Shown here one piece after another: positions 1-64,000 of a stretch of DNA of 64,000 nucleotides. A model generated the notes under the pieces. That model searched no databases. It was not told the DNA's origin and saw only the letters and a program-made list of their open reading frames with translations. The stretch lies in the NCBI GenBank assembly GCA_032718475.1, contig JAUCBJ010008661.1, forward strand, positions 66,523-130,522, given 5' to 3'. A program made the translations under genes and the position numbers. Origin of the DNA: Nemertoderma westbladi. Lineage: Eukaryota; Animalia; Xenacoelomorpha. Position 1 is the first letter of the stretch, and every line of letters starts with the position of its first letter.

Positions 1-2289
1 CGACCATCCTATTTAACCGGATTGGGACGCGGGCATCTAACATCGCCATTTAATCCTTACAATCGGCCAGGATTAACTCCGATACAACCTGCCACGGAAG
101 TCGAGGAGAGTGTCATCAGAAACGCTTTAGACGCCATCCGACAGAAAATCGGAAAGGGAACACAGGATTTTCTAGAGAAACGTAAATTACAGCAGCAGGT
201 CCAATCGGTGAAAGAGTTAGCCTTGCCGCAGTTTGATAGAGAAATCCAAAACCTCGAAGAGGACATCGAGCTTGGACGTACGTATTCTCTACAGGAGTTT
301 CTAGAAGAACGCTTACAGAAACAAGCGGAGGAAAATCAACTAGAGGAGAAACATACGGAAATGGATGAGAGAGAAGAAGCCGCTTTAGCCCAACCCGAAG
401 CTCAGATACTCATAACCGATCTCTACTCTAAAACCGTCCGTCATCCATCGATGGTTCCGCATTTCGGAGACAAACTTTTTGCAAAGATACAACCCCAACC
501 GGTTGATATCAGCATAAGATCGCAAAATCTTATCGCTGACGCTCCTATGTTACAGCGTCCGCCAATCGAGGCCGCTCGAGTTGACGGTATACTCGTTGAA
601 CCTCCGGACAATCGAGCGGATCTTATCCGTCGTATGGTACACGATGTCAACATACGCGCTAGACCTTTACAGAACTCTTTTTATGGAATTAAAGACCACC
701 CTTATTACGTTAATCTGACTCAATATTATATGGTAAAACCAGAAGATCCGACGCATAATTTAAAGTTTCTACCACTAATAAATCCTCTGGACATTGTCGA
801 ACTCGAACAATTGCAAAAACATCTGGATCAGTTAGTAAAGGTAAACTCATTTCGAAAACCATATAACGTTTCTCGAATAGAGAAGGATACAGAACCTCCT
901 TATAATCTCGATGGATTTATTAAAACTCGATTAGTCCATTGGAATCTAGACGTATTATTCGAGGAGGAGAAAATACAAAGATATGGAAATGTGGAGACGT
1001 ATACCACTCGATACATGAAGTATAGTGATCTCCCTGACGCTAATCAATGCGCCACCTTGTGGCATCCAGTAGGGATGACCCTCGAGAACGCCACCAAAGA
1101 GTGGAATGAAACTCTTAATATCATTGAGATGTATGGCGTTGTTACTTACGATAACGAAGGTAGCGTTCCAATCGGAGAATTAGGAACTACGCGCATGATA
1201 CACATACGCGGATTAGCTGGTTCCACTCACGTGTTTACGCGAGCGTGTTCAGACGTGATCGATTATTCCTTTGAAACTCTCACCGAAACGCAAAAGAATC
1301 TCCGACATGGACAATTCGAACTGGCGCAGCGTTACGTCATTGACACCGAACGCAAACCGGCCATGGGTATCGATGGATCGATGTTACCCCAGCCCGTTCT
1401 CGAGATGTTATTCAACGAAAGAATCATTAAAATCGGCTCAGCTGTTTACGGAGATCTCCAAAACGACTTTCGGAATATGGAAAATATCCCCTATCCTTTC
1501 GTGGATACTCAGCTGATAGCTCCTTGGGCCGAAGGTCGAGGTTTCTTTCGCACCATGTATGCTAATGCATCTAGCAACATTACAAAGGTGCAACGAACTT
1601 CCATCGGACATCTTGCTTTTCAGGAATACGGATGGAATTTCAAGGTCGGAAATCCCATCAACTATCAACAAGTATACGGAGACCATTATTCTCGATTATA
1701 CTTTGACGGACCGTTGACCGCACCTGGCGCTGTGTATAGCTTCATGAGTGTTCCACTCCGCCCCTCCTTAGCTATCTACACGATCTTCGAAAACACCGCA
1801 CTTTCCGGTTGGCTAGCCGATGTGTGCAGTCGTACTATACGCGCCCATCCATTAATCCTTGGGACCAAACTCGCTAAGCTAGATGAACATAATAAATTCA
1901 TCCGCTTTGAATGTTTCCGACGATTTTTAACCCCGTTTCGCAACGTGGATAGCCAATTCAAAGACCGCGCTTTGACCAAGCTCAGCTTAAGAGATTCGGC
2001 TGTGGAGAAGTTAGATAGCGCTGGATTTGCTATTTTCAAAGACATTTGTATAATAAACCTGCACTCCTCTGTTATCCAAAGACCTCGAATCCCCACAGGT
2101 TATTCTGTCGTGGAAATTCAGACGGTAGGTCCACTTGAGGAGACGGCCATGCCTACCTCAACTATACAAGGGGAAGACGAACCCATATGTTTAGAATCTG
2201 AAGAGATTCAGCCCCCCACGTCTCGGAGTAGCGATAGCGACTACATATTGGAATGGTATCAAGGTCCACATGTGTCTTACTGCGTATGA
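1..2289 (+). CDS. Retroelement accessory protein: charged/coiled-coil N-region plus DEDDy-like 3'-5' exonuclease domain (WRN-exo/EXD/Mut-7/RNase D fold); 5'-partial
   Basis: Frame is open from nt 1 (RPSYLTGLGRGH...). ExoI-like VVTYDNEG (D 1150, E 1156). ExoII-like LPQPVLEMLFNERIIKIGSAVYGDL (D 1453), resembling the WRN-exo LP..L..LL.D..I.KVG....D pattern. Followed by PFVDTQLIA, SIGHLAFQEYG and an ExoIII-like PLRPSLAIYTIFE (Y 1777, E 1789 in place of D). Confidence 0.72.
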   Translation, partial: RPSYLTGLGRGHLTSPFNPYNRPGLTPIQPATEVEESVIRNALDAIRQKIGKGTQDFLEKRKLQQQVQSVKELALPQFDREIQNLEEDIELGRTYSLQEFLEERLQKQAEENQLEEKHTEMDEREEAALAQPEAQILITDLYSKTVRHPSMVPHFGDKLFAKIQPQPVDISIRSQNLIADAPMLQRPPIEAARVDGILVEPPDNRADLIRRMVHDVNIRARPLQNSFYGIKDHPYYVNLTQYYMVKPEDPTHNLKFLPLINPLDIVELEQLQKHLDQLVKVNSFRKPYNVSRIEKDTEPPYNLDGFIKTRLVHWNLDVLFEEEKIQRYGNVETYTTRYMKYSDLPDANQCATLWHPVGMTLENATKEWNETLNIIEMYGVVTYDNEGSVPIGELGTTRMIHIRGLAGSTHVFTRACSDVIDYSFETLTETQKNLRHGQFELAQRYVIDTERKPAMGIDGSMLPQPVLEMLFNERIIKIGSAVYGDLQNDFRNMENIPYPFVDTQLIAPWAEGRGFFRTMYANASSNITKVQRTSIGHLAFQEYGWNFKVGNPINYQQVYGDHYSRLYFDGPLTAPGAVYSFMSVPLRPSLAIYTIFENTALSGWLADVCSRTIRAHPLILGTKLAKLDEHNKFIRFECFRRFLTPFRNVDSQFKDRALTKLSLRDSAVEKLDSAGFAIFKDICIINLHSSVIQRPRIPTGYSVVEIQTVGPLEETAMPTSTIQGEDEPICLESEEIQPPTSRSSDSDYILEWYQGPHVSYCV

Positions 2290-3253
2290 TTATCGCTATG
2301 CCAATTATGTTTCTCGACAACATTGTCGGCTGTGCGCATCGAGAGACCATATTACGTCTATGGACACCAACGATCTCTGTTCCTATTTCCACGAGCAACC
2401 GTCGATGGAAATCTATTGTGCATATTGTCGGCTTAATAATTTGCACATTTTTGCTGTCTGCCCCCAATTTATGACTCAATGCCATCATTGTCAATTAAAA
2501 GGACACGCCAGCTTTGATTGTCCCTTTAATCATGATTTAGAGAGCGTAGATGAAATGATTGTACTACGTTATATCAGAGCTTGGGAAGCGAACGCTGATT
2601 TACATTGTGATTCACGCCATCGCTATTACCCTGGACGCGCTTACGAAGGAGTTTATGCGTTCCATCCTTATTTGTTTGCCTCCGTCGAGCAGAAATCACG
2701 CCTATCAAGTTATGAACTACTGAAGCGCGTTGGAGAATGTATTTCAACCAAATATGTACGCAAATTTCTCAGGAGCATTAATCCGAGTGACATCTATTCT
2801 TACAACTTAATAAACTTTATCCGTCAAGATCCTGCCTATGGAGACTTATTTGTCAACTCACACCCCGAGTTACAGGAAGTATATCGACGGCCTTACGAGT
2901 ACCGAGCCCGCGAACGCGAGTTGGAAAGAACCATTAAACCAAGGAAGTTTCTAACTGCCTATGGTCCACCCACGGCCCTCGTTCAGACCTCTCGTAAAGG
3001 ACCCGTAAGAGCGGCTGTCTTGAAACGAGCTCTCAAAGCCGTTAGACCCCTCTCCCCGGACGTTGATGTCAATCAACCCGGTACTTCTACCGGCGGATAT
3101 ACCGATCGTAATCCCATACCTTCTGATGCAATCATATTGCACCCTTCACCCAGGAGTTATAGCCCTCCTCGTAAAGTGGCTCGCCCCAAAGAGAAAAGGA
3201 CTCTTGCTAGCTTTAAAAAACTGCGTAAACGCCGTCCGCACAAGAAAGACTAA
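2270..3253 (+). CDS. Accessory zinc-knuckle protein (three CCHC-like motifs, basic C-terminal tail); probably the frameshifted C-terminus of the upstream ORF
   Basis: Motifs CRLCASRDH, CAYCRLNNLHIFAVC and canonical CHHCQLKGHASFDC (C-x2-C-x4-H-x4-C). Ends KKLRKRRPHKKD. Overlaps the upstream ORF by 20 nt in the +1 frame. The C-terminus is conserved in copy B (5856-6185). Confidence 0.72.
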   Translation: MCLTAYDYRYANYVSRQHCRLCASRDHITSMDTNDLCSYFHEQPSMEIYCAYCRLNNLHIFAVCPQFMTQCHHCQLKGHASFDCPFNHDLESVDEMIVLRYIRAWEANADLHCDSRHRYYPGRAYEGVYAFHPYLFASVEQKSRLSSYELLKRVGECISTKYVRKFLRSINPSDIYSYNLINFIRQDPAYGDLFVNSHPELQEVYRRPYEYRARERELERTIKPRKFLTAYGPPTALVQTSRKGPVRAAVLKRALKAVRPLSPDVDVNQPGTSTGGYTDRNPIPSDAIILHPSPRSYSPPRKVARPKEKRTLASFKKLRKRRPHKKD

Positions 3254-3331
3254 CTGTTTAGAGTATTTTTATATTTTAGAAACTGTGATTTTGTATATTT
3301 TATAGACTTAAATCCCATTTTCTGGGAGCGG

Positions 3332-4538
3332 TGTAAAAGCTTTTGTGGGATAACTGATTCGTTTGCCTTGCTGGCCAGTTCCCCCCCGGTCGCTAGAATA
3401 CTCTAAAAGGGATCTATAGCTAAAATAGTGCAAGCTACCAGCTTATTGGCTGATATGCTGTACGAAGGTATCTGGGTTCTGTTCGATCGGCCAACCAGCT
3501 TAGGGAGGTTGCCTCAGCCCTGCTGTCCGTATCGGCCAATAGAATTTGAGTGGGCGTTGATTTTGACCTATCCCAGAGCTACTGAACTGAATTTCCTATC
3601 TGTATGCTCATCCTCTGTGTTGGACGGGAGCTTCGGGGAATAAGGGTAGTTGGTATCCTCGTATAGTCAGGTAGTCATATGATTCTTTATATGATTCTGT
3701 TGTTGTGTTCCCATTTTTCGCCAGACCACCGGCTTTGGGAAGAACTCTAGTAAAACTGCTTAAATTATCGAAAGTATAACTGTTATCTAACTGGTCTAAT
3801 TAACTCACTATTAATCATATAATTCTCCCGAACTTTACTTATTAATTATATTGTTTGTACTGCTATTTACCGTCAGTTATTAATTGTATCGATTTGTTGA
3901 GGAAATATTGCTCTTTGGAGAATACTGATAAATCACCCAAAATTCCCAATTTTCTTGATACACTACAGGTTAGAGAGACAGGCTATACATAACAATTGCG
4001 ATTTATATCAATGTGGTGTGTATTGAATCTAATGTTATTTAGCAGACCCTACATGAGTCAATTGCTGCTCTCTTTATGTGTGATCAAATTTACTGACGGT
4101 CGGCAGAATAGTGTGCATGATTGTGATTGGTAACAAAGCATTTCCTAAAGAATGCGCCTTATACTTTAATCATAAGCAGTATCGTTGCGTTTAGTATAAG
4201 TCCTAGCTCTGTTTAAATAGATAGAGCGCCACGTCCTAAAGGAACTGTTAATATTTCCCGAAAGCTAATAATATCTGTCAGAAATTACATATTAGTGATC
4301 AATCGAATAATACAGTAGGTTTACACTGCAATCTTACACTGCAATAATAATAATTTAAGCATCCGAATTCAGCCTCCCGGGTGTATCCATCGGGTGAATG
4401 ATCGCGCATGGGCTGGCTTCGGTTAATGTTTTGTTTATTAGCATAAAATATTGTCGTATGCTAAAGGTGTTTTAATGAACTAAAAGACATATAAATTTTG
4501 GCAGGTTAAACTGCTAAAGGTCTTCAAAAGCGCGAACA
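3332..4538 (+). repeat. 3' LTR of copy A (~1.2 kb, TGT...ACA)
   Basis: Starts TGTAAAAGCTTTTG after the PPT and ends ...AAAAGCGCGAACA. About 3710-4538 aligns with the reverse complement of ~14078-14930, and the homology stops at GCGAACA. Confidence 0.78.
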
Positions 4539-4679
4539 GCACTGATTTGCTTCGCTTGTAAAACGAAGTCACTATACCACGACAAAGTTTTCAATGCCAA
4601 CTACTACTTAACACGCAATGCTGTCAATAGTTATAGCGGCTGGTTTTTTCAAACTCCTCGCCTCCTGTAAAAATGTATA

Positions 4680-4720
4680 AATGGAACATGTTTTACATTA
4701 AATGTAAAACATGTTCCATT
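4680..4720. repeat. Perfect inverted repeat, 20-bp arms with 1-nt spacer
   Basis: AATGGAACATGTTTTACATT-A-AATGTAAAACATGTTCCATT. Confidence 0.92.
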
Positions 4721-4742
4721 CATTTAAATTAAATAAAGCAGA

Positions 4743-5027
4743 TGGGGGGGGGGGGGGGGGAACTGGACGCAATAAAAATTCATCCCTCACTGGGGGAAAT
4801 TCGACGCAAATAACAGCTGATTACTCTCAAATATAAAACTGTAACCTGTTCTATTGTGTTTAGTTTATTGTTTTGATTAAAATAACGTGCCACTGTAACC
4901 TGGTCCTTTCCCTAAATTGAGAAATTAACATTGAGGCGGGATATTAATTCGCCAAGGCGAGTTTTGCGTCCACCCCCCCCCCCCCCCCCCCCCCCCCTGT
5001 GCGTGACATAATTTATGAATGCCCCCT
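4743..5027. mobile_element. MITE-like remnant with poly-G/poly-C subterminal inverted repeats
   Basis: G-run+AACTGGACGCAATAAAA at the left is inverted relative to TTTTGCGTCCA+C-run at the right. The right end TGCGTGACATAATTTATGAATGCCCCCTA looks like a TIR whose left partner is missing. Confidence 0.5.
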
Positions 5028-5561
5028 AGGCACCTTTTATGGGGAGATACTCGTATCTATACCGCCTTAAAACGACTCGACCTGGTATCTTATAAACTGC
5101 TAGATCGGTATATCACAAATAATAAATAACAAGAATATAATAAAACGTATGACAATATTTGAGTATTTCACTTACATTAAAGTACGGCCAAAATTATAGA
5201 TTCATCTTGATGTTTCATTAAAAATTGGAAGAATATAACACCCGTACAGTCACCATATATTCCGAAGTCAATACAATTTTATATTTTCAAATTACATGGT
5301 TGAGACGTACTAATCTTTCTAAGTGCCTCCTTAAAACTTGGTATACCCTCTAAAACTAAGTAGTTGTACATATAAATACATTCAAAGCCCTTGCTAGAAA
5401 CTTTCTAAGCTTTCAAAGTATATGCATAAAACTTGCTATACTTAGTAGAACTACGTAGTTGCACTTAGAGATATGTTAAGTACTTACAACATACTTGGTC
5501 CACACCATTGCTAAAACTTAAAAGGCTAGCTTTGCAAATATCGCAAGTTATTTAAATAGGG

Positions 5562-5779
5562 AGATTTCGTCATCTAAGCCACACTGTATTAAGAGTATTT
5601 TGGCGTATTGCGGCATAAAATGGCTTGTTATGTCCGCTAAAGTAAACATACAGAAAAATGGCTTTTTATTTCCGCTAAAACACCTACACAGTAAGAAAAA
5701 CGGCTTTTTATGTCCGCTAAAACACCTACAGAGTACAGAGCGGGGAAAATGACTAGTTATATCCGCAAAAGCCTTTACA
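5562..5779 (-). repeat. Truncated 3' LTR of copy B (first 218 bp only)
   Basis: Nearly identical to 15058-15275 (about 5 mismatches by eye). Identity ends abruptly at 5562. Confidence 0.9.
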
Positions 5780-5855
5780 CCGCTCCCAGAAAATGTGATT
5801 TAATTCTATAATATAAAAAATCACAGTTTCTAAAATATAAAAATACTCTAAACAG

Positions 5856-6720
5856 TTAGTCTTTCTTATGCGAACGGCGTTTACGCAGTTTTTTGAGGCT
5901 AGCAAGAGTCCCTTTCTCTTTGGGGCGAGCCACTTTACTAGGAGGGCTATAACTCCTGGGTGAAGGGTGCAATACAATTGCGGTCGGTGTATCGGTCGGT
6001 CGAGGTACCCGGTTGATCGGTATCAACCTCAGTGGAACGAGGTCGAACAACCTTTAGAGCGCGTTTTAAGACAGCAGCTCTTACTGGTCCCTGACGGGTC
6101 GTTTGCACGAAAGCGGTAGGTGGACCGTGTGTAGTGAGAAATTTCCTCGGTTTGATGATTCTTTCCAACTCGCGTTCTCGGGCTCTATCGGAATCGATAT
6201 GCCTCTCCTCGAGCTGATTTTCCTCCGCTTATCGTTGGAAGCATTCGTCCAAAACTCTTGCAGAAAGTAGAGTCGTCCAAGTTCGATATCTTCTTAGAGA
6301 TTCTGGATTTCCTGATCGAACTTAGATAACGCTAATTCGTTTACCGCTTGGACTTGCTGCTGCAATTTACGTTTTCCTAAACAATTGTAGGTTCCTTTTC
6401 CGATCTTTTGACGAATAGTGTCCAACGCGTTTCGTACAACTCTCTCCTCCACCTCGGTGACAGGTTGTATCGGGTTAAACCGGGACGATGATACGGTTGA
6501 ATGGCGATATTAGATGTCCGCGTCCCAATCCGGCTAGGTAAGATGGGCGAATATTTAGGGAGCCCACAACCGGAGTGCCACCGACTAATTGTTCGGATAA
6601 CACTAGATCTTTGAACAGTGAGTACAGTTCGGGAGGATACGTGATACTATTAGGATCAAGAGTCTGAGGTCTCACTAGGGAGTGAGGAGGTCTGACCGAG
6701 TATTCCGGAACTCTGATCAT
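5856..6720 (-). pseudogene. Internally deleted, frameshifted copy of the exonuclease/zinc-knuckle accessory gene
   Basis: 6720-6475 gives MIRVPEY...RPSYLAGLGRGHL, matching the start of the copy A ORF. 6475-6195 matches copy A ~60-360. After a junction at ~6186-6194 it reads RARERELERIIKPRKFLT...KKLRKRRSHKKD, matching the copy A ORF2 end. Several stops and frameshifts. Confidence 0.88.
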
Positions 6721-6943
6721 AGGTTTATTTAAGGATCGTTTGAGTCAAGCGAGCGTAGGTGATACATCGAACAAGTTTCACTCGAAACTCCCGTAAATAT
6801 AGCGAGTAAAACTGTGCTTAGAGCAACGTCTCCGCGGATGTTTATGTCTTTCCGTTTGTTGGTTGGGTCTTGGGCATTCATCGCAATAATACCAAAGACG
6901 CAGGGGATACCGTAGCGGAAACGCGGGTGATCTTTCTTCAGTT

Positions 6944-7390
6944 TTACAATGTTTCTCTCAAGAATTCCAAATAAATGTTGGAGTCACCGCGTTTATCCGG
7001 TTCTTTAAAGTCTTCTCTTTCGAGTCGATTTCGAATAGAATTTTCGCATTCGATTCTCAGTTTATCGTTCCGACTCAGATGGGTATGATATTTAAATAGG
7101 ACTATTTCCCTTTTGGTGTCGACATCGTCCATATCGTGTAAATCGATAGGATGACCAGTAGTTAAGAAGTCCATATGCGTATCATTACGATGCGTATAGC
7201 GAGCAGTGAATTTTCGATAGTCCAATTCACGAGTGAGTTGCTCCTGGGACATTGGCGGTTCGATATAACGACCATCGTTCTCCGTAGTAGTTGGACTAGC
7301 GTCGCCGCGTATTAAGCTATCAATAAACGCTTGCAACGGTAGAGTATATCGCTCCCTGATACCAAGATCATCTTCTATCAACTCAATCAT
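6944..7390 (-). CDS. Accessory ORF of unknown function (148 aa); possibly the N-terminus of the same large accessory protein
   Basis: ATG-initiated, charged, protein-like composition, same strand as pol. A shifted frame just downstream continues KLKKDHPRFRYGIPCVFGYCDECPRP...HKHPRRRC (~6943-6780). Confidence 0.55.
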   Translation of the reverse strand: MIELIEDDLGIRERYTLPLQAFIDSLIRGDASPTTTENDGRYIEPPMSQEQLTRELDYRKFTARYTHRNDTHMDFLTTGHPIDLHDMDDVDTKREIVLFKYHTHLSRNDKLRIECENSIRNRLEREDFKEPDKRGDSNIYLEFLRETL

Positions 7391-8211
7391 AGCTGCTATA
7401 TGAGTTTATCAATATTATAATTAGTTATAATTAGGCTAGCGGGCGTCGCTGCCTACCCCTCACGGCCCCCGGACAGTGCAAGATCCTCAGCGCTGATGTA
7501 CTGTCGCCGCTGTGCCTATCGCCAACATAGTAGCTGCACAACGACAACAACAACTAGCGCGAGTCACTCCACTGTCCGTCCCAAGGGCTTAGATTTACTT
7601 CAGGTTCTTACTGCAGAGGTAGAACTACTTTCACAACTGCGACTCGCTACTGTAAACACACTTTAGTAGTAACATTCACCTATAAACGCACAAATTCCAC
7701 ACAACTGTCACAAACCGCACACATTCGGGCCATTTGTCCTTTAGTCAAGTGCCTTCCAGAATGCCACGTTATTATTATGTATCCTTGGATACTAGCAGTG
7801 TGCTATTTATTCCTTATGCTATTCAATGGGGCAAGCTTTATTGTTCTTTTAACTCACTTCTAATTCTAGCATGGTTGTTGCCATGGTGACATTATGTAAA
7901 GCTAGCAGTAGAATTAGGGTAATTCCCATGCATACAGATCTGGGATGCTATTTAATAGTAATTCTTTAATTGTCAATATTCCTCTTTATACATGATTTTA
8001 TGAATTTTATCGGCTATTGACTATATATTGGAGATTCTCGCACACTAATATACTTAATAGGGTGAATCTCCGCTCCCATGATCTATTAATTAATGGAATT
8101 TTGGGAATGTTATAAATTGTATAAAAATGACAATTTATCAAATTCATTAAAAGAGATGAATTTAAATTTATTCCCGTAAATTTTATTATTTAATGTTGGA
8201 ATAAGCACAAT

Positions 8212-8541
8212 TTTATTCCAGAGCATGTCTGGGGACTGGGATCCTTGATTCTAGGGAATTTGTCCTTTTAAGAGTATCGGTAAGTGCTACGATATCTTAA
8301 TCGACTAGAAATTTAAAGGATCTAAATTTTAACAGATTTTAATTTATATATTTTCTAGAGTTAACTTGTAAGTATTTACTCTATTGTATTTGTTTGACAG
8401 ATTTTATAAATATTAATAGTTAATATTTAAGATGGGCACCGATTTATTCCAGAACATGTCTGGGGACGTTAGCCACTGATTCTAGAATTTTGTCTTTCAA
8501 GTATATCGGTGGGTGCCGCGATATCTTAATCGACTAGAATT
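8212..8541. repeat. Two diverged ~100-bp direct repeats in the pol-accessory spacer
   Basis: TTTATTCCAGA(G/A)CATGTCTGGGGAC...GATTCTAG...TATCGGT..GTGC..CGATATCTTAATCGACTAGAA at ~8212-8311 and ~8443-8541. Confidence 0.82.
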
Positions 8542-9178
8542 GCAGATGGTCAAAGGGTACAACAGATTTATTTTGCGTTTTACGCTACTGTTAAAGGGAC
8601 ATCACGCTACTATATGTATTATTTAATATCCGGTAGGAGAGCAATATTGTAAGAAGCAATGTCAGTGAGAAGAGGCAAGTCGTTTCCAAGGTCTACCCAG
8701 AGCTTGGTTTAGCCGAGACACGAGGATCTGAACTTTGCATTCCTAATACTCTACTTACCAATAATACTTGAGTATAGTAGGAGCTTTATTGTACTTTAAT
8801 AAGTACGGATATTTCATCTTACTGTAGTCACGTATTTATAATATGATACGGACAGTAAGGAAAGAGAAAAAGAATTATTTCTCGCCGTCGCACTAAATAT
8901 ATATAATATAAGTAATTAAGTAATAAGACTAATATATATTGCACTAATCTACTAGATAATCACTAAAACAGCATTCTACTAAATAAAATTAAAGAAAACG
9001 ATTATAATAAGAGTACATAATAATACATACATAAATATAAAATAATAAAAATATATGAAATAATATATTCACACACCCACTCCAGACGCTGTTACGTTGG
9101 GGAGTCCCTGGATGTTTGTTGGATTAGGGAGGTGGTCGTGGGAAGAGTATCTTGCCTTCCATAGTTTCCGGACAGTTC

Positions 9179-11093
9179 TCAGTCTCTTTCCAGTAAACAT
9201 AAACGACCAACTGGGCGATTGAGTTGTTGTGTTTCGAACACAATTCCAGGTTTCTTAAAGTTACGTCGCATGATGACGAGTTCTACCGATCGCACCAAAC
9301 CATCATCTGAGATATGAGTCTCGATGATACGACCTGTCTGCCACCGCTTACGTGGAAGATCTGATTCCACAATAAGGACCATGTCTCCGGCGCTGACGTT
9401 TTCTTGCTGCGCAAACCACTTGGTTCAAAGTTGTAGCGTAGGCAGATAATGTTTTTCGAAATGGTCAGCGAAACGACGGGATAATAACTGCATAAGTTGC
9501 CAAGTTTGTCGGCAGTATTCGTCTCCGTCCGTGATTTCCGATCGTGGGAGCATGGCTACAGGTTTCTTCAGTAGGAAGTGCGCGGGTGTTAGCGCTTCCA
9601 GGGAGTCGTGACTCAATGAGACTGGCATAAGCGGTCTTTCGTTAAGATAGGCGGCGATTTCTTCCATTAACGTCCGCAAAAGTTCGTCGGTGAGATACGC
9701 GCGGCACGGCACTATAAAGTGAAATGCGGTCTTCACGCTTCTTATTAATCTCTCCCAACTTCCTCCCCACCAAGGGGCGTCGGCGGCGTTGAAGGTCCAG
9801 CTAGAAGCTGTTACCCTTAGCTGATCGTCCACCTGTCTTTGGTTCCAATCTTTGACGTAAGCCTTGATTTCATTGTTGGCGCCAATGAAGTTCGTTCCCT
9901 TATCAGATCTCATCGTGTTGCTAGTTCCAAAGCGAGCGATCTGTCGGCGTAGACTCAGTATAAAACTGTTGGTAGATAGATCGTTCACCATATCTAAATG
10001 GATCGCTCTACAAGTCATACAGACAAAGATGACACACCATCGCTTGACTATAGTCCTGGCACGATATACTTCAATAGGGCCAAATAAATCCACACTGGTA
10101 TTAGTAAAGGGTGGTTCATAGAAGCTTACTCGTTCCCTAGGTAATTCTGCCTCTCGCTGTGTTAAAGGCCTACTGAATGCTTTCCTACAGGGTATACAGT
10201 TCCTAAGAACTTGGTTCAGAGCTCTACGGGGTTTATGAAAATAATAGCGACTTCGAATTTCGCTAAGAACTCGTTCTCTACCAGCATGGTAAAGCTTACT
10301 GTGAACATCTACAATCATCTTGATTTGTATTTCAAGATTTCTAATGAGTATGGGAAACTTAGTGTCAAAGGATAATGGAGCATTAGTTAGTCTCCCTCCA
10401 ACGCGTATTAACCCATCTATCATTGTGCTAGAGAAACGATCCCTTAAGCGCATCTGTGGATTTCTCAACCACAGGAAATACTTATCGGAATCCTCATAGC
10501 ATTGCAGGAGTCTCAGTATCTGCTTATTGGTTTCTTCATGCTCCTGGTAACTGATCATCTCCTTCAGAAATCTGTCTGATATCTTGTATTTGGGAAGATC
10601 TTTAACAACATGGACCTGCGCAGATGTCAGTGGAGCGGTATCACTAGCGATCTTCATCCTGGAGTAGTGATGATGAAAACATCGCTTTAAATAAGCAACG
10701 GCCTTACAAAGCCGATTCCAGGAGCTATAGTGATGTATCGCTCTCTGCAGGAGAGGTGAGAGTCCTTGCGAGACGTCTGGTGTTCCAGATTTCCAATCTC
10801 TCTCCCTGATTTCCACAACAGACTTATTTGTGGCTGGGGATTTTGGATCCAAAGCGTCGTCTCCGGAAGTGTGTAGTACAGACAGATCTATCACGGGTTT
10901 AAATAACTTCGATTTACTCGCCCGGGTTTTAGGTTTGACTTTCTCCGCTCCCTTGGCTTGTCTAATCTCCGCCGTGGTAAGATGAGGAGGCCATTCATCT
11001 TCTTCCTTGCTTAGGAAGTCGGGTCCACCTAACCAGTCTGGAGTATCTATCAGTTCTTGTGGAGTTGCTCCCCTGGAGGCGATGTCGGCTGGA
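9179..11093 (-). pseudogene. BEL/Pao integrase region (HHCC zinc finger, DDE core, C-terminal domain) with a premature stop
   Basis: VHSKLYHAG...CIPC, VDLFGP, RSDKGTNF, GGSWERL, LNERPL, LTPAHFL. The C-terminal WQTGRIIETHISDDGLVRSVEL...RPVGRLCLL is separated by a stop at 9425-9427. Confidence 0.92.
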
Positions 11094-12577
11094 TTAATCG
11101 TCCCAGGGCAATGTCTCCATTGATCTATCTTCGTGCGACTGTGGAAGTATAATGGCTACTCTGTTGGTAACGAAGACGCTGAACTGACAGACTTCATTGG
11201 TTATATACTCCAACACGAGTAAAGCATCGGTCCAATAGACAGTTTTCTCCAGTGGATAGTCGATCTGTTCTGTTACATTCCGGCCGATGGCTGTAGCGTA
11301 TAGAGCCGCTTTTAACTCCGCTCGAGGAACTTTCAACTTGTTGTTTATCAAGGCCTTAGAGGTAACCAAGGCGACCTTAATTCCATCCGGAGTTTCAACC
11401 CTCAGGTAGGCTACTATACCTATTCCCATGTCGCTGGCGTCTCCAAACACATGGAGTTGATAGGAATACATAAGGAGAACGTGACCAAAATAAGAACGGG
11501 AAATCGTAAAATTCTCGATGGATGGTAGAGAATCTTCCCATTTCATCCACTTCTTTAATAGTTCTCCCTTAAGTGGATTGTCCCACGAGTGGTTTTCAAG
11601 CCACATTTGTTGTACTAGACTCCGAGCAATCAATATAACTGGGCTAATAAATCCCAATGGATCGAAATAAGTGCTCAGGATACTTAGACAAATCCGTTTA
11701 GTTCGAATTGGATTATCTCGCTGTTTTAGCTGGAAAAACAGGATATCTCTCTCCGTGTCCCATTTCAAACCAAGCGTCTTGGTTTCTGGAAGATCGTCCT
11801 TGATAAGGTCTAGATCTTTAACTCCTCGGTCTTCTACCGGGATCGATTCCAGAAATTCACGGGAGTTACTGGTGAATTTAGTTAATCGAAATCCACCTCT
11901 TTTCAAGCACTCTACCGTTCCCTTGGCGACATCAATGGCTTCTTCCACCGATGGGAGGGACTTTAAATTGTCGTCCATGTATATATCCCGTTTGATGTTG
12001 TCGATAACCTCTTTGGAGAAGGCGTCCCGGTGGTCATCAGCAGTGGTGCGCACTACTGAGCAGGCGTTTGAAGGGCTCGAGATGATCCCAAAAGCTTGGA
12101 TGGTCATCCAGTACTCCACCGGTTTCTGGTTGAGGTCTCCTTCAGGCCACCACAGAAATCGTAGGCTGCCCGATCCCTATCCAGCGCCTTAACTTGTAAG
12201 AACATGCCTTCTATATCGGAGGCGAAAGCGATCGAATATTGTCGTAATCTTAAGAGTATTCCCAACAAGGATTGGAGTAAGTTGGGTCCCGGCAACAACT
12301 CGGAGTTAAGGGATTGGCCCATGTAGAGGGCGGAGCCGTCAAATACTACCCGGACTTCGTTGGGTTTACCGGGTTTGGGAACGTAATGATGTGTTAAATA
12401 GTACGTTCTCTCAGTTATAGGTGTTTCTTCCGGTACTCGCTCCGCATATCCCTTGTCAATGAATTTCTTCAGCTGGGTCTTGTACATCTCCTTAGCTGAA
12501 GCATTTGCCGTAAGGTGTCGATGTAGTTGCGCAATTCTCTTCTCCGCCAAGGGTCGGTTGTTTATAAAATTGGGTTC
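11094..12577 (-). pseudogene. BEL/Pao reverse transcriptase and RNase H, frameshifted
   Basis: YYLTHH, VRVVFDGS, GPNLL, SDIEGMFLQV; then FGIISSP, YMDD, KTLGLKWD, FDPLGFISP; RNase H motifs LHVFGDASD, PRAELKAA and YWTDA. Frameshifts near 12150 and 11120. Confidence 0.93.
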
Positions 12578-14000
12578 TCACCGTCGGAAAGGCCGACCAA
12601 TCTCATACCTACCTTGATCTTTAAGAAAACGGGTAGTCGTTTCCTGTATCTGCTTGGCTCTTTCCTCTTCTACCGATAGGGCCTTATCGTAGGAATTGGG
12701 CTCTACAGCCTCTTGAGTAAAGAATCGTACGCCGTGTTCATCGCGAGTCTTCGCATTGTAACGATCTATCACTTCATTCAGTTCGTCGTTGTAATCGACT
12801 TGTCCCGCTGGATGGATGAGGTGACACAGGTTCACTTGGTTTTGCCAAGTTTCATTTTCCGTAAGGAGGTTGATGGTATTCTCCTCTTCGAATAGTTGAT
12901 GTATATCGTCATTATCTGAGGAGTATGGTGTTCCCTCAGGTGTGTCGTCTCCCTCACTGATTTCCTCTTCCCATTCACTCACCTGGTAGACCTGTTCTTT
13001 AGGTAGCCTTTCCATGAGAGTTCTACGGGAAGGTCCAGTAAAGTACCAACCTACTCTAGTTCTTCCCGCATAGGTTTGCAATGGTTGCGGTTGAGCAGGC
13101 CGTTTCTCTAATGTCTCAAGCGCCTCATGCGCATTTTGGCTGATGAGTATTTGTACCCCTGGGTAGTCGGTGTTGAATCTAGGTATCTCATGCTGCTGGG
13201 TGAAATCGTCTTCATCCCAGTTATAAGGTTCCACTTGGCTGGTAACGAAGTTCTTTATCGCCACCATTTTTACTGACCTTATACTGTGTTCTCCTAGTTC
13301 ATCCTGGGGGGTGGACAACGCGCCTACATAGTAGTCTGTAGCTACTGTAGATTTCCAAACCTGCATAATTCCTGAAAGGTTCAACTTAGTTCGGAACTTG
13401 GGTTGTCCAGCAAATATGTCTTCGGCTAGTTCTTTGTCGATGAATGTTCCTGTGCTGCCAGAGTCAAGGAGGGCGTTCACTTTATAGCTCCTTTTTAACC
13501 CATGGACTCTCAACTGCACTACGGGAAATTCTCGGATTCCTACGTTGGAAGTTGGCGCTTTCCAAGATGGTTGTCGGTCAGGAATAGTTAGGGGGAGCTC
13601 ACTATCGGTTTCAGTCTCATACGTAAGTGCTCGATACACTGCGGTGTTTATTAGATAACAGGATTCGTTTTCGTCGGAGAATTCATCCGTGTAGAATCCT
13701 TCCATCTCAGAACTGTGGTCAGTGTCGTTCACATCACTGAATTGGACATGTAGTTCGGACTCACTTACCTGACTCGGGCTGTTTCTTTCGAATTCGGTCT
13801 GCAATAAGATATGATGTTTCGCGCCGCACTTAGCACACCTTGCGTCGGAGTAACAGGTTCGCCGTTGGTGTCCTTGTCTGAGACAATTATAACACAACCG
13901 CTTCGCGTCTGTCTTTTAAGGATTTCTTTAAGAATTCCTCACACACACTTAAACGGTGGGGCCCGTCGCACAACGCACATTTTGGTTTGATGTTACTTAC
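12578..14000 (-). pseudogene. C-terminal gag zinc knuckles plus aspartic protease; gag N-terminus missing
   Basis: CALCDGPHRLSVC (~13980-13942), CYNCLRQGHQRRTC, CAKCGAKHHILL, and protease motif ALLDSGS. Only ~80 bp separate this region from the 5' LTR. Confidence 0.88.
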
Positions 14001-14077
14001 TTTACCTTGGGTAGTGTTGTGCACACTCGTTCACTTTATTGCCTACGTTGCAATAAAGAAACTAGAATAACTGTTAT

Positions 14078-15275
14078 TGTTCGCGCTTTTAGACCTTTAG
14101 CAGTTTAACCCGCTAATTTTAGGTGTCTTCTAGTTTATAAATCGACTTTAGCCTATAACAAGTATTCGTTGCATATAAGATATAAAGTTACATTAGCCGA
14201 AGCCAGCCTATGCGCGACCATTCACCCACAGTTAAGGGAGACTGGATTCGGAGGCTCTGACCTTATTGCGGTGTAGACTTACTGTACTATTCGATTGATC
14301 GTTAATATATAATCTCTGACAAATATTATTTACTTTCGGGAAATATTAACAGTTCCTTTAGGACGTGGCGCTCTAAGTATGTAAACAGAGTTATGACTTA
14401 CACTAAACACAACGGGATGGCTAATGATTTTCGTATAAAGCGTATTCTTTAGGAAATGCTTTGTTATCTGTCACACTCATGCACACTACCGCACACTGCT
14501 GCACACTGATCTGCCGACCTTCACTAAATTTGATCATATATAAGGAGAATAGCAACTGACACATGTAGGGATTATGAAATAGCATTCAATTCACTCCAAA
14601 ACCACTATAATGTAAGTCGCAGTTGCTACAGGTAACTGGTCCCTCTTACCTTCAGTATATCAAGAAGATTGGGGTTTTATGATTATTTATCGATATTCTC
14701 CAAATATAACAACATATCCATCAACTTATCACAATTAATAACCGACAGTAAATAGCAGTAAAATAATGCGGTGAAAGGTATGTATAGTATGATATGGGCT
14801 GCGCCGTGTGTGCTGAGCCGTGATAACAGTTATACGTTCCTATAATCAAAGCCGTCGAATGTTTGGCTAAAGTCTGAAACTAAGAATAATTCCAAAGCCG
14901 ATGTTCTGGGCTCAGGAAAAGGTAAACAAAGACCGTCATGCATTGCGCGATTTCCCGTAGGCTTCTGTGCAAATAAAATGAAAATCGCTCTGATTGGTCG
15001 AGTGAGCTGAACAAAGAGAGTTAAGAAAGCTCCACATCGACATCAAAATGAGCTGATAGATTTCGTCATCTAAGCCACACTGTATTAAGAGTATTTTGGC
15101 GTATTGCGGCATAAAATGGCTTGTTATGTCCGCTAAAGTACACATACAGAAAAATGGCTTTTTATGTCCGCTAAAACACCTACACAGTAAGAAAAACGGC
15201 TTTTTATGTCCGCTAAAACACCTACAGAGTACTTTGCGGGGAAAATGACTAGTTATATCCGCAAAAGCCTTTACA
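14078..15275 (-). repeat. 5' LTR of copy B (~1.2 kb)
   Basis: Minus strand starts TGTAAAGGCTTTTGCGG and ends ...GCGCGAACA. U3 part has about three ~46-bp tandem units (GGCTTTTTATGTCCGCTAAA...) and a CCAAT-like box (TGATTGG ~14991). Confidence 0.82.
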
Positions 15276-15301
15276 CTACCGGTAGGCGGGGTATAGCTAT
15301 T

Positions 15302-17138
15302 TTTATTTTTTTTTTTAAATATACACCCCAAGCGGGGTAAACTGGCTTTTTAATTAATCATTCAATATATAAAATAAATAAAACTGAGGCATTATTTGGT
15401 AGTCTATAAATTACTAAAACAATCACCGGTATATATAATAGAATCACTCAGAGGCTAATTGTGCAGCAGAAGGGGAGGTTGGACAGTTAATAATATGGAG
15501 GCGGTCTTGGCAGCACTCGCCACAGAATATGCAAATACACTGCGGTGATAGGTCGTGGAATGAAGTTTTGGTCGTACATAGTTTATGGTGGAACCCATGA
15601 CAGGTTGCTCGCGTAATTACGTGTCGGTTTCGCTGGCCCGGGGCTGTCCAGCCCATTGATGTGAACGCCGGCCCTCTCCGATATCCCTCAGACTCGAATT
15701 TTGCAATCCTTTCCCTTCGAAAGGCAAAATATTGGTCAAGAACATCAGGCTTGAAACTAGCTTTTGTGTTGTTTTTCAGTATGTCCTCTATCTGTGTTCC
15801 TTCTCCTATAATATTCAGTGCCAAGGTTGACGAAGCGGTTTTGTGAAGGCCGAGTAAACGTTTTGCATATGTAGCTTTGATTTTGTCCAACTCCTGTAAA
15901 TTATGTAGTTTTAGAAATCTGCTATAGGTAGGAAATGCGTATAGTACCATAGGTGAGATTTTGCCATTGTATATTTTCATTGCTGTAGAAACTGAAAGTA
16001 ATTGTAAATTCTTTAGGGATCCAATAATCTGGTAAGCGTTTTATTTTTTGGATTTAATGTGGTTTGTAAAGCATAGGCTCGATAGTATTGTTAATCCAAG
16101 GTATTCATATTCGTTTGCTAACAACACTGGGTTTCCGTTATAAGTGAACTTGTCAGTTTCCGATAGCCGACCGCCCTTTCTAAATTTAACTATTTTTGTT
16201 TTTTTCAGGTTAAGCTGCATTCCATTTGTTTGGCACCATTCGTATATAGCATCGAGAGATAGTTGAATTCCTTCTTTGCTCTTCGAATACACCACAAGGT
16301 CGTCAGCGAAAAAGATAAATTTAATCATGTGGTAGATATTTCTGAGGATATCAGCGAGATCGGCAACGTATAGTACAAAAGGCAGAGGAGATAAGCAGTC
16401 CCCCTGTAGGACGCCTCGGAGCTGGCGAATAACCTTGGACAGTTGGAGTCCGTCGTAGATCCGTATATAGTTATGAAGCAAGTCTTTTATGAGCTCGAAT
16501 GTCTTCCCTTTGATTCCTAGATTATGTATCTTGCACAGAAGTTTCGCACGGGAAAGCATGTCAAATGCCTTCCTAAAGTCAATAAAAAGTGCATAGATTA
16601 CCCGTTCTTTGCGCCTATTTGATTGCAATGCAGTGTATATGTCATCTAGAAATTTGGTGATCGCTTGTATAGTAGACTTTCCGGGTTGAAATCCAAACTG
16701 CTCGGGTGGAATGCCGTTTGAGAGAAATAATCGGATGCGTTTACTTAAAATCGATGTGAGTATCTTTAGACAAACGGATATTAGCGCTATTCCACGGTAA
16801 TTATCTGGGTCGGCAGTCGCACCTTTCCCCTTGTAGAGGATTTTGATAATGCTAACTCTCCACTTATCAGCAATCTTACCACTATTTAGGCAGACATTGT
16901 ATATAAGAGTGAGGTAGACAAGGATATAGGGTATTGCCTGCTTCAAGTGTTCGTAATAGACTCCATCATAACCTGCTGCCTTCTTTGTAGAGCTGTGATA
17001 AACCGACTCTATTACATCTTCACTATCTATTGGAGAGTTATACCATGCTTGTTCAAGCTTATCTTGTTCGGTTGTTTCAGGGATTTCTGGACAGTTTCCC
17101 GGAATGTTGTCTTCACCTAGTAGTGTGTTAAAATGTTT
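15302..17138 (-). mobile_element. 5'-truncated non-LTR retrotransposon (RT plus C-terminal Cys/His motif), with A-rich tail and 11-bp TSD
   Basis: NYRGIAL, QFGFQPGKST, FIDFRKAFD, GVLQGDCLSP, FADD, YEYLG; C-terminal CIFCGECCQDRLHIINC. One in-frame TAA at 16041-16043. T-run at 15300-15316. TSD GTATAGCTATT at 15291-15301 and 17139-17149. Confidence 0.92.
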
Positions 17139-17343
17139 GTATAGCTATTAATAACCAGTAGGGCCTAGCTATATTATTATAACATGGCTCCAAACGCCAC
17201 CATAAATATAAGCTAACTTTTATATAACATAATTTATGTCATTTTTACATTTATTTTCACAGCAACTAATTTAATTTGTGCAGTTTCTATCACTTATAAT
17301 ATATATACAATAATTTCGTAATGTTACAATTTTGGAATAAAAC

Positions 17344-17484
17344 TACATACGTACTTGTTGCAAAGTACTCTACAGTGTTCTGATCCTCGTGGCTTTATTT
17401 TCACTCACTCACTAACGTTCGTTCGTGTAACAAAGCCACTCGGATCATCACACTGTAAAGTGCTACTTTACACACAAGTATGTA
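17344..17484. repeat. Imperfect palindromic element (MITE-like hairpin)
   Basis: TACTTGT..AAAGTA..TACAGTGT..TGATCC..GTGGCTTT pairs with AAAGCCAC..GGATCA..ACACTGTA..TACTTT..ACAAGTA. Confidence 0.7.
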
Positions 17485-17611
17485 AATAGGTATTACCCAC
17501 GGTCTGCACTACATATTATACATACATACTGCACTGCACTTCAATGCAAATAAATGTATTACTAAAATGTATTACTGCGCTGTCAATCAACAAATCAACC
17601 AATCAATCATT

Positions 17612-17767
17612 CCCTATCCCCCACCCCCACCCCCCCTCCATCCCCCCACCTCCCTCACCCCCTATCCCCCAACCCCCACCCCCCACCACCCCATCCCCCA
17701 TCCTCCATCCCCCATCCGCCCCCCATTACCCCACCCCCTATCCCCCATCCCCCCACCTTCACCCCAC
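17612..17767. repeat. C-rich low-complexity tract (G-quadruplex-prone on the minus strand)
   Basis: Irregular CCCCA/CCCCT/CCCCAT units. Confidence 0.85.
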
Positions 17768-19519
17768 GATTGAGGTTAAACACTTACCCCTTTCGGCAGT
17801 CGGCACCAGTAAAATTATATCTCAGTACAGGCAAATTGAACGCAACGGGAACTCCATTGTCTCCATTCAGACAGTGTCTCGCTTCAATCTTATGTTAAGA
17901 GAAGCAGAAATGATCGTTGTGACTTATTTGACAACTGTCAGAACTTCCTTCGACTATTGGCGTAGAAATAAATAATAAATCTAAGATTTTGTGAGGCATT
18001 CATGCAGAACAATAGACATATATTAGTTTCTTTCAATGATTTTAATGAGCAGACAGATAAGCAAAGAAAATTATGACAGAACTTATATTCGGTTTGTTAA
18101 CACTATCTAGTGTGACACTTAGAAATCAACCAAGTGCGAACATAAATAGACACGAGTTTCTATTTATCGCCACTCTTCCGCATTCGTTATTTATTTAGTT
18201 GTAGACGAGTGTAGATTTCCTTGTGCAAATGATTACGAAGTGGTGGAAAATTATTAGAAAAACGTGTCCAACGGTCTAATTCTAGTCGATATGAATAAAT
18301 GTTATCAACCAAACAACACATTACATTTTTTACGTATTTGCAAATGTTATATTTTTTAAGAAGAAATCAATTATTTAGTTATATTTTTGTTAATAAATTG
18401 TGACAATAATTAAATAAATTATTTACTAAGCTGTTTTTTTTCTCACATTACAAGTTACGTAGTTGAACGCGGTTGTGAACGGTTATATAAGAGTACATTT
18501 TACAGGCACCTATTTTTCGACTCACAAAAAATTATAAAATTTCCACAAAAATTTATAAGAGTTTCACTAAAAATAATGATTTTCACTAAATATAAACGCT
18601 TATCACTAAAAGTAATCATTTATCTATAAAAAAAATCATTTTATTATTAAAAAAACTATATTTATCAATAAAACTAATCTTTTCTTCACTAAATGTAATA
18701 ATTATTAGCGAAAACAGGTTAAAACTTGTGGAAAATGAATAAATTTAGTGGAAAGTGATAAAGTTTAGTGAATGACTATATTTGGTGGATACAAAATTAG
18801 ACATAATTAAAACATAATTATGTTTAGTGGAAATCCAATTATAAATAAACACCATGTCCCGTAATATAGTGTCATTTTCTGATGACACGGACCCCCCCCC
18901 CCCCCCAGATTGTTCTACAAATCTTTATCATATTTCTTGAAATTTGAAACACCACTAGTTCCACTCACCGTCGATGACCCCATGAAGCCGGAATTTTCGA
19001 TATTGCCTCTAAATTTTTTTTATAAGCGTTTTAAAAAAGTGTCTTTTGCGAAATCGCACCCTCCGTATCGTGGACATTAGTCATAATTTTTTCATATCAT
19101 TAAAAAGCGTGCCTTGCAAGGATTCGAAATATGTAACAATATCTGAATTTCGTTGAGAAACAGCTGAGATATAGGCGTTCAAAGATTGCAAGAAGTATTG
19201 TTAGCTGAAGGCCACTTATTCTATTTAATAAATAAACGATGTTCTGTAACATTTTGTTTAAGTATGAATAGCTACGCAATAGATATATTGGATAGGAATA
19301 CCGCTGTTGCCAACCTATAAAATAAATAACACATTCTAGAATTTTGTGTATTTATTAAATAAAATAAATGGGTGGACAGCTAACGATAATATATGTATAA
19401 TATATTATATAATATATATAATATATATATATATACATATAACATGTCCATCCAAAGCCATTTCAGTATATTTACGTTTGGCTTTTAAGGGACACGATTA
19501 TATACAACATAGGCTTTAA

Positions 19520-21073
19520 CCCTATTAAACCCGGGGGGGGGTCAATATGACCCCTCCCGTGGTTTTTTTATTATAATTCTGAAACTAACGCAGTTGGGAA
19601 TCTGAAATTTTGTGACTTTTCCTAAAAATCTATTGTCTTCCTAGTAGTGAAAACCGTTTTCAAAAATATTGGGTACTTTTCGAGTTATAGCACCATTTTT
19701 TAACCCTACTTTTGGCACTTTTTTTGAGACGTTTTTTGAAAATTACATTTCATTAAATATTAATTGTAACATCTCTATTTTTGATTTACACCGGTTTTTT
19801 GGTGTTAGAAATTTGATGGAATTCATATAAATTGATTTAGAAATTTCAAACTTGTTTTTTTCGGTGGGTGCCAAATTTTGGTGCCAGCACCAAATTTTGA
19901 AATAAGTCAATTTTGTAAATTGATCGTTTGAAACTTGTTTTTTACGCAATTGGGGTTTTTTGGGTTTCTGGATTCGATGAAATATATACGAGTTGCACCA
20001 AGCGTATCAAAATTGTATTTTTCGGTGCTGTGTGCAAATTTTGGTGCTAGCACGAAATTTTGAAAATCTGTTCAATAGATAAAATTGCTTGTGACAATTT
20101 ATTTCTAGAGGTTTTAGAGGTTTATGGCTGTTCTGAATTCAATGGAAAATACAATTATCGAACTAGACATCTCAAACTTGTATTTTTCGGATGTGGGTGC
20201 AAAATGTGGTGCTAGCACCACATTTTGAAAACCATCAAATATATCAATTGATTGTGTCACCTTGTTTCTTGCGTTATACGGGTTTGTGATGGTTCTGAAT
20301 TCAATGGAATCAGTAAAAACTTCATAAGAGTTCTCAAACTTGTATTTTTCGCCGGTGGGTGAAAATTGTTGTGCCAGCACCAAATTTTGGAAAATATGCA
20401 AATTAATAAGTAGATAGTATCACCTTGTTTCTTGCGTTATACGGGTTTATGAGGGTCCTGAATCCGATGGAATCAATAAAAACAGCACTGGACATCGCAA
20501 ACTTGTACTTTTTGGTGATGGGTACGAAATTTGGTGCTAGCACCAAAATTTGCCAAATTACGCCGAAAAATACAAGTAGCAATGATCTGGCGTATTAGAA
20601 ATATATTCCATTAGAATCAGCGCCCTCGAAAACCTGAAAATGTGAATTTATAGCATCGTATAAGTGAATTAAAAATTTTGTGTTCTAACTGAAAAGTGCT
20701 GGTTACTTGTTTTTTTCATTTTTTTTCCTACGCAGAGAGGACTAAACAGCCATTTATAGTAATCATATCATTTTTTAATATTTTGCAATGTATTTTGCAC
20801 CCCAGAAAACCTGTATTGAAAAATAATTAGCCGAAAATGTAACTTTCAAATTTTGTGAAAATTGTGCACTACTTGTAATTTTGGTGCTGCAATATAACCA
20901 CCCCAGTACATTTTTTCGAAAATTTTTTTTTTCGGTCGGATCCAGACAAGTGATACCTACGCACAAACAAAAAATCAGCCGTTTTCGTAAATATTTGTAG
21001 ATTTTAGAGGGGGGGGTCAATATGACCCCCTCCCGGTATTTGTACAACATTTTATAGCCCGGTACTAATAGGG
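19520..21073. mobile_element. Non-autonomous piggyBac-like DNA transposon (TTAA TSD) with internal ~163-bp tandem repeats
   Basis: TTAA|CCCTATTA...TAATAGGG|TTAA (TSDs 19516-19519 and 21074-21077). Subterminal palindrome GGGGTCAATATGACCCC at both ends. Five diverged units with AAACTTGTATTTTTCG...TGGTGCTAGCACC at ~19848, 20010, 20175, 20337, 20500. Confidence 0.78.
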
Positions 21074-21409
21074 TTAAAGGGCCATTTTTGGCTTTTGAGG
21101 GACATGTCCTCTGGAAGCCATGGTGGCTCTTTGGGGGACACAGTAAGGATTGCATTTTGCGATACATGGCTCTTGGGGTACATATGTCCTAGCGAAGCCA
21201 CTTACAATGGAACCCATGTTTGGTTTGTATTGAATTGCTTATCATTTTCTTATTAAATTGTCTCTTGCTTGTTAATTAATAACGTTTTCAGTGTTATTTT
21301 GTTTTAATTAATATTCGTTTCAATTTTTTTTAATTTAATTTTAATTTAAAAACTTAGTTTTGGTCGAAGTTATTCAAAACTCTTTCACACATTTTAACTA
21401 CATACATAT

Positions 21410-23703
21410 ATATAGACTGTAATGCATTTACACTTCGACCCTTCTCCAGTGATCACCGCCTTATTGTGGCCAAGGTAAGACTTAGTCTGCGTGCTAGCAG
21501 AACAACGAAATCTGCCTTTCCGCGGCATGACTGGTCCTCTCTGTTGCAACAGCCAAGTGTGAGATCCAGCTTCACACTACAGCTGAGCAACAGGTATGAG
21601 GCTCTTGCCTCTGAGGCGGCAGATCACTGTGAGGGCTATACTGCCTTTACAGAAGCGGTTAAGTTAGCAGCTGCAGAAACAGTTCCTGTATACCCTCGAA
21701 ACAGGAAAAGGGCCCCCTGGACTGACAACAAAATTCAGAAGTGCCGAAATGACCTTCATAAGGCGCAGAAAGAGTCCCGACTCAAACAGACTACAGCGGC
21801 CAAGAATGCAGTTAAGGCTGCATCTAGGTCCCTGAACAGGCAGTACTCTGTTAATCTACAGGAGCTAATAAACCAACAGGTTGATGCCATCAATGATGCT
21901 GACGACAGCAGGCAATCATCCCAGGCATGGAAATCAATCAATCTGCTTACTGGGCGGAAAAGCCAACCAACCACCAAGGTTAAGGCTGAATCACCAGCCG
22001 ATCGCCTCAATGGTTGGAAAGCCCACTTTGAAAAGCTCCTCAATAATGACAGGGTATTGCCTGATAACTTTATAGAAGTAAAAGTGTCTGAGTCTGTACT
22101 CCCAGATATTCCCATTGGCGATATCTCCTTTGCAGAAGTGAAGGCTGCTGCAAAGAGCATTAAGACCAATCGTGCCAGTGGAGTAGATGGTGTTCCCCCT
22201 GAGGTCTTTAAAATACCTGAGTGTTTAAAGCTCATCTATCCCATCATAGTAGACATGTACCGAACAACAAGAGTCCCACAAGAAATGAAAACAAATAAGT
22301 TGGTGCCAGTTCCCAAGAAGGGCAACTTAACACTCTATGGTTCTTTTCGGGGAATCTCATTGATCTCGATTGCTGCAAAGATATACAATAGGATTCTATT
22401 AAATCGCATCAGGGATCCCATTGAGAGACTGCTCCGTGGAAATCAGAATGGGTTCCGTAAAGGTCGTGGGACCATGGAGCCCATTTTGGCACTGAGAAGG
22501 ATAATTGAAGAATTATCAAAAAAGAAAGACAGGCATCTGGCTGTTATCTTTGTTGACTTCTTCAAGGCCTTTGATTCAGTCTCTCGCTCACGTATGTTCA
22601 GCATACTTTCATTATATGGGATTCCTGATGAAATTATTGCAGCAATCAGATCAGTATACGATGGTTCGACAACATTTGTGTCTACTGTTGACGGTGACAC
22701 AGAACCATTTGAAGTGTTATGGGGCGTCCTCCAAGGAGACACACTTGCACCATTCTTGTTCATTATTGTGGTTGACTATGTTCTACGCATGTCCTTAGAT
22801 CATCATAATGATGATGGGGTGATGATAACTCCATCTACTGGCTCCAGAAGTCGAGGAAATCCTGCAAAGTACCTAACTGATCTAGACTTTGCTGATGACT
22901 TAGGAGTACTTTCAGAATCATTAGAGGGAGCCCAACGGCTCCTCAGCTCATTAGAACATGCTGCTTCTAGTGTTGGTCTTTTTATTAACTCCAGAAAGAC
23001 CAAAATTCTGACCGTTAACTTTGAAAGTCCTCAGCAAGTCTCTGATCGGATGAGCATAAGCTCAAAGGATGGTATGCTTGAGCATGTGGACGACTTCTGT
23101 TACCTGGGATCATGGATCCGGAAGTCAGGTGAGGACCTTCGAATACGTAAGGGAAAGGCCTGGGTAGCCTTGAATAGGCTTTCCAGGATTTGGAAGTCAC
23201 CGAGAATTAATCGGAAACTTAAGGTCCGATTATTTAGAGCAGCAGTAGTTCCAGTACTCCTCTACGGGAGTCCATGCTGGGCTCTAACTGCTGAGGACAC
23301 CAAATCTCTGGATGGCACATTCACAAGAATGCTACGCCGGGTTCATTGTGTCAAGTACAATGCACACATATCCAACCAGACACTATATAACATTGGAGGT
23401 GTCTCATTGGTTCCCCCAAGCTTGACACTAGAACAAAATCGCCTCCGCTTTGCAGGACATTGCTTTCGCCGTGAGGACCAGCCAGTGCATAATCTTGTAC
23501 TTTGGCAGCCTCATGGAGTGAATAAGCATGGTGGACAGCCCATGACTTTCTTGAGACGCATCTTAAAGGTCACTGGCCTTAAAGATGCGGATGATCTAGC
23601 AAATGTCATGGGTGATAGGGAGTTGTGGCGGTGCAATTTTGTTGACAAGCCGGCACAGCATTCTTAAAAATGCAGCTGCAATGCAGCATGCCGATCCTAG
23701 TAG
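21410..23703 (+). mobile_element. 5'-truncated RTE-like non-LTR retrotransposon with 11-bp TSD
   Basis: TSD TACATACATAT at 21399-21409 and 23704-23714. Very short 3' UTR ending in TAGTAG. Confidence 0.9.
21412..23667 (+). CDS. RTE-like ORF: end of AP endonuclease (SDH motif) plus uninterrupted reverse transcriptase
   Basis: FSSDHRLIVAKV, FRGISL, NQNGFRKGRGT, FVDFFKAFDSV, GVLQGDTLAPFLF, DFADDL, FCYLGS, LRFAGHC. No internal stops. Confidence 0.92.
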   Translation: MDCNAFTLRPFSSDHRLIVAKVRLSLRASRTTKSAFPRHDWSSLLQQPSVRSSFTLQLSNRYEALASEAADHCEGYTAFTEAVKLAAAETVPVYPRNRKRAPWTDNKIQKCRNDLHKAQKESRLKQTTAAKNAVKAASRSLNRQYSVNLQELINQQVDAINDADDSRQSSQAWKSINLLTGRKSQPTTKVKAESPADRLNGWKAHFEKLLNNDRVLPDNFIEVKVSESVLPDIPIGDISFAEVKAAAKSIKTNRASGVDGVPPEVFKIPECLKLIYPIIVDMYRTTRVPQEMKTNKLVPVPKKGNLTLYGSFRGISLISIAAKIYNRILLNRIRDPIERLLRGNQNGFRKGRGTMEPILALRRIIEELSKKKDRHLAVIFVDFFKAFDSVSRSRMFSILSLYGIPDEIIAAIRSVYDGSTTFVSTVDGDTEPFEVLWGVLQGDTLAPFLFIIVVDYVLRMSLDHHNDDGVMITPSTGSRSRGNPAKYLTDLDFADDLGVLSESLEGAQRLLSSLEHAASSVGLFINSRKTKILTVNFESPQQVSDRMSISSKDGMLEHVDDFCYLGSWIRKSGEDLRIRKGKAWVALNRLSRIWKSPRINRKLKVRLFRAAVVPVLLYGSPCWALTAEDTKSLDGTFTRMLRRVHCVKYNAHISNQTLYNIGGVSLVPPSLTLEQNRLRFAGHCFRREDQPVHNLVLWQPHGVNKHGGQPMTFLRRILKVTGLKDADDLANVMGDRELWRCNFVDKPAQHS

Positions 23704-24529
23704 TACATACATATTATTATTAATAAAGGAAGGTTTTTCTGTTTACATGTAGTTTGATGATGCTGTTTGATGCAGTTAATGAATTTAACTGCCAGTTAGC
23801 AGTTTAACTATTGCATATCTTGACATCTACAATTTCTATTAAAACATTAAAATTTGCAACACTTGCATGTAAACAACACTTGAATGTGGTAACCAAAACA
23901 ATAAACTAAACACAATAGAACAAGTTACAGTTTTATTTTTGGTGGTGATAACCCATTTACTGTAAATTATTAACATAATAATTATTAATATGTAGCCTAC
24001 AGTAGTGAATAGCTACTGTGACGAAAATGGCTTTAGTAGGACCTACGTCCCTCAAGAGCCACTGCTAATTAGACCAATTGTTGAGTACATACAATTTTTT
24101 ATTCGCCAAAGTGTGTTCATCTAGAGCCAATATTCGAGAACCAATGAGATAGTGTTTTAGGTTTTTCTCCGTCACCTCGGAATGTCGGAAAGGTATAATC
24201 ATCTCGGAAAGGAAAGGCATATTTTTCTTGCAAGCATACAGTACTCATCCCGGAAAGGATACTCATCTTAGTTGACATGCACATCTCCGAAGACATTACA
24301 CATCTCAGAGAGCATAGATAATCTGTGTGACATAGACCTATATATCCTGCCCCGACTTTTCTATTTCATCTGTCCGACTGACGACATCCTTCCGTGAGTT
24401 TTGTGTATCGCTAATTAAAGGTATTCATTAAAGACTTACTGTAAAATCGGACATCTGTATGTCCATTCGTCAATTCGTAATCTGATGCGAGGAAACATAA
24501 ATATTAATAGAGTATGTCTAAAGTTTATC

Positions 24530-24969
24530 TAAGTTTAAGGGGTGCTAATTTCATTTCTGGTGTCAGTTTTCACTTTTACATAAATCTAGTCTGTCGGTCT
24601 GTCGGTCTTTGTGTCAATCAGTCTGTCAAAACTTAAAAAACAATACAAACTAACTAACATTCTCGCTATGGGGGTTTTAAGGGGTGCTGATTTCATTTCT
24701 GATATCAGTTTTCTTGTTTACAAAAATCTAGTCTGTATGTCTGTCGGTCTTTGAGTGAGTCAGTCTGTCAAAACTTAAAAAAAAATACAAACTAACTAAC
24801 ATTCTCGCTATGTGAGTTTTAAGGGGTGCTGATTTCATTTCTGATGTCAGTTTTCACGTTGACATAAATCTAGTATGTCTGTCTGTCGGTTTGTGACCCA
24901 TGATGTATACGCCTGCATCATAGCCCATATAGTGGTGACGCATACGCCTGCGTCATAGGTGCGAAAGGG
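24530..24969. mobile_element. One end of a second piggyBac-like non-autonomous element with three ~142-bp tandem units
   Basis: Ends GGTGCGAAAGGG|TTAA. Subterminal imperfect palindromes TGATGTATACGCCTGCATCA and TGACGCATACGCCTGCGTCA. Units TTAAGGGGTGCT(A/G)ATTTCATTTCTG at ~24535, 24677, 24819. No matching left end found. Confidence 0.6.
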
Positions 24970-25864
24970 TTAATGCATATTCTGATTTAGAAGGTTAGAA
25001 AAATATATTTTTTTGGTAACTGATTGTTCAATATAACTACTCTAAGCACAGATAGTAAATATGGGAAAAAAGAGAAGCATTGAAGTTTCAAGCACAAAAT
25101 TCCGAATTTTAGTGAAACCCAAATTACCCCATTTTTACTGCACTGTTCAGTACAATGTGATGTGTCCAATGCGCAGCCATACATTATACAAGTTTATAAA
25201 TCGTGCTATTCGAAAATATCAAACTTATTAAACACTGTCTTTTTCTACTCAAAAGTCATATATATAATCGTGTGTCCCTAAAAAGCCACTTTTTTGTTCG
25301 AAAAATCGAAAATACAAATTTTAGTAAATTTATATTTTCTGAATAGCTGTAACAACAAATTAACAACTTTAAATGTTCAATATAGTAAGTATGGCAAAAA
25401 TTAGAAACATTGAAACAGTTTCAAGCGCAAAAAATGAAATTATGTATACGTGAAAATCCATTATTCTTGATAATCCTAGAAAGTTCCCCAAATGGTATGA
25501 AATATGTAGAGTACTGCTATGTTTGTCATGATAACGAAAGATATATTAGAAAAAAAATTAACGTTCCTGGAACAAAATTTATCACATATTTTAGATATTA
25601 ATATTATTATTAACTATTATATTATCTATTAATATTTGATTCCAATATCTGAAGTTTTAAGATTCGTCTTTTAAAAAATGATATATATTTTTGGCTCTAT
25701 AGGGACATTGGATATACATCTTTTGGGGTCCAGAAAAGCCACTGCTCCCCTTGGGATATATTATGTTATAAATACTTTTGAAAATATAACATGCAAAATA
25801 TATTTCTTTGGGTGAATCTTTTCTCTATTCTTTTTTTCTCTTTTTTTCTTGATGCAAAAAAAAA

Positions 25865-28800
25865 ATGGAGTTCGTGGATCTCTGGATGGGTTCTTGTGTA
25901 TGGAGTTCGTGGATCTGTGGATCCGTGGATGGGTTCTCGTATATGGAGTTCGTGGACCCGTGGATGGGTTCTCGTGTATGGAGTTCGTGGATCTGTGGAT
26001 GGGTTCTCGTGTATGGAGTTCGTGGATCTGTGGATGGGTTCTCGTATATGGATTTTGTGGATCCGTGGATGGGTTCTCGTGTATGGAGTTCGTGGATCTG
26101 TGGATGGGTTCTCGTGTATTGTGTTTGTGGATCTGTGGATGGGTTCTCGTGTATGGAGTTCGTGGATCCGTGGATGGGTTTTCGTGTGTGGAGTTCGTGG
26201 ATCTGCGGATGGGTTCTCGTGTATGGAGTTCGTGGATCTGTGGATGGGTTCTTGTGTATGGAGTTCGTGGTTCCGTGGAAGGTTTCTCGCGTTGGAGTTC
26301 GTGGATCTCTGGATGGGTTCTTGTGTATGGAGTTCGTGGATCTGTGGATTGGTTCTCGTGTATGGAGTTCGTGGTTCCGTGGAAGGTTCCTCGTGTTGGA
26401 GTTCGTGGATCTGTGGATGGGTTCTCATGTATGGAGTTCGTGGATCAGTGGATAGGTTCTCGTGTATGGAGTTCGTGGATCTGTAGATGGGTTCTCGTGT
26501 ATGGAGTTCGTGGATCTGTGGATGGGTTCTCGTGTATTGTGTTCGTGGATCTGTGGATGGGTTCTCGTGTATGGAGTTCGTGGATCCGTGGATGTGTTCT
26601 CGTGTATGGAGTTCGTGGATCCGTGGATGTGTTCTCGTGTATGGAGTTCGTGGATCCGTGGATGTGTTCTCGTGTATGGAGTTCGTGGATCCGAGGATGG
26701 GTTCTCGTATATGGAGTTCGTGGATTCGTCGATGGGTTCTCGTGTATGGATTCGTGGATCCGTGGATGTGTTCTCTTGTATGGAGTTCGTGGATCTGTGG
26801 ATGGGTTCTCGTGCATGGAGTTCGTGGATCTGTGGATGGGTTCTCGTGTACGGAGTTCGTGGATCTGTGGATGGGTTCTCATGTATGGAGTTCGTGGATC
26901 CTTCTCGTGTATGGAGTTTGTGGATCTGTGGATGGGTTCTCGTGTATTGTGTTCGTGGATCTGTGGATGGGTTCTCGTGTATGGAGTTCGTGGATCCGTG
27001 GATGGGTTCTCGTGTATGGAGTTCGTGGATCTGTGGATGGGTTCTCGTGTACGGAGTTCGTGGATCTGTGGATGGGTTCTCGTGTATGGAGTTCGTGGTT
27101 CCGTGGAAGGTTTCTCGTGTTGGAGTTCGTGGATCTGTGGATGGGTTCTCGTGTACGGAGTTAGTGGATCTGTGGATGGGTTCTTGTGTATGGAGTTCGT
27201 GGTTCCGTGGAAGGTTTCTCGTGTTGGAGTTCGTGGATCTGTGGATGGGTTCTCGTGTATGGAGTTCGTGGATCTGTGGATGGGTTCTCGTGTATGGAGT
27301 TCGTGGTTCCGTGGAAGGTTTCTCGTGTTGGAGTTCGTGGATCTGTGGATGGGTTCTCGTGTATGGAGTTCGTGGATCTCTGGATGGGTTCTCGTGTATG
27401 GAGTTCGTGGATCTCTGGATGGGTTCTCGTGTACGGAGTTCGTGGATCTGTGGATGGGTTCTCGTGTATGGAGTTCGTGGTTCCGTGGAAGGTTTCTCGT
27501 GTTGGAGTTCGTGGATCTGTGGATGGGTTCTCGTGTACGGAGTTAGTGGATCTGTGGATGGGTTCTTGTGTATGGAGTTCGTGGTTCCGTGGAAGGTTTC
27601 TCGTGTTGGAGTTCGTGGATCTGTGGATGGGTTCTTGTGTATGGAGTTCGTGGTTCCGTGGAAGGTTTCTCGTGTTGGAGTTCGTGGATCTGTGGATGGG
27701 TTCTCGTGTATGGAGTTCGTGGTTCCGTGGAAGGTTTCTCGTGTTGGAGTTCGTGGATCTGTGGATGGGTTCTCGTGTATGGAGTTCGTGGTTCCTTGGA
27801 AGGGTTCTCGTGTTGGAGTTCGTGGATCCGTGGATCCGTGGATGGGTTCTCATGTATGGAGTTCGTGGATCTGTGGATGGGTTCTCGTGCATGGATTCGT
27901 GGATCCGTGGATGGGTTCTCGTATATGGAGTTCGTGGATCCGTGGATGGGTTCTCGTGTATGGAGTTCGTGGATCCGTGGATGGGTTCTCGTGTATGGAT
28001 TCGTGGATCCGTGTATGGGTTCTCGTGTATGGAGTTCGTGGATCCGTGGATAGGTTCTCGTATATGGAGTTCGTGAATCTGTGGATCAGTGGATGGGTTC
28101 TCGTGTATGGAGTTCGTGGATCCGTGGATGTGTTCTCGTGTATGGAGTTCGTGGATCCGTGGATGTGTTCTCGTGTATGGAGTTCGTGGATCCGTGGATG
28201 TGTTCTCGTGTATGGAGTTCGTGGATCCGAGGATGGGTTCTCGTATATGGAGTTCGTGGATTCGTCGATGGGTTCTCGTGTATGGATTCGTGGATCCGTG
28301 GATGTGTTCTCTTGTATGGAGTTCGTGGATCTGTGGATGGGTTCTCGTGCATGGAGTTCGTGGATCTGTGGATGGGTTCTCGTGTACGGAGTTCGTGGAT
28401 CTGTGGATGGGTTCTCATGTATGGAGTTCGTGGATCCTTCTCGTGTATGGAGTTTGTGGATCTGTGGATGGGTTCTCGTGTATTGTGTTCGTGGATCTGT
28501 GGATGGGTTCTCGTGTATGGAGTTCGTGGATCCGTGGATGGGTTCTCGTGTATGGAGTTCGTGGATCTGTGGATGGGTTCTCGTGTACGGAGTTCGTGGA
28601 TCTGTGGATGGGTTCTCGTGTATGGAGTTCGTGGTTCCGTGGAAGGTTTCTCGTGTTGGAGTTCGTGGATCTGTGGATGGGTTCTCGTGTACGGAGTTAG
28701 TGGATCTGTGGATGGGTTCTTGTGTATGGAGTTCGTGGTTCCGTGGAAGGTTTCTCGTGTTGGAGTTCGTGGATCTGTGGATGGGTTCTCGTGTATGGAG

Positions 28801-31800
28801 TTCGTGGATCTGTGGATGGGTTCTCGTGTATGGAGTTCGTGGTTCCGTGGAAGGTTTCTCGTGTTGGAGTTCGTGGATCTGTGGATGGGTTCTCGTGTAT
28901 GGAGTTCGTGGATCTCTGGATGGGTTCTCGTGTATGGAGTTCGTGGATCTCTGGATGGGTTCTCGTGTACGGAGTTCGTGGATCTGTGGATGGGTTCTCG
29001 TGTATGGAGTTCGTGGTTCCGTGGAAGGTTTCTCGTGTTGGAGTTCGTGGATCTGTGGATGGGTTCTCGTGTACGGAGTTAGTGGATCTGTGGATGGGTT
29101 CTTGTGTATGGAGTTCGTGGTTCCGTGGAAGGTTTCTCGTGTTGGAGTTCGTGGATCTGTGGATGGGTTCTTGTGTATGGAGTTCGTGGTTCCGTGGAAG
29201 GTTTCTCGTGTTGGAGTTCGTGGATCTGTGGATGGGTTCTCGTGTATGGAGTTCGTGGTTCCGTGGAAGGTTTCTCGTGTTGGAGTTCGTGGATCTGTGG
29301 ATGGGTTCTCGTGTATGGAGTTCGTGGTTCCTTGGAAGGGTTCTCGTGTTGGAGTTCGTGGATCCGTGGATCCGTGGATGGGTTCTCATGTATGGAGTTC
29401 GTGGATCTGTGGATGGGTTCTCGTGCATGGATTCGTGGATCCGTGGATGGGTTCTCGTATATGGAGTTCGTGGATCCGTGGATGGGTTCTCGTGTATGGA
29501 GTTCGTGGATCCGTGGATGGGTTCTCGTGTATGGATTCGTGGATCCGTGTATGGGTTCTCGTGTATGGAGTTCGTGGATCCGTGGATAGGTTCTCGTATA
29601 TGGAGTTCGTGAATCTGTGGATCAGTGGATGGGTTCTCGTGTATGGAGTTCGTGGATCCGTAGATGGGTTCTCGTGTATGGATTCGTGGATCCGTAGATG
29701 GTTTCTCGTGTATGGATTCGTGGATCCGTGGATGGGTTCTCGTATATGGAGTTCGTGGATCCGTCGATGGGTTCTCGTGTATGGATTCGCGGATCCGTGG
29801 ATGGGTTCTTGTATATGGAGTTCGTGGATCAGTGGATGGGTTCTCGTGTATGGAGATCGTGGATCCGTCGATGGGTTCTCGTGTATGGATTCGTGGATCC
29901 GTGGATGGGTTCTTGTGTATGGAGTTCGTGGATCCGTAGATGGGTTCTCGTGTATGGATTTCGTGGATCCGTGGATGGGTTCTCGTGTATGGAGTTCGTG
30001 GATCAGTGGATGGGTTCTCGTGTATGGAGTTCGTGGATCCTTCGATGGGTTCTTGTGTATGGAGTTCGTGGATCTGTGGATCCGTGGATGGGTTCTCGTG
30101 TATGGAATTCGTGGATCCGTAGGTGGGTTCTCGTGTATGGAGTTTGTGGATCTGTGGATGGGTTCTCATGTATGGAGTTCGTGGATCAGTGGATGGGTTC
30201 TCGTGTATGGATTCGTGGATCCGTCGATGGGTTCTCGTGTATGGATTCGTGGATCCGTGGATGGGTTCTCGTGTATGGAGTTCGTGGATCCGTGGATGGG
30301 TTCTCGTGTATGGAGTTCGTGGATCTGTGGATCCGTGGATGGGTTCTCGTGTATGGAGTTCGTGGATCCGTCGATGGGTTCTCGTGTATGGATTCGTGGA
30401 TCCGTAGATGGTTTCTCGTGTATGGATTCGTGGATCCGTGGATGGGTTCTCGTATATGGAGTTCGTGGATCCGTCGATGGGTTCTCGTGTATGGATTCGC
30501 GGATCCGTGGATGGGTTCTTGTATATGGAGTTCGTGGATCAGTGGATGGGTTCTCGTGTATGGAGATCGTGGATCCGTCGATGGGTTCTCGTGTATGGAT
30601 TCGTGGATCCGTGGATGGGTTCTTGTGTATGGAGTTCGTGGATCCGTAGATGGGTTCTCGTGTATGGATTTCGTGGATCCGTGGATGGGTTCTCGTGTAT
30701 GGAGTTCGTGGATCAGTGGATGGGTTCTCGTGTATGGAGTTCGTGGATCCTTCGATGGGTTCTTGTGTATGGAGTTCGTGGATCTGTGGATCCGTGGATG
30801 GGTTCTCGTATATGGAGTTCGTGGATCCGTGGATGGGTTCTCGTGTATGGAGTTCGTGGATCCGTGGATGGGTTCTCGTGTATGGATTCGTGGATCCGTG
30901 TATGGGTTCTCGTGTATGGAGTTCGTGGATCCGTGGATAGGTTCTCGTATATGGAGTTCGTGAATCTGTGGATCAGTGGATGGGTTCTCGTGTATGGAGT
31001 TCGTGGATCCGTAGATGGGTTCTCGTGTATGGATTCGTGGATCCGTAGATGGTTTCTCGTGTATGGATTCGTGGATCCGTGGATGGGTTCTCGTATATGG
31101 AGTTCGTGGATCCGTCGATGGGTTCTCGTGTATGGATTCGCGGATCCGTGGATGGGTTCTTGTATATGGAGTTCGTGGATCAGTGGATGGGTTCTCGTGT
31201 ATGGAGATCGTGGATCCGTCGATGGGTTCTCGTGTATGGATTCGTGGATCCGTGGATGGGTTCTTGTGTATGGAGTTCGTGGATCCGTAGATGGGTTCTC
31301 GTGTATGGATTTCGTGGATCCGTGGATGGGTTCTCGTGTATGGAGTTCGTGGATCAGTGGATGGGTTCTCGTGTATGGAGTTCGTGGATCCTTCGATGGG
31401 TTCTTGTGTATGGAGTTCGTGGATCTGTGGATCCGTGGATGGGTTCTCGTGTATGGAATTCGTGGATCCGTAGGTGGGTTCTCGTGTATGGAGTTTGTGG
31501 ATCTGTGGATGGGTTCTCATGTATGGAGTTCGTGGATCAGTGGATGGGTTCTCGTGTATGGATTCGTGGATCCGTCGATGGGTTCTCGTGTATGGATTCG
31601 TGGATCCGTGGATGGGTTCTCGTGTATGGAGTTCGTGGATCCGTGGATGGGTTCTCGTGTATGGAGTTCGTGGATCTGTGGATCCGTGGATGGGTTCTCG
31701 TGTATGGAGTTCGTGGATCCGTCGATGGGTTCTCGTGTATGGATTCGTGGATCCGTCGATGGGTTCTCGTGTATGGAGTTCGTGGATCAGTGGATGGGTT

Positions 31801-34800
31801 CTCGGTATGGAGTTCATGGATCCGTCGATGGGTTCTCGTGTATGGATTCGTGGATCCGTGGATGGGTTCTCGTGTATGGAGTTCGTGGATCCGTAGATGG
31901 GTTCTCGTGTATGGAGTTCTTGGATCTGTGGATGGGTTCTCATGTATGGAGTACGTGGATCAGTGGATGGGTTCTCGTGTATGGAGTTCGTGGATCCGTC
32001 GATGGGTTCTCGTGTATGGATTCGTGGATCCGTGGATGGGTTCTCGTGTATGGAGTTCGTGGATCCATGGATGGGTTCTCGTGTATGGAGTTCGTGGATC
32101 CGTAGATGGGTTCTCGTGTATGGAGCTCGTGGATCCGTGGATGTGTTCTCGTGTATGGAGTTCGTGGATCCGAGGATGGGTTCTCGTATATGGAGTTCGT
32201 GGATTCGTCGATGGGTTCTCGTGTATGGATTCGTGGATCCGTGGATGTGTTCTCTTGTATGGAGTTCGTGGATCTGTGGATGGGTTCTCGTGCATGGAGT
32301 TCGTGGATCTGTGGATGGGTTCTCGTGTACGGAGTTCGTGGATCTGTGGATGGGTTCTCATGTATGGAGTTCGTGGATCCTTCTCGTGTATGGAGTTTGT
32401 GGATCTGTGGATGGGTTCTCGTGTATTGTGTTCGTGGATCTGTGGATGGGTTCTCGTGTATGGAGTTCGTGGATCCGTGGATGGGTTCTCGTGTATGGAG
32501 TTCGTGGATCTGTGGATGGGTTCTCGTGTACGGAGTTCGTGGATCTGTGGATGGGTTCTCGTGTATGGAGTTCGTGGTTCCGTGGAAGGTTTCTCGTGTT
32601 GGAGTTCGTGGATCTGTGGATGGGTTCTCGTGTACGGAGTTAGTGGATCTGTGGATGGGTTCTTGTGTATGGAGTTCGTGGTTCCGTGGAAGGTTTCTCG
32701 TGTTGGAGTTCGTGGATCTGTGGATGGGTTCTCGTGTATGGAGTTCGTGGATCTGTGGATGGGTTCTCGTGTATGGAGTTCGTGGTTCCGTGGAAGGTTT
32801 CTCGTGTTGGAGTTCGTGGATCTGTGGATGGGTTCTCGTGTATGGAGTTCGTGGTTCCTTGGAAGGGTTCTCGTGTTGGAGTTCGTGGATCCGTGGATCC
32901 GTGGATGGGTTCTCATGTATGGAGTTCGTGGATCTGTGGATGGGTTCTCGTGCATGGATTCGTGGATCCGTGGATGGGTTCTCGTATATGGAGTTCGTGG
33001 ATCCGTGGATGGGTTCTCGTGTATGGAGTTCGTGGATCCGTGGATGGGTTCTCGTGTATGGATTCGTGGATCCGTGTATGGGTTCTCGTGTATGGAGTTC
33101 GTGGATCCGTGGATAGGTTCTCGTATATGGAGTTCGTGAATCTGTGGATCAGTGGATGGGTTCTCGTGTATGGAGTTCGTGGATCCGTAGATGGGTTCTC
33201 GTGTATGGATTCGTGGATCCGTAGATGGTTTCTCGTGTATGGATTCGTGGATCCGTGGATGGGTTCTCGTATATGGAGTTCGTGGATCCGTCGATGGGTT
33301 CTCGTGTATGGATTCGCGGATCCGTGGATGGGTTCTTGTATATGGAGTTCGTGGATCAGTGGATGGGTTCTCGTGTATGGAGATCGTGGATCCGTCGATG
33401 GGTTCTCGTGTATGGATTCGTGGATCCGTGGATGGGTTCTTGTGTATGGAGTTCGTGGATCCGTAGATGGGTTCTCGTGTATGGATTTCGTGGATCCGTG
33501 GATGGGTTCTCGTGTATGGAGTTCGTGGATCAGTGGATGGGTTCTCGTGTATGGAGTTCGTGGATCCTTCGATGGGTTCTTGTGTATGGAGTTCGTGGAT
33601 CTGTGGATCCGTGGATGGGTTCTCGTGTATGGAATTCGTGGATCCGTAGGTGGGTTCTCGTGTATGGAGTTTGTGGATCTGTGGATGGGTTCTCATGTAT
33701 GGAGTTCGTGGATCAGTGGATGGGTTCTCGTGTATGGATTCGTGGATCCGTCGATGGGTTCTCGTGTATGGATTCGTGGATCCGTGGATGGGTTCTCGTG
33801 TATGGAGTTCGTGGATCTGTGGATCCGTGGATGGGTTCTCGTGTATGGAGTTCGTGGATCCGTCGATGGGTTCTCGTGTATGGATTCGTGGATCCGTCGA
33901 TGGGTTCTCGTGTATGGAGTTCGTGGATCAGTGGATGGGTTCTCGGTATGGAGTTCATGGATCCGTCGATGGGTTCTCGTGTATGGATTCGTGGATCCGT
34001 GGATGGGTTCTCGTGTATGGAGTTCGTGGATCCGTAGATGGGTTCTCGTGTATGGAGTTCTTGGATCTGTGGATGGGTTCTCATGTATGGAGTACGTGGA
34101 TCAGTGGATGGGTTCTCGTGTATGGAGTTCGTGGATCCGTCGATGGGTTCTCGTGTATGGATTCGTGGATCCGTGGATGGGTTCTCGTGTATGGAGTTCG
34201 TGGATCCATGGATGGGTTCTCGTGTATGGAGTTCGTGGATCCGTAGATGGGTTCTCGTGTATGGAGCTCGTGGATCCGTAGATGGGTTCTCGTGTATGGA
34301 GTTCGTGGATCCGCCGATGGGTTCTCGTGTATGGAGTTCGTGGATCCGTGGATGGGTTCTCGTGTATGGAGTTCGTGGATCCATGGATGGGTTCTCGTGT
34401 ATGGAGTTCGTGGATCCGTAGATGGGTTCTCGTGTATGGAGCTCGTGGATCCGTAGATGGGTTCTCGTGTATGGATTCGTGGATCCGTGGATGGGTTCTT
34501 GTGTATGGAGTTCGTGGATCAGTGGATGGGTTCTCGTGTATGGAGTTCGTGGATCCGTCGATGGGTTCTCGTGTATGGATTCGTGGATCCGTGGATGGGT
34601 TCTCGTGTATGGAGTTCGTGGATCCATGGATGGGTTCTCGTGTATGGAGTTCGTGGATCCGTCGATGGGTTCTCGTGTATGGATTCGTGGATCCGTGGAT
34701 GGGTTCTCGTGTATGGAGTTCGTGGATCCATGGATGGGTTCTCGTGTATGGAGTTCGTGGATCCGTGGATGGGTTCTTGTGTATGGAGTTCGTGGATCAG

Positions 34801-37800
34801 TGGATGGGTTCTCGTGTATGGATTCGTGGATCCGTGGATGGGTTCTCGTGTATGGAGTTCGTGGATCCATGGATGGGTTCTCGTGTATGGAGTTCGTGGA
34901 TCCGTAGATGGGTTCTCGTGTATGGAGCTCGTGGATCCGTAGATGGGTTCTCGTGTATGGAGTTCGTGGATCCGCCGATGGGTTCTCGTGTATGGAGTTC
35001 GTGGATCCGTGGATGGGTTCTCGTGTATGGAGTTCGTGGATCCATGGATGGGTTCTCGTGTATGGAGTTCGTGGATCCGTAGATGGGTTCTCGTGTATGG
35101 AGTTCGTGGATCCATGGATGGGTTCTCGTGTATGGAGTTCGTGGATCCGTAGATGGGTTCTCGTGTATGGAGCTCGTGGATCCGTAGATGGGTTCTCGTG
35201 TATGGAGTTCGTGGATCCATGGATGGGTTCTCGTGTATGGAGTTCGTGGATCCATGGATGGGTTCTCGTGTATGGAGTTCGTGGATCCGTGGATGGGTTC
35301 TCGTGTATGGAGTTCGTGGATCCGTGGATGGGTTCTCGTGTATGGAGTTCGTGGATCTGTGGATCCGTGGATGGGTTCTCGTGTATGGAGTTCGTGGATC
35401 CGTCGATGGGTTCTCGTGTATGGATTCGTGGATCCGTAGATGGTTTCTCGTGTATGGATTCGTGGATCCGTGGATGGGTTCTCGTATATGGAGTTCGTGG
35501 ATCCGTCGATGGGTTCTCGTGTATGGATTCGCGGATCCGTGGATGGGTTCTTGTATATGGAGTTCGTGGATCAGTGGATGGGTTCTCGTGTATGGAGATC
35601 GTGGATCCGTCGATGGGTTCTCGTGTATGGATTCGTGGATCCGTGGATGGGTTCTTGTGTATGGAGTTCGTGGATCCGTAGATGGGTTCTCGTGTATGGA
35701 TTTCGTGGATCCGTGGATGGGTTCTCGTGTATGGAGTTCGTGGATCAGTGGATGGGTTCTCGTGTATGGAGTTCGTGGATCCTTCGATGGGTTCTTGTGT
35801 ATGGAGTTCGTGGATCTGTGGATCCGTGGATGGGTTCTCGTATATGGAGTTCGTGGATCCGTGGATGGGTTCTCGTGTATGGAGTTCGTGGATCCGTGGA
35901 TGGGTTCTCGTGTATGGATTCGTGGATCCGTGTATGGGTTCTCGTGTATGGAGTTCGTGGATCCGTGGATAGGTTCTCGTATATGGAGTTCGTGAATCTG
36001 TGGATCAGTGGATGGGTTCTCGTGTATGGAGTTCGTGGATCCGTAGATGGGTTCTCGTGTATGGATTCGTGGATCCGTAGATGGTTTCTCGTGTATGGAT
36101 TCGTGGATCCGTGGATGGGTTCTCGTATATGGAGTTCGTGGATCCGTCGATGGGTTCTCGTGTATGGATTCGCGGATCCGTGGATGGGTTCTTGTATATG
36201 GAGTTCGTGGATCAGTGGATGGGTTCTCGTGTATGGAGATCGTGGATCCGTCGATGGGTTCTCGTGTATGGATTCGTGGATCCGTGGATGGGTTCTTGTG
36301 TATGGAGTTCGTGGATCCGTAGATGGGTTCTCGTGTATGGATTTCGTGGATCCGTGGATGGGTTCTCGTGTATGGAGTTCGTGGATCAGTGGATGGGTTC
36401 TCGTGTATGGAGTTCGTGGATCCTTCGATGGGTTCTTGTGTATGGAGTTCGTGGATCTGTGGATCCGTGGATGGGTTCTCGTGTATGGAATTCGTGGATC
36501 CGTAGGTGGGTTCTCGTGTATGGAGTTTGTGGATCTGTGGATGGGTTCTCATGTATGGAGTTCGTGGATCAGTGGATGGGTTCTCGTGTATGGATTCGTG
36601 GATCCGTCGATGGGTTCTCGTGTATGGATTCGTGGATCCGTGGATGGGTTCTCGTGTATGGAGTTCGTGGATCCGTGGATGGGTTCTCGTGTATGGAGTT
36701 CGTGGATCTGTGGATCCGTGGATGGGTTCTCGTGTATGGAGTTCGTGGATCCGTCGATGGGTTCTCGTGTATGGATTCGTGGATCCGTCGATGGGTTCTC
36801 GTGTATGGAGTTCGTGGATCAGTGGATGGGTTCTCGGTATGGAGTTCATGGATCCGTCGATGGGTTCTCGTGTATGGATTCGTGGATCCGTGGATGGGTT
36901 CTCGTGTATGGAGTTCGTGCATCCGTAGATGGGTTCTCGTGTATGGAGTTCTTGGATCTGTGGATGGGTTCTCATGTATGGAGTAGGTGGATCAGTGGAT
37001 GGGTTCTCGTGTATGGAGTTCGTGGATCCGTCGATGGGTTCTCGTGTATGGATTCGTGGATCCGTGGATGGGTTCTCGTGTATGGAGTTCGTGGATCCAT
37101 GGATGGGTTCTCGTGTATGGAGTTCGTGGATCCGTAGATGGGTTCTCGTGTATGGAGCTCGTGGATCCGTGGATGTGTTCTCGTGTATGGAGTTCGTGGA
37201 TCCGAGGATGGGTTCTCGTATATGGAGTTCGTGGATTCGTCGATGGGTTCTCGTGTATGGATTCGTGGATCCGTGGATGTGTTCTCTTGTATGGAGTTCG
37301 TGGATCTGTGGATGGGTTCTCGTGCATGGAGTTCGTGGGTCTGTGGATGGGTTCTCGTGTACGGAGTTCGTGGATCTGTGGATGGGTTCTCATGTATGGA
37401 GTTCGTGGATCCTTCTCGTGTATGGAGTTTGTGGATCTGTGGATGGGTTCTCGTGTATTGTGTTCGTGGATCTGTGGATGGGTTCTCGTGTATGGAGTTC
37501 GTGGATCCGTGGATGGGTTCTCGTGTATGGAGTTCGTGGATCTGTGGATGGGTTCTCGTGTACGGAGTTCGTGGATCTGTGGATGGGTTCTCGTGTATGG
37601 AGTTCGTGGTTCCGTGGAAGGTTTCTCGTGTTGGAGTTCGTGGATCTGTGGATGGGTTCTCGTGTACGGAGTTAGTGGATCTGTGGATGGGTTCTTGTGT
37701 ATGGAGTTCGTGGTTCCGTGGAAGGTTTCTCGTGTTGGAGTTCGTGGATCTGTGGATGGGTTCTCGTGTATGGAGTTCGTGGATCTGTGGATGGGTTCTC

Positions 37801-40800
37801 GTGTATGGAGTTCGTGGTTCCGTGGAAGGTTTCTCGTGTTGGAGTTCGTGGATCTGTGGATGGGTTCTCGTGTATGGAGTTCGTGGTTCCTTGGAAGGGT
37901 TCTCGTGTTGGAGTTCGTGGATCCGTGGATCCGTGGATGGGTTCTCATGTATGGAGTTCGTGGATCTGTGGATGGGTTCTCGTGCATGGATTCGTGGATC
38001 CGTGGATGGGTTCTCGTATATGGAGTTCGTGGATCCGTGGATGGGTTCTCGTGTATGGAGTTCGTGGATCCGTGGATGGGTTCTCGTGTATGGATTCGTG
38101 GATCCGTGTATGGGTTCTCGTGTATGGAGTTCGTGGATCCGTGGATAGGTTCTCGTATATGGAGTTCGTGAATCTGTGGATCAGTGGATGGGTTCTCGTG
38201 TATGGAGTTCGTGGATCCGTAGATGGGTTCTCGTGTATGGATTCGTGGATCCGTAGATGGTTTCTCGTGTATGGATTCGTGGATCCGTGGATGGGTTCTC
38301 GTATATGGAGTTCGTGGATCCGTCGATGGGTTCTCGTGTATGGATTCGCGGATCCGTGGATGGGTTCTTGTATATGGAGTTCGTGGATCAGTGGATGGGT
38401 TCTCGTGTATGGAGATCGTGGATCCGTCGATGGGTTCTCGTGTATGGATTCGTGGATCCGTGGATGGGTTCTTGTGTATGGAGTTCGTGGATCCGTAGAT
38501 GGGTTCTCGTGTATGGATTTCGTGGATCCGTGGATGGGTTCTCGTGTATGGAGTTCGTGGATCAGTGGATGGGTTCTCGTGTATGGAGTTCGTGGATCCT
38601 TCGATGGGTTCTTGTGTATGGAGTTCGTGGATCTGTGGATCCGTGGATGGGTTCTCGTGTATGGAATTCGTGGATCCGTAGGTGGGTTCTCGTGTATGGA
38701 GTTTGTGGATCTGTGGATGGGTTCTCATGTATGGAGTTCGTGGATCAGTGGATGGGTTCTCGTGTATGGATTCGTGGATCCGTCGATGGGTTCTCGTGTA
38801 TGGATTCGTGGATCCGTGGATGGGTTCTCGTGTATGGAGTTCGTGGATCCGTGGATGGGTTCTCGTGTATGGAGTTCGTGGATCTGTGGATCCGTGGATG
38901 GGTTCTCGTGTATGGAGTTCGTGGATCCGTCGATGGGTTCTCGTGTATGGATTCGTGGATCCGTCGATGGGTTCTCGTGTATGGAGTTCGTGGATCAGTG
39001 GATGGGTTCTCGGTATGGAGTTCATGGATCCGTCGATGGGTTCTCGTGTATGGATTCGTGGATCCGTGGATGGGTTCTCGTGTATGGAGTTCGTGGATCC
39101 GTAGATGGGTTCTCGTGTATGGAGTTCTTGGATCTGTGGATGGGTTCTCATGTATGGAGTACGTGGATCAGTGGATGGGTTCTCGTGTATGGAGTTCGTG
39201 GATCCGTCGATGGGTTCTCGTGTATGGATTCGTGGATCCGTGGATGGGTTCTCGTGTATGGAGTTCGTGGATCCATGGATGGGTTCTCGTGTATGGAGTT
39301 CGTGGATCCGTAGATGGGTTCTCGTGTATGGAGCTCGTGGATCCGTAGATGGGTTCTCGTGTATGGAGTTCGTGGATCCGCCGATGGGTTCTCGTGTATG
39401 GAGTTCGTGGATCCGTGGATGGGTTCTCGTGTATGGAGTTCGTGGATCCATGGATGGGTTCTCGTGTATGGAGTTCGTGGATCCGTAGATGGGTTCTCGT
39501 GTATGGAGCTCGTGGATCCGTAGATGGGTTCTCGTGTATGGATTCGTGGATCCGTGGATGGGTTCTTGTGTATGGAGTTCGTGGATCAGTGGATGGGTTC
39601 TCGTGTATGGAGTTCGTGGATCCGTCGATGGGTTCTCGTGTATGGATTCGTGGATCCGTGGATGGGTTCTCGTGTATGGAGTTCGTGGATCCATGGATGG
39701 GTTCTCGTGTATGGAGTTCGTGGATCCGTCGATGGGTTCTCGTGTATGGATTCGTGGATCCGTGGATGGGTTCTCGTGTATGGAGTTCGTGGATCCATGG
39801 ATGGGTTCTCGTGTATGGAGTTCGTGGATCCGTGGATGGGTTCTTGTGTATGGAGTTCGTGGATCAGTGGATGGGTTCTCGTGTATGGATTCGTGGATCC
39901 GTGGATGGGTTCTCGTGTATGGAGTTCGTGGATCCATGGATGGGTTCTCGTGTATGGAGTTCGTGGATCCGTAGATGGGTTCTCGTGTATGGAGCTCGTG
40001 GATCCGTAGATGGGTTCTCGTGTATGGAGTTCGTGGATCCGCCGATGGGTTCTCGTGTATGGAGTTCGTGGATCCGTGGATGGGTTCTCGTGTATGGAGT
40101 TCGTGGATCCATGGATGGGTTCTCGTGTATGGAGTTCGTGGATCCGTAGATGGGTTCTCGTGTATGGAGTTCGTGGATCCATGGATGGGTTCTCGTGTAT
40201 GGAGTTCGTGGATCCGTAGATGGGTTCTCGTGTATGGAGCTCGTGGATCCGTAGATGGGTTCTCGTGTATGGAGTTCGTGGATCCATGGATGGGTTCTCG
40301 TGTATGGAGTTCGTGGATCCATGGATGGGTTCTCGTGTATGGAGTTCGTGTATCCATGGATGGGTTCTCGTGTATGGAGTTCGTGGATCCGTGGTTGGGT
40401 TCTCGTGTATGGAGTTCGTGGATCCGTGGATAGGTTCTCGTATATGGAGTTCGTGAATCTGTGGATCAGTGGATGGGTTCTCGTGTATGGAGTTCGTGGA
40501 TCCGTAGATGGGTTCTCGTGTATGGATTCGTGGATCCGTAGATGGTTTCTCGTGTATGGATTCGTGGATCCGTGGATGGGTTCTCGTATATGGAGTTCGT
40601 GGATCCGTCGATGGGTTCTCGTGTATGGATTCGCGGATCCGTGGATGGGTTCTTGTATATGGAGTTCGTGGATCAGTGGATGGGTTCTCGTGTATGGAGA
40701 TCGTGGATCCGTCGATGGGTTCTCGTGTATGGATTCGTGGATCCGTGGATGGGTTCTTGTGTATGGAGTTCGTGGATCCGTAGATGGGTTCTCGTGTATG

Positions 40801-43800
40801 GATTTCGTGGATCCGTGGATGGGTTCTCGTGTATGGAGTTCGTGGATCAGTGGATGGGTTCTCGTGAATGGAGTTCGTGGATCCTTCGATGGGTTCTTGT
40901 GTATGGAGTTCGTGGATCTGTGGATCCGTGGATGGGTTCTCGTGTATGGAATTCGTGGATCCGTAGATGGGTTCCCGTGTATGGAGTTCGTGGATCTGTG
41001 GATGGGTTCTCATGTATGGAGTTCGTGGATCAGTGGATGGGTTCTCGTGTATGGATTCGTGGATCCGTCGATGGGTTCTCGTGTATGGATTCGTGGATCC
41101 GTGGATGGGTTCTCGTGTATGGAGTTCGTGGATCCGTGGATGGGTTCTCGTGTATGGAGTTCGTGGATCTGTGGATCCGTGGATGGGTTCTCGTGTATGG
41201 AGTTCGTGGATCCGTCGATGGGTTCTCGTGTATGGATTCGTGGATCCGTGGATGGGTTCTCGTGTATGGAGTTCGTGGATCCATGGATGGGTTCTCGTGT
41301 ATGGAGTTCGTGGATCCGTGGATGGGTTCTTGTGTATGGAGTTCGTGGATCAGTGGATGGGTTCTCGTGTATGGAGTTCGTGGATCCGCCGATGGGTTCT
41401 CGTGTATGGAGTTCGTGGATCCGTGGATGGGTTCTCGTGTATGGAGTTCGTGGATCTGTGGATGGGTTCTCGTGTACGGAGTTCGTGGATCCGTGGATGG
41501 GTTCTCGTATATGGAGTTCGTGGATCCGTCGATGGGTTCTCGTGTATGGAGTTCGTGGATCCGTCGATGGGTTCTTGTGTATGGAGTTCGTGAATCTGTG
41601 GATCAGTGGATGGGTTCTCGTGTATGGAGTTCGTGGATCCGTCGATGGGTTCTCGTGTATGGAGTTCGTGGATCAGTGGATGGGTTCTCGTGTATGGAGT
41701 TCGTGGATCCTTCGATGGGTTCTTGTGTATAGAGTTCGTGGATCAGTGGATGGGTTCTCGTGTATGGAGATCGTAGATCAGTGGATGGGTTCTCGTGTAT
41801 GGAGATCGTAGATCAGTGGATGGGTTCTCGTGTATGGAGTTCGTGGATCCGTCGATGAGTTCTCGTGTATGGATTCGTGGATCCGTGGATGGGTTCTCGT
41901 GTATGGAGTTCGTGGATCCGTGGATGGGTTCTCGTGTATGGAGTTCGTGGATCCGTGGATGGGTTCTCGTGTATGGAGTTCGTGGATCCGAGGATGTGTT
42001 CTCGTGTATGGAGTTTGTGGATCCGTAGATGGGTTCTCGTGTATGGAGTTCGTGGATCCGAGGATGGGTTCTCGTGTATGGAGTTCGTGGATCTGTGGAT
42101 GGGTTCTCATGTATGGAGTTCGTGGATCAGTGGATGGGTTCTCGTGTATGGAGTTAGTGGATCTGTGGATGGGTTCTTGTGTATGGAGTTCGTGGATCTG
42201 TGGATGGGTTCTCGTGTATGGAGTTCGTGGTTCCGTGGAAGGTTTCTCGTGTTGGAGTTCGTGGATCTGTGGATGGGTTCTCGTGTATGGAGTTCGTGGA
42301 TCTGTGGATGGGTTCTCGTGTATGGAGTTCGTGGTTCCGTGGAAGGTTTCTCGTGTTGGAGTTCGTGGATCTGTGGATGGGTTCTCGTGTATGGAGTTCG
42401 TGGTTCCTTGGAAGGGTTCTCGTGTTGGAGTTCGTGGATCCGTGGATCCGTGGATGGGTTCTCATGTATGGAGTTCGTGGATCTGTGGATGGGTTCTCGT
42501 GCATGGATTCGTGGATCCGTGGATGGGTTCTCGTATATGGAGTTCGTGGATCCGTGGATGGGTTCTCGTGTATGGAGTTCGTGGATCCGTGGATGGGTTC
42601 TCGTGTATGGATTCGTGGATCCGTGTATGGGTTCTCGTGTATGGAGTTCGTGGATCCGTGGATAGGTTCTCGTATATGGAGTTCGTGAATCTGTGGATCA
42701 GTGGATGGGTTCTCGTGTATGGAGTTCGTGGATCCGTAGATGGGTTCTCGTGTATGGATTCGTGGATCCGTAGATGGTTTCTCGTGTATGGATTCGTGGA
42801 TCCGTGGATGGGTTCTCGTATATGGAGTTCGTGGATCCGTCGATGGGTTCTCGTGTATGGATTCGCGGATCCGTGGATGGGTTCTTGTATATGGAGTTCG
42901 TGGATCAGTGGATGGGTTCTCGTGTATGGAGATCGTGGATCCGTCGATGGGTTCTCGTGTATGGATTCGTGGATCCGTGGATGGGTTCTTGTGTATGGAG
43001 TTCGTGGATCCGTCAATGGGTTCTCGTGTATGGATTCGCGGATCCGTGGATGGGTTCTTGTATATGGAGTTCGTGGATCAGTGGATGGGTTCTCGTGTAT
43101 GGAGATCGTGGATCCGTCGATGGGTTCTCGTGTATGGAGTTCGTGGATCCGTAGATGGGTTCTCGTGTATGGATTTCGTGGATCCGTGGATGGGTTCTCG
43201 TGTATGGAGTTCGTGGATCAGTGGATGGGTTCTCGTGTATGGAGTTCGTGGATCCTTCGATGGGTTCTTGTGTATGGAGTTCGTGGATCTGTGGATCCGT
43301 GGATGGGTTCTCGTGTATGGAATTCGTGGATCCGTAGATGGGTTCTCGTGTATGGAGTTCGTGGATCTGTAGATGGGTTCTCGTGTATGGAGTTCGTGGA
43401 TCTGTGGATGGGTTCTCATGTATGGAGTTCGTGGATCAGTGGATGGGTTCTCGTGTATGGATTCGTGGATCCGTCGATGAGTTCTCGTGTATGGATTCGT
43501 GGATCCGTGGATGGGTTCTCGTGTATGGAGTTCGTGGATCCGTGGATGGGTTCTCGTGTATGGAGTTCGTTGATCTGTGGATCCGTGGATGGGTTCTCGT
43601 GTATGGAGTTCGTGGATCCGTCGATGGGTTCTCGTGTATGGATTCGTGGATCCGTCGATGGGTTCTCGTGTATGGAGTTCGTGGATCAGTGGATGGGTTC
43701 TCGTGTATGGAGTTCATGGATCCGTCGATGGGTTCTCGTGTATGGATTCGTGGATCCGTGGATGGGTTCTCGTGTATGGAGTTCGTGGATCCGTAGATGG

Positions 43801-46800
43801 GTTCTCGTGTATGGAGTTCTTGGATCTGTGGATGGGTTCTCATGTATGGAGTACGTGGATCAGTGGATGGGTTCTCGTGTATGGAGTTCGTGGATCCGTC
43901 GATGGGTTCTCGTGTATGGATTCGTGGATCCGTGGATGGGTTCTCGTGTATGGAGTTCGTGGATCCATGGATGGGTTCTCGTGTATGGAGTTCGTGGATC
44001 CGTAGATGGGTTCTCGTGTATGGAGTTCGTGGATCCGTGGATGGGTTCTCGTGTACGGAGTTCGTGGATCCGTGGATGGGTTCTCGTATATGGAGTTCGT
44101 GGATCCGTCGATGGGTTCTCGTGTATGGATTCGTGGATCCGTGGATGGGTTCTTGTGTATGGAGTTCGTGGATCAGTGGATGGGTTCTCGTGTATGGAGA
44201 TCGTAGATCAGTGGATGGGTTCTCGTGTATGGAGATCGTAGATCAGTGGATGGGTTCTCGTGTATGGAGTTCGTGGATCCGTCGATGGGTTCTCGTGTAT
44301 GGATTCGTGGATCCGTAGATGGGTTCTCGTGTATGGAGTTCGTGGATCCATGGATGGGTTCTCGTGTATGGAGTTCGTGGATCCGTAGATGGGTTCTCGT
44401 GTATGGATTCGTGGATCCGTAGATGGGTTCTCGTGTATGGATTCGTGGATCCGTAGATGGGTTCTCGTGTATGGAGTTCGTGGATCCGTAGATGGGTTCT
44501 CGTATATGGAGTTCTTGGATCTGTGGATGGGTTCTCATGTATGGAGTTCGTGGATCAGTGGATGGGTTCTCGTGTATGGAGTTCGTGGATCCGTCGATGG
44601 GTTCTCGTGTATGGATTCGTGGATCCGTAGATGGGTTCTCGTGTATGGAGTTCGTGGATCCATGGATGGGTTCTCGTGTATGGAGTTCGTGGATCCGTAG
44701 ATGGGTTCTCGTGTATGGATTCGTGGATCCGTAGATGGGTTCTCGTGTATGGAGTTCGTGGATCCGTCGATGGGTTCTCGTGTATGGAGTTCGTGGTTCC
44801 GTGGAAGGTTTCTCGTGTTGGAGTTCGTGGATCCTTCGATGGGTTCTTGTGTATAGAGTTCGTGGATCAGTGGATGGGTTCTCGTGTATGGAGTTCGTGA
44901 ATCTGTGGATCAGTGAATGGGTTCTCGTGTATGGAGTTCGTGGATCTGTGGATCAGTGGATGGGTTCTCGTGTATGGAGTTCGTGGATCCGTCAATGGGT
45001 TCTCGTGTATGGAGTTCGTGGATCCGTCGATGGGTTCTTGTGTATGGAGTTCGTGAATCTGTGGATCAGTGGATGGGTTCTCGTGTATGGAGTTCGTGGA
45101 TCCGCCGATGGGTTCTCGTGTATGGAGTTCGTGGATCAGTGGATGGGTTCTCGTGTATGGAGTTCGTGGATCCTTCGATGGGTTCTTGTGTATAGAGTTC
45201 GTGGATCAGTGGATGGGTTCTCGTGTATGGAGATCGTAGATCAGTGGATGGGTTCTCGTGTATGGAGATCGTAGATCAGTGGATGGGTTCTCGTGTATGG
45301 AGTTCGTGGATCCGTTGATGGGTTCTCGTGTATGGATTCGTGGATCCGTGGATGGGTTCTCGTGTATGGAGTTCGTGGATCCGTGGATGGGTTCTCGTGT
45401 ATGGAGTTCGTGGATCCGTGGATGGGTTCTCGTGTATGGAGTTCGTGGATCCGAGGATGTGTTCTCGTGTATGGAGTTTGTGGATCCGTAGATGGGTTCT
45501 CGTGTATGGAGTTCGTGGATCCGAGGATGGGTTCTCGTGTATGGAGTTCGTGGATCTGTGGATGGGTTCTCATGTATGGAGTTCGTGGATCAGTGGATGG
45601 GTTCTCGTGTATGGAGTTCGTCGATCCGTGGATGGGTTCTCGTGTATGGAGTTCGTGGATCAGTGGATGGGTTCTCGTGTATGGAGTTCGTGGATCCGTA
45701 GATGGGTTCTCGTGTATGAATTTGTGGATCCGTGGATGAGTTCTAGTGTATGGAGTTCGTGGATCAGTGGATGGGTTCTGGTGTATGGAGTTCATGGATC
45801 CGTCGTTGGGTTCTCGTGTATGGATTCGTGGATCCGTGGATGGGTTCTCGTGTATGGAGTTCGTGGATCCGTAGATGGGTTCTCGTGTATGGAGTTCTTG
45901 GATCTGTGGATGGGTTCTCATGTATGGAGTACGTGGATCAGTGGATGGGTTCTCGTGTATGGAGTTCGTGGATCCGTCGATGGGTTCTCGTGTTGGAGTT
46001 CGTGGATCCGTGGATCCGTGGATGTGTTCTCGTGTATGGAGTTCGTGGATCCATGGATGGGTTCTCGTGTATGGAGTTCGTGGATCCGTAGATGGGTTCT
46101 CGTGTATGGAGCTCGTGGATCCGTAGATGGGTTCTCGTGTATGGAGTTCGTGGATCCGTCGATGGGTTCTCGTGTATGGAGTTCGTGGATCAGTGGATGG
46201 GTTCTCGTGTATGGAGTTCGTGGATCCGTCGATGGGTTCTCGTGTATGGATTCGCGGATCCGTGGATGGGTTCTCGTGTATGGAGTTCGTGGATCCATGG
46301 ATGGGTTCTCGTGTATGGAGTTCGTGGATCCGTAGATGGGTTCTCGTGTATGGAGTTCGTGGATCCGTGGATGGGTTCTCGTGTACGGAGTTCGTGGATC
46401 CGTGGATGGGTTCTCGTATATGGAGTTCGTGGATCCGTCGATGGGTTCTTGTGTATGGAGTTCGTGGATCCGTAGATGGGTTCTCGTGTATGAATTCGTG
46501 GATCCGTGGATGGGTTCTCGTGTATGGAGTTCGTGGATCCGTAGATGGGTTCTCGTGTATGGATTTCGTGGATCCGTGGATGGGTTCTCGTGTATGGAGT
46601 TCGTGGATCAGTGGATGGGTTCTCGTGTATGGAGTTCGTGGATCCTTCGATGGGTTCTTGTGTATGGAGTTCGTGAATCTGCGGATCAGTGGATGGGTTC
46701 TCGTGTATGGAGTTCGTGGATCCTTCTCGTGTATGGTTTGTGGATCCGTAGATGGGTTCTCGCGTATTGTGTTCGTGGATCTGTGGATGCGTTCTCGTAT

Positions 46801-49800
46801 ATGGAGTTCGTGGATCCGTGGATGGGTTCTCGTGTATGGAGTTCGTGGATCTGTGGATGGGTTCTCGTGTATGGAGTTCGTGGATCTGTGGATGGGTTCT
46901 CGTGTATGGAGTTCGTGGATCCGTGGATGGGTTCTCGTGTATGGAGTTCGTGGATCTGTGGATAGGTTCTCGTATATGGAGTTCGTGAATCTGTGGATCA
47001 GTGGATGGGTTCTCGTGTATGGAGTTCGTGGATCCGTAGATGGGTTCTCGTGTATGGATTCGTGGATCCGTAGATGGTTTCTCGTGTATGGATTCGTGGA
47101 TCCGTGGATGGGTTCTCGTATATGGAGTTCGTGGATCCGTCGATGGGTTCTCGTGTATGGATTCGCGGATCCGTGGATGGGTTCTTGTATATGGAGTTCG
47201 TGGATCAGTGGATGGGTTCTCGTGTATGGAGATCGTGGATCCGTCGATGGGTTCTCGTGTATGGATTCGTGGATCCGTGGATGGGTTCTTGTGTATGGAG
47301 TTCGTGGATCCGTCAATGGGTTCTCGTGTATGGATTCGCGGATCCGTGGATGGGTTCTTGTATATGGAGTTCGTGGATCAGTGGATGGGTTCTCGTGTAT
47401 GGAGATCCTGGATCCGTCGATGGGTTCTCGTGTATGGAGTTCGTGGATCCGTAGATGGGTTCTCGTGTATGGATTTCGTGGATCCGTGGATGGGTTCTCG
47501 TGTATGGAGTTCGTGGATCAGTGGATGGGTTCTCGTGTATGGAGTTCGTGGATCCTTCGATGGGTTCTTGTGTATGGAGTTCGTGGATCTGTGGATCCGT
47601 GGATGGGTTCTCGTGTATGGAATTCGTGGATCCGTAGATGGGTTCTCGTGTATGGAGTTCGTGGATCTGTAGATGGGTTCTCGTGTATGGAGTTCGTGGA
47701 TCTGTGGATGGGTTCTCATGTATGGAGTTCGTGGATCAGTGGATGGGTTCTCGTGTATGGATTCGTGGATCCGTCGATGAGTTCTCGTGTATGGATTCGT
47801 GGATCCGTGGATGGGTTCTCGTGTATGGAGTTCGTGGATCCGTGGATGGGTTCTCGTGTATGGAGTTCCTGGATCTGTGGATCCGTGGATGGGTTCTCGT
47901 GTATGGAGTTCGTGGATCCGTCGATGGGTTCTCGTGTATGGATTCGTGGATCCGTCGATGGGTTCTCGTGTATGGAGTTCGTGGATCAGTGGATGGGTTC
48001 TCGTGTATGGAGTTCATGGATCCGTCGATGGGTTCTCGTGTATGGATTCGTGGATCCGTGGATGGGTTCTCGTGTATGGAGTTCGTGGATCCGTAGATGG
48101 GTTCTCGTGTATGGAGTTCTTGGATCTGTGGATGGGTTCTCATGTATGGAGTACGTGGATCAGTGGATGGGTTCTCGTGTATGGAGTTCGTGGATCCGTC
48201 GATGGGTTCTCGTGTATGGATTCGTGGATCCGTGGATGGGTTCTCGTGTATGGAGTTCGTGGATCCATGGATGGGTTCTCGTGTATGGAGTTCGTGGATC
48301 CGTAGATGGGTTCTCGTGTATGGAGCTCGTGGATCCGTAGATGGGTTCTCGTGTATGGAGTTCGTGGATCCGCCGATGGGTTCTCGTGTATGGAGTTCGT
48401 GGATCCGTGGATGGGTTCTCGTGTATGGAGTTCGTGGATCCATGGATGGGTTCTCGTGTATGGAGTTCGTGGATCCGTAGATGGGTTCTCGTGTATGGAG
48501 CTCGTGGATCCGTAGATGGGTTCTCGTGTATGGATTCGTGGATCCGTGGATGGGTTCTTGTGTATGGAGTTCGTGGATCAGTGGATGGGTTCTCGTGTAT
48601 GGAGTTCGTGGATCCGTCGATGGGTTCTCGTGTATGGATTCGTGGATCCGTGGATGGGTTCTCGTGTATGGAGTTCGTGGATCCATGGATGGGTTCTCGT
48701 GTATGGAGTTCGTGGATCCGTAGATGGGTTCTCGTGTATGGAGTTCGTGGATCCGTGGATGGGTTCTCGTGTACGGAGTTCGTGGATCCGTGGATGGGTT
48801 CTCGTATATGGATTTCGTGGATCCGTCGATGGGTTCTCGTGTATGGATTCGTGGATCCGTGGATGGGTTCTTGTGTATGGAGTTCGTGGATCAGTGGATG
48901 GGTTCTCGTGTATGGAGATCGTAGATCAGTGGATGGGTTCTCGTGTATGGAGATCGTAGATCAGTGGATGGGTTCTCGTGTATGGAGTTCGTGGATCCGT
49001 CGATGGGTTCTCGTGTATGGATTCGTGGATCCGTAGATGGGTTCTCGTGTATGGAGTTCGTGGATCCATGGATGGGTTCTCGTGTATGGAGTTCGTGGAT
49101 CCGTAGATGGGTTCTCGTGTATGGATTCGTGGATCCGTAGATGGGTTCTCGTGTATGGATTCGTGGATCCGTAGATGGGTTCTCGTGTATGGAGTTCGTG
49201 GATCCGTAGATGGGTTCTCGTGTATTGAGTTCTTGGATCTGTGGATGGGTTCTCATGTATGGAGTTCGTGGATCAGTGGATGGGTTCTCGTGTATGGAGT
49301 TCGCGGATCCGTCGATGGGTTCTCGTGTATGGATTCGTGGATCCGTAGATGGGTTCTCGTGTATGGAGTTCGTGGATCCATGGATGGGTTCTCGTGTATG
49401 GAGTTCGTGTATCCGTAGATGGGTTCTCGTGTATGGATTCGTGGATCCGTAGATGGGTTCTCGTGTATGGAGTTCGTGGATCCGTCGATGGGTTCTCGTG
49501 TATGGAGTTCGTGGTTCCGTGGAAGGTTTCTCGTGTTGGAGTTCGTGGATCCTTCGATGGGTTCTTGTGTATAGAGTTCGTGGATCAGTGGATGGGTTCT
49601 CGTGTATGGAGTTCGTGAATCTGTGGATCAGTGAATGGGTTCTCGTGTATGGAGTTCGTGGATCTGTGGATCAGTGGATGGGTTCTCGTGTATGGAGTTC
49701 GTGGATCCGTCGATGGGTTCTCGTGTATGGAGTTCGTGGATCCGTCGATGGGTTCTTGTGTATGGAGTTCGTGAATCTGTGGATCAGTGGATGGGTTCTC

Positions 49801-52800
49801 GTGTATGGAGTTCGTGGATCCGTCGATGGGTTCTCGTGTATGGAGTTCGTGGATCAGTGGATGGGTTCTCGTGTATGGAGTTCGTGGATCCTTCGATGGG
49901 TTCTTGTGTATAGAGTTCGTGGATCAGTGGATGGGTTCTCGTGTATGGAGATCGTAGATCAGTGGATGGGTTCTCGTGTATGGAGATCGTAGATCAGTGG
50001 ATGGGTTCTCGTGTATGGAGTTCGTGGATCCGTTGATGGGTTCTCGTGTATGGATTCGTGGATCCGTGGATGGGTTCTCGTGTATGGAGTTCGTGGATCC
50101 GTGGATGGGTACTCGTGTATGGAGTTCGTGGATCCGTGGATGGGTTCTCGTGTATGGAGTTCGTGGATCCGAGGATGTGTTCTCGTGTATGGAGTTTGTG
50201 GATCCGTAGATGGGTTCTCGTGTATGGAGTTCATGGATCCGAGGATGGGTTCTCGTGTATGGAGTTCGTGGATCTGTGGATGGGTTCTCATGTATGGAGT
50301 TCGTGGATCAGTGGATGGGTTCTCGTGTATGGAGTTCGTCGATCCGTGGATGGGTTCTCGTGTATGGAGTTCGTGGATCTGTGGATTGGTTCTCGTGTAT
50401 GGAGTTCGTGGATCCGTAGATGGGTTCTCGTGTATGAATTCGTGGATCCGTGGATGGGTTCTCGTGTATGGAGTTCGTGGATCAGTGGATGGGTTCTCGT
50501 GTATGGAGTTCATGGATCCGTCGATGGGTTCTCGTGTATGGATTCGTGGATCCGTGGATGGGTTCTCGTGTATGGAGTTCGTGGATCCGTAGATGGGTTC
50601 TCGTGTATGGAGTTCTTGGATCTGTGGATGGGTTCTCATGTATGGAGTACGTGGATCAGTGGATGGGTTCTCGTGTATGGAGTTCGTGGATCCGTCGATG
50701 GGTTCTCGTGTTGGAGTTCGTGGATCCGTGGATCCGTGGATGTGTTCTCGTGTATGGAGTTCGTGGATCCATGGATGGGTTCTCGTGTATGGAGTTCGTG
50801 GATCCGTAGATGGGTTCTCGTGTTGGAGTTCGTGGATCCGTGGATCCGTGGATGTGTTCTCGTGTATGGAGTTCGTGGATCCATGGATGGGTTCTCGTGT
50901 ATGGAGCTCGTGGATCCGTAGATGGGTTCTCGTGTATGGAGTTCGTGGATCCGTCGATGGGTTCTCGTGTATGGAGTTCGTGGATCAGTGGATGGGTTCT
51001 CGTGTATGGAGTTCGTGGATCCGTCGATGGGTTCTCGTGTATGGATTCGTGGATCCTTGGATGGGTTCTCGTGTATGGAGTTCGTGGATCCATGGATGGG
51101 TTCTCGTGTATGGAGTTCGTGGATCCGTAGATGGGTTCTCGTGTATGGAGTTCGTGGATCCGTGGATGGGTTCTCGTGTACGGAGTTCGTGGATCCGTGG
51201 ATGGGTTCTCGTATATGGAGTTCGTGGATCCGTCGATGGGTTCTTGTGTATGGAGTTCGTGGATCCGTAGATGGGTTCTCGTGTATGAATTCGTGGATCC
51301 GTGGATGGGTTCTCGTGTATGGAGTTCGTGGATCCGTAGATGGGTTCTCGTGTATGGATTTCGTGGATCCGTGGATGGGTTCTCGTGTATGTAGTTCGTG
51401 GATCAGTGGATGGGTTCTCGTGTATGGAGTTCGTGGATCCTTCGATGGGTTCTTGTGTATGGAGTTCGTGAATCTGCGGATCAGTGGATGGGTTCTCGTG
51501 TATGGAGTTCGTGGATCCTTCTCGTGTATGGTTTGTGGATCCGTAGATGGGTTCTCGCGTATTGTGTTCGTGGATCTGTGGATGCGTTCTCGTATATGGA
51601 GTTCGTGGATCCGTGGATGGGTTCTCGTGTATGGAGTTCGTGGATCTGTGGATGGGTTCTCGTGTATGGAGTTCGTGGATCTGTGGATGGGTTCTCGTGT
51701 ATGGAGTTCGTGGATCCGTGGATGGGTTCTCGTGTATGGAGTTCGTGGATCTGTGGATGGGTTCTCGTGTATTGTGTTTGTGAATCTGTGGATGGGTTCT
51801 CGTGTATGGAGTTCGTGGATCCGTGGATGGGTTCTCGTGTGTGGAGTTCGTGGATCTGTGGATGGGTTCTTATGTATGGAGTTCGTGGATCCTTCTCGTG
51901 TATGGAGTTCGTGGAACTGTGGATGGGTTCTCGTGTATTGTGTTCGTGGATCTGTGGGTGGGTTCTCGTGTATGGAGTTCGTGGATCCGTGGATGGGTTC
52001 TCGTGTATGGAGTTCGTGGATCTGTTGAAGGGTTTTCGTGTACGGAGTTCGTGGTTCCGTGGTAGGTTTCTCGTGTTGGAGTTCGTGGATCTGTGGATGG
52101 GTTCACGTGTATGGAGTTCGTAGATCTGAGGATGGGTTTTCGTGTATGGAGTTCGTGGATCTGTGGATGGGTTCTCGTGTATGGAGTTCGTGGTTCCGTG
52201 GAAGGTGTCTCGTGTTGGAGTTCGTGGATCTGTGGATGGGTTCTCGTGTATGGAGTTCGTGGATCTGTGGATGGGTTCTCGTGTATGGAGTTCGTGGATC
52301 CGTGGATGGGTTCTCGTGTATGGAGTTCGTGGATCTGTTGATGGGTTTTCGTGTACGGAGTTCGTGGATCTGTGGATGGGTTCTCGTGTATGGAGTTCGT
52401 GGTTCTGCGGATGGGTTCTCGTGTTGGAGTTCGTGGATCCGTGGATCCGTGGATGTGTTCTCGTATATGGAGTTTGTGGATCTGTGGATGGGTTCTCGTG
52501 TATGGAGTTCGTGGTTCCGTGGAAGGTTTCTCGTGTTGGAGTTCGTGGATCTATGGATGGGTTCTCGTGTATGGAGTTCGTGGATCTGTGGATGGGTTCT
52601 CGTGTATGGAGTTCGTGGATCCGTGGATGGGTTCTCGTGTATGGAGTTCGTGGTTCCGTGGAAGGTTTCTCTTGTTGGAGTTCGTGGATCTGTAGATGGG
52701 TTCTCGTGTATTGTGTTTGTGAATCTGTGGATGGGTTCTCGTGTATGGAGTTCGTGGATCCGTGGATGGGTTCTCGTGTGTGGAGTTCGTGGATCTGTGG

Positions 52801-55800
52801 ATGGGTTCTTATGTATGGAGTTCGTGGATCCTTCTCGTGTATGGAGTTCGTGGAACTGTGGATGGGTTCTCGTGTATTGTGTTCGTGGATCTGTGGGTGG
52901 GTTCTCGTGTATGGAGTTCGTGGATCCGTGGATGGGTTCTCGTGTATGGAGTTCGTGGATCTGTTGATGGGTTTTCGTGTACGGAGTTCGTGGATCTGTG
53001 GATGGGTTCTCGTGTATGGAGTTCGTGGATCTGTGGATGGGTTCTCGTGTATGGAGTTCGTGGTTCCGTGGTAGGTTTCTCGTGTTGGAGTTCGTGGATC
53101 TGTGGATGGGTTCACGTGTATGGAGTTCGTAGATCTGTGGATGGGTTTTCGTGTATGGAGTTCGTGGATCTGTGGATGGGTTCTCGTGTATGGAGTTCGT
53201 GGATCTGTGGATGGGTTCTCGTGTTGGAGTTCGTGGATCTGTGGATGGGTTCTCGTGTATGGAGTTCGTGGTTCCGTGGATGGGTTCTCGTGTATGGAGT
53301 TCGTGGTTCCGTGGAAGGTTTCTCGTGTTGGAGTTCGTGGATCTGTGGATGGGTTCTCGTGTATGGAGTTCGTGGTTCCGTGGAAGGTTTCTCGTGTTGG
53401 AGTTCGTGGATCTGTGGATGGGTTCTCGTGTATGGAGTTCGTGGATCTGTGGATGGGTTCTCGTGTATGGAGTTCGTGGATCCGTGGATGGGTTCTCGTG
53501 TATGGAGTTCGTGGATCTGTTGATGGGTTTTCGTGTACGGAGTTCGTGGATCTGTGGATGGGTTCTCGTGTATGGAGTTCGTGGTTCCGTGGTAGGTTTC
53601 TCGTGTTGGAGTTCGTGGATCTGTGGATGGGTTCACGTGTATGGAGTTCGTGGATCTGTGGATGGGTTTTCGTGTATGGAGTTCGTGGATCTGTGGATGG
53701 GTTCTCGTGTATGGAGTTCGTGGTTCCGTGGAAGGTTTCTCGTGTTGGAGTTCGTGGATCTGTGGATGGGTTCTCGTGTATGGAGTTCGTGGATCTGTGG
53801 ATGGGTTCTCGTGTATGGAGTTCGTGGATCCGTGGATGGGTTCTCATGTATGGAGTTCGTGGTTCCGTGGAAGGTTTCTCTTGTTGGAGTTCGTGGATCT
53901 GTAGATGGGTTCTCGTGTATGGAGTTCGTGGTTCCGTGGAAGGTTTCTCGTGTTGGAGTTCGTGGATCTGTGGATGGGTTCTTGTGTATGGAGTTCGTGG
54001 ATCTGTGGATGGGTTCTCGTGTATGGAGTTCGTGGTTCCGTGGAAGGTTTCTCGTGTTGGAATTCGTGGATCTGTGGATGGGTTCTCGTGTATGGAGTTC
54101 GTGGATCTCTGGATGGGTTCTCGTGTATGGAGTTCGTGGTTCCGTGGAAGGTTTCTCGTGTTGGAGTTCGTGGATCTGTAGATGGGTTCTCGTGTATGGA
54201 GTTCGTGGATCTGTGGATGGGTTCTCGTGTATGGAGTTCGTGGTTACGTGGAAGGTTTCTCGTGTTGGAGTTCGTGGATCTGTGGATGGGTTCTCGTGTA
54301 TGGAGTTCGTGGTTCCGTGGAAGGTTTCTCGTGTTGGAGTTCGTGGATCTGTGGATGGGTTCTCGTGTATGGAGTTCGTGGATCTCTGGATGGGTTCTCG
54401 TGTATGGAGTTCGTGGTTCCGTGGAAGGTTTCTCGTGTTGGAGTTCGTGGATCTGTGGATGGGTTCTCGTGTATGGAGTTCGTGGATCTCTGGATGGGTT
54501 CTCGTGTATGGAGTTCGTGGATCTGCGGATGGGTTCTCGTGTATGGAGTTCGTGGTTCCGTGGAAGGTTTCTCGTGTTGGAGTTCGTGGATCTGTGGATG
54601 GGTTCTCGTGTATGGAGTTCGTGGATCTGCGGATGGGTTCTCGTGTATGGAGTTCGTGGTTCCGTGGAAGGTTTCTCGTGTTGGAGTTCGTGGATCTCTG
54701 GATGGGTTCTCGTGTATGGAGTTCGTGGATCTGCGGATGGGTTCTCGTGTATGGAGTTCGTGGTTCCGTGGAAGGTTTCTCGTGTTGGAGTTCGTGGATC
54801 TGTGGATGGGTTCTCGTGTATGGAGTTCGTGGATCTCTGGATGGGTTCTCGTGTATGGAGTTCGTGGTTCCGTGGAAGGTTTCTCGTGTTGGAGTTCGTG
54901 GATCTGTGGATGGGTTCTCGTGTATGGAGTTCGTGGATCTCTGGATGGGTTCTCGTGTATGGAGTTCGTGGATCTGCGGATGGGTTCTCGTGTATGGAGT
55001 TCGTGGTTCCGTGGAAGGTTTCTCGTGTTGGAGTTCGTGGATCTGTGGATGGGTTCTCGTGTATGGAGTTCGTGGATCTCTGGATGGGTTCTCGTGTATG
55101 GAGTTCGTGGATCTGCGGATGGGTTCTCGTGTATGGAGTTCGTGGATCTGTGGATGGGTTCTCGTGTATGGAGTTCGTGGATCCGTGTATGGGTTCTCGT
55201 GTATGGAGTTCGTGGATCTGTGGATGGGTTCTCGTGTATGGAGTTCGTGGATCTCTGGATGGGTTCTCGTGTATGGAGTTCGTGGTTCCGTGGAAGGTTT
55301 CTCGTGTTGGAGTTCGTGGATCTTTGGATGGGTTCTCGTGTATGGAGTTCGTGGATCTGTGGATGGGTTCTCGTGTATGGAGTTCGTGGTTCCGTGGAAG
55401 GTTTCTCGTGTATGGAGTTCGTGGATCTGTGGATGGGTTCTCGTGTCTGGAGTTCGTGGTTCCGTGGAAGGTTTCTCGTGTTGGAGTTCGTGGATCTTTG
55501 GATGGGTTCTCGTGTATGGAGTTCGTGGATCTGTGGATAGGTTCTCGTGTATGGAGTTCGTGGATCTGTGGATGGGTTCTCGTGTATGGAGTTCGTGGAT
55601 CTGTGGATGGGTTCTCGTGTTGGAGTTCGTGGATCCGTGGATCCGTGGATGTGTTCTCGTATATGGAGTTTGTGGATCTGTGGATCCGTGGATGGGTTCT
55701 CGTGTATGGAGTTCGTGGTTCCGTGGAAGGTTTCTCGTGTATGGAGTTCGTGGATCTGTAGATGGGTTCTCGTGTATGGAGTTCGTGGATCTGTGGATGG

Positions 55801-58800
55801 GTTCTCGTGTATGGAGTTCGTGGATCTGTGGATGGGTTCTCGTGTATGGAGTTCGTGGTTCCGTGGAAGGTTTCTCGTGTTGGAGTTCGTGGATCTGTGG
55901 ATGGGTTCTCGTGTATGGAGTTCGTGGATCTCTGGATGGGTTCTCGTGTATGGAGTTCGTGGTTCCGTGGAAGGTTTCTCGTGTTGGAGTTCGTGGATCT
56001 GTAGATGGGTTCTCGTGTATGGAGTTCGTGGATCTGTGGATGGGTTCTCGTGTATGGAGTTCGTGGATCCGTGTATGGGTTCTCGTGTATGGAGTTCGTG
56101 GATCTGTGGATGGGTTCTCGTGTATGGAGTTCGTGGTTCCGTGGAAGGTTTCTCGTGTTGGAGTTCGTGGATCTGTAGATGGGTTCTCGTGTATGGAGTT
56201 CGTGGATCTGTGGATGGGTTCTCGTGTATGGAGTTCGTGGATCTGTGGATGGGTTCTCGTGTATGGAGTTCGTGGATCCGTGGATGGGTTCTCGTGTATG
56301 GAGTTCGTGGATCTGTGGACGGGTTCTCGTGTATGGAGTTCGTGGTTCCGTGGAAGGTTTCTCGTGTTGGAGTTCGTGGATCTGTGGATGGGTTCTCGTG
56401 TATGGAGTTCGTGGTTCCGTGGAAGGTTTCTCGTGTTGGAGTTCGTGGATCTGTGGATGGGTTCTCGTGTATTGAGTTCGTGGTTCCGTGGAAGGTTTCT
56501 CGTGTTGGAGTTCGTGGATCTGTGGATGGGTTCTCGTGTATGGAGTTCGTGGATCTGTGGATGGGTTCTCGTGTATGGAGTTCGTGGATCCGTGGAAGGG
56601 TTCTCGTGTTGGAGTTCGTGGATCCGTGGATCCGTGGATGTGTTCTCGTATATGGAGTTTGTGGATCCGTGGATGGGTTCTCGTGTATGGAGTTCGTGGA
56701 TCTGTGGACGGGTTCTCGTGTATGGAGTTCGTGGATCTGTGGATGGGTTCTCGTGTATGGAGTTCGTGGATCCGTGGAAGGGTTCTCGTGTTGGAGTTCG
56801 TGGATCCGTGGATCCGTGGATGTGTTCTCGTATATGGAGTTTGTGGATCCGTGGATGGGTTCTCGTGTATGGAGTTCGTGGATCTGTGGACGGGTTCTCG
56901 TGTATGGAGTTCGTGGTTCCGTGGAAGGTTTCTCGTGTTGGAGTTCGTGGATCTGTGGACGGGTTCTCGTGTATGGAGTTCGTGGTTCCGTGGAAGGTTT
57001 CTCGTGTTGGAGTTCGTGGATCTGTGGATGGGTTCTCGTGTATTGAGTTCGTGGTTCCGTGGAAGGTTTCTCGTGTTGGAGTTCGTGGATCTGTGGATGG
57101 GTTCTCGTGTATGGAGTTCGTGGATCTGTGGATGGGTTCTCGTGTATGGAGTTCGTGGATCCGTGTATGGGTTCTCGTGTATGGAGTTCGTGGATCTGTG
57201 GACGGGTTCTCGTGTATGGAGTTCGTGGTTCCGTGGAAGGTTTTTCGTGTTGGAGTTCGTGGATCTGTGGATGGGTTCTCGTGTATGGAGTTCGTGGTTC
57301 CGTGGAAGGTTTCTCGTGTTGGAGTTCGTGGATCTGTGGATGGGTTCTCGTGTATTGAGTTCGTGGTTCCGTGGAAGGTTTCTCGTGTTGGAGTTCGTGG
57401 ATCTGTGGATGGGTTCTCGTGTATGGAGTTCGTGGATCTGTGGATGGGTTCTCGTGTATGGAGTTCGTGGATCCGTGTATGGGTTCTCGTGTTGGAGTTC
57501 GTGGATCTGTGGATGGGTTCTCGTGTATGGAGTTCGTGGATCTGTGGATGGGTTCTCGTGTATGGAGTTCGTGGATCCGTGTATGGTTTCTCGTGTTGGA
57601 GTTCGTGGATCTGTGGATGGGTTCTCGTGTATGGAGTTCGTGGATCTTTGGATGGGTTCTCGTGTATGGAGTTCGTGGATCTCTGGATGGGTTCTCGTGT
57701 ATGGAGTTCGTGGTTCCGTGGAAGGTTTCTCGTGTTGGAGTTCGTGGATCTGTGGATGGGTTCTCGTGTATGGAGTTCGTGGATCTGTGGATGGGTTCTC
57801 GTGTATGGAGTTCGTGGTTCCGTGGAAGGTTTCTCGTGTTGGAGTTCGTGGATCTGTGGATGGGTTCTCGTGTATGGAGTTCGTGGATCTGTGGATGGGT
57901 TCTCGTGTATGGAGTTCGTGGTTCCGTGGAAGGTTTCTCGTGTATGGAGTTCGTGGATCTGTAGATGGGTTCTCGTGTATGGAGTTCGTGGATCTTTGGA
58001 TGGGTTCTCGTGTATGGAGTTCGTGGATCTGTGGATGGGTTCTCGTGTATGGAGTTCGTGGTTCCGTGGAAGGTTTCTCGTGTATGGAGTTCGTGGATCT
58101 GTAGATGGGTTCTCGTGTATGGAGTTCGTGGATCTGTGGATGGGTTCTCGTGTATGGAGTTCGTGGATCTGTGGATGGGTTCTCGTGTATGGAGTTCGTG
58201 GTTCCGTGGAAGGGTTCTCGTGTTGGAGTTCGTGGATCCGTGGATCCGTGGATCCGTGGATGTGTTCTCGTATATGGAGTTTGTGGATCTGTGGATGGGT
58301 TCTCGTGTATGGAGTTCGTGGTTCCGTGGAAGGGTTCTCGTGTTGGAGTTCGTGGATCCGTGGATCCGTGGATGTGTTCTCGTGTATGGAGTTCGTGGAT
58401 CTGTGGATGGGTTCTCGTGTATGGAGTTCATGGTTCCGTGGATGGGTTCTCGTGTATGGAGTTCGTGGATCTGTGGATCCGTGGATGGATTCTCGTGTAT
58501 GGAGTTCGTGGATCTGTGGATGGGTTCTCGTGTATGGAGTTCGTGGATCTGTGGATGGGTTCTCGTGTATGGAGTTCGTGGATCTGTGGATGGGTTCTCG
58601 TGTATGGAGTTCGTGGATCTGTGGATGGGTTCTCGTGTATGGAGTTCGTGGATCTGTGGATGGGTTCTTGTGTATGGAGTTCGTGGTTCCGTGGAAGGTT
58701 TCTCGTGTATGGAGTTCGTGGATCTGTGGATGGGTTCTCGTGTATGGAGTTCGTGGATCTGTGGATGGGTTCTCGTGTATGGAGTTCGTGGTTCCGTGGA

Positions 58801-59434
58801 AGGTTTCTCGTGTATGGAGTTCGTGGATCTGTGGATGGGTTCTCGTGTATGGAGTTCGTGGTTCCGTGGAAGGTTTCTCGTGTATGGAGTTCGTGGATCT
58901 GTGGATGGGTTCTCGTGTATGGAGTTCGTGGATCTGTGGATGGGTTCTCGTGTATGGAGTTCGTGGATCTGTGGATGGGTTCTCGTGTATGGAGTTCGTG
59001 GATCTGTGGATGGGTTCTCGTGCATGGAGTTCGTGGATCTGTGGATGGGTTCTCGTGTATGGAGTTCGTGGTTCCGTGGAAGGTTTCTCGTGTATGGAGT
59101 TCGTGGATCTGTGGATGGGTTCTCGTGTATGGAGTTCGTGGATCTGTGGATGGGTTCTCGTGTATGGAGTTCGTGGATCTGTGGATGGGTTCTCGTGTAT
59201 GGAGTTCGTGGATCTGTGGATGGGTTCTCGTGTATGGAGTTCGTGGATCTGTGGATGGGTTCTCGTGTATGGAGTTCGTGGATCTGTGGATGGGTTCTCG
59301 TGTATGGAGTTCGTGGATCTGTGGATGGGTTCTCGTGTATGGAGTTCGTGGTTCCGTGGAAGGGTTCTCGTGTTGGAGTTCGTGGATCCGTGGATCCGTG
59401 GATGTGTTCTCGTATATGGAGTTTGTAGATCCGT
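25865..59434 (+). repeat. 35-bp satellite array, ~33.6 kb (~960 monomers), with higher-order repeats
   Basis: Consensus ATGGAGTTCGTGGATC(T/C)GTGGATGGGTTCTCGTGT. Includes 34-bp deletion variants and variants with an extra 8-bp CCGTGGAT. Confidence 0.99.
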
Positions 59435-60504
59435 TATGAATGAGAAATATCGAATATTGGGGAACGCGTTGGATAGGAAATAATTTATGAATCATTTATG
59501 TATTGGTATTCCTTACATATCCTAATCCTATACATATTTAATGCAATGTTCGAAGGCAACTTCATTTCGTGCTGTTAATAGATGGCATAATAATACTTTA
59601 TAGATGACTTCTTAAATCCCCTTCATTTTTAAAATATGCTTTAACATTCGCAAATGCAATTATATTTAATATCCTTTTGGCTTACATGTGTTCTATTGGT
59701 GGAGTAGTAAGTAGTTAGGAGAGTGTCACCTGCGCCCTCAGCCCATTACTACAGCCGTAAATAAAACTGATTAATCCCTTCCTATTGCTTCTATTATTTA
59801 CCCCATGGCTAAACGGAACTATTGATTTTTAGCAATCAACATCGATGTTCTCTGGAATCTCCAATAGGTAGTTTATAGAAACAATAGAGGTAAAACTCGA
59901 GGTAAATATTATATTCAAATACAGGATTGCTACCTATGAAATCAACCACTAATTAATCGTAAATTTCAACTGATAAAACTTTATAGTCTTCACTGTTTTT
60001 ACTGATTACATTTTTACACCTCATTAATCATGCTAAACCTAAATAAAAGTATGAATATTTACCACATGAGTTCGCTGTAAGTGCAATCCAAATTTCCCAA
60101 GTGAAATGTGTTATAAAATTTATAATGTACTCACTCATAAATGCGGTGTTATTTAATTCGCGGTCTGCATATATGGGGCCGACCTGAAAATAAAATGAGA
60201 ATTTACAAGGCAAGATAATATTTATTTAGTTCCAAGAGTTGTAAAGCCCTAATTAAGTACCTGCCTGTTGGTTTCTCTGGGGGATTTTTGTGCGGATAAG
60301 ATCACATTAGAAATATTTGGCATCCCGTCCATCTTTGTTGCCAGAACAATTCTCTTATGTCATATGAGGCAAATGTTTTTTGTAAATTCAGACAGTTTCC
60401 CTCGAGGGAATCAATATATCATTGCAGCTTCTTTTGAGGTTTTTATGACAAACATATATTTGTGTTCACACTATATAATTATATATAAAACTATATGACG
60501 TAAG

Positions 60505-61999
60505 TGAAATAAAGTGTATCACATACCGTTACAATGAAGTGAAGTGTATCACATACCGTTACAATGAAGTGAAGTGTATCACATACCGTTACAATGAAGT
60601 GAAGTGTATCACATACCGTTACAATGAAGTGAAGTGTATCACATACCGTTACAATGAAATGAAGTGTATCACATACCGTTACAATGAAGTGAAGTGTATC
60701 ACATACCGTTACAATGAAGTGAAGTGTATCACATACCGTTACAATGAAGTGAAGTGTATCACATACCGTTACAATGAAGTGAAGTGTATCACATACCGTT
60801 ACAATGAAGTGAAGTGTATCACATACCGTTACAATGAAGTGAAGTGTATCACATACCGTTACAATGAAGTGAAGTGTATCACATACCGTTACAATGATGT
60901 GAAGTGTATCACATACCGTTACAATGAAGTGAAGTGTATCACATACCGTTACAATGAAGTGAAGTGTATCACATACCGTTACAATGAAGTGAAGTGTATC
61001 ACATACCGTTACAATGATGTGAAGTGTATCACATACCGTTACAATGAAGTGAAGTGTATCACATACCGTTACAATGATGTGAAGTGTATCACATACCGTT
61101 ACAATGAAGTGAAGTGTATCACATACCGTTACAATGAAGTGAAGTGTATCACATACCGTTACAATGAAGTGAAGTGTATCACATACCGTTACAATGAAGT
61201 GAAGTGTATCACATACCGTTACAATGAAGTGAAGTGTATCACATACCGTTACAATGAAGTGAAGTGTATCACATACCGTTACAATGAAGTTAAGTGTATC
61301 ACATACCGTTACAATGATGTGAAGTGTATCACATACCGTTACAATGAAGTGAAGTGTATCACATACCGTTACAATGAAGTGAAGTGTATCACATACCGTT
61401 ACAATGAAGTGAAGTGTATCACATACCGTTACAATGAAGTGAAGTGTATCACATACCGTTACAATGATGTGAAGTGTATCACATACAGTTACAATGAAGT
61501 GAAGTGTATCACATACCGTTACAATGAAGTGAAGTGTATCACATACCGTTACAATGAAGTGAAGTGTATCACATACCGTTACAATGAAGTGAAGTGTATC
61601 ACATACCGTTACAATGATGTGAAGTGTATCACATACCGATACAATGAAATGAAGTGTATCACATACCGTTACAATGAAGTGAAGTGTATCCCATACCGTT
61701 ACAATGAAGTTAAGTGTATCACATACCGTTACAATGAAGTTAAGTGTATCACATACCGTTACAATGAAATAAAGTGTATCACATACCGTTACAATGAAGT
61801 GACGTGTATCACATACCGTTACAATGAAGTGAAGTGTATCACATACCGTTACAATGAAGTTAAGTGTATCACATACCGTTACAATAAAGTGAAGTGTATC
61901 ACATACCGTTACAATGAAGTGAAGTGTATCACATACCGTTACAATGAAGTGAAGTGTATCACATACCGTTACAATGATGTGAAGTGTATCACATACCGT
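60505..61999 (+). repeat. 30-bp minisatellite, ~50 near-identical copies
   Basis: GAAGTGTATCACATACCGTTACAATGAAGT repeated in exact phase with no indels. Confidence 0.99.
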
Positions 62000-62915
62000 C
62001 ATTCGGTCAGGTCATGTATTCTAGGTCATTGATCAAGAAAACTTGCCACCTCCATGCAGCATAAAGGAGGTGCCACCTGTAGCTGCATAGACCCTCTTAC
62101 TAGGGCAAATCTGGTCCTGTAACTAGGACCCCCTTCGTTCTGGGATAAGGACGCCCTTGGTCCTGGATTAATATTATATTTCTTTTTAATCCAGGCCTGG
62201 AGGCCCATAATTAACATAAATTACAAATTACAATAATATAATTATTAGATCACAGCACAATTTAATAGTAAAATATACGTATAATGAATAGAGTCTATTT
62301 CAAAGTTCTAAAAATCCATATTTATCATTTCACGTATTCTGCTTGAAGGGGCTGTCACTTCCGATATTGTTTGCACTAAAATATTTGTAGAACTTTCGAT
62401 GCGTGACCTAAATTTCGTAACTTCGTAATGCTATCACTCCATCGTCATCGTCAACGCTATTTGCATCATGACTAAATAATATATGAACTAACATTTTTTT
62501 TTTTTCTTTTTTTTTTAAAACGTAAACGAAATTTAAAATAAAATTAAAATTGCAATTTCGGCACAATACAATACAGTTACTATTATTAGAAAAATAAACT
62601 TAAAATAAAATTTAAAACTGAAATTTCGGCACATTAAAATAAAGTTACTATTATTAGAAAAATTGCACTGATATATGGCATCGCAGAATATACTCAGGAT
62701 CACTGGCCGACATCACCATAATAAGCCAACCGGTGTACCACATCACGATTCTCTGAGAAAAAGAAGGTAAGAGGCAAAACTAGCTATGCTACTGCTTTCT
62801 CTCCTTTTTTTTTTTGAACAGAACATAAAACGAATAACGCACCCCCTAAAACCATATTACATCAGAACAAAACAAAAATTACAAACAAACGTTCACTGGT
62901 GCAATGATTTTATAA

Positions 62916-64000
62916 TTAAATATTGTGGTATCCCATTATGCGAATAATACACGAGCTCGTTCGAGCTCCATTGATTGATTGATTGATTGATAGTGATCGA
63001 ATTGCGTTATACCGTACGTGAATGAATTTGCACAAGTTAAGCTCGCCAAACATTAGCGATACACTGCAGTCATATTTATACCCAAATAATTTCCTTGCTA
63101 TATTGTTATAACCCACTCTAAATTTGTTGTATAATCTTGCGTCAAAATTGCGGCGAGCCCATAATGAGTTACAATAGAATTGTGAACAGAAAGCTAAAAA
63201 TAGTTTCCGTTTTACATTAATCGAGCAGACACCAAATTTCCTAATTAACATATTGCCACGTCTATAAAGTGCATGTAACTGATTGATAATGTCATGCCCG
63301 TCATCTGTGGAAGCATGAATAATATGGCCTAGATACTTAAATTGATCTACTTGTTCTAACATAACACCATTTATATTAAATTTTGTTGTTACAATAGTTG
63401 TATTCGATTTCGGCACAAAACACATTAATTTGGACTTTTTCACGTTAATCTTGATTGAATGTAATTTTGTATAGTCCTCAAATATACGTAATAGCTTATT
63501 CATGCCATATGCGGAGTTTGATAACACCGTGAGATCGTCCGCATACATGCAATGGTTCGCCCTATGATTACCAATTTGACAACCTACATTGGTAGCATCA
63601 AATTCTAAGCTTAAATCATATAAATAAACATTATAAAATAAAGGGGAAAGAATTCCACCCTGTTTAGTACCATTAGTAACAAAAAATGGGATGGAATGGA
63701 AACCCCCCCATCTCACGCTTATACACTGAAAACGATACCAATAAACCATAACACGAACTAAATACAACGGCACTTTCCGTTCAATCAATTTACTAAAAAG
63801 TTTATAATGATTTACGAGGTCAAAAGCCTTGGATGAGTCTAAAAAGCACACATATATAGGGCTGTCATTATCTAGGTAAAATTGTATAATTTCCTTTAGA
63901 GTGTATATGGCTAGCTCCGTGCCCAACTCCTTTTTAAAACCGAATTGTGAGTCCGTTGTGTATAGGTAATCTGATATTTTTTCTAAATACACATGCTCCA
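62916..64000 (-). mobile_element. Non-LTR retrotransposon RT and C-terminal region (clade unresolved); continues beyond the right edge
   Basis: SQFGFKK, CFLDSSKAFD, GTKQGGILSP, MYADDL, FKYLG. T-rich putative 3' UTR, with a minus-strand A-run at ~62805-62815. Confidence 0.9.

What the first reader, a model, noticed from the sequence alone, without database searches (positions are those of the whole stretch)
1..3253. BEL/Pao retrotransposon carrying a DEDDy 3'-5' exonuclease plus zinc-knuckle cargo in the env position
Seen: between the integrase (located via copy B) and the PPT/LTR there is a >3-kb sense-strand coding region with no evident signal peptide or transmembrane segment, so it does not look like env. 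It has ExoI (YDNE), ExoII (IIKIGSAVYGD), VDTQ and ExoIII-like (PL...IYTIFE) motifs in the right order, then three CCHC-like knuckles and a basic tail. Established: DEDDy nucleases of the WRN-exo/EXD1/Mut-7(Nibbler)/RNase D group trim nucleic-acid 3' ends, some acting in piRNA/siRNA pathways; CCHC knuckles bind single-stranded nucleic acid; canonical BEL/Pao elements encode only gag-pol, sometimes env. Inference: this is a captured RNA-trimming module that could counter small-RNA silencing, proofread or process RT intermediates, or mature element RNA. I recall an exonuclease-like extra domain in a nematode BEL element, so novelty needs a literature check.
Basis: partly seen in the sequence, partly recalled or inferred. 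Interest (0 to 1): 0.88.

Follow-up and report, generated by a model that had tools for sequence, protein, structure and literature searches.

The report
Nuclease third gene in BEL/Pao retrotransposon
A much-repeated jumping gene of an animal genome, most likely of the BEL/Pao group, carries an extra gene kept by selection for a predicted RNA-trimming nuclease with zinc knuckles where relatives may carry an envelope gene; such cargo is known from rotifer Gypsy elements but was not found described for this group.

Summary
The observation largely holds. Copy A (1-4538) ends an LTR element whose last gene encodes an RNase D/WRN-like (DEDDy) domain, three CCHC-type knuckles and a basic tail, with no membrane segment, 79 nt before a 1.2-kb LTR. 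Sequence profiles support the nuclease call (RNase D model E 0.0016; profile-profile 92%); folds failed. One distant relative (30% identical) has nuclease and knuckles in one frame. The gene is under purifying selection (A versus B pN 0.07-0.10, pS 0.62-0.78) and is repeated in three DNA runs. Corrections: copy A has a private frame break; the last acidic motif is YxxxE, not YxxxD; the gene starts 1.8 kb after pol; and copy B, which holds the BEL/Pao pol, has deleted nuclease and knuckles, so the link to pol rests on shared flanks and LTRs (about 80-85%). DEDDy third genes are published for rotifer Gypsy elements (PMC5408684); ten literature searches found none for BEL/Pao, and the recalled nematode case could not be checked. 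Verdict: new variant of a known kind. Most likely an accessory RNA 3'-trimming enzyme acting against host small-RNA silencing; activity and target are untested.

The parts
1..2289 (+). Copy A third gene, first frame (762 codons, open at the window edge): coiled/acidic N-terminal region, then the nuclease-like domain
   Evidence: no Pfam hit
1120..1845 (+). RNase D/WRN-like (DEDDy-type) domain: ExoI DxE at 1150-1158, ExoII D at 1453-1455, VDTQ at 1501, ExoIII-like YxxxE at 1777-1791
2195..2289 (+). Overlap of the two frames; holds a frame break private to copy A
   Evidence: table 4 (all depth at that place in 4 of 4 runs differs from A by a small length change, 16 contigs); P0001 is one frame
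2324..2521 (+). Three CCHC-type knuckles (CX2CX4HX9C, CX2CX5HX4C, CX2CX4HX4C)
   Evidence: zf-CCHC_3 E 0.068; score 67 to P0001 knuckles, 0 of 1000 shuffles
2522..3253 (+). Conserved C-terminal region of unknown family and basic tail; stop at 3251-3253
   Evidence: (pN 0.067, pS 0.62 over 2904-3050)
3318..3332 (+). Polypurine-tract-like stretch before the 3' LTR, identical in copy B
3333..4538 (+). 3' LTR of copy A, 1,206 nt, TGT...ACA
14078..15276 (-). 5' LTR of copy B, 1,199 nt; 74% identical to A's LTR over A 3850-4538
14067..14077 (-). 11 nt directly after B's 5' LTR that pair with offset 443 of both LTRs (self-priming-like site in place of a tRNA site)
9181..14035 (-). Copy B: gag end with triple knuckle, protease, RT, RNase H region, integrase, DUF5641; most of gag deleted; broken by two frame shifts (near 12.2 and 11.1 kb) and two stops (near 12.58 and 9.42 kb)
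7392..9180 (-). 1.8-kb AT-rich non-coding spacer between pol and the third gene; repeated in other copies
6198..7391 (-). Copy B third gene, 5' part (first ATG at 7391; broken); 6549-6198 matches A 1-355
5860..6185 (-). Copy B third gene, 3' end after a deletion that removed A 356-2903 (nuclease and knuckles)
   Evidence: this joint in one contig at depth 30
5562..5780 (-). Truncated 3' LTR of copy B, 5 mismatches in 219 nt to its 5' LTR

Best explanation
This repeated LTR retrotransposon family, most likely BEL/Pao, carries a third gene under purifying selection whose product is predicted to be an RNase D-like 3'-5' exonuclease joined to three zinc knuckles, and it would likely trim RNA 3' ends to weaken host small-RNA silencing of the element. 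Shown: the anatomy (pol, 1.8-kb spacer, third gene, PPT, LTR, pieced together from two related copies), many copies, selection on the reading frame, absence of a membrane segment. Inferred from profiles: the DEDDy-type fold. Inferred only: that the gene is expressed on its own (spliced or internally started RNA, about 1,350 codons in unbroken copies), that D-E-D plus a Glu in ExoIII still bind two metals and cut, that the knuckles hold single-stranded RNA for the active site, and that the target is host small RNA or its precursors. The protein would act in trans, so copies such as B can lose it and still be mobilised. Odds: third gene of this BEL/Pao family about 0.82; DEDDy fold about 0.92; active enzyme about 0.6; counter-silencing as main role about 0.35 overall.
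For: Nuclease: RNase D E 0.0016 and 0.01; ExoII and P-x-P-x-x-D-T-Q align with E. coli RNase D; hhalign 92.5%, E 5e-7; 50 column shuffles at most 2%; Atlas features: best rows PF01612, scores 0.81 and 0.86, leads only. ExoI D, E and ExoII D of the window and of P0001 fall in columns that are D, E, D in 71 of 71 references. Five candidate active-site residues (D, E, D, Y, E) are shared with P0001 at 30% identity. Selection: A versus B pS 0.78/pN 0.10 (73 codons) and pS 0.62/pN 0.067 (48 codons), lost in shifted frames; 8 of 9 listed differences in the nuclease domain are synonymous against about 0.23-0.30 expected. Link to pol: B's two LTRs (5 mismatches in 219) enclose pol and both ends of the gene; A and B share PPT, LTR length and LTR ends; all 30 of 30 bins from gene to pol are covered in 3 of 3 runs and high-depth contigs bridge the pol end and 8491-8769. 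Role: the gene is optional (0 of 120 related polyproteins hold the domain; two independent deletions remove it), and the same enzyme type was picked up by Gypsy, Penelope-like and Dada elements (PMC5408684, PMC3706591), which suggests a benefit outside the core LTR chemistry (inference). Mut-7/Nibbler and EXD1 act in small-RNA pathways (PMC5408684 discussion; otherwise recalled).
Against: No copy here shows pol and nuclease together, and no genome was held. ExoIII has Glu for the invariant Asp; in the joint alignment the window's ExoIII did not fall in register and is placed only through P0001. Pfam misses the domain, PDB sequence searches find nothing. The significant profile matches cover mainly the ExoII region. 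The 9 differences are from the 40 best-supported rows of about 1,060, not a full count. Nothing here bears on substrate, expression or small RNAs. Rodriguez et al. found no clear link between DEDDy ORF3 and copy number and call activity undemonstrated (PMC5408684).
Confidence: 0.36

Rival explanations
1. The enzyme is active but works on the element's own nucleic acid inside or near the particle: it would trim the 3' end of the self-made primer, of the genomic RNA, or of cDNA ends, with the knuckles acting as a second nucleocapsid-like grip.
For: The element shows a self-priming-like site: 11 nt after the 5' LTR pair with the same offset (443) in both LTRs; 13 of 5000 shuffled LTRs and 0 of 2054 internal 25-mers (both LTRs) reach this. 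P0001's knuckles best match HIV-1 nucleocapsid (E 1e-4) and Air2 (E 0.064). PMC5408684 proposes 3'-end processing of element RNA.
Against: Close-as-available relatives replicate without a fused domain (0 of 120; separate genes not testable). Earlier unchecked scan notes report self-priming BEL/Pao elements without mention of a nuclease. The gene is separate from gag-pol, so packaging is not assured.
Confidence: 0.25
2. The domain is a weak or dead nuclease used as an RNA-binding scaffold, like EXD1 or Egalitarian, for example to localise element RNA or to sequester small-RNA factors.
For: ExoIII Asp is replaced by Glu against 71 of 71 references; long insertions flank the core; an EXD1-like cluster is second in the Atlas feature list for P0001 (0.77). 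PMC5408684 notes inactive DEDD derivatives in piRNA biogenesis.
Against: D, E, D, Y and the acidic ExoIII residue are all kept between proteins only 30% identical; rotifer ORF3s also carry a D-to-E change with otherwise intact residues (PMC5408684).
Confidence: 0.17
3. The third gene and the long LTRs belong to another (for example Gypsy-type) element, and the BEL/Pao pol in copy B is a nested or ancestrally fused passenger.
For: 106 nt after the pol stop a purine-rich stretch is followed by TG and an AT-rich region with TATAAATA (8840) and AATAAA (8790), like a short LTR. A deletion sits between B's 5' LTR and gag. Earlier unchecked notes describe exonuclease-knuckle third genes in Gypsy-type elements. 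The listed contigs do not bridge 7667-8488.
Against: No second copy of that AT-rich stretch in the window; a contig at depth 1049 crosses its likely 3' end and contigs at summed depth 2122 cross its start (run X5), so a one-off insertion is unlikely; no other pol remnant lies between the LTRs; no loose end at these places among the 18 listed of about 2,540; the self-priming-like site matches what unchecked notes report for BEL/Pao of similar hosts.
Confidence: 0.14
4. The region is a captured host or virus gene fragment carried passively, without a role for the element.
For: A kinetoplastid-rich cluster with PF01612 plus zf-CCHC and giant-virus PF01612 clusters are the nearest feature matches, so donors with this architecture exist; several derivatives delete the domain.
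Against: Strong purifying selection between subfamilies that are near saturation at silent sites; no introns evident in the open frames; no close cellular homologue among 1.84 billion representatives.
Confidence: 0.04

Closest known systems
DEDDy-type ORF3 of bdelloid rotifer LTR retrotransposons Juno and Vesta, and of Terminons (Rodriguez, Kenefick, Arkhipova 2017, PMC5408684; parts 1-3 of 5 and figure legends read)
   Same: RNase D-like 3'-5' exonuclease gene downstream of pol in the env position, no membrane segment, one acidic position changed from D to E, function untested.
   Different: Here the pol is BEL/Pao; the change is in the last position (D-E-D-E) whereas the paper gives DEED; three CCHC knuckles and long N- and C-terminal regions are fused; a 1.8-kb spacer precedes the gene; the family is high-copy; selection between subfamilies is evident. 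Sequence kinship with the rotifer proteins was not tested.
Belpaoviridae (BEL/Pao) (ICTV profile PMC8742986, whole text read)
   Same: LTRs of about 1.2 kb, triple gag knuckle, PR-RT-RH-IN order, Pao-type RNase H region and DUF5641, PPT.
   Different: The profile lists only gag, pol and optional env, a tRNA site and 4.2-10 kb; here the third gene is a nuclease, no tRNA-type site is seen, and an unbroken element would be roughly 14-15 kb (estimate from the two copies).
RNase D / Rrp6 / WRN-exo / EXD / Mut-7 (Nibbler) DEDDy exonucleases (PF01612)
   Same: ExoI DxE, ExoII D, the DTQ motif after it and a PL...Y helix in order.
   Different: ExoIII acid is Glu; insertions of about 30 residues after the third strand and before ExoIII; no HRDC hit; knuckles fused.
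Dada DNA transposons of Laccaria and Ectocarpus with a DEDDy domain (PMC3706591, passages read)
   Same: A mobile element carrying a DEDDy domain.
   Different: There it is inserted in a DDE transposase and proposed to trim DNA ends; here it is a separate gene of a retroelement.
P0001 (unnamed 648-residue protein from a 9.4-kb metagenome contig)
   Same: Nuclease domain 30% identical with the same D-E-D-Y-E set, followed by three knuckles.
   Different: Lacks the long N-terminal region; region after the knuckles does not align; its genomic context could not be read.

Membership tests
BEL/Pao (Belpaoviridae) | Pol with PR-RT-RH-IN order and Pao-specific domains | tested here: met
   Copy B: Asp_protease_2, PF05380 E 4.8e-37, Integrase_H2C2, PF18701 E 7e-15; 120 of 120 listed relatives carry PF05380, 28-40% identity
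BEL/Pao (Belpaoviridae) | Triple Cys-His box in Gag | tested here: met
   Read from the sequence at about 13,980-13,800; hallmark stated in PMC554778
BEL/Pao (Belpaoviridae) | LTRs of 0.2-1.2 kb with TG...CA and a PPT before the 3' LTR | tested here: met
   1,206 and 1,199 nt, TGT...ACA; shared PPT
BEL/Pao (Belpaoviridae) | tRNA (Arg/Gly) primer-binding site | tested here: inconclusive
   No TGG after B's 5' LTR; an 11-mer pairing with the LTR stands there instead, but a deletion follows within about 40 nt and only one 5' end is available
BEL/Pao (Belpaoviridae) | RT phylogeny inside the family; subclade | not tested
   No tree built; no labelled references. Named near relatives are from fish, sea urchin, barnacle, brachiopod, cnidarians and insects
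BEL/Pao (Belpaoviridae) | Third gene and BEL pol on one full-length element | tested here: inconclusive
   Shown for the gene's two ends in copy B; nuclease part only in copy A; contigs too short to span
DEDDy 3'-5' exonucleases | ExoI D-x-E | tested here: met
   In register with RNase D D28/E30 and 71 of 71 references
DEDDy 3'-5' exonucleases | ExoII D | tested here: met
   In register with RNase D D85
DEDDy 3'-5' exonucleases | ExoIII Y-x3-D | tested here: not met
   Y-x3-E in P0001 (joint alignment) and in the window (pairwise alignment only); hence filed as DEDDy-like, not canonical DEDDy
DEDDy 3'-5' exonucleases | RNase H-like DnaQ fold | tested here: inconclusive
   Profile support 92.5%; both AlphaFold models unusable, pLDDT 30 and 35
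DEDDy 3'-5' exonucleases | Two-metal 3'-5' exonuclease activity | not testable with these tools
   Needs an assay
Envelope (env) gene | Signal peptide and transmembrane anchor | tested here: not met
   Highest 19-residue hydropathy 1.37 and 0.95 in A, 0.47-1.53 in the 5' pieces of B; no dedicated predictor run
Rotifer Juno/Vesta DEDDy ORF3 clade | Groups with those proteins in a tree; DEED motif | not tested
   Sequences not available; motif differs (D-E-D-E here, DEED in PMC5408684)

The most novel reading that the evidence does not exclude
A large, self-priming BEL/Pao lineage has independently acquired, possibly from a large DNA virus, an active DEDDy-like RNase with a new D-E-D-E site and three knuckles that disarms piRNA/siRNA guides, making it the first animal LTR retrotransposon with an enzymatic suppressor of small-RNA silencing and explaining its high copy number.
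Probability: 0.15. Interest if true: 0.85.

Novelty: new variant of a known kind. Interest (0 to 1): 0.55.

Why it matters
It extends nuclease third genes from rotifer Gypsy elements to a second LTR superfamily, with direct evidence of selection on the gene, which the rotifer study did not find. Repeated independent capture suggests a general accessory function of retroelements. The open nuclease domain of copy A and the unbroken relative P0001 make the long-open question (active or not, on RNA or DNA, for or against silencing) testable in vitro.

Tried and rejected
Structure: two single-sequence AlphaFold jobs gave pLDDT 29.6 and 34.6; a Foldseek run on the second had no match at E<=0.001 and is meaningless; the Atlas held no model. 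Homologue searches: none at E<=0.01 among 2,460 candidates for the window domain; P0001 found only itself among 7,989; no related loci in metagenome contigs or viral contigs; no tblastn match in phages or plasmids; PDB sequence searches blank for the nuclease; PHROGs uninformative. The genomic context of P0001 could not be read. No genome is held for the window, so copies could not be counted or aligned. Expression: no RNA holder listed; run X4 is only guessed to be RNA and is not used as evidence. Contig depths are not copy numbers and are used only as presence and bridging. Two-sequence MAFFT alignments A1-A3 misplace ExoI; the register used is from E-INS-i and the joint alignment; the hhalign value of 95% used a pair taken from the joint alignment and is biased, so the 92.5% is quoted. 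The dN/dS script stopped on its last control row; the tail block 3128-3250 is nearly identical between A and B and uninformative (pS 0.105, pN 0.053). The region after the knuckles does not align with P0001 (982 of 1000 shuffles score as well). A bacterial promoter scan of the spacer was at chance level and is not relevant. Env was rejected for lack of hydrophobic segments. An insertion into copy A (instead of a deletion in B) was rejected because both frames stay open across the two junctions, the B joint is seen in one contig at depth 30 and all bins of the nuclease region are covered in 4 of 4 runs. Literature: searches (0 papers; 8 papers, 7 listed; 1; 30 of 698 listed, none with the family name; 32 of 38 listed; 1; 7; 11 of 13 listed; 2), 107 (0) showed no BEL/Pao element with an exonuclease gene by listing or abstract start; 'exonuclease' occurs 0 times in the main text of PMC3118150, PMC9094657, PMC554778, PMC2774666 and bioRxiv 10.64898/2026.03.22.711591. 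Malik et al. 2000 and the Terminon paper were not held; Repbase, GyDB pages, subscription papers and all supplements were not seen, so an earlier report in nematode Cer elements is not excluded.
Full report
Question. No genome is held for this window, so the work rests on the two copies in the window, on public contigs and on protein searches.

Anatomy. Copy A fills 1-4538 on the plus strand. It has two overlapping frames, 1-2289 (762 codons, open at the edge) and 2195-3253 (352 codons), a purine-rich tract and, 79 nt after the stop, an LTR of 1,206 nt from TGT to ACA. Copy B lies on the minus strand from 15276 to 5562: a 1,199-nt 5' LTR (74% like A's over A 3850-4538), a deletion of most of gag, a broken BEL/Pao pol, a 1,791-nt spacer, the start of the third gene at 7391, the same PPT and 219 nt of 3' LTR with 5 mismatches to its 5' LTR. 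The pol is BEL/Pao by PF05380 (E 4.8e-37), PF18701 (E 7.4e-15) and its relatives: 120 of 120 listed (of 1,233 at E<=1e-20) carry PF05380; 87 of 88 alignments that reach the pol end leave fewer than 20 residues, so pol ends normally. B matches A 1-355 (76%) and then A 2904-3355 (82%) with nothing between: B has deleted nuclease and knuckles. The joint is seen in one contig at depth 30, whereas 30 of 30 bins of A are covered in 4 of 4 runs. Adding B's 5' part to A's length gives about 1,350 codons for an unbroken gene (length estimate only).

Frame break. At one place inside the overlap 2195-2289, all depth in 4 of 4 runs (16 contigs) differs from A by a small length change (table 4), and the relative P0001 has nuclease and knuckles in one frame. 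The break is therefore private to copy A and one reading frame is inferred for the family.

Is it a DEDDy nuclease? Pfam gives no hit and PDB sequence searches are blank. In favour: NCBIfam RNase D models match residues around ExoII (E 0.0016 and 0.01); E. coli RNase D aligns there directly, 13 of 43 identical, including ExoII Asp and the DTQ motif. A search of 1.84 billion representatives returned one protein, P0001 (E 1.6e-6), with a weak PF01612 match (E 0.2) and a knuckle match; the nuclease parts score 157 against at most 55 in 1,000 shuffles and the knuckles 67 against at most 55. A profile of 71 bacterial PF01612 domains (70 of 70 loci used plus RNase D) scores the window frame 9.9 and P0001 11.7 bits, against 6.6 and 3.0 at most in 500 shuffles each. 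The pair against that alignment gives hhalign 92.5%, E 5e-7, with 50 column shuffles at most 2%. Atlas features rank PF01612 clusters first for both proteins (0.81, 0.86; leads only). In the joint alignment ExoI D, E and ExoII D of both proteins sit in columns invariant in 71 of 71 references; P0001 has Y and E where references have Y and D; the window's ExoIII did not fall in register there and is placed by the pairwise alignment (PL...YTIFEN with PL...YIYCEN). No hydropathy window suggests a membrane segment.

Selection. Between A and B, pS is 0.78 and pN 0.10 over 73 codons of the N-terminal part and pS 0.62, pN 0.067 over 48 codons after the knuckles (dN/dS 0.05); shifted frames give ratios above 1. 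Within the nuclease domain 8 of the 9 differences listed are synonymous, against 0.23-0.30 expected (P about 5e-5 to 4e-4); these come from the 40 rows shown of about 1,060, and outside the domain 3 of 10 listed rows in the gene are synonymous. None of the listed rows changes a candidate catalytic residue, which is not proof of invariance.

Link to the BEL pol. It is indirect. For: B's LTR pair encloses pol and both ends of the gene; A and B share PPT, LTR length and ends; 30 of 30 bins of B are covered in 3 of 3 runs; in run X5 contigs cross the pol end into the spacer (8947-9189), the stretch 8491-8769 and the spacer-gene border (7256-7665) at depths of several hundred to two thousand; one X5 contig joins B's 5' gene region to A's knuckle region (by eye). 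Against: an LTR-like AT-rich stretch follows pol, 7667-8488 is not bridged by listed pieces, and unchecked earlier notes describe exonuclease-knuckle third genes in Gypsy-type elements. Prompted by unchecked notes on self-priming BEL/Pao elements, I tested the 5' LTR end: the next 11 nt pair with offset 443 of both LTRs (13 of 5,000 shuffles; 3 of 2,054 internal 25-mers in B's LTR, 0 in both). This fixes the LTR boundary and fits a BEL-type LTR, though self-priming is also known for Tf1/sushi Gypsy elements (recalled). I put the link at about 0.82.

How it likely works. The gene is optional: none of 120 related polyproteins holds the domain (separate genes could not be checked) and two independent derivatives delete it, so it would act in trans. 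A DEDDy-like domain with single-strand-binding knuckles is most simply an RNA 3'-trimming enzyme. Because such domains were captured by Gypsy, Penelope-like and Dada elements with different chemistries (PMC5408684, PMC3706591, PMC6431247 passages), I favour a role against host small-RNA silencing (0.36) over processing of the element's own primer, RNA or cDNA (0.25), a dead RNA-binding scaffold (0.17), a non-BEL owner (0.14) or passive cargo (0.04). All functional steps are inference; no expression data were available (no RNA holder listed).

Comparison with what is known. Rodriguez et al. 2017 (PMC5408684; parts 1-3 of 5 and legends read) describe RNase D-like DEDDy ORF3s in rotifer Juno and Vesta elements, acquired at least twice, with a DEED motif and no demonstrated activity; reviews repeat this (PMC5718144, PMC6338049, PMC6431247; passages). 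The ICTV profile (PMC8742986, whole text) lists only gag, pol and env for Belpaoviridae. Ten searches and term look-ups in five BEL/Pao papers found no BEL/Pao exonuclease gene; PMC11662393 (passages) was irrelevant. Earlier scan notes hold no BEL/Pao exonuclease finding but several for Gypsy-type elements.

Verdict. A real, selected, high-copy accessory gene; DEDDy-like with a non-canonical last acid; probably the third gene of a large BEL/Pao family. The concept is known, the host superfamily, knuckle fusion and selection evidence appear new. New variant of a known kind, interest 0.55.

Noticed in passing
window 14077-14067 (-), pairing with 14833-14823 (-) and 3776-3786 (+): The 11 nt right after B's 5' LTR are the reverse complement of a site at offset 443 in both LTRs, a self-priming-like signature; the 11-mer is almost palindromic and a shorter form recurs at 4243 and 14354, so a transcription-factor site is an alternative.
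   Followed up: partly
window 3333-3780 versus 15276-14830: The first about 440 nt of the A and B LTRs are near background similarity while the rest is 60-85% alike, as if the promoter part was swapped; B's holds a 42-nt tandem repeat, A's holds CCAAT-like boxes.
   Followed up: partly
window 9072-8735 (-): AT-rich LTR-like stretch after pol with a purine-rich lead-in, TATAAATA and AATAAA; may be an internal promoter or the relic of an older LTR.
   Followed up: partly
window 8078-8070 (-): A 9-mer identical to the core of the PPT occurs once in the spacer; its only other occurrences in the first 25.5 kb are the two PPTs.
   Followed up: no
window 9220-10943 and 11127-12903 (joints): Deletion derivatives lacking integrase and lacking RT are present at high contig depth in 3 of 3 runs; one contig in X5 joins the 5' part of the third gene (near 7016) to A 2171, skipping the nuclease (loose ends, compared by eye).
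   Followed up: partly
window 25865-59395 and 60505-61999: A 35-nt satellite of about 33 kb with strong strand skew, and a 30-nt array of about 50 copies at 97% identity.
   Followed up: no
window 16041-17144 (-) and 21358-23667 (+): Two non-LTR reverse transcriptase frames; the second also matches DUF6451.
   Followed up: no
Atlas results for window 901-2100 and P0001: Nearest feature matches are giant-virus PF01612 clusters (0.81) and a Euglenozoa-rich cluster with PF01612 plus zf-CCHC (0.86); leads only for the donor.
   Followed up: no
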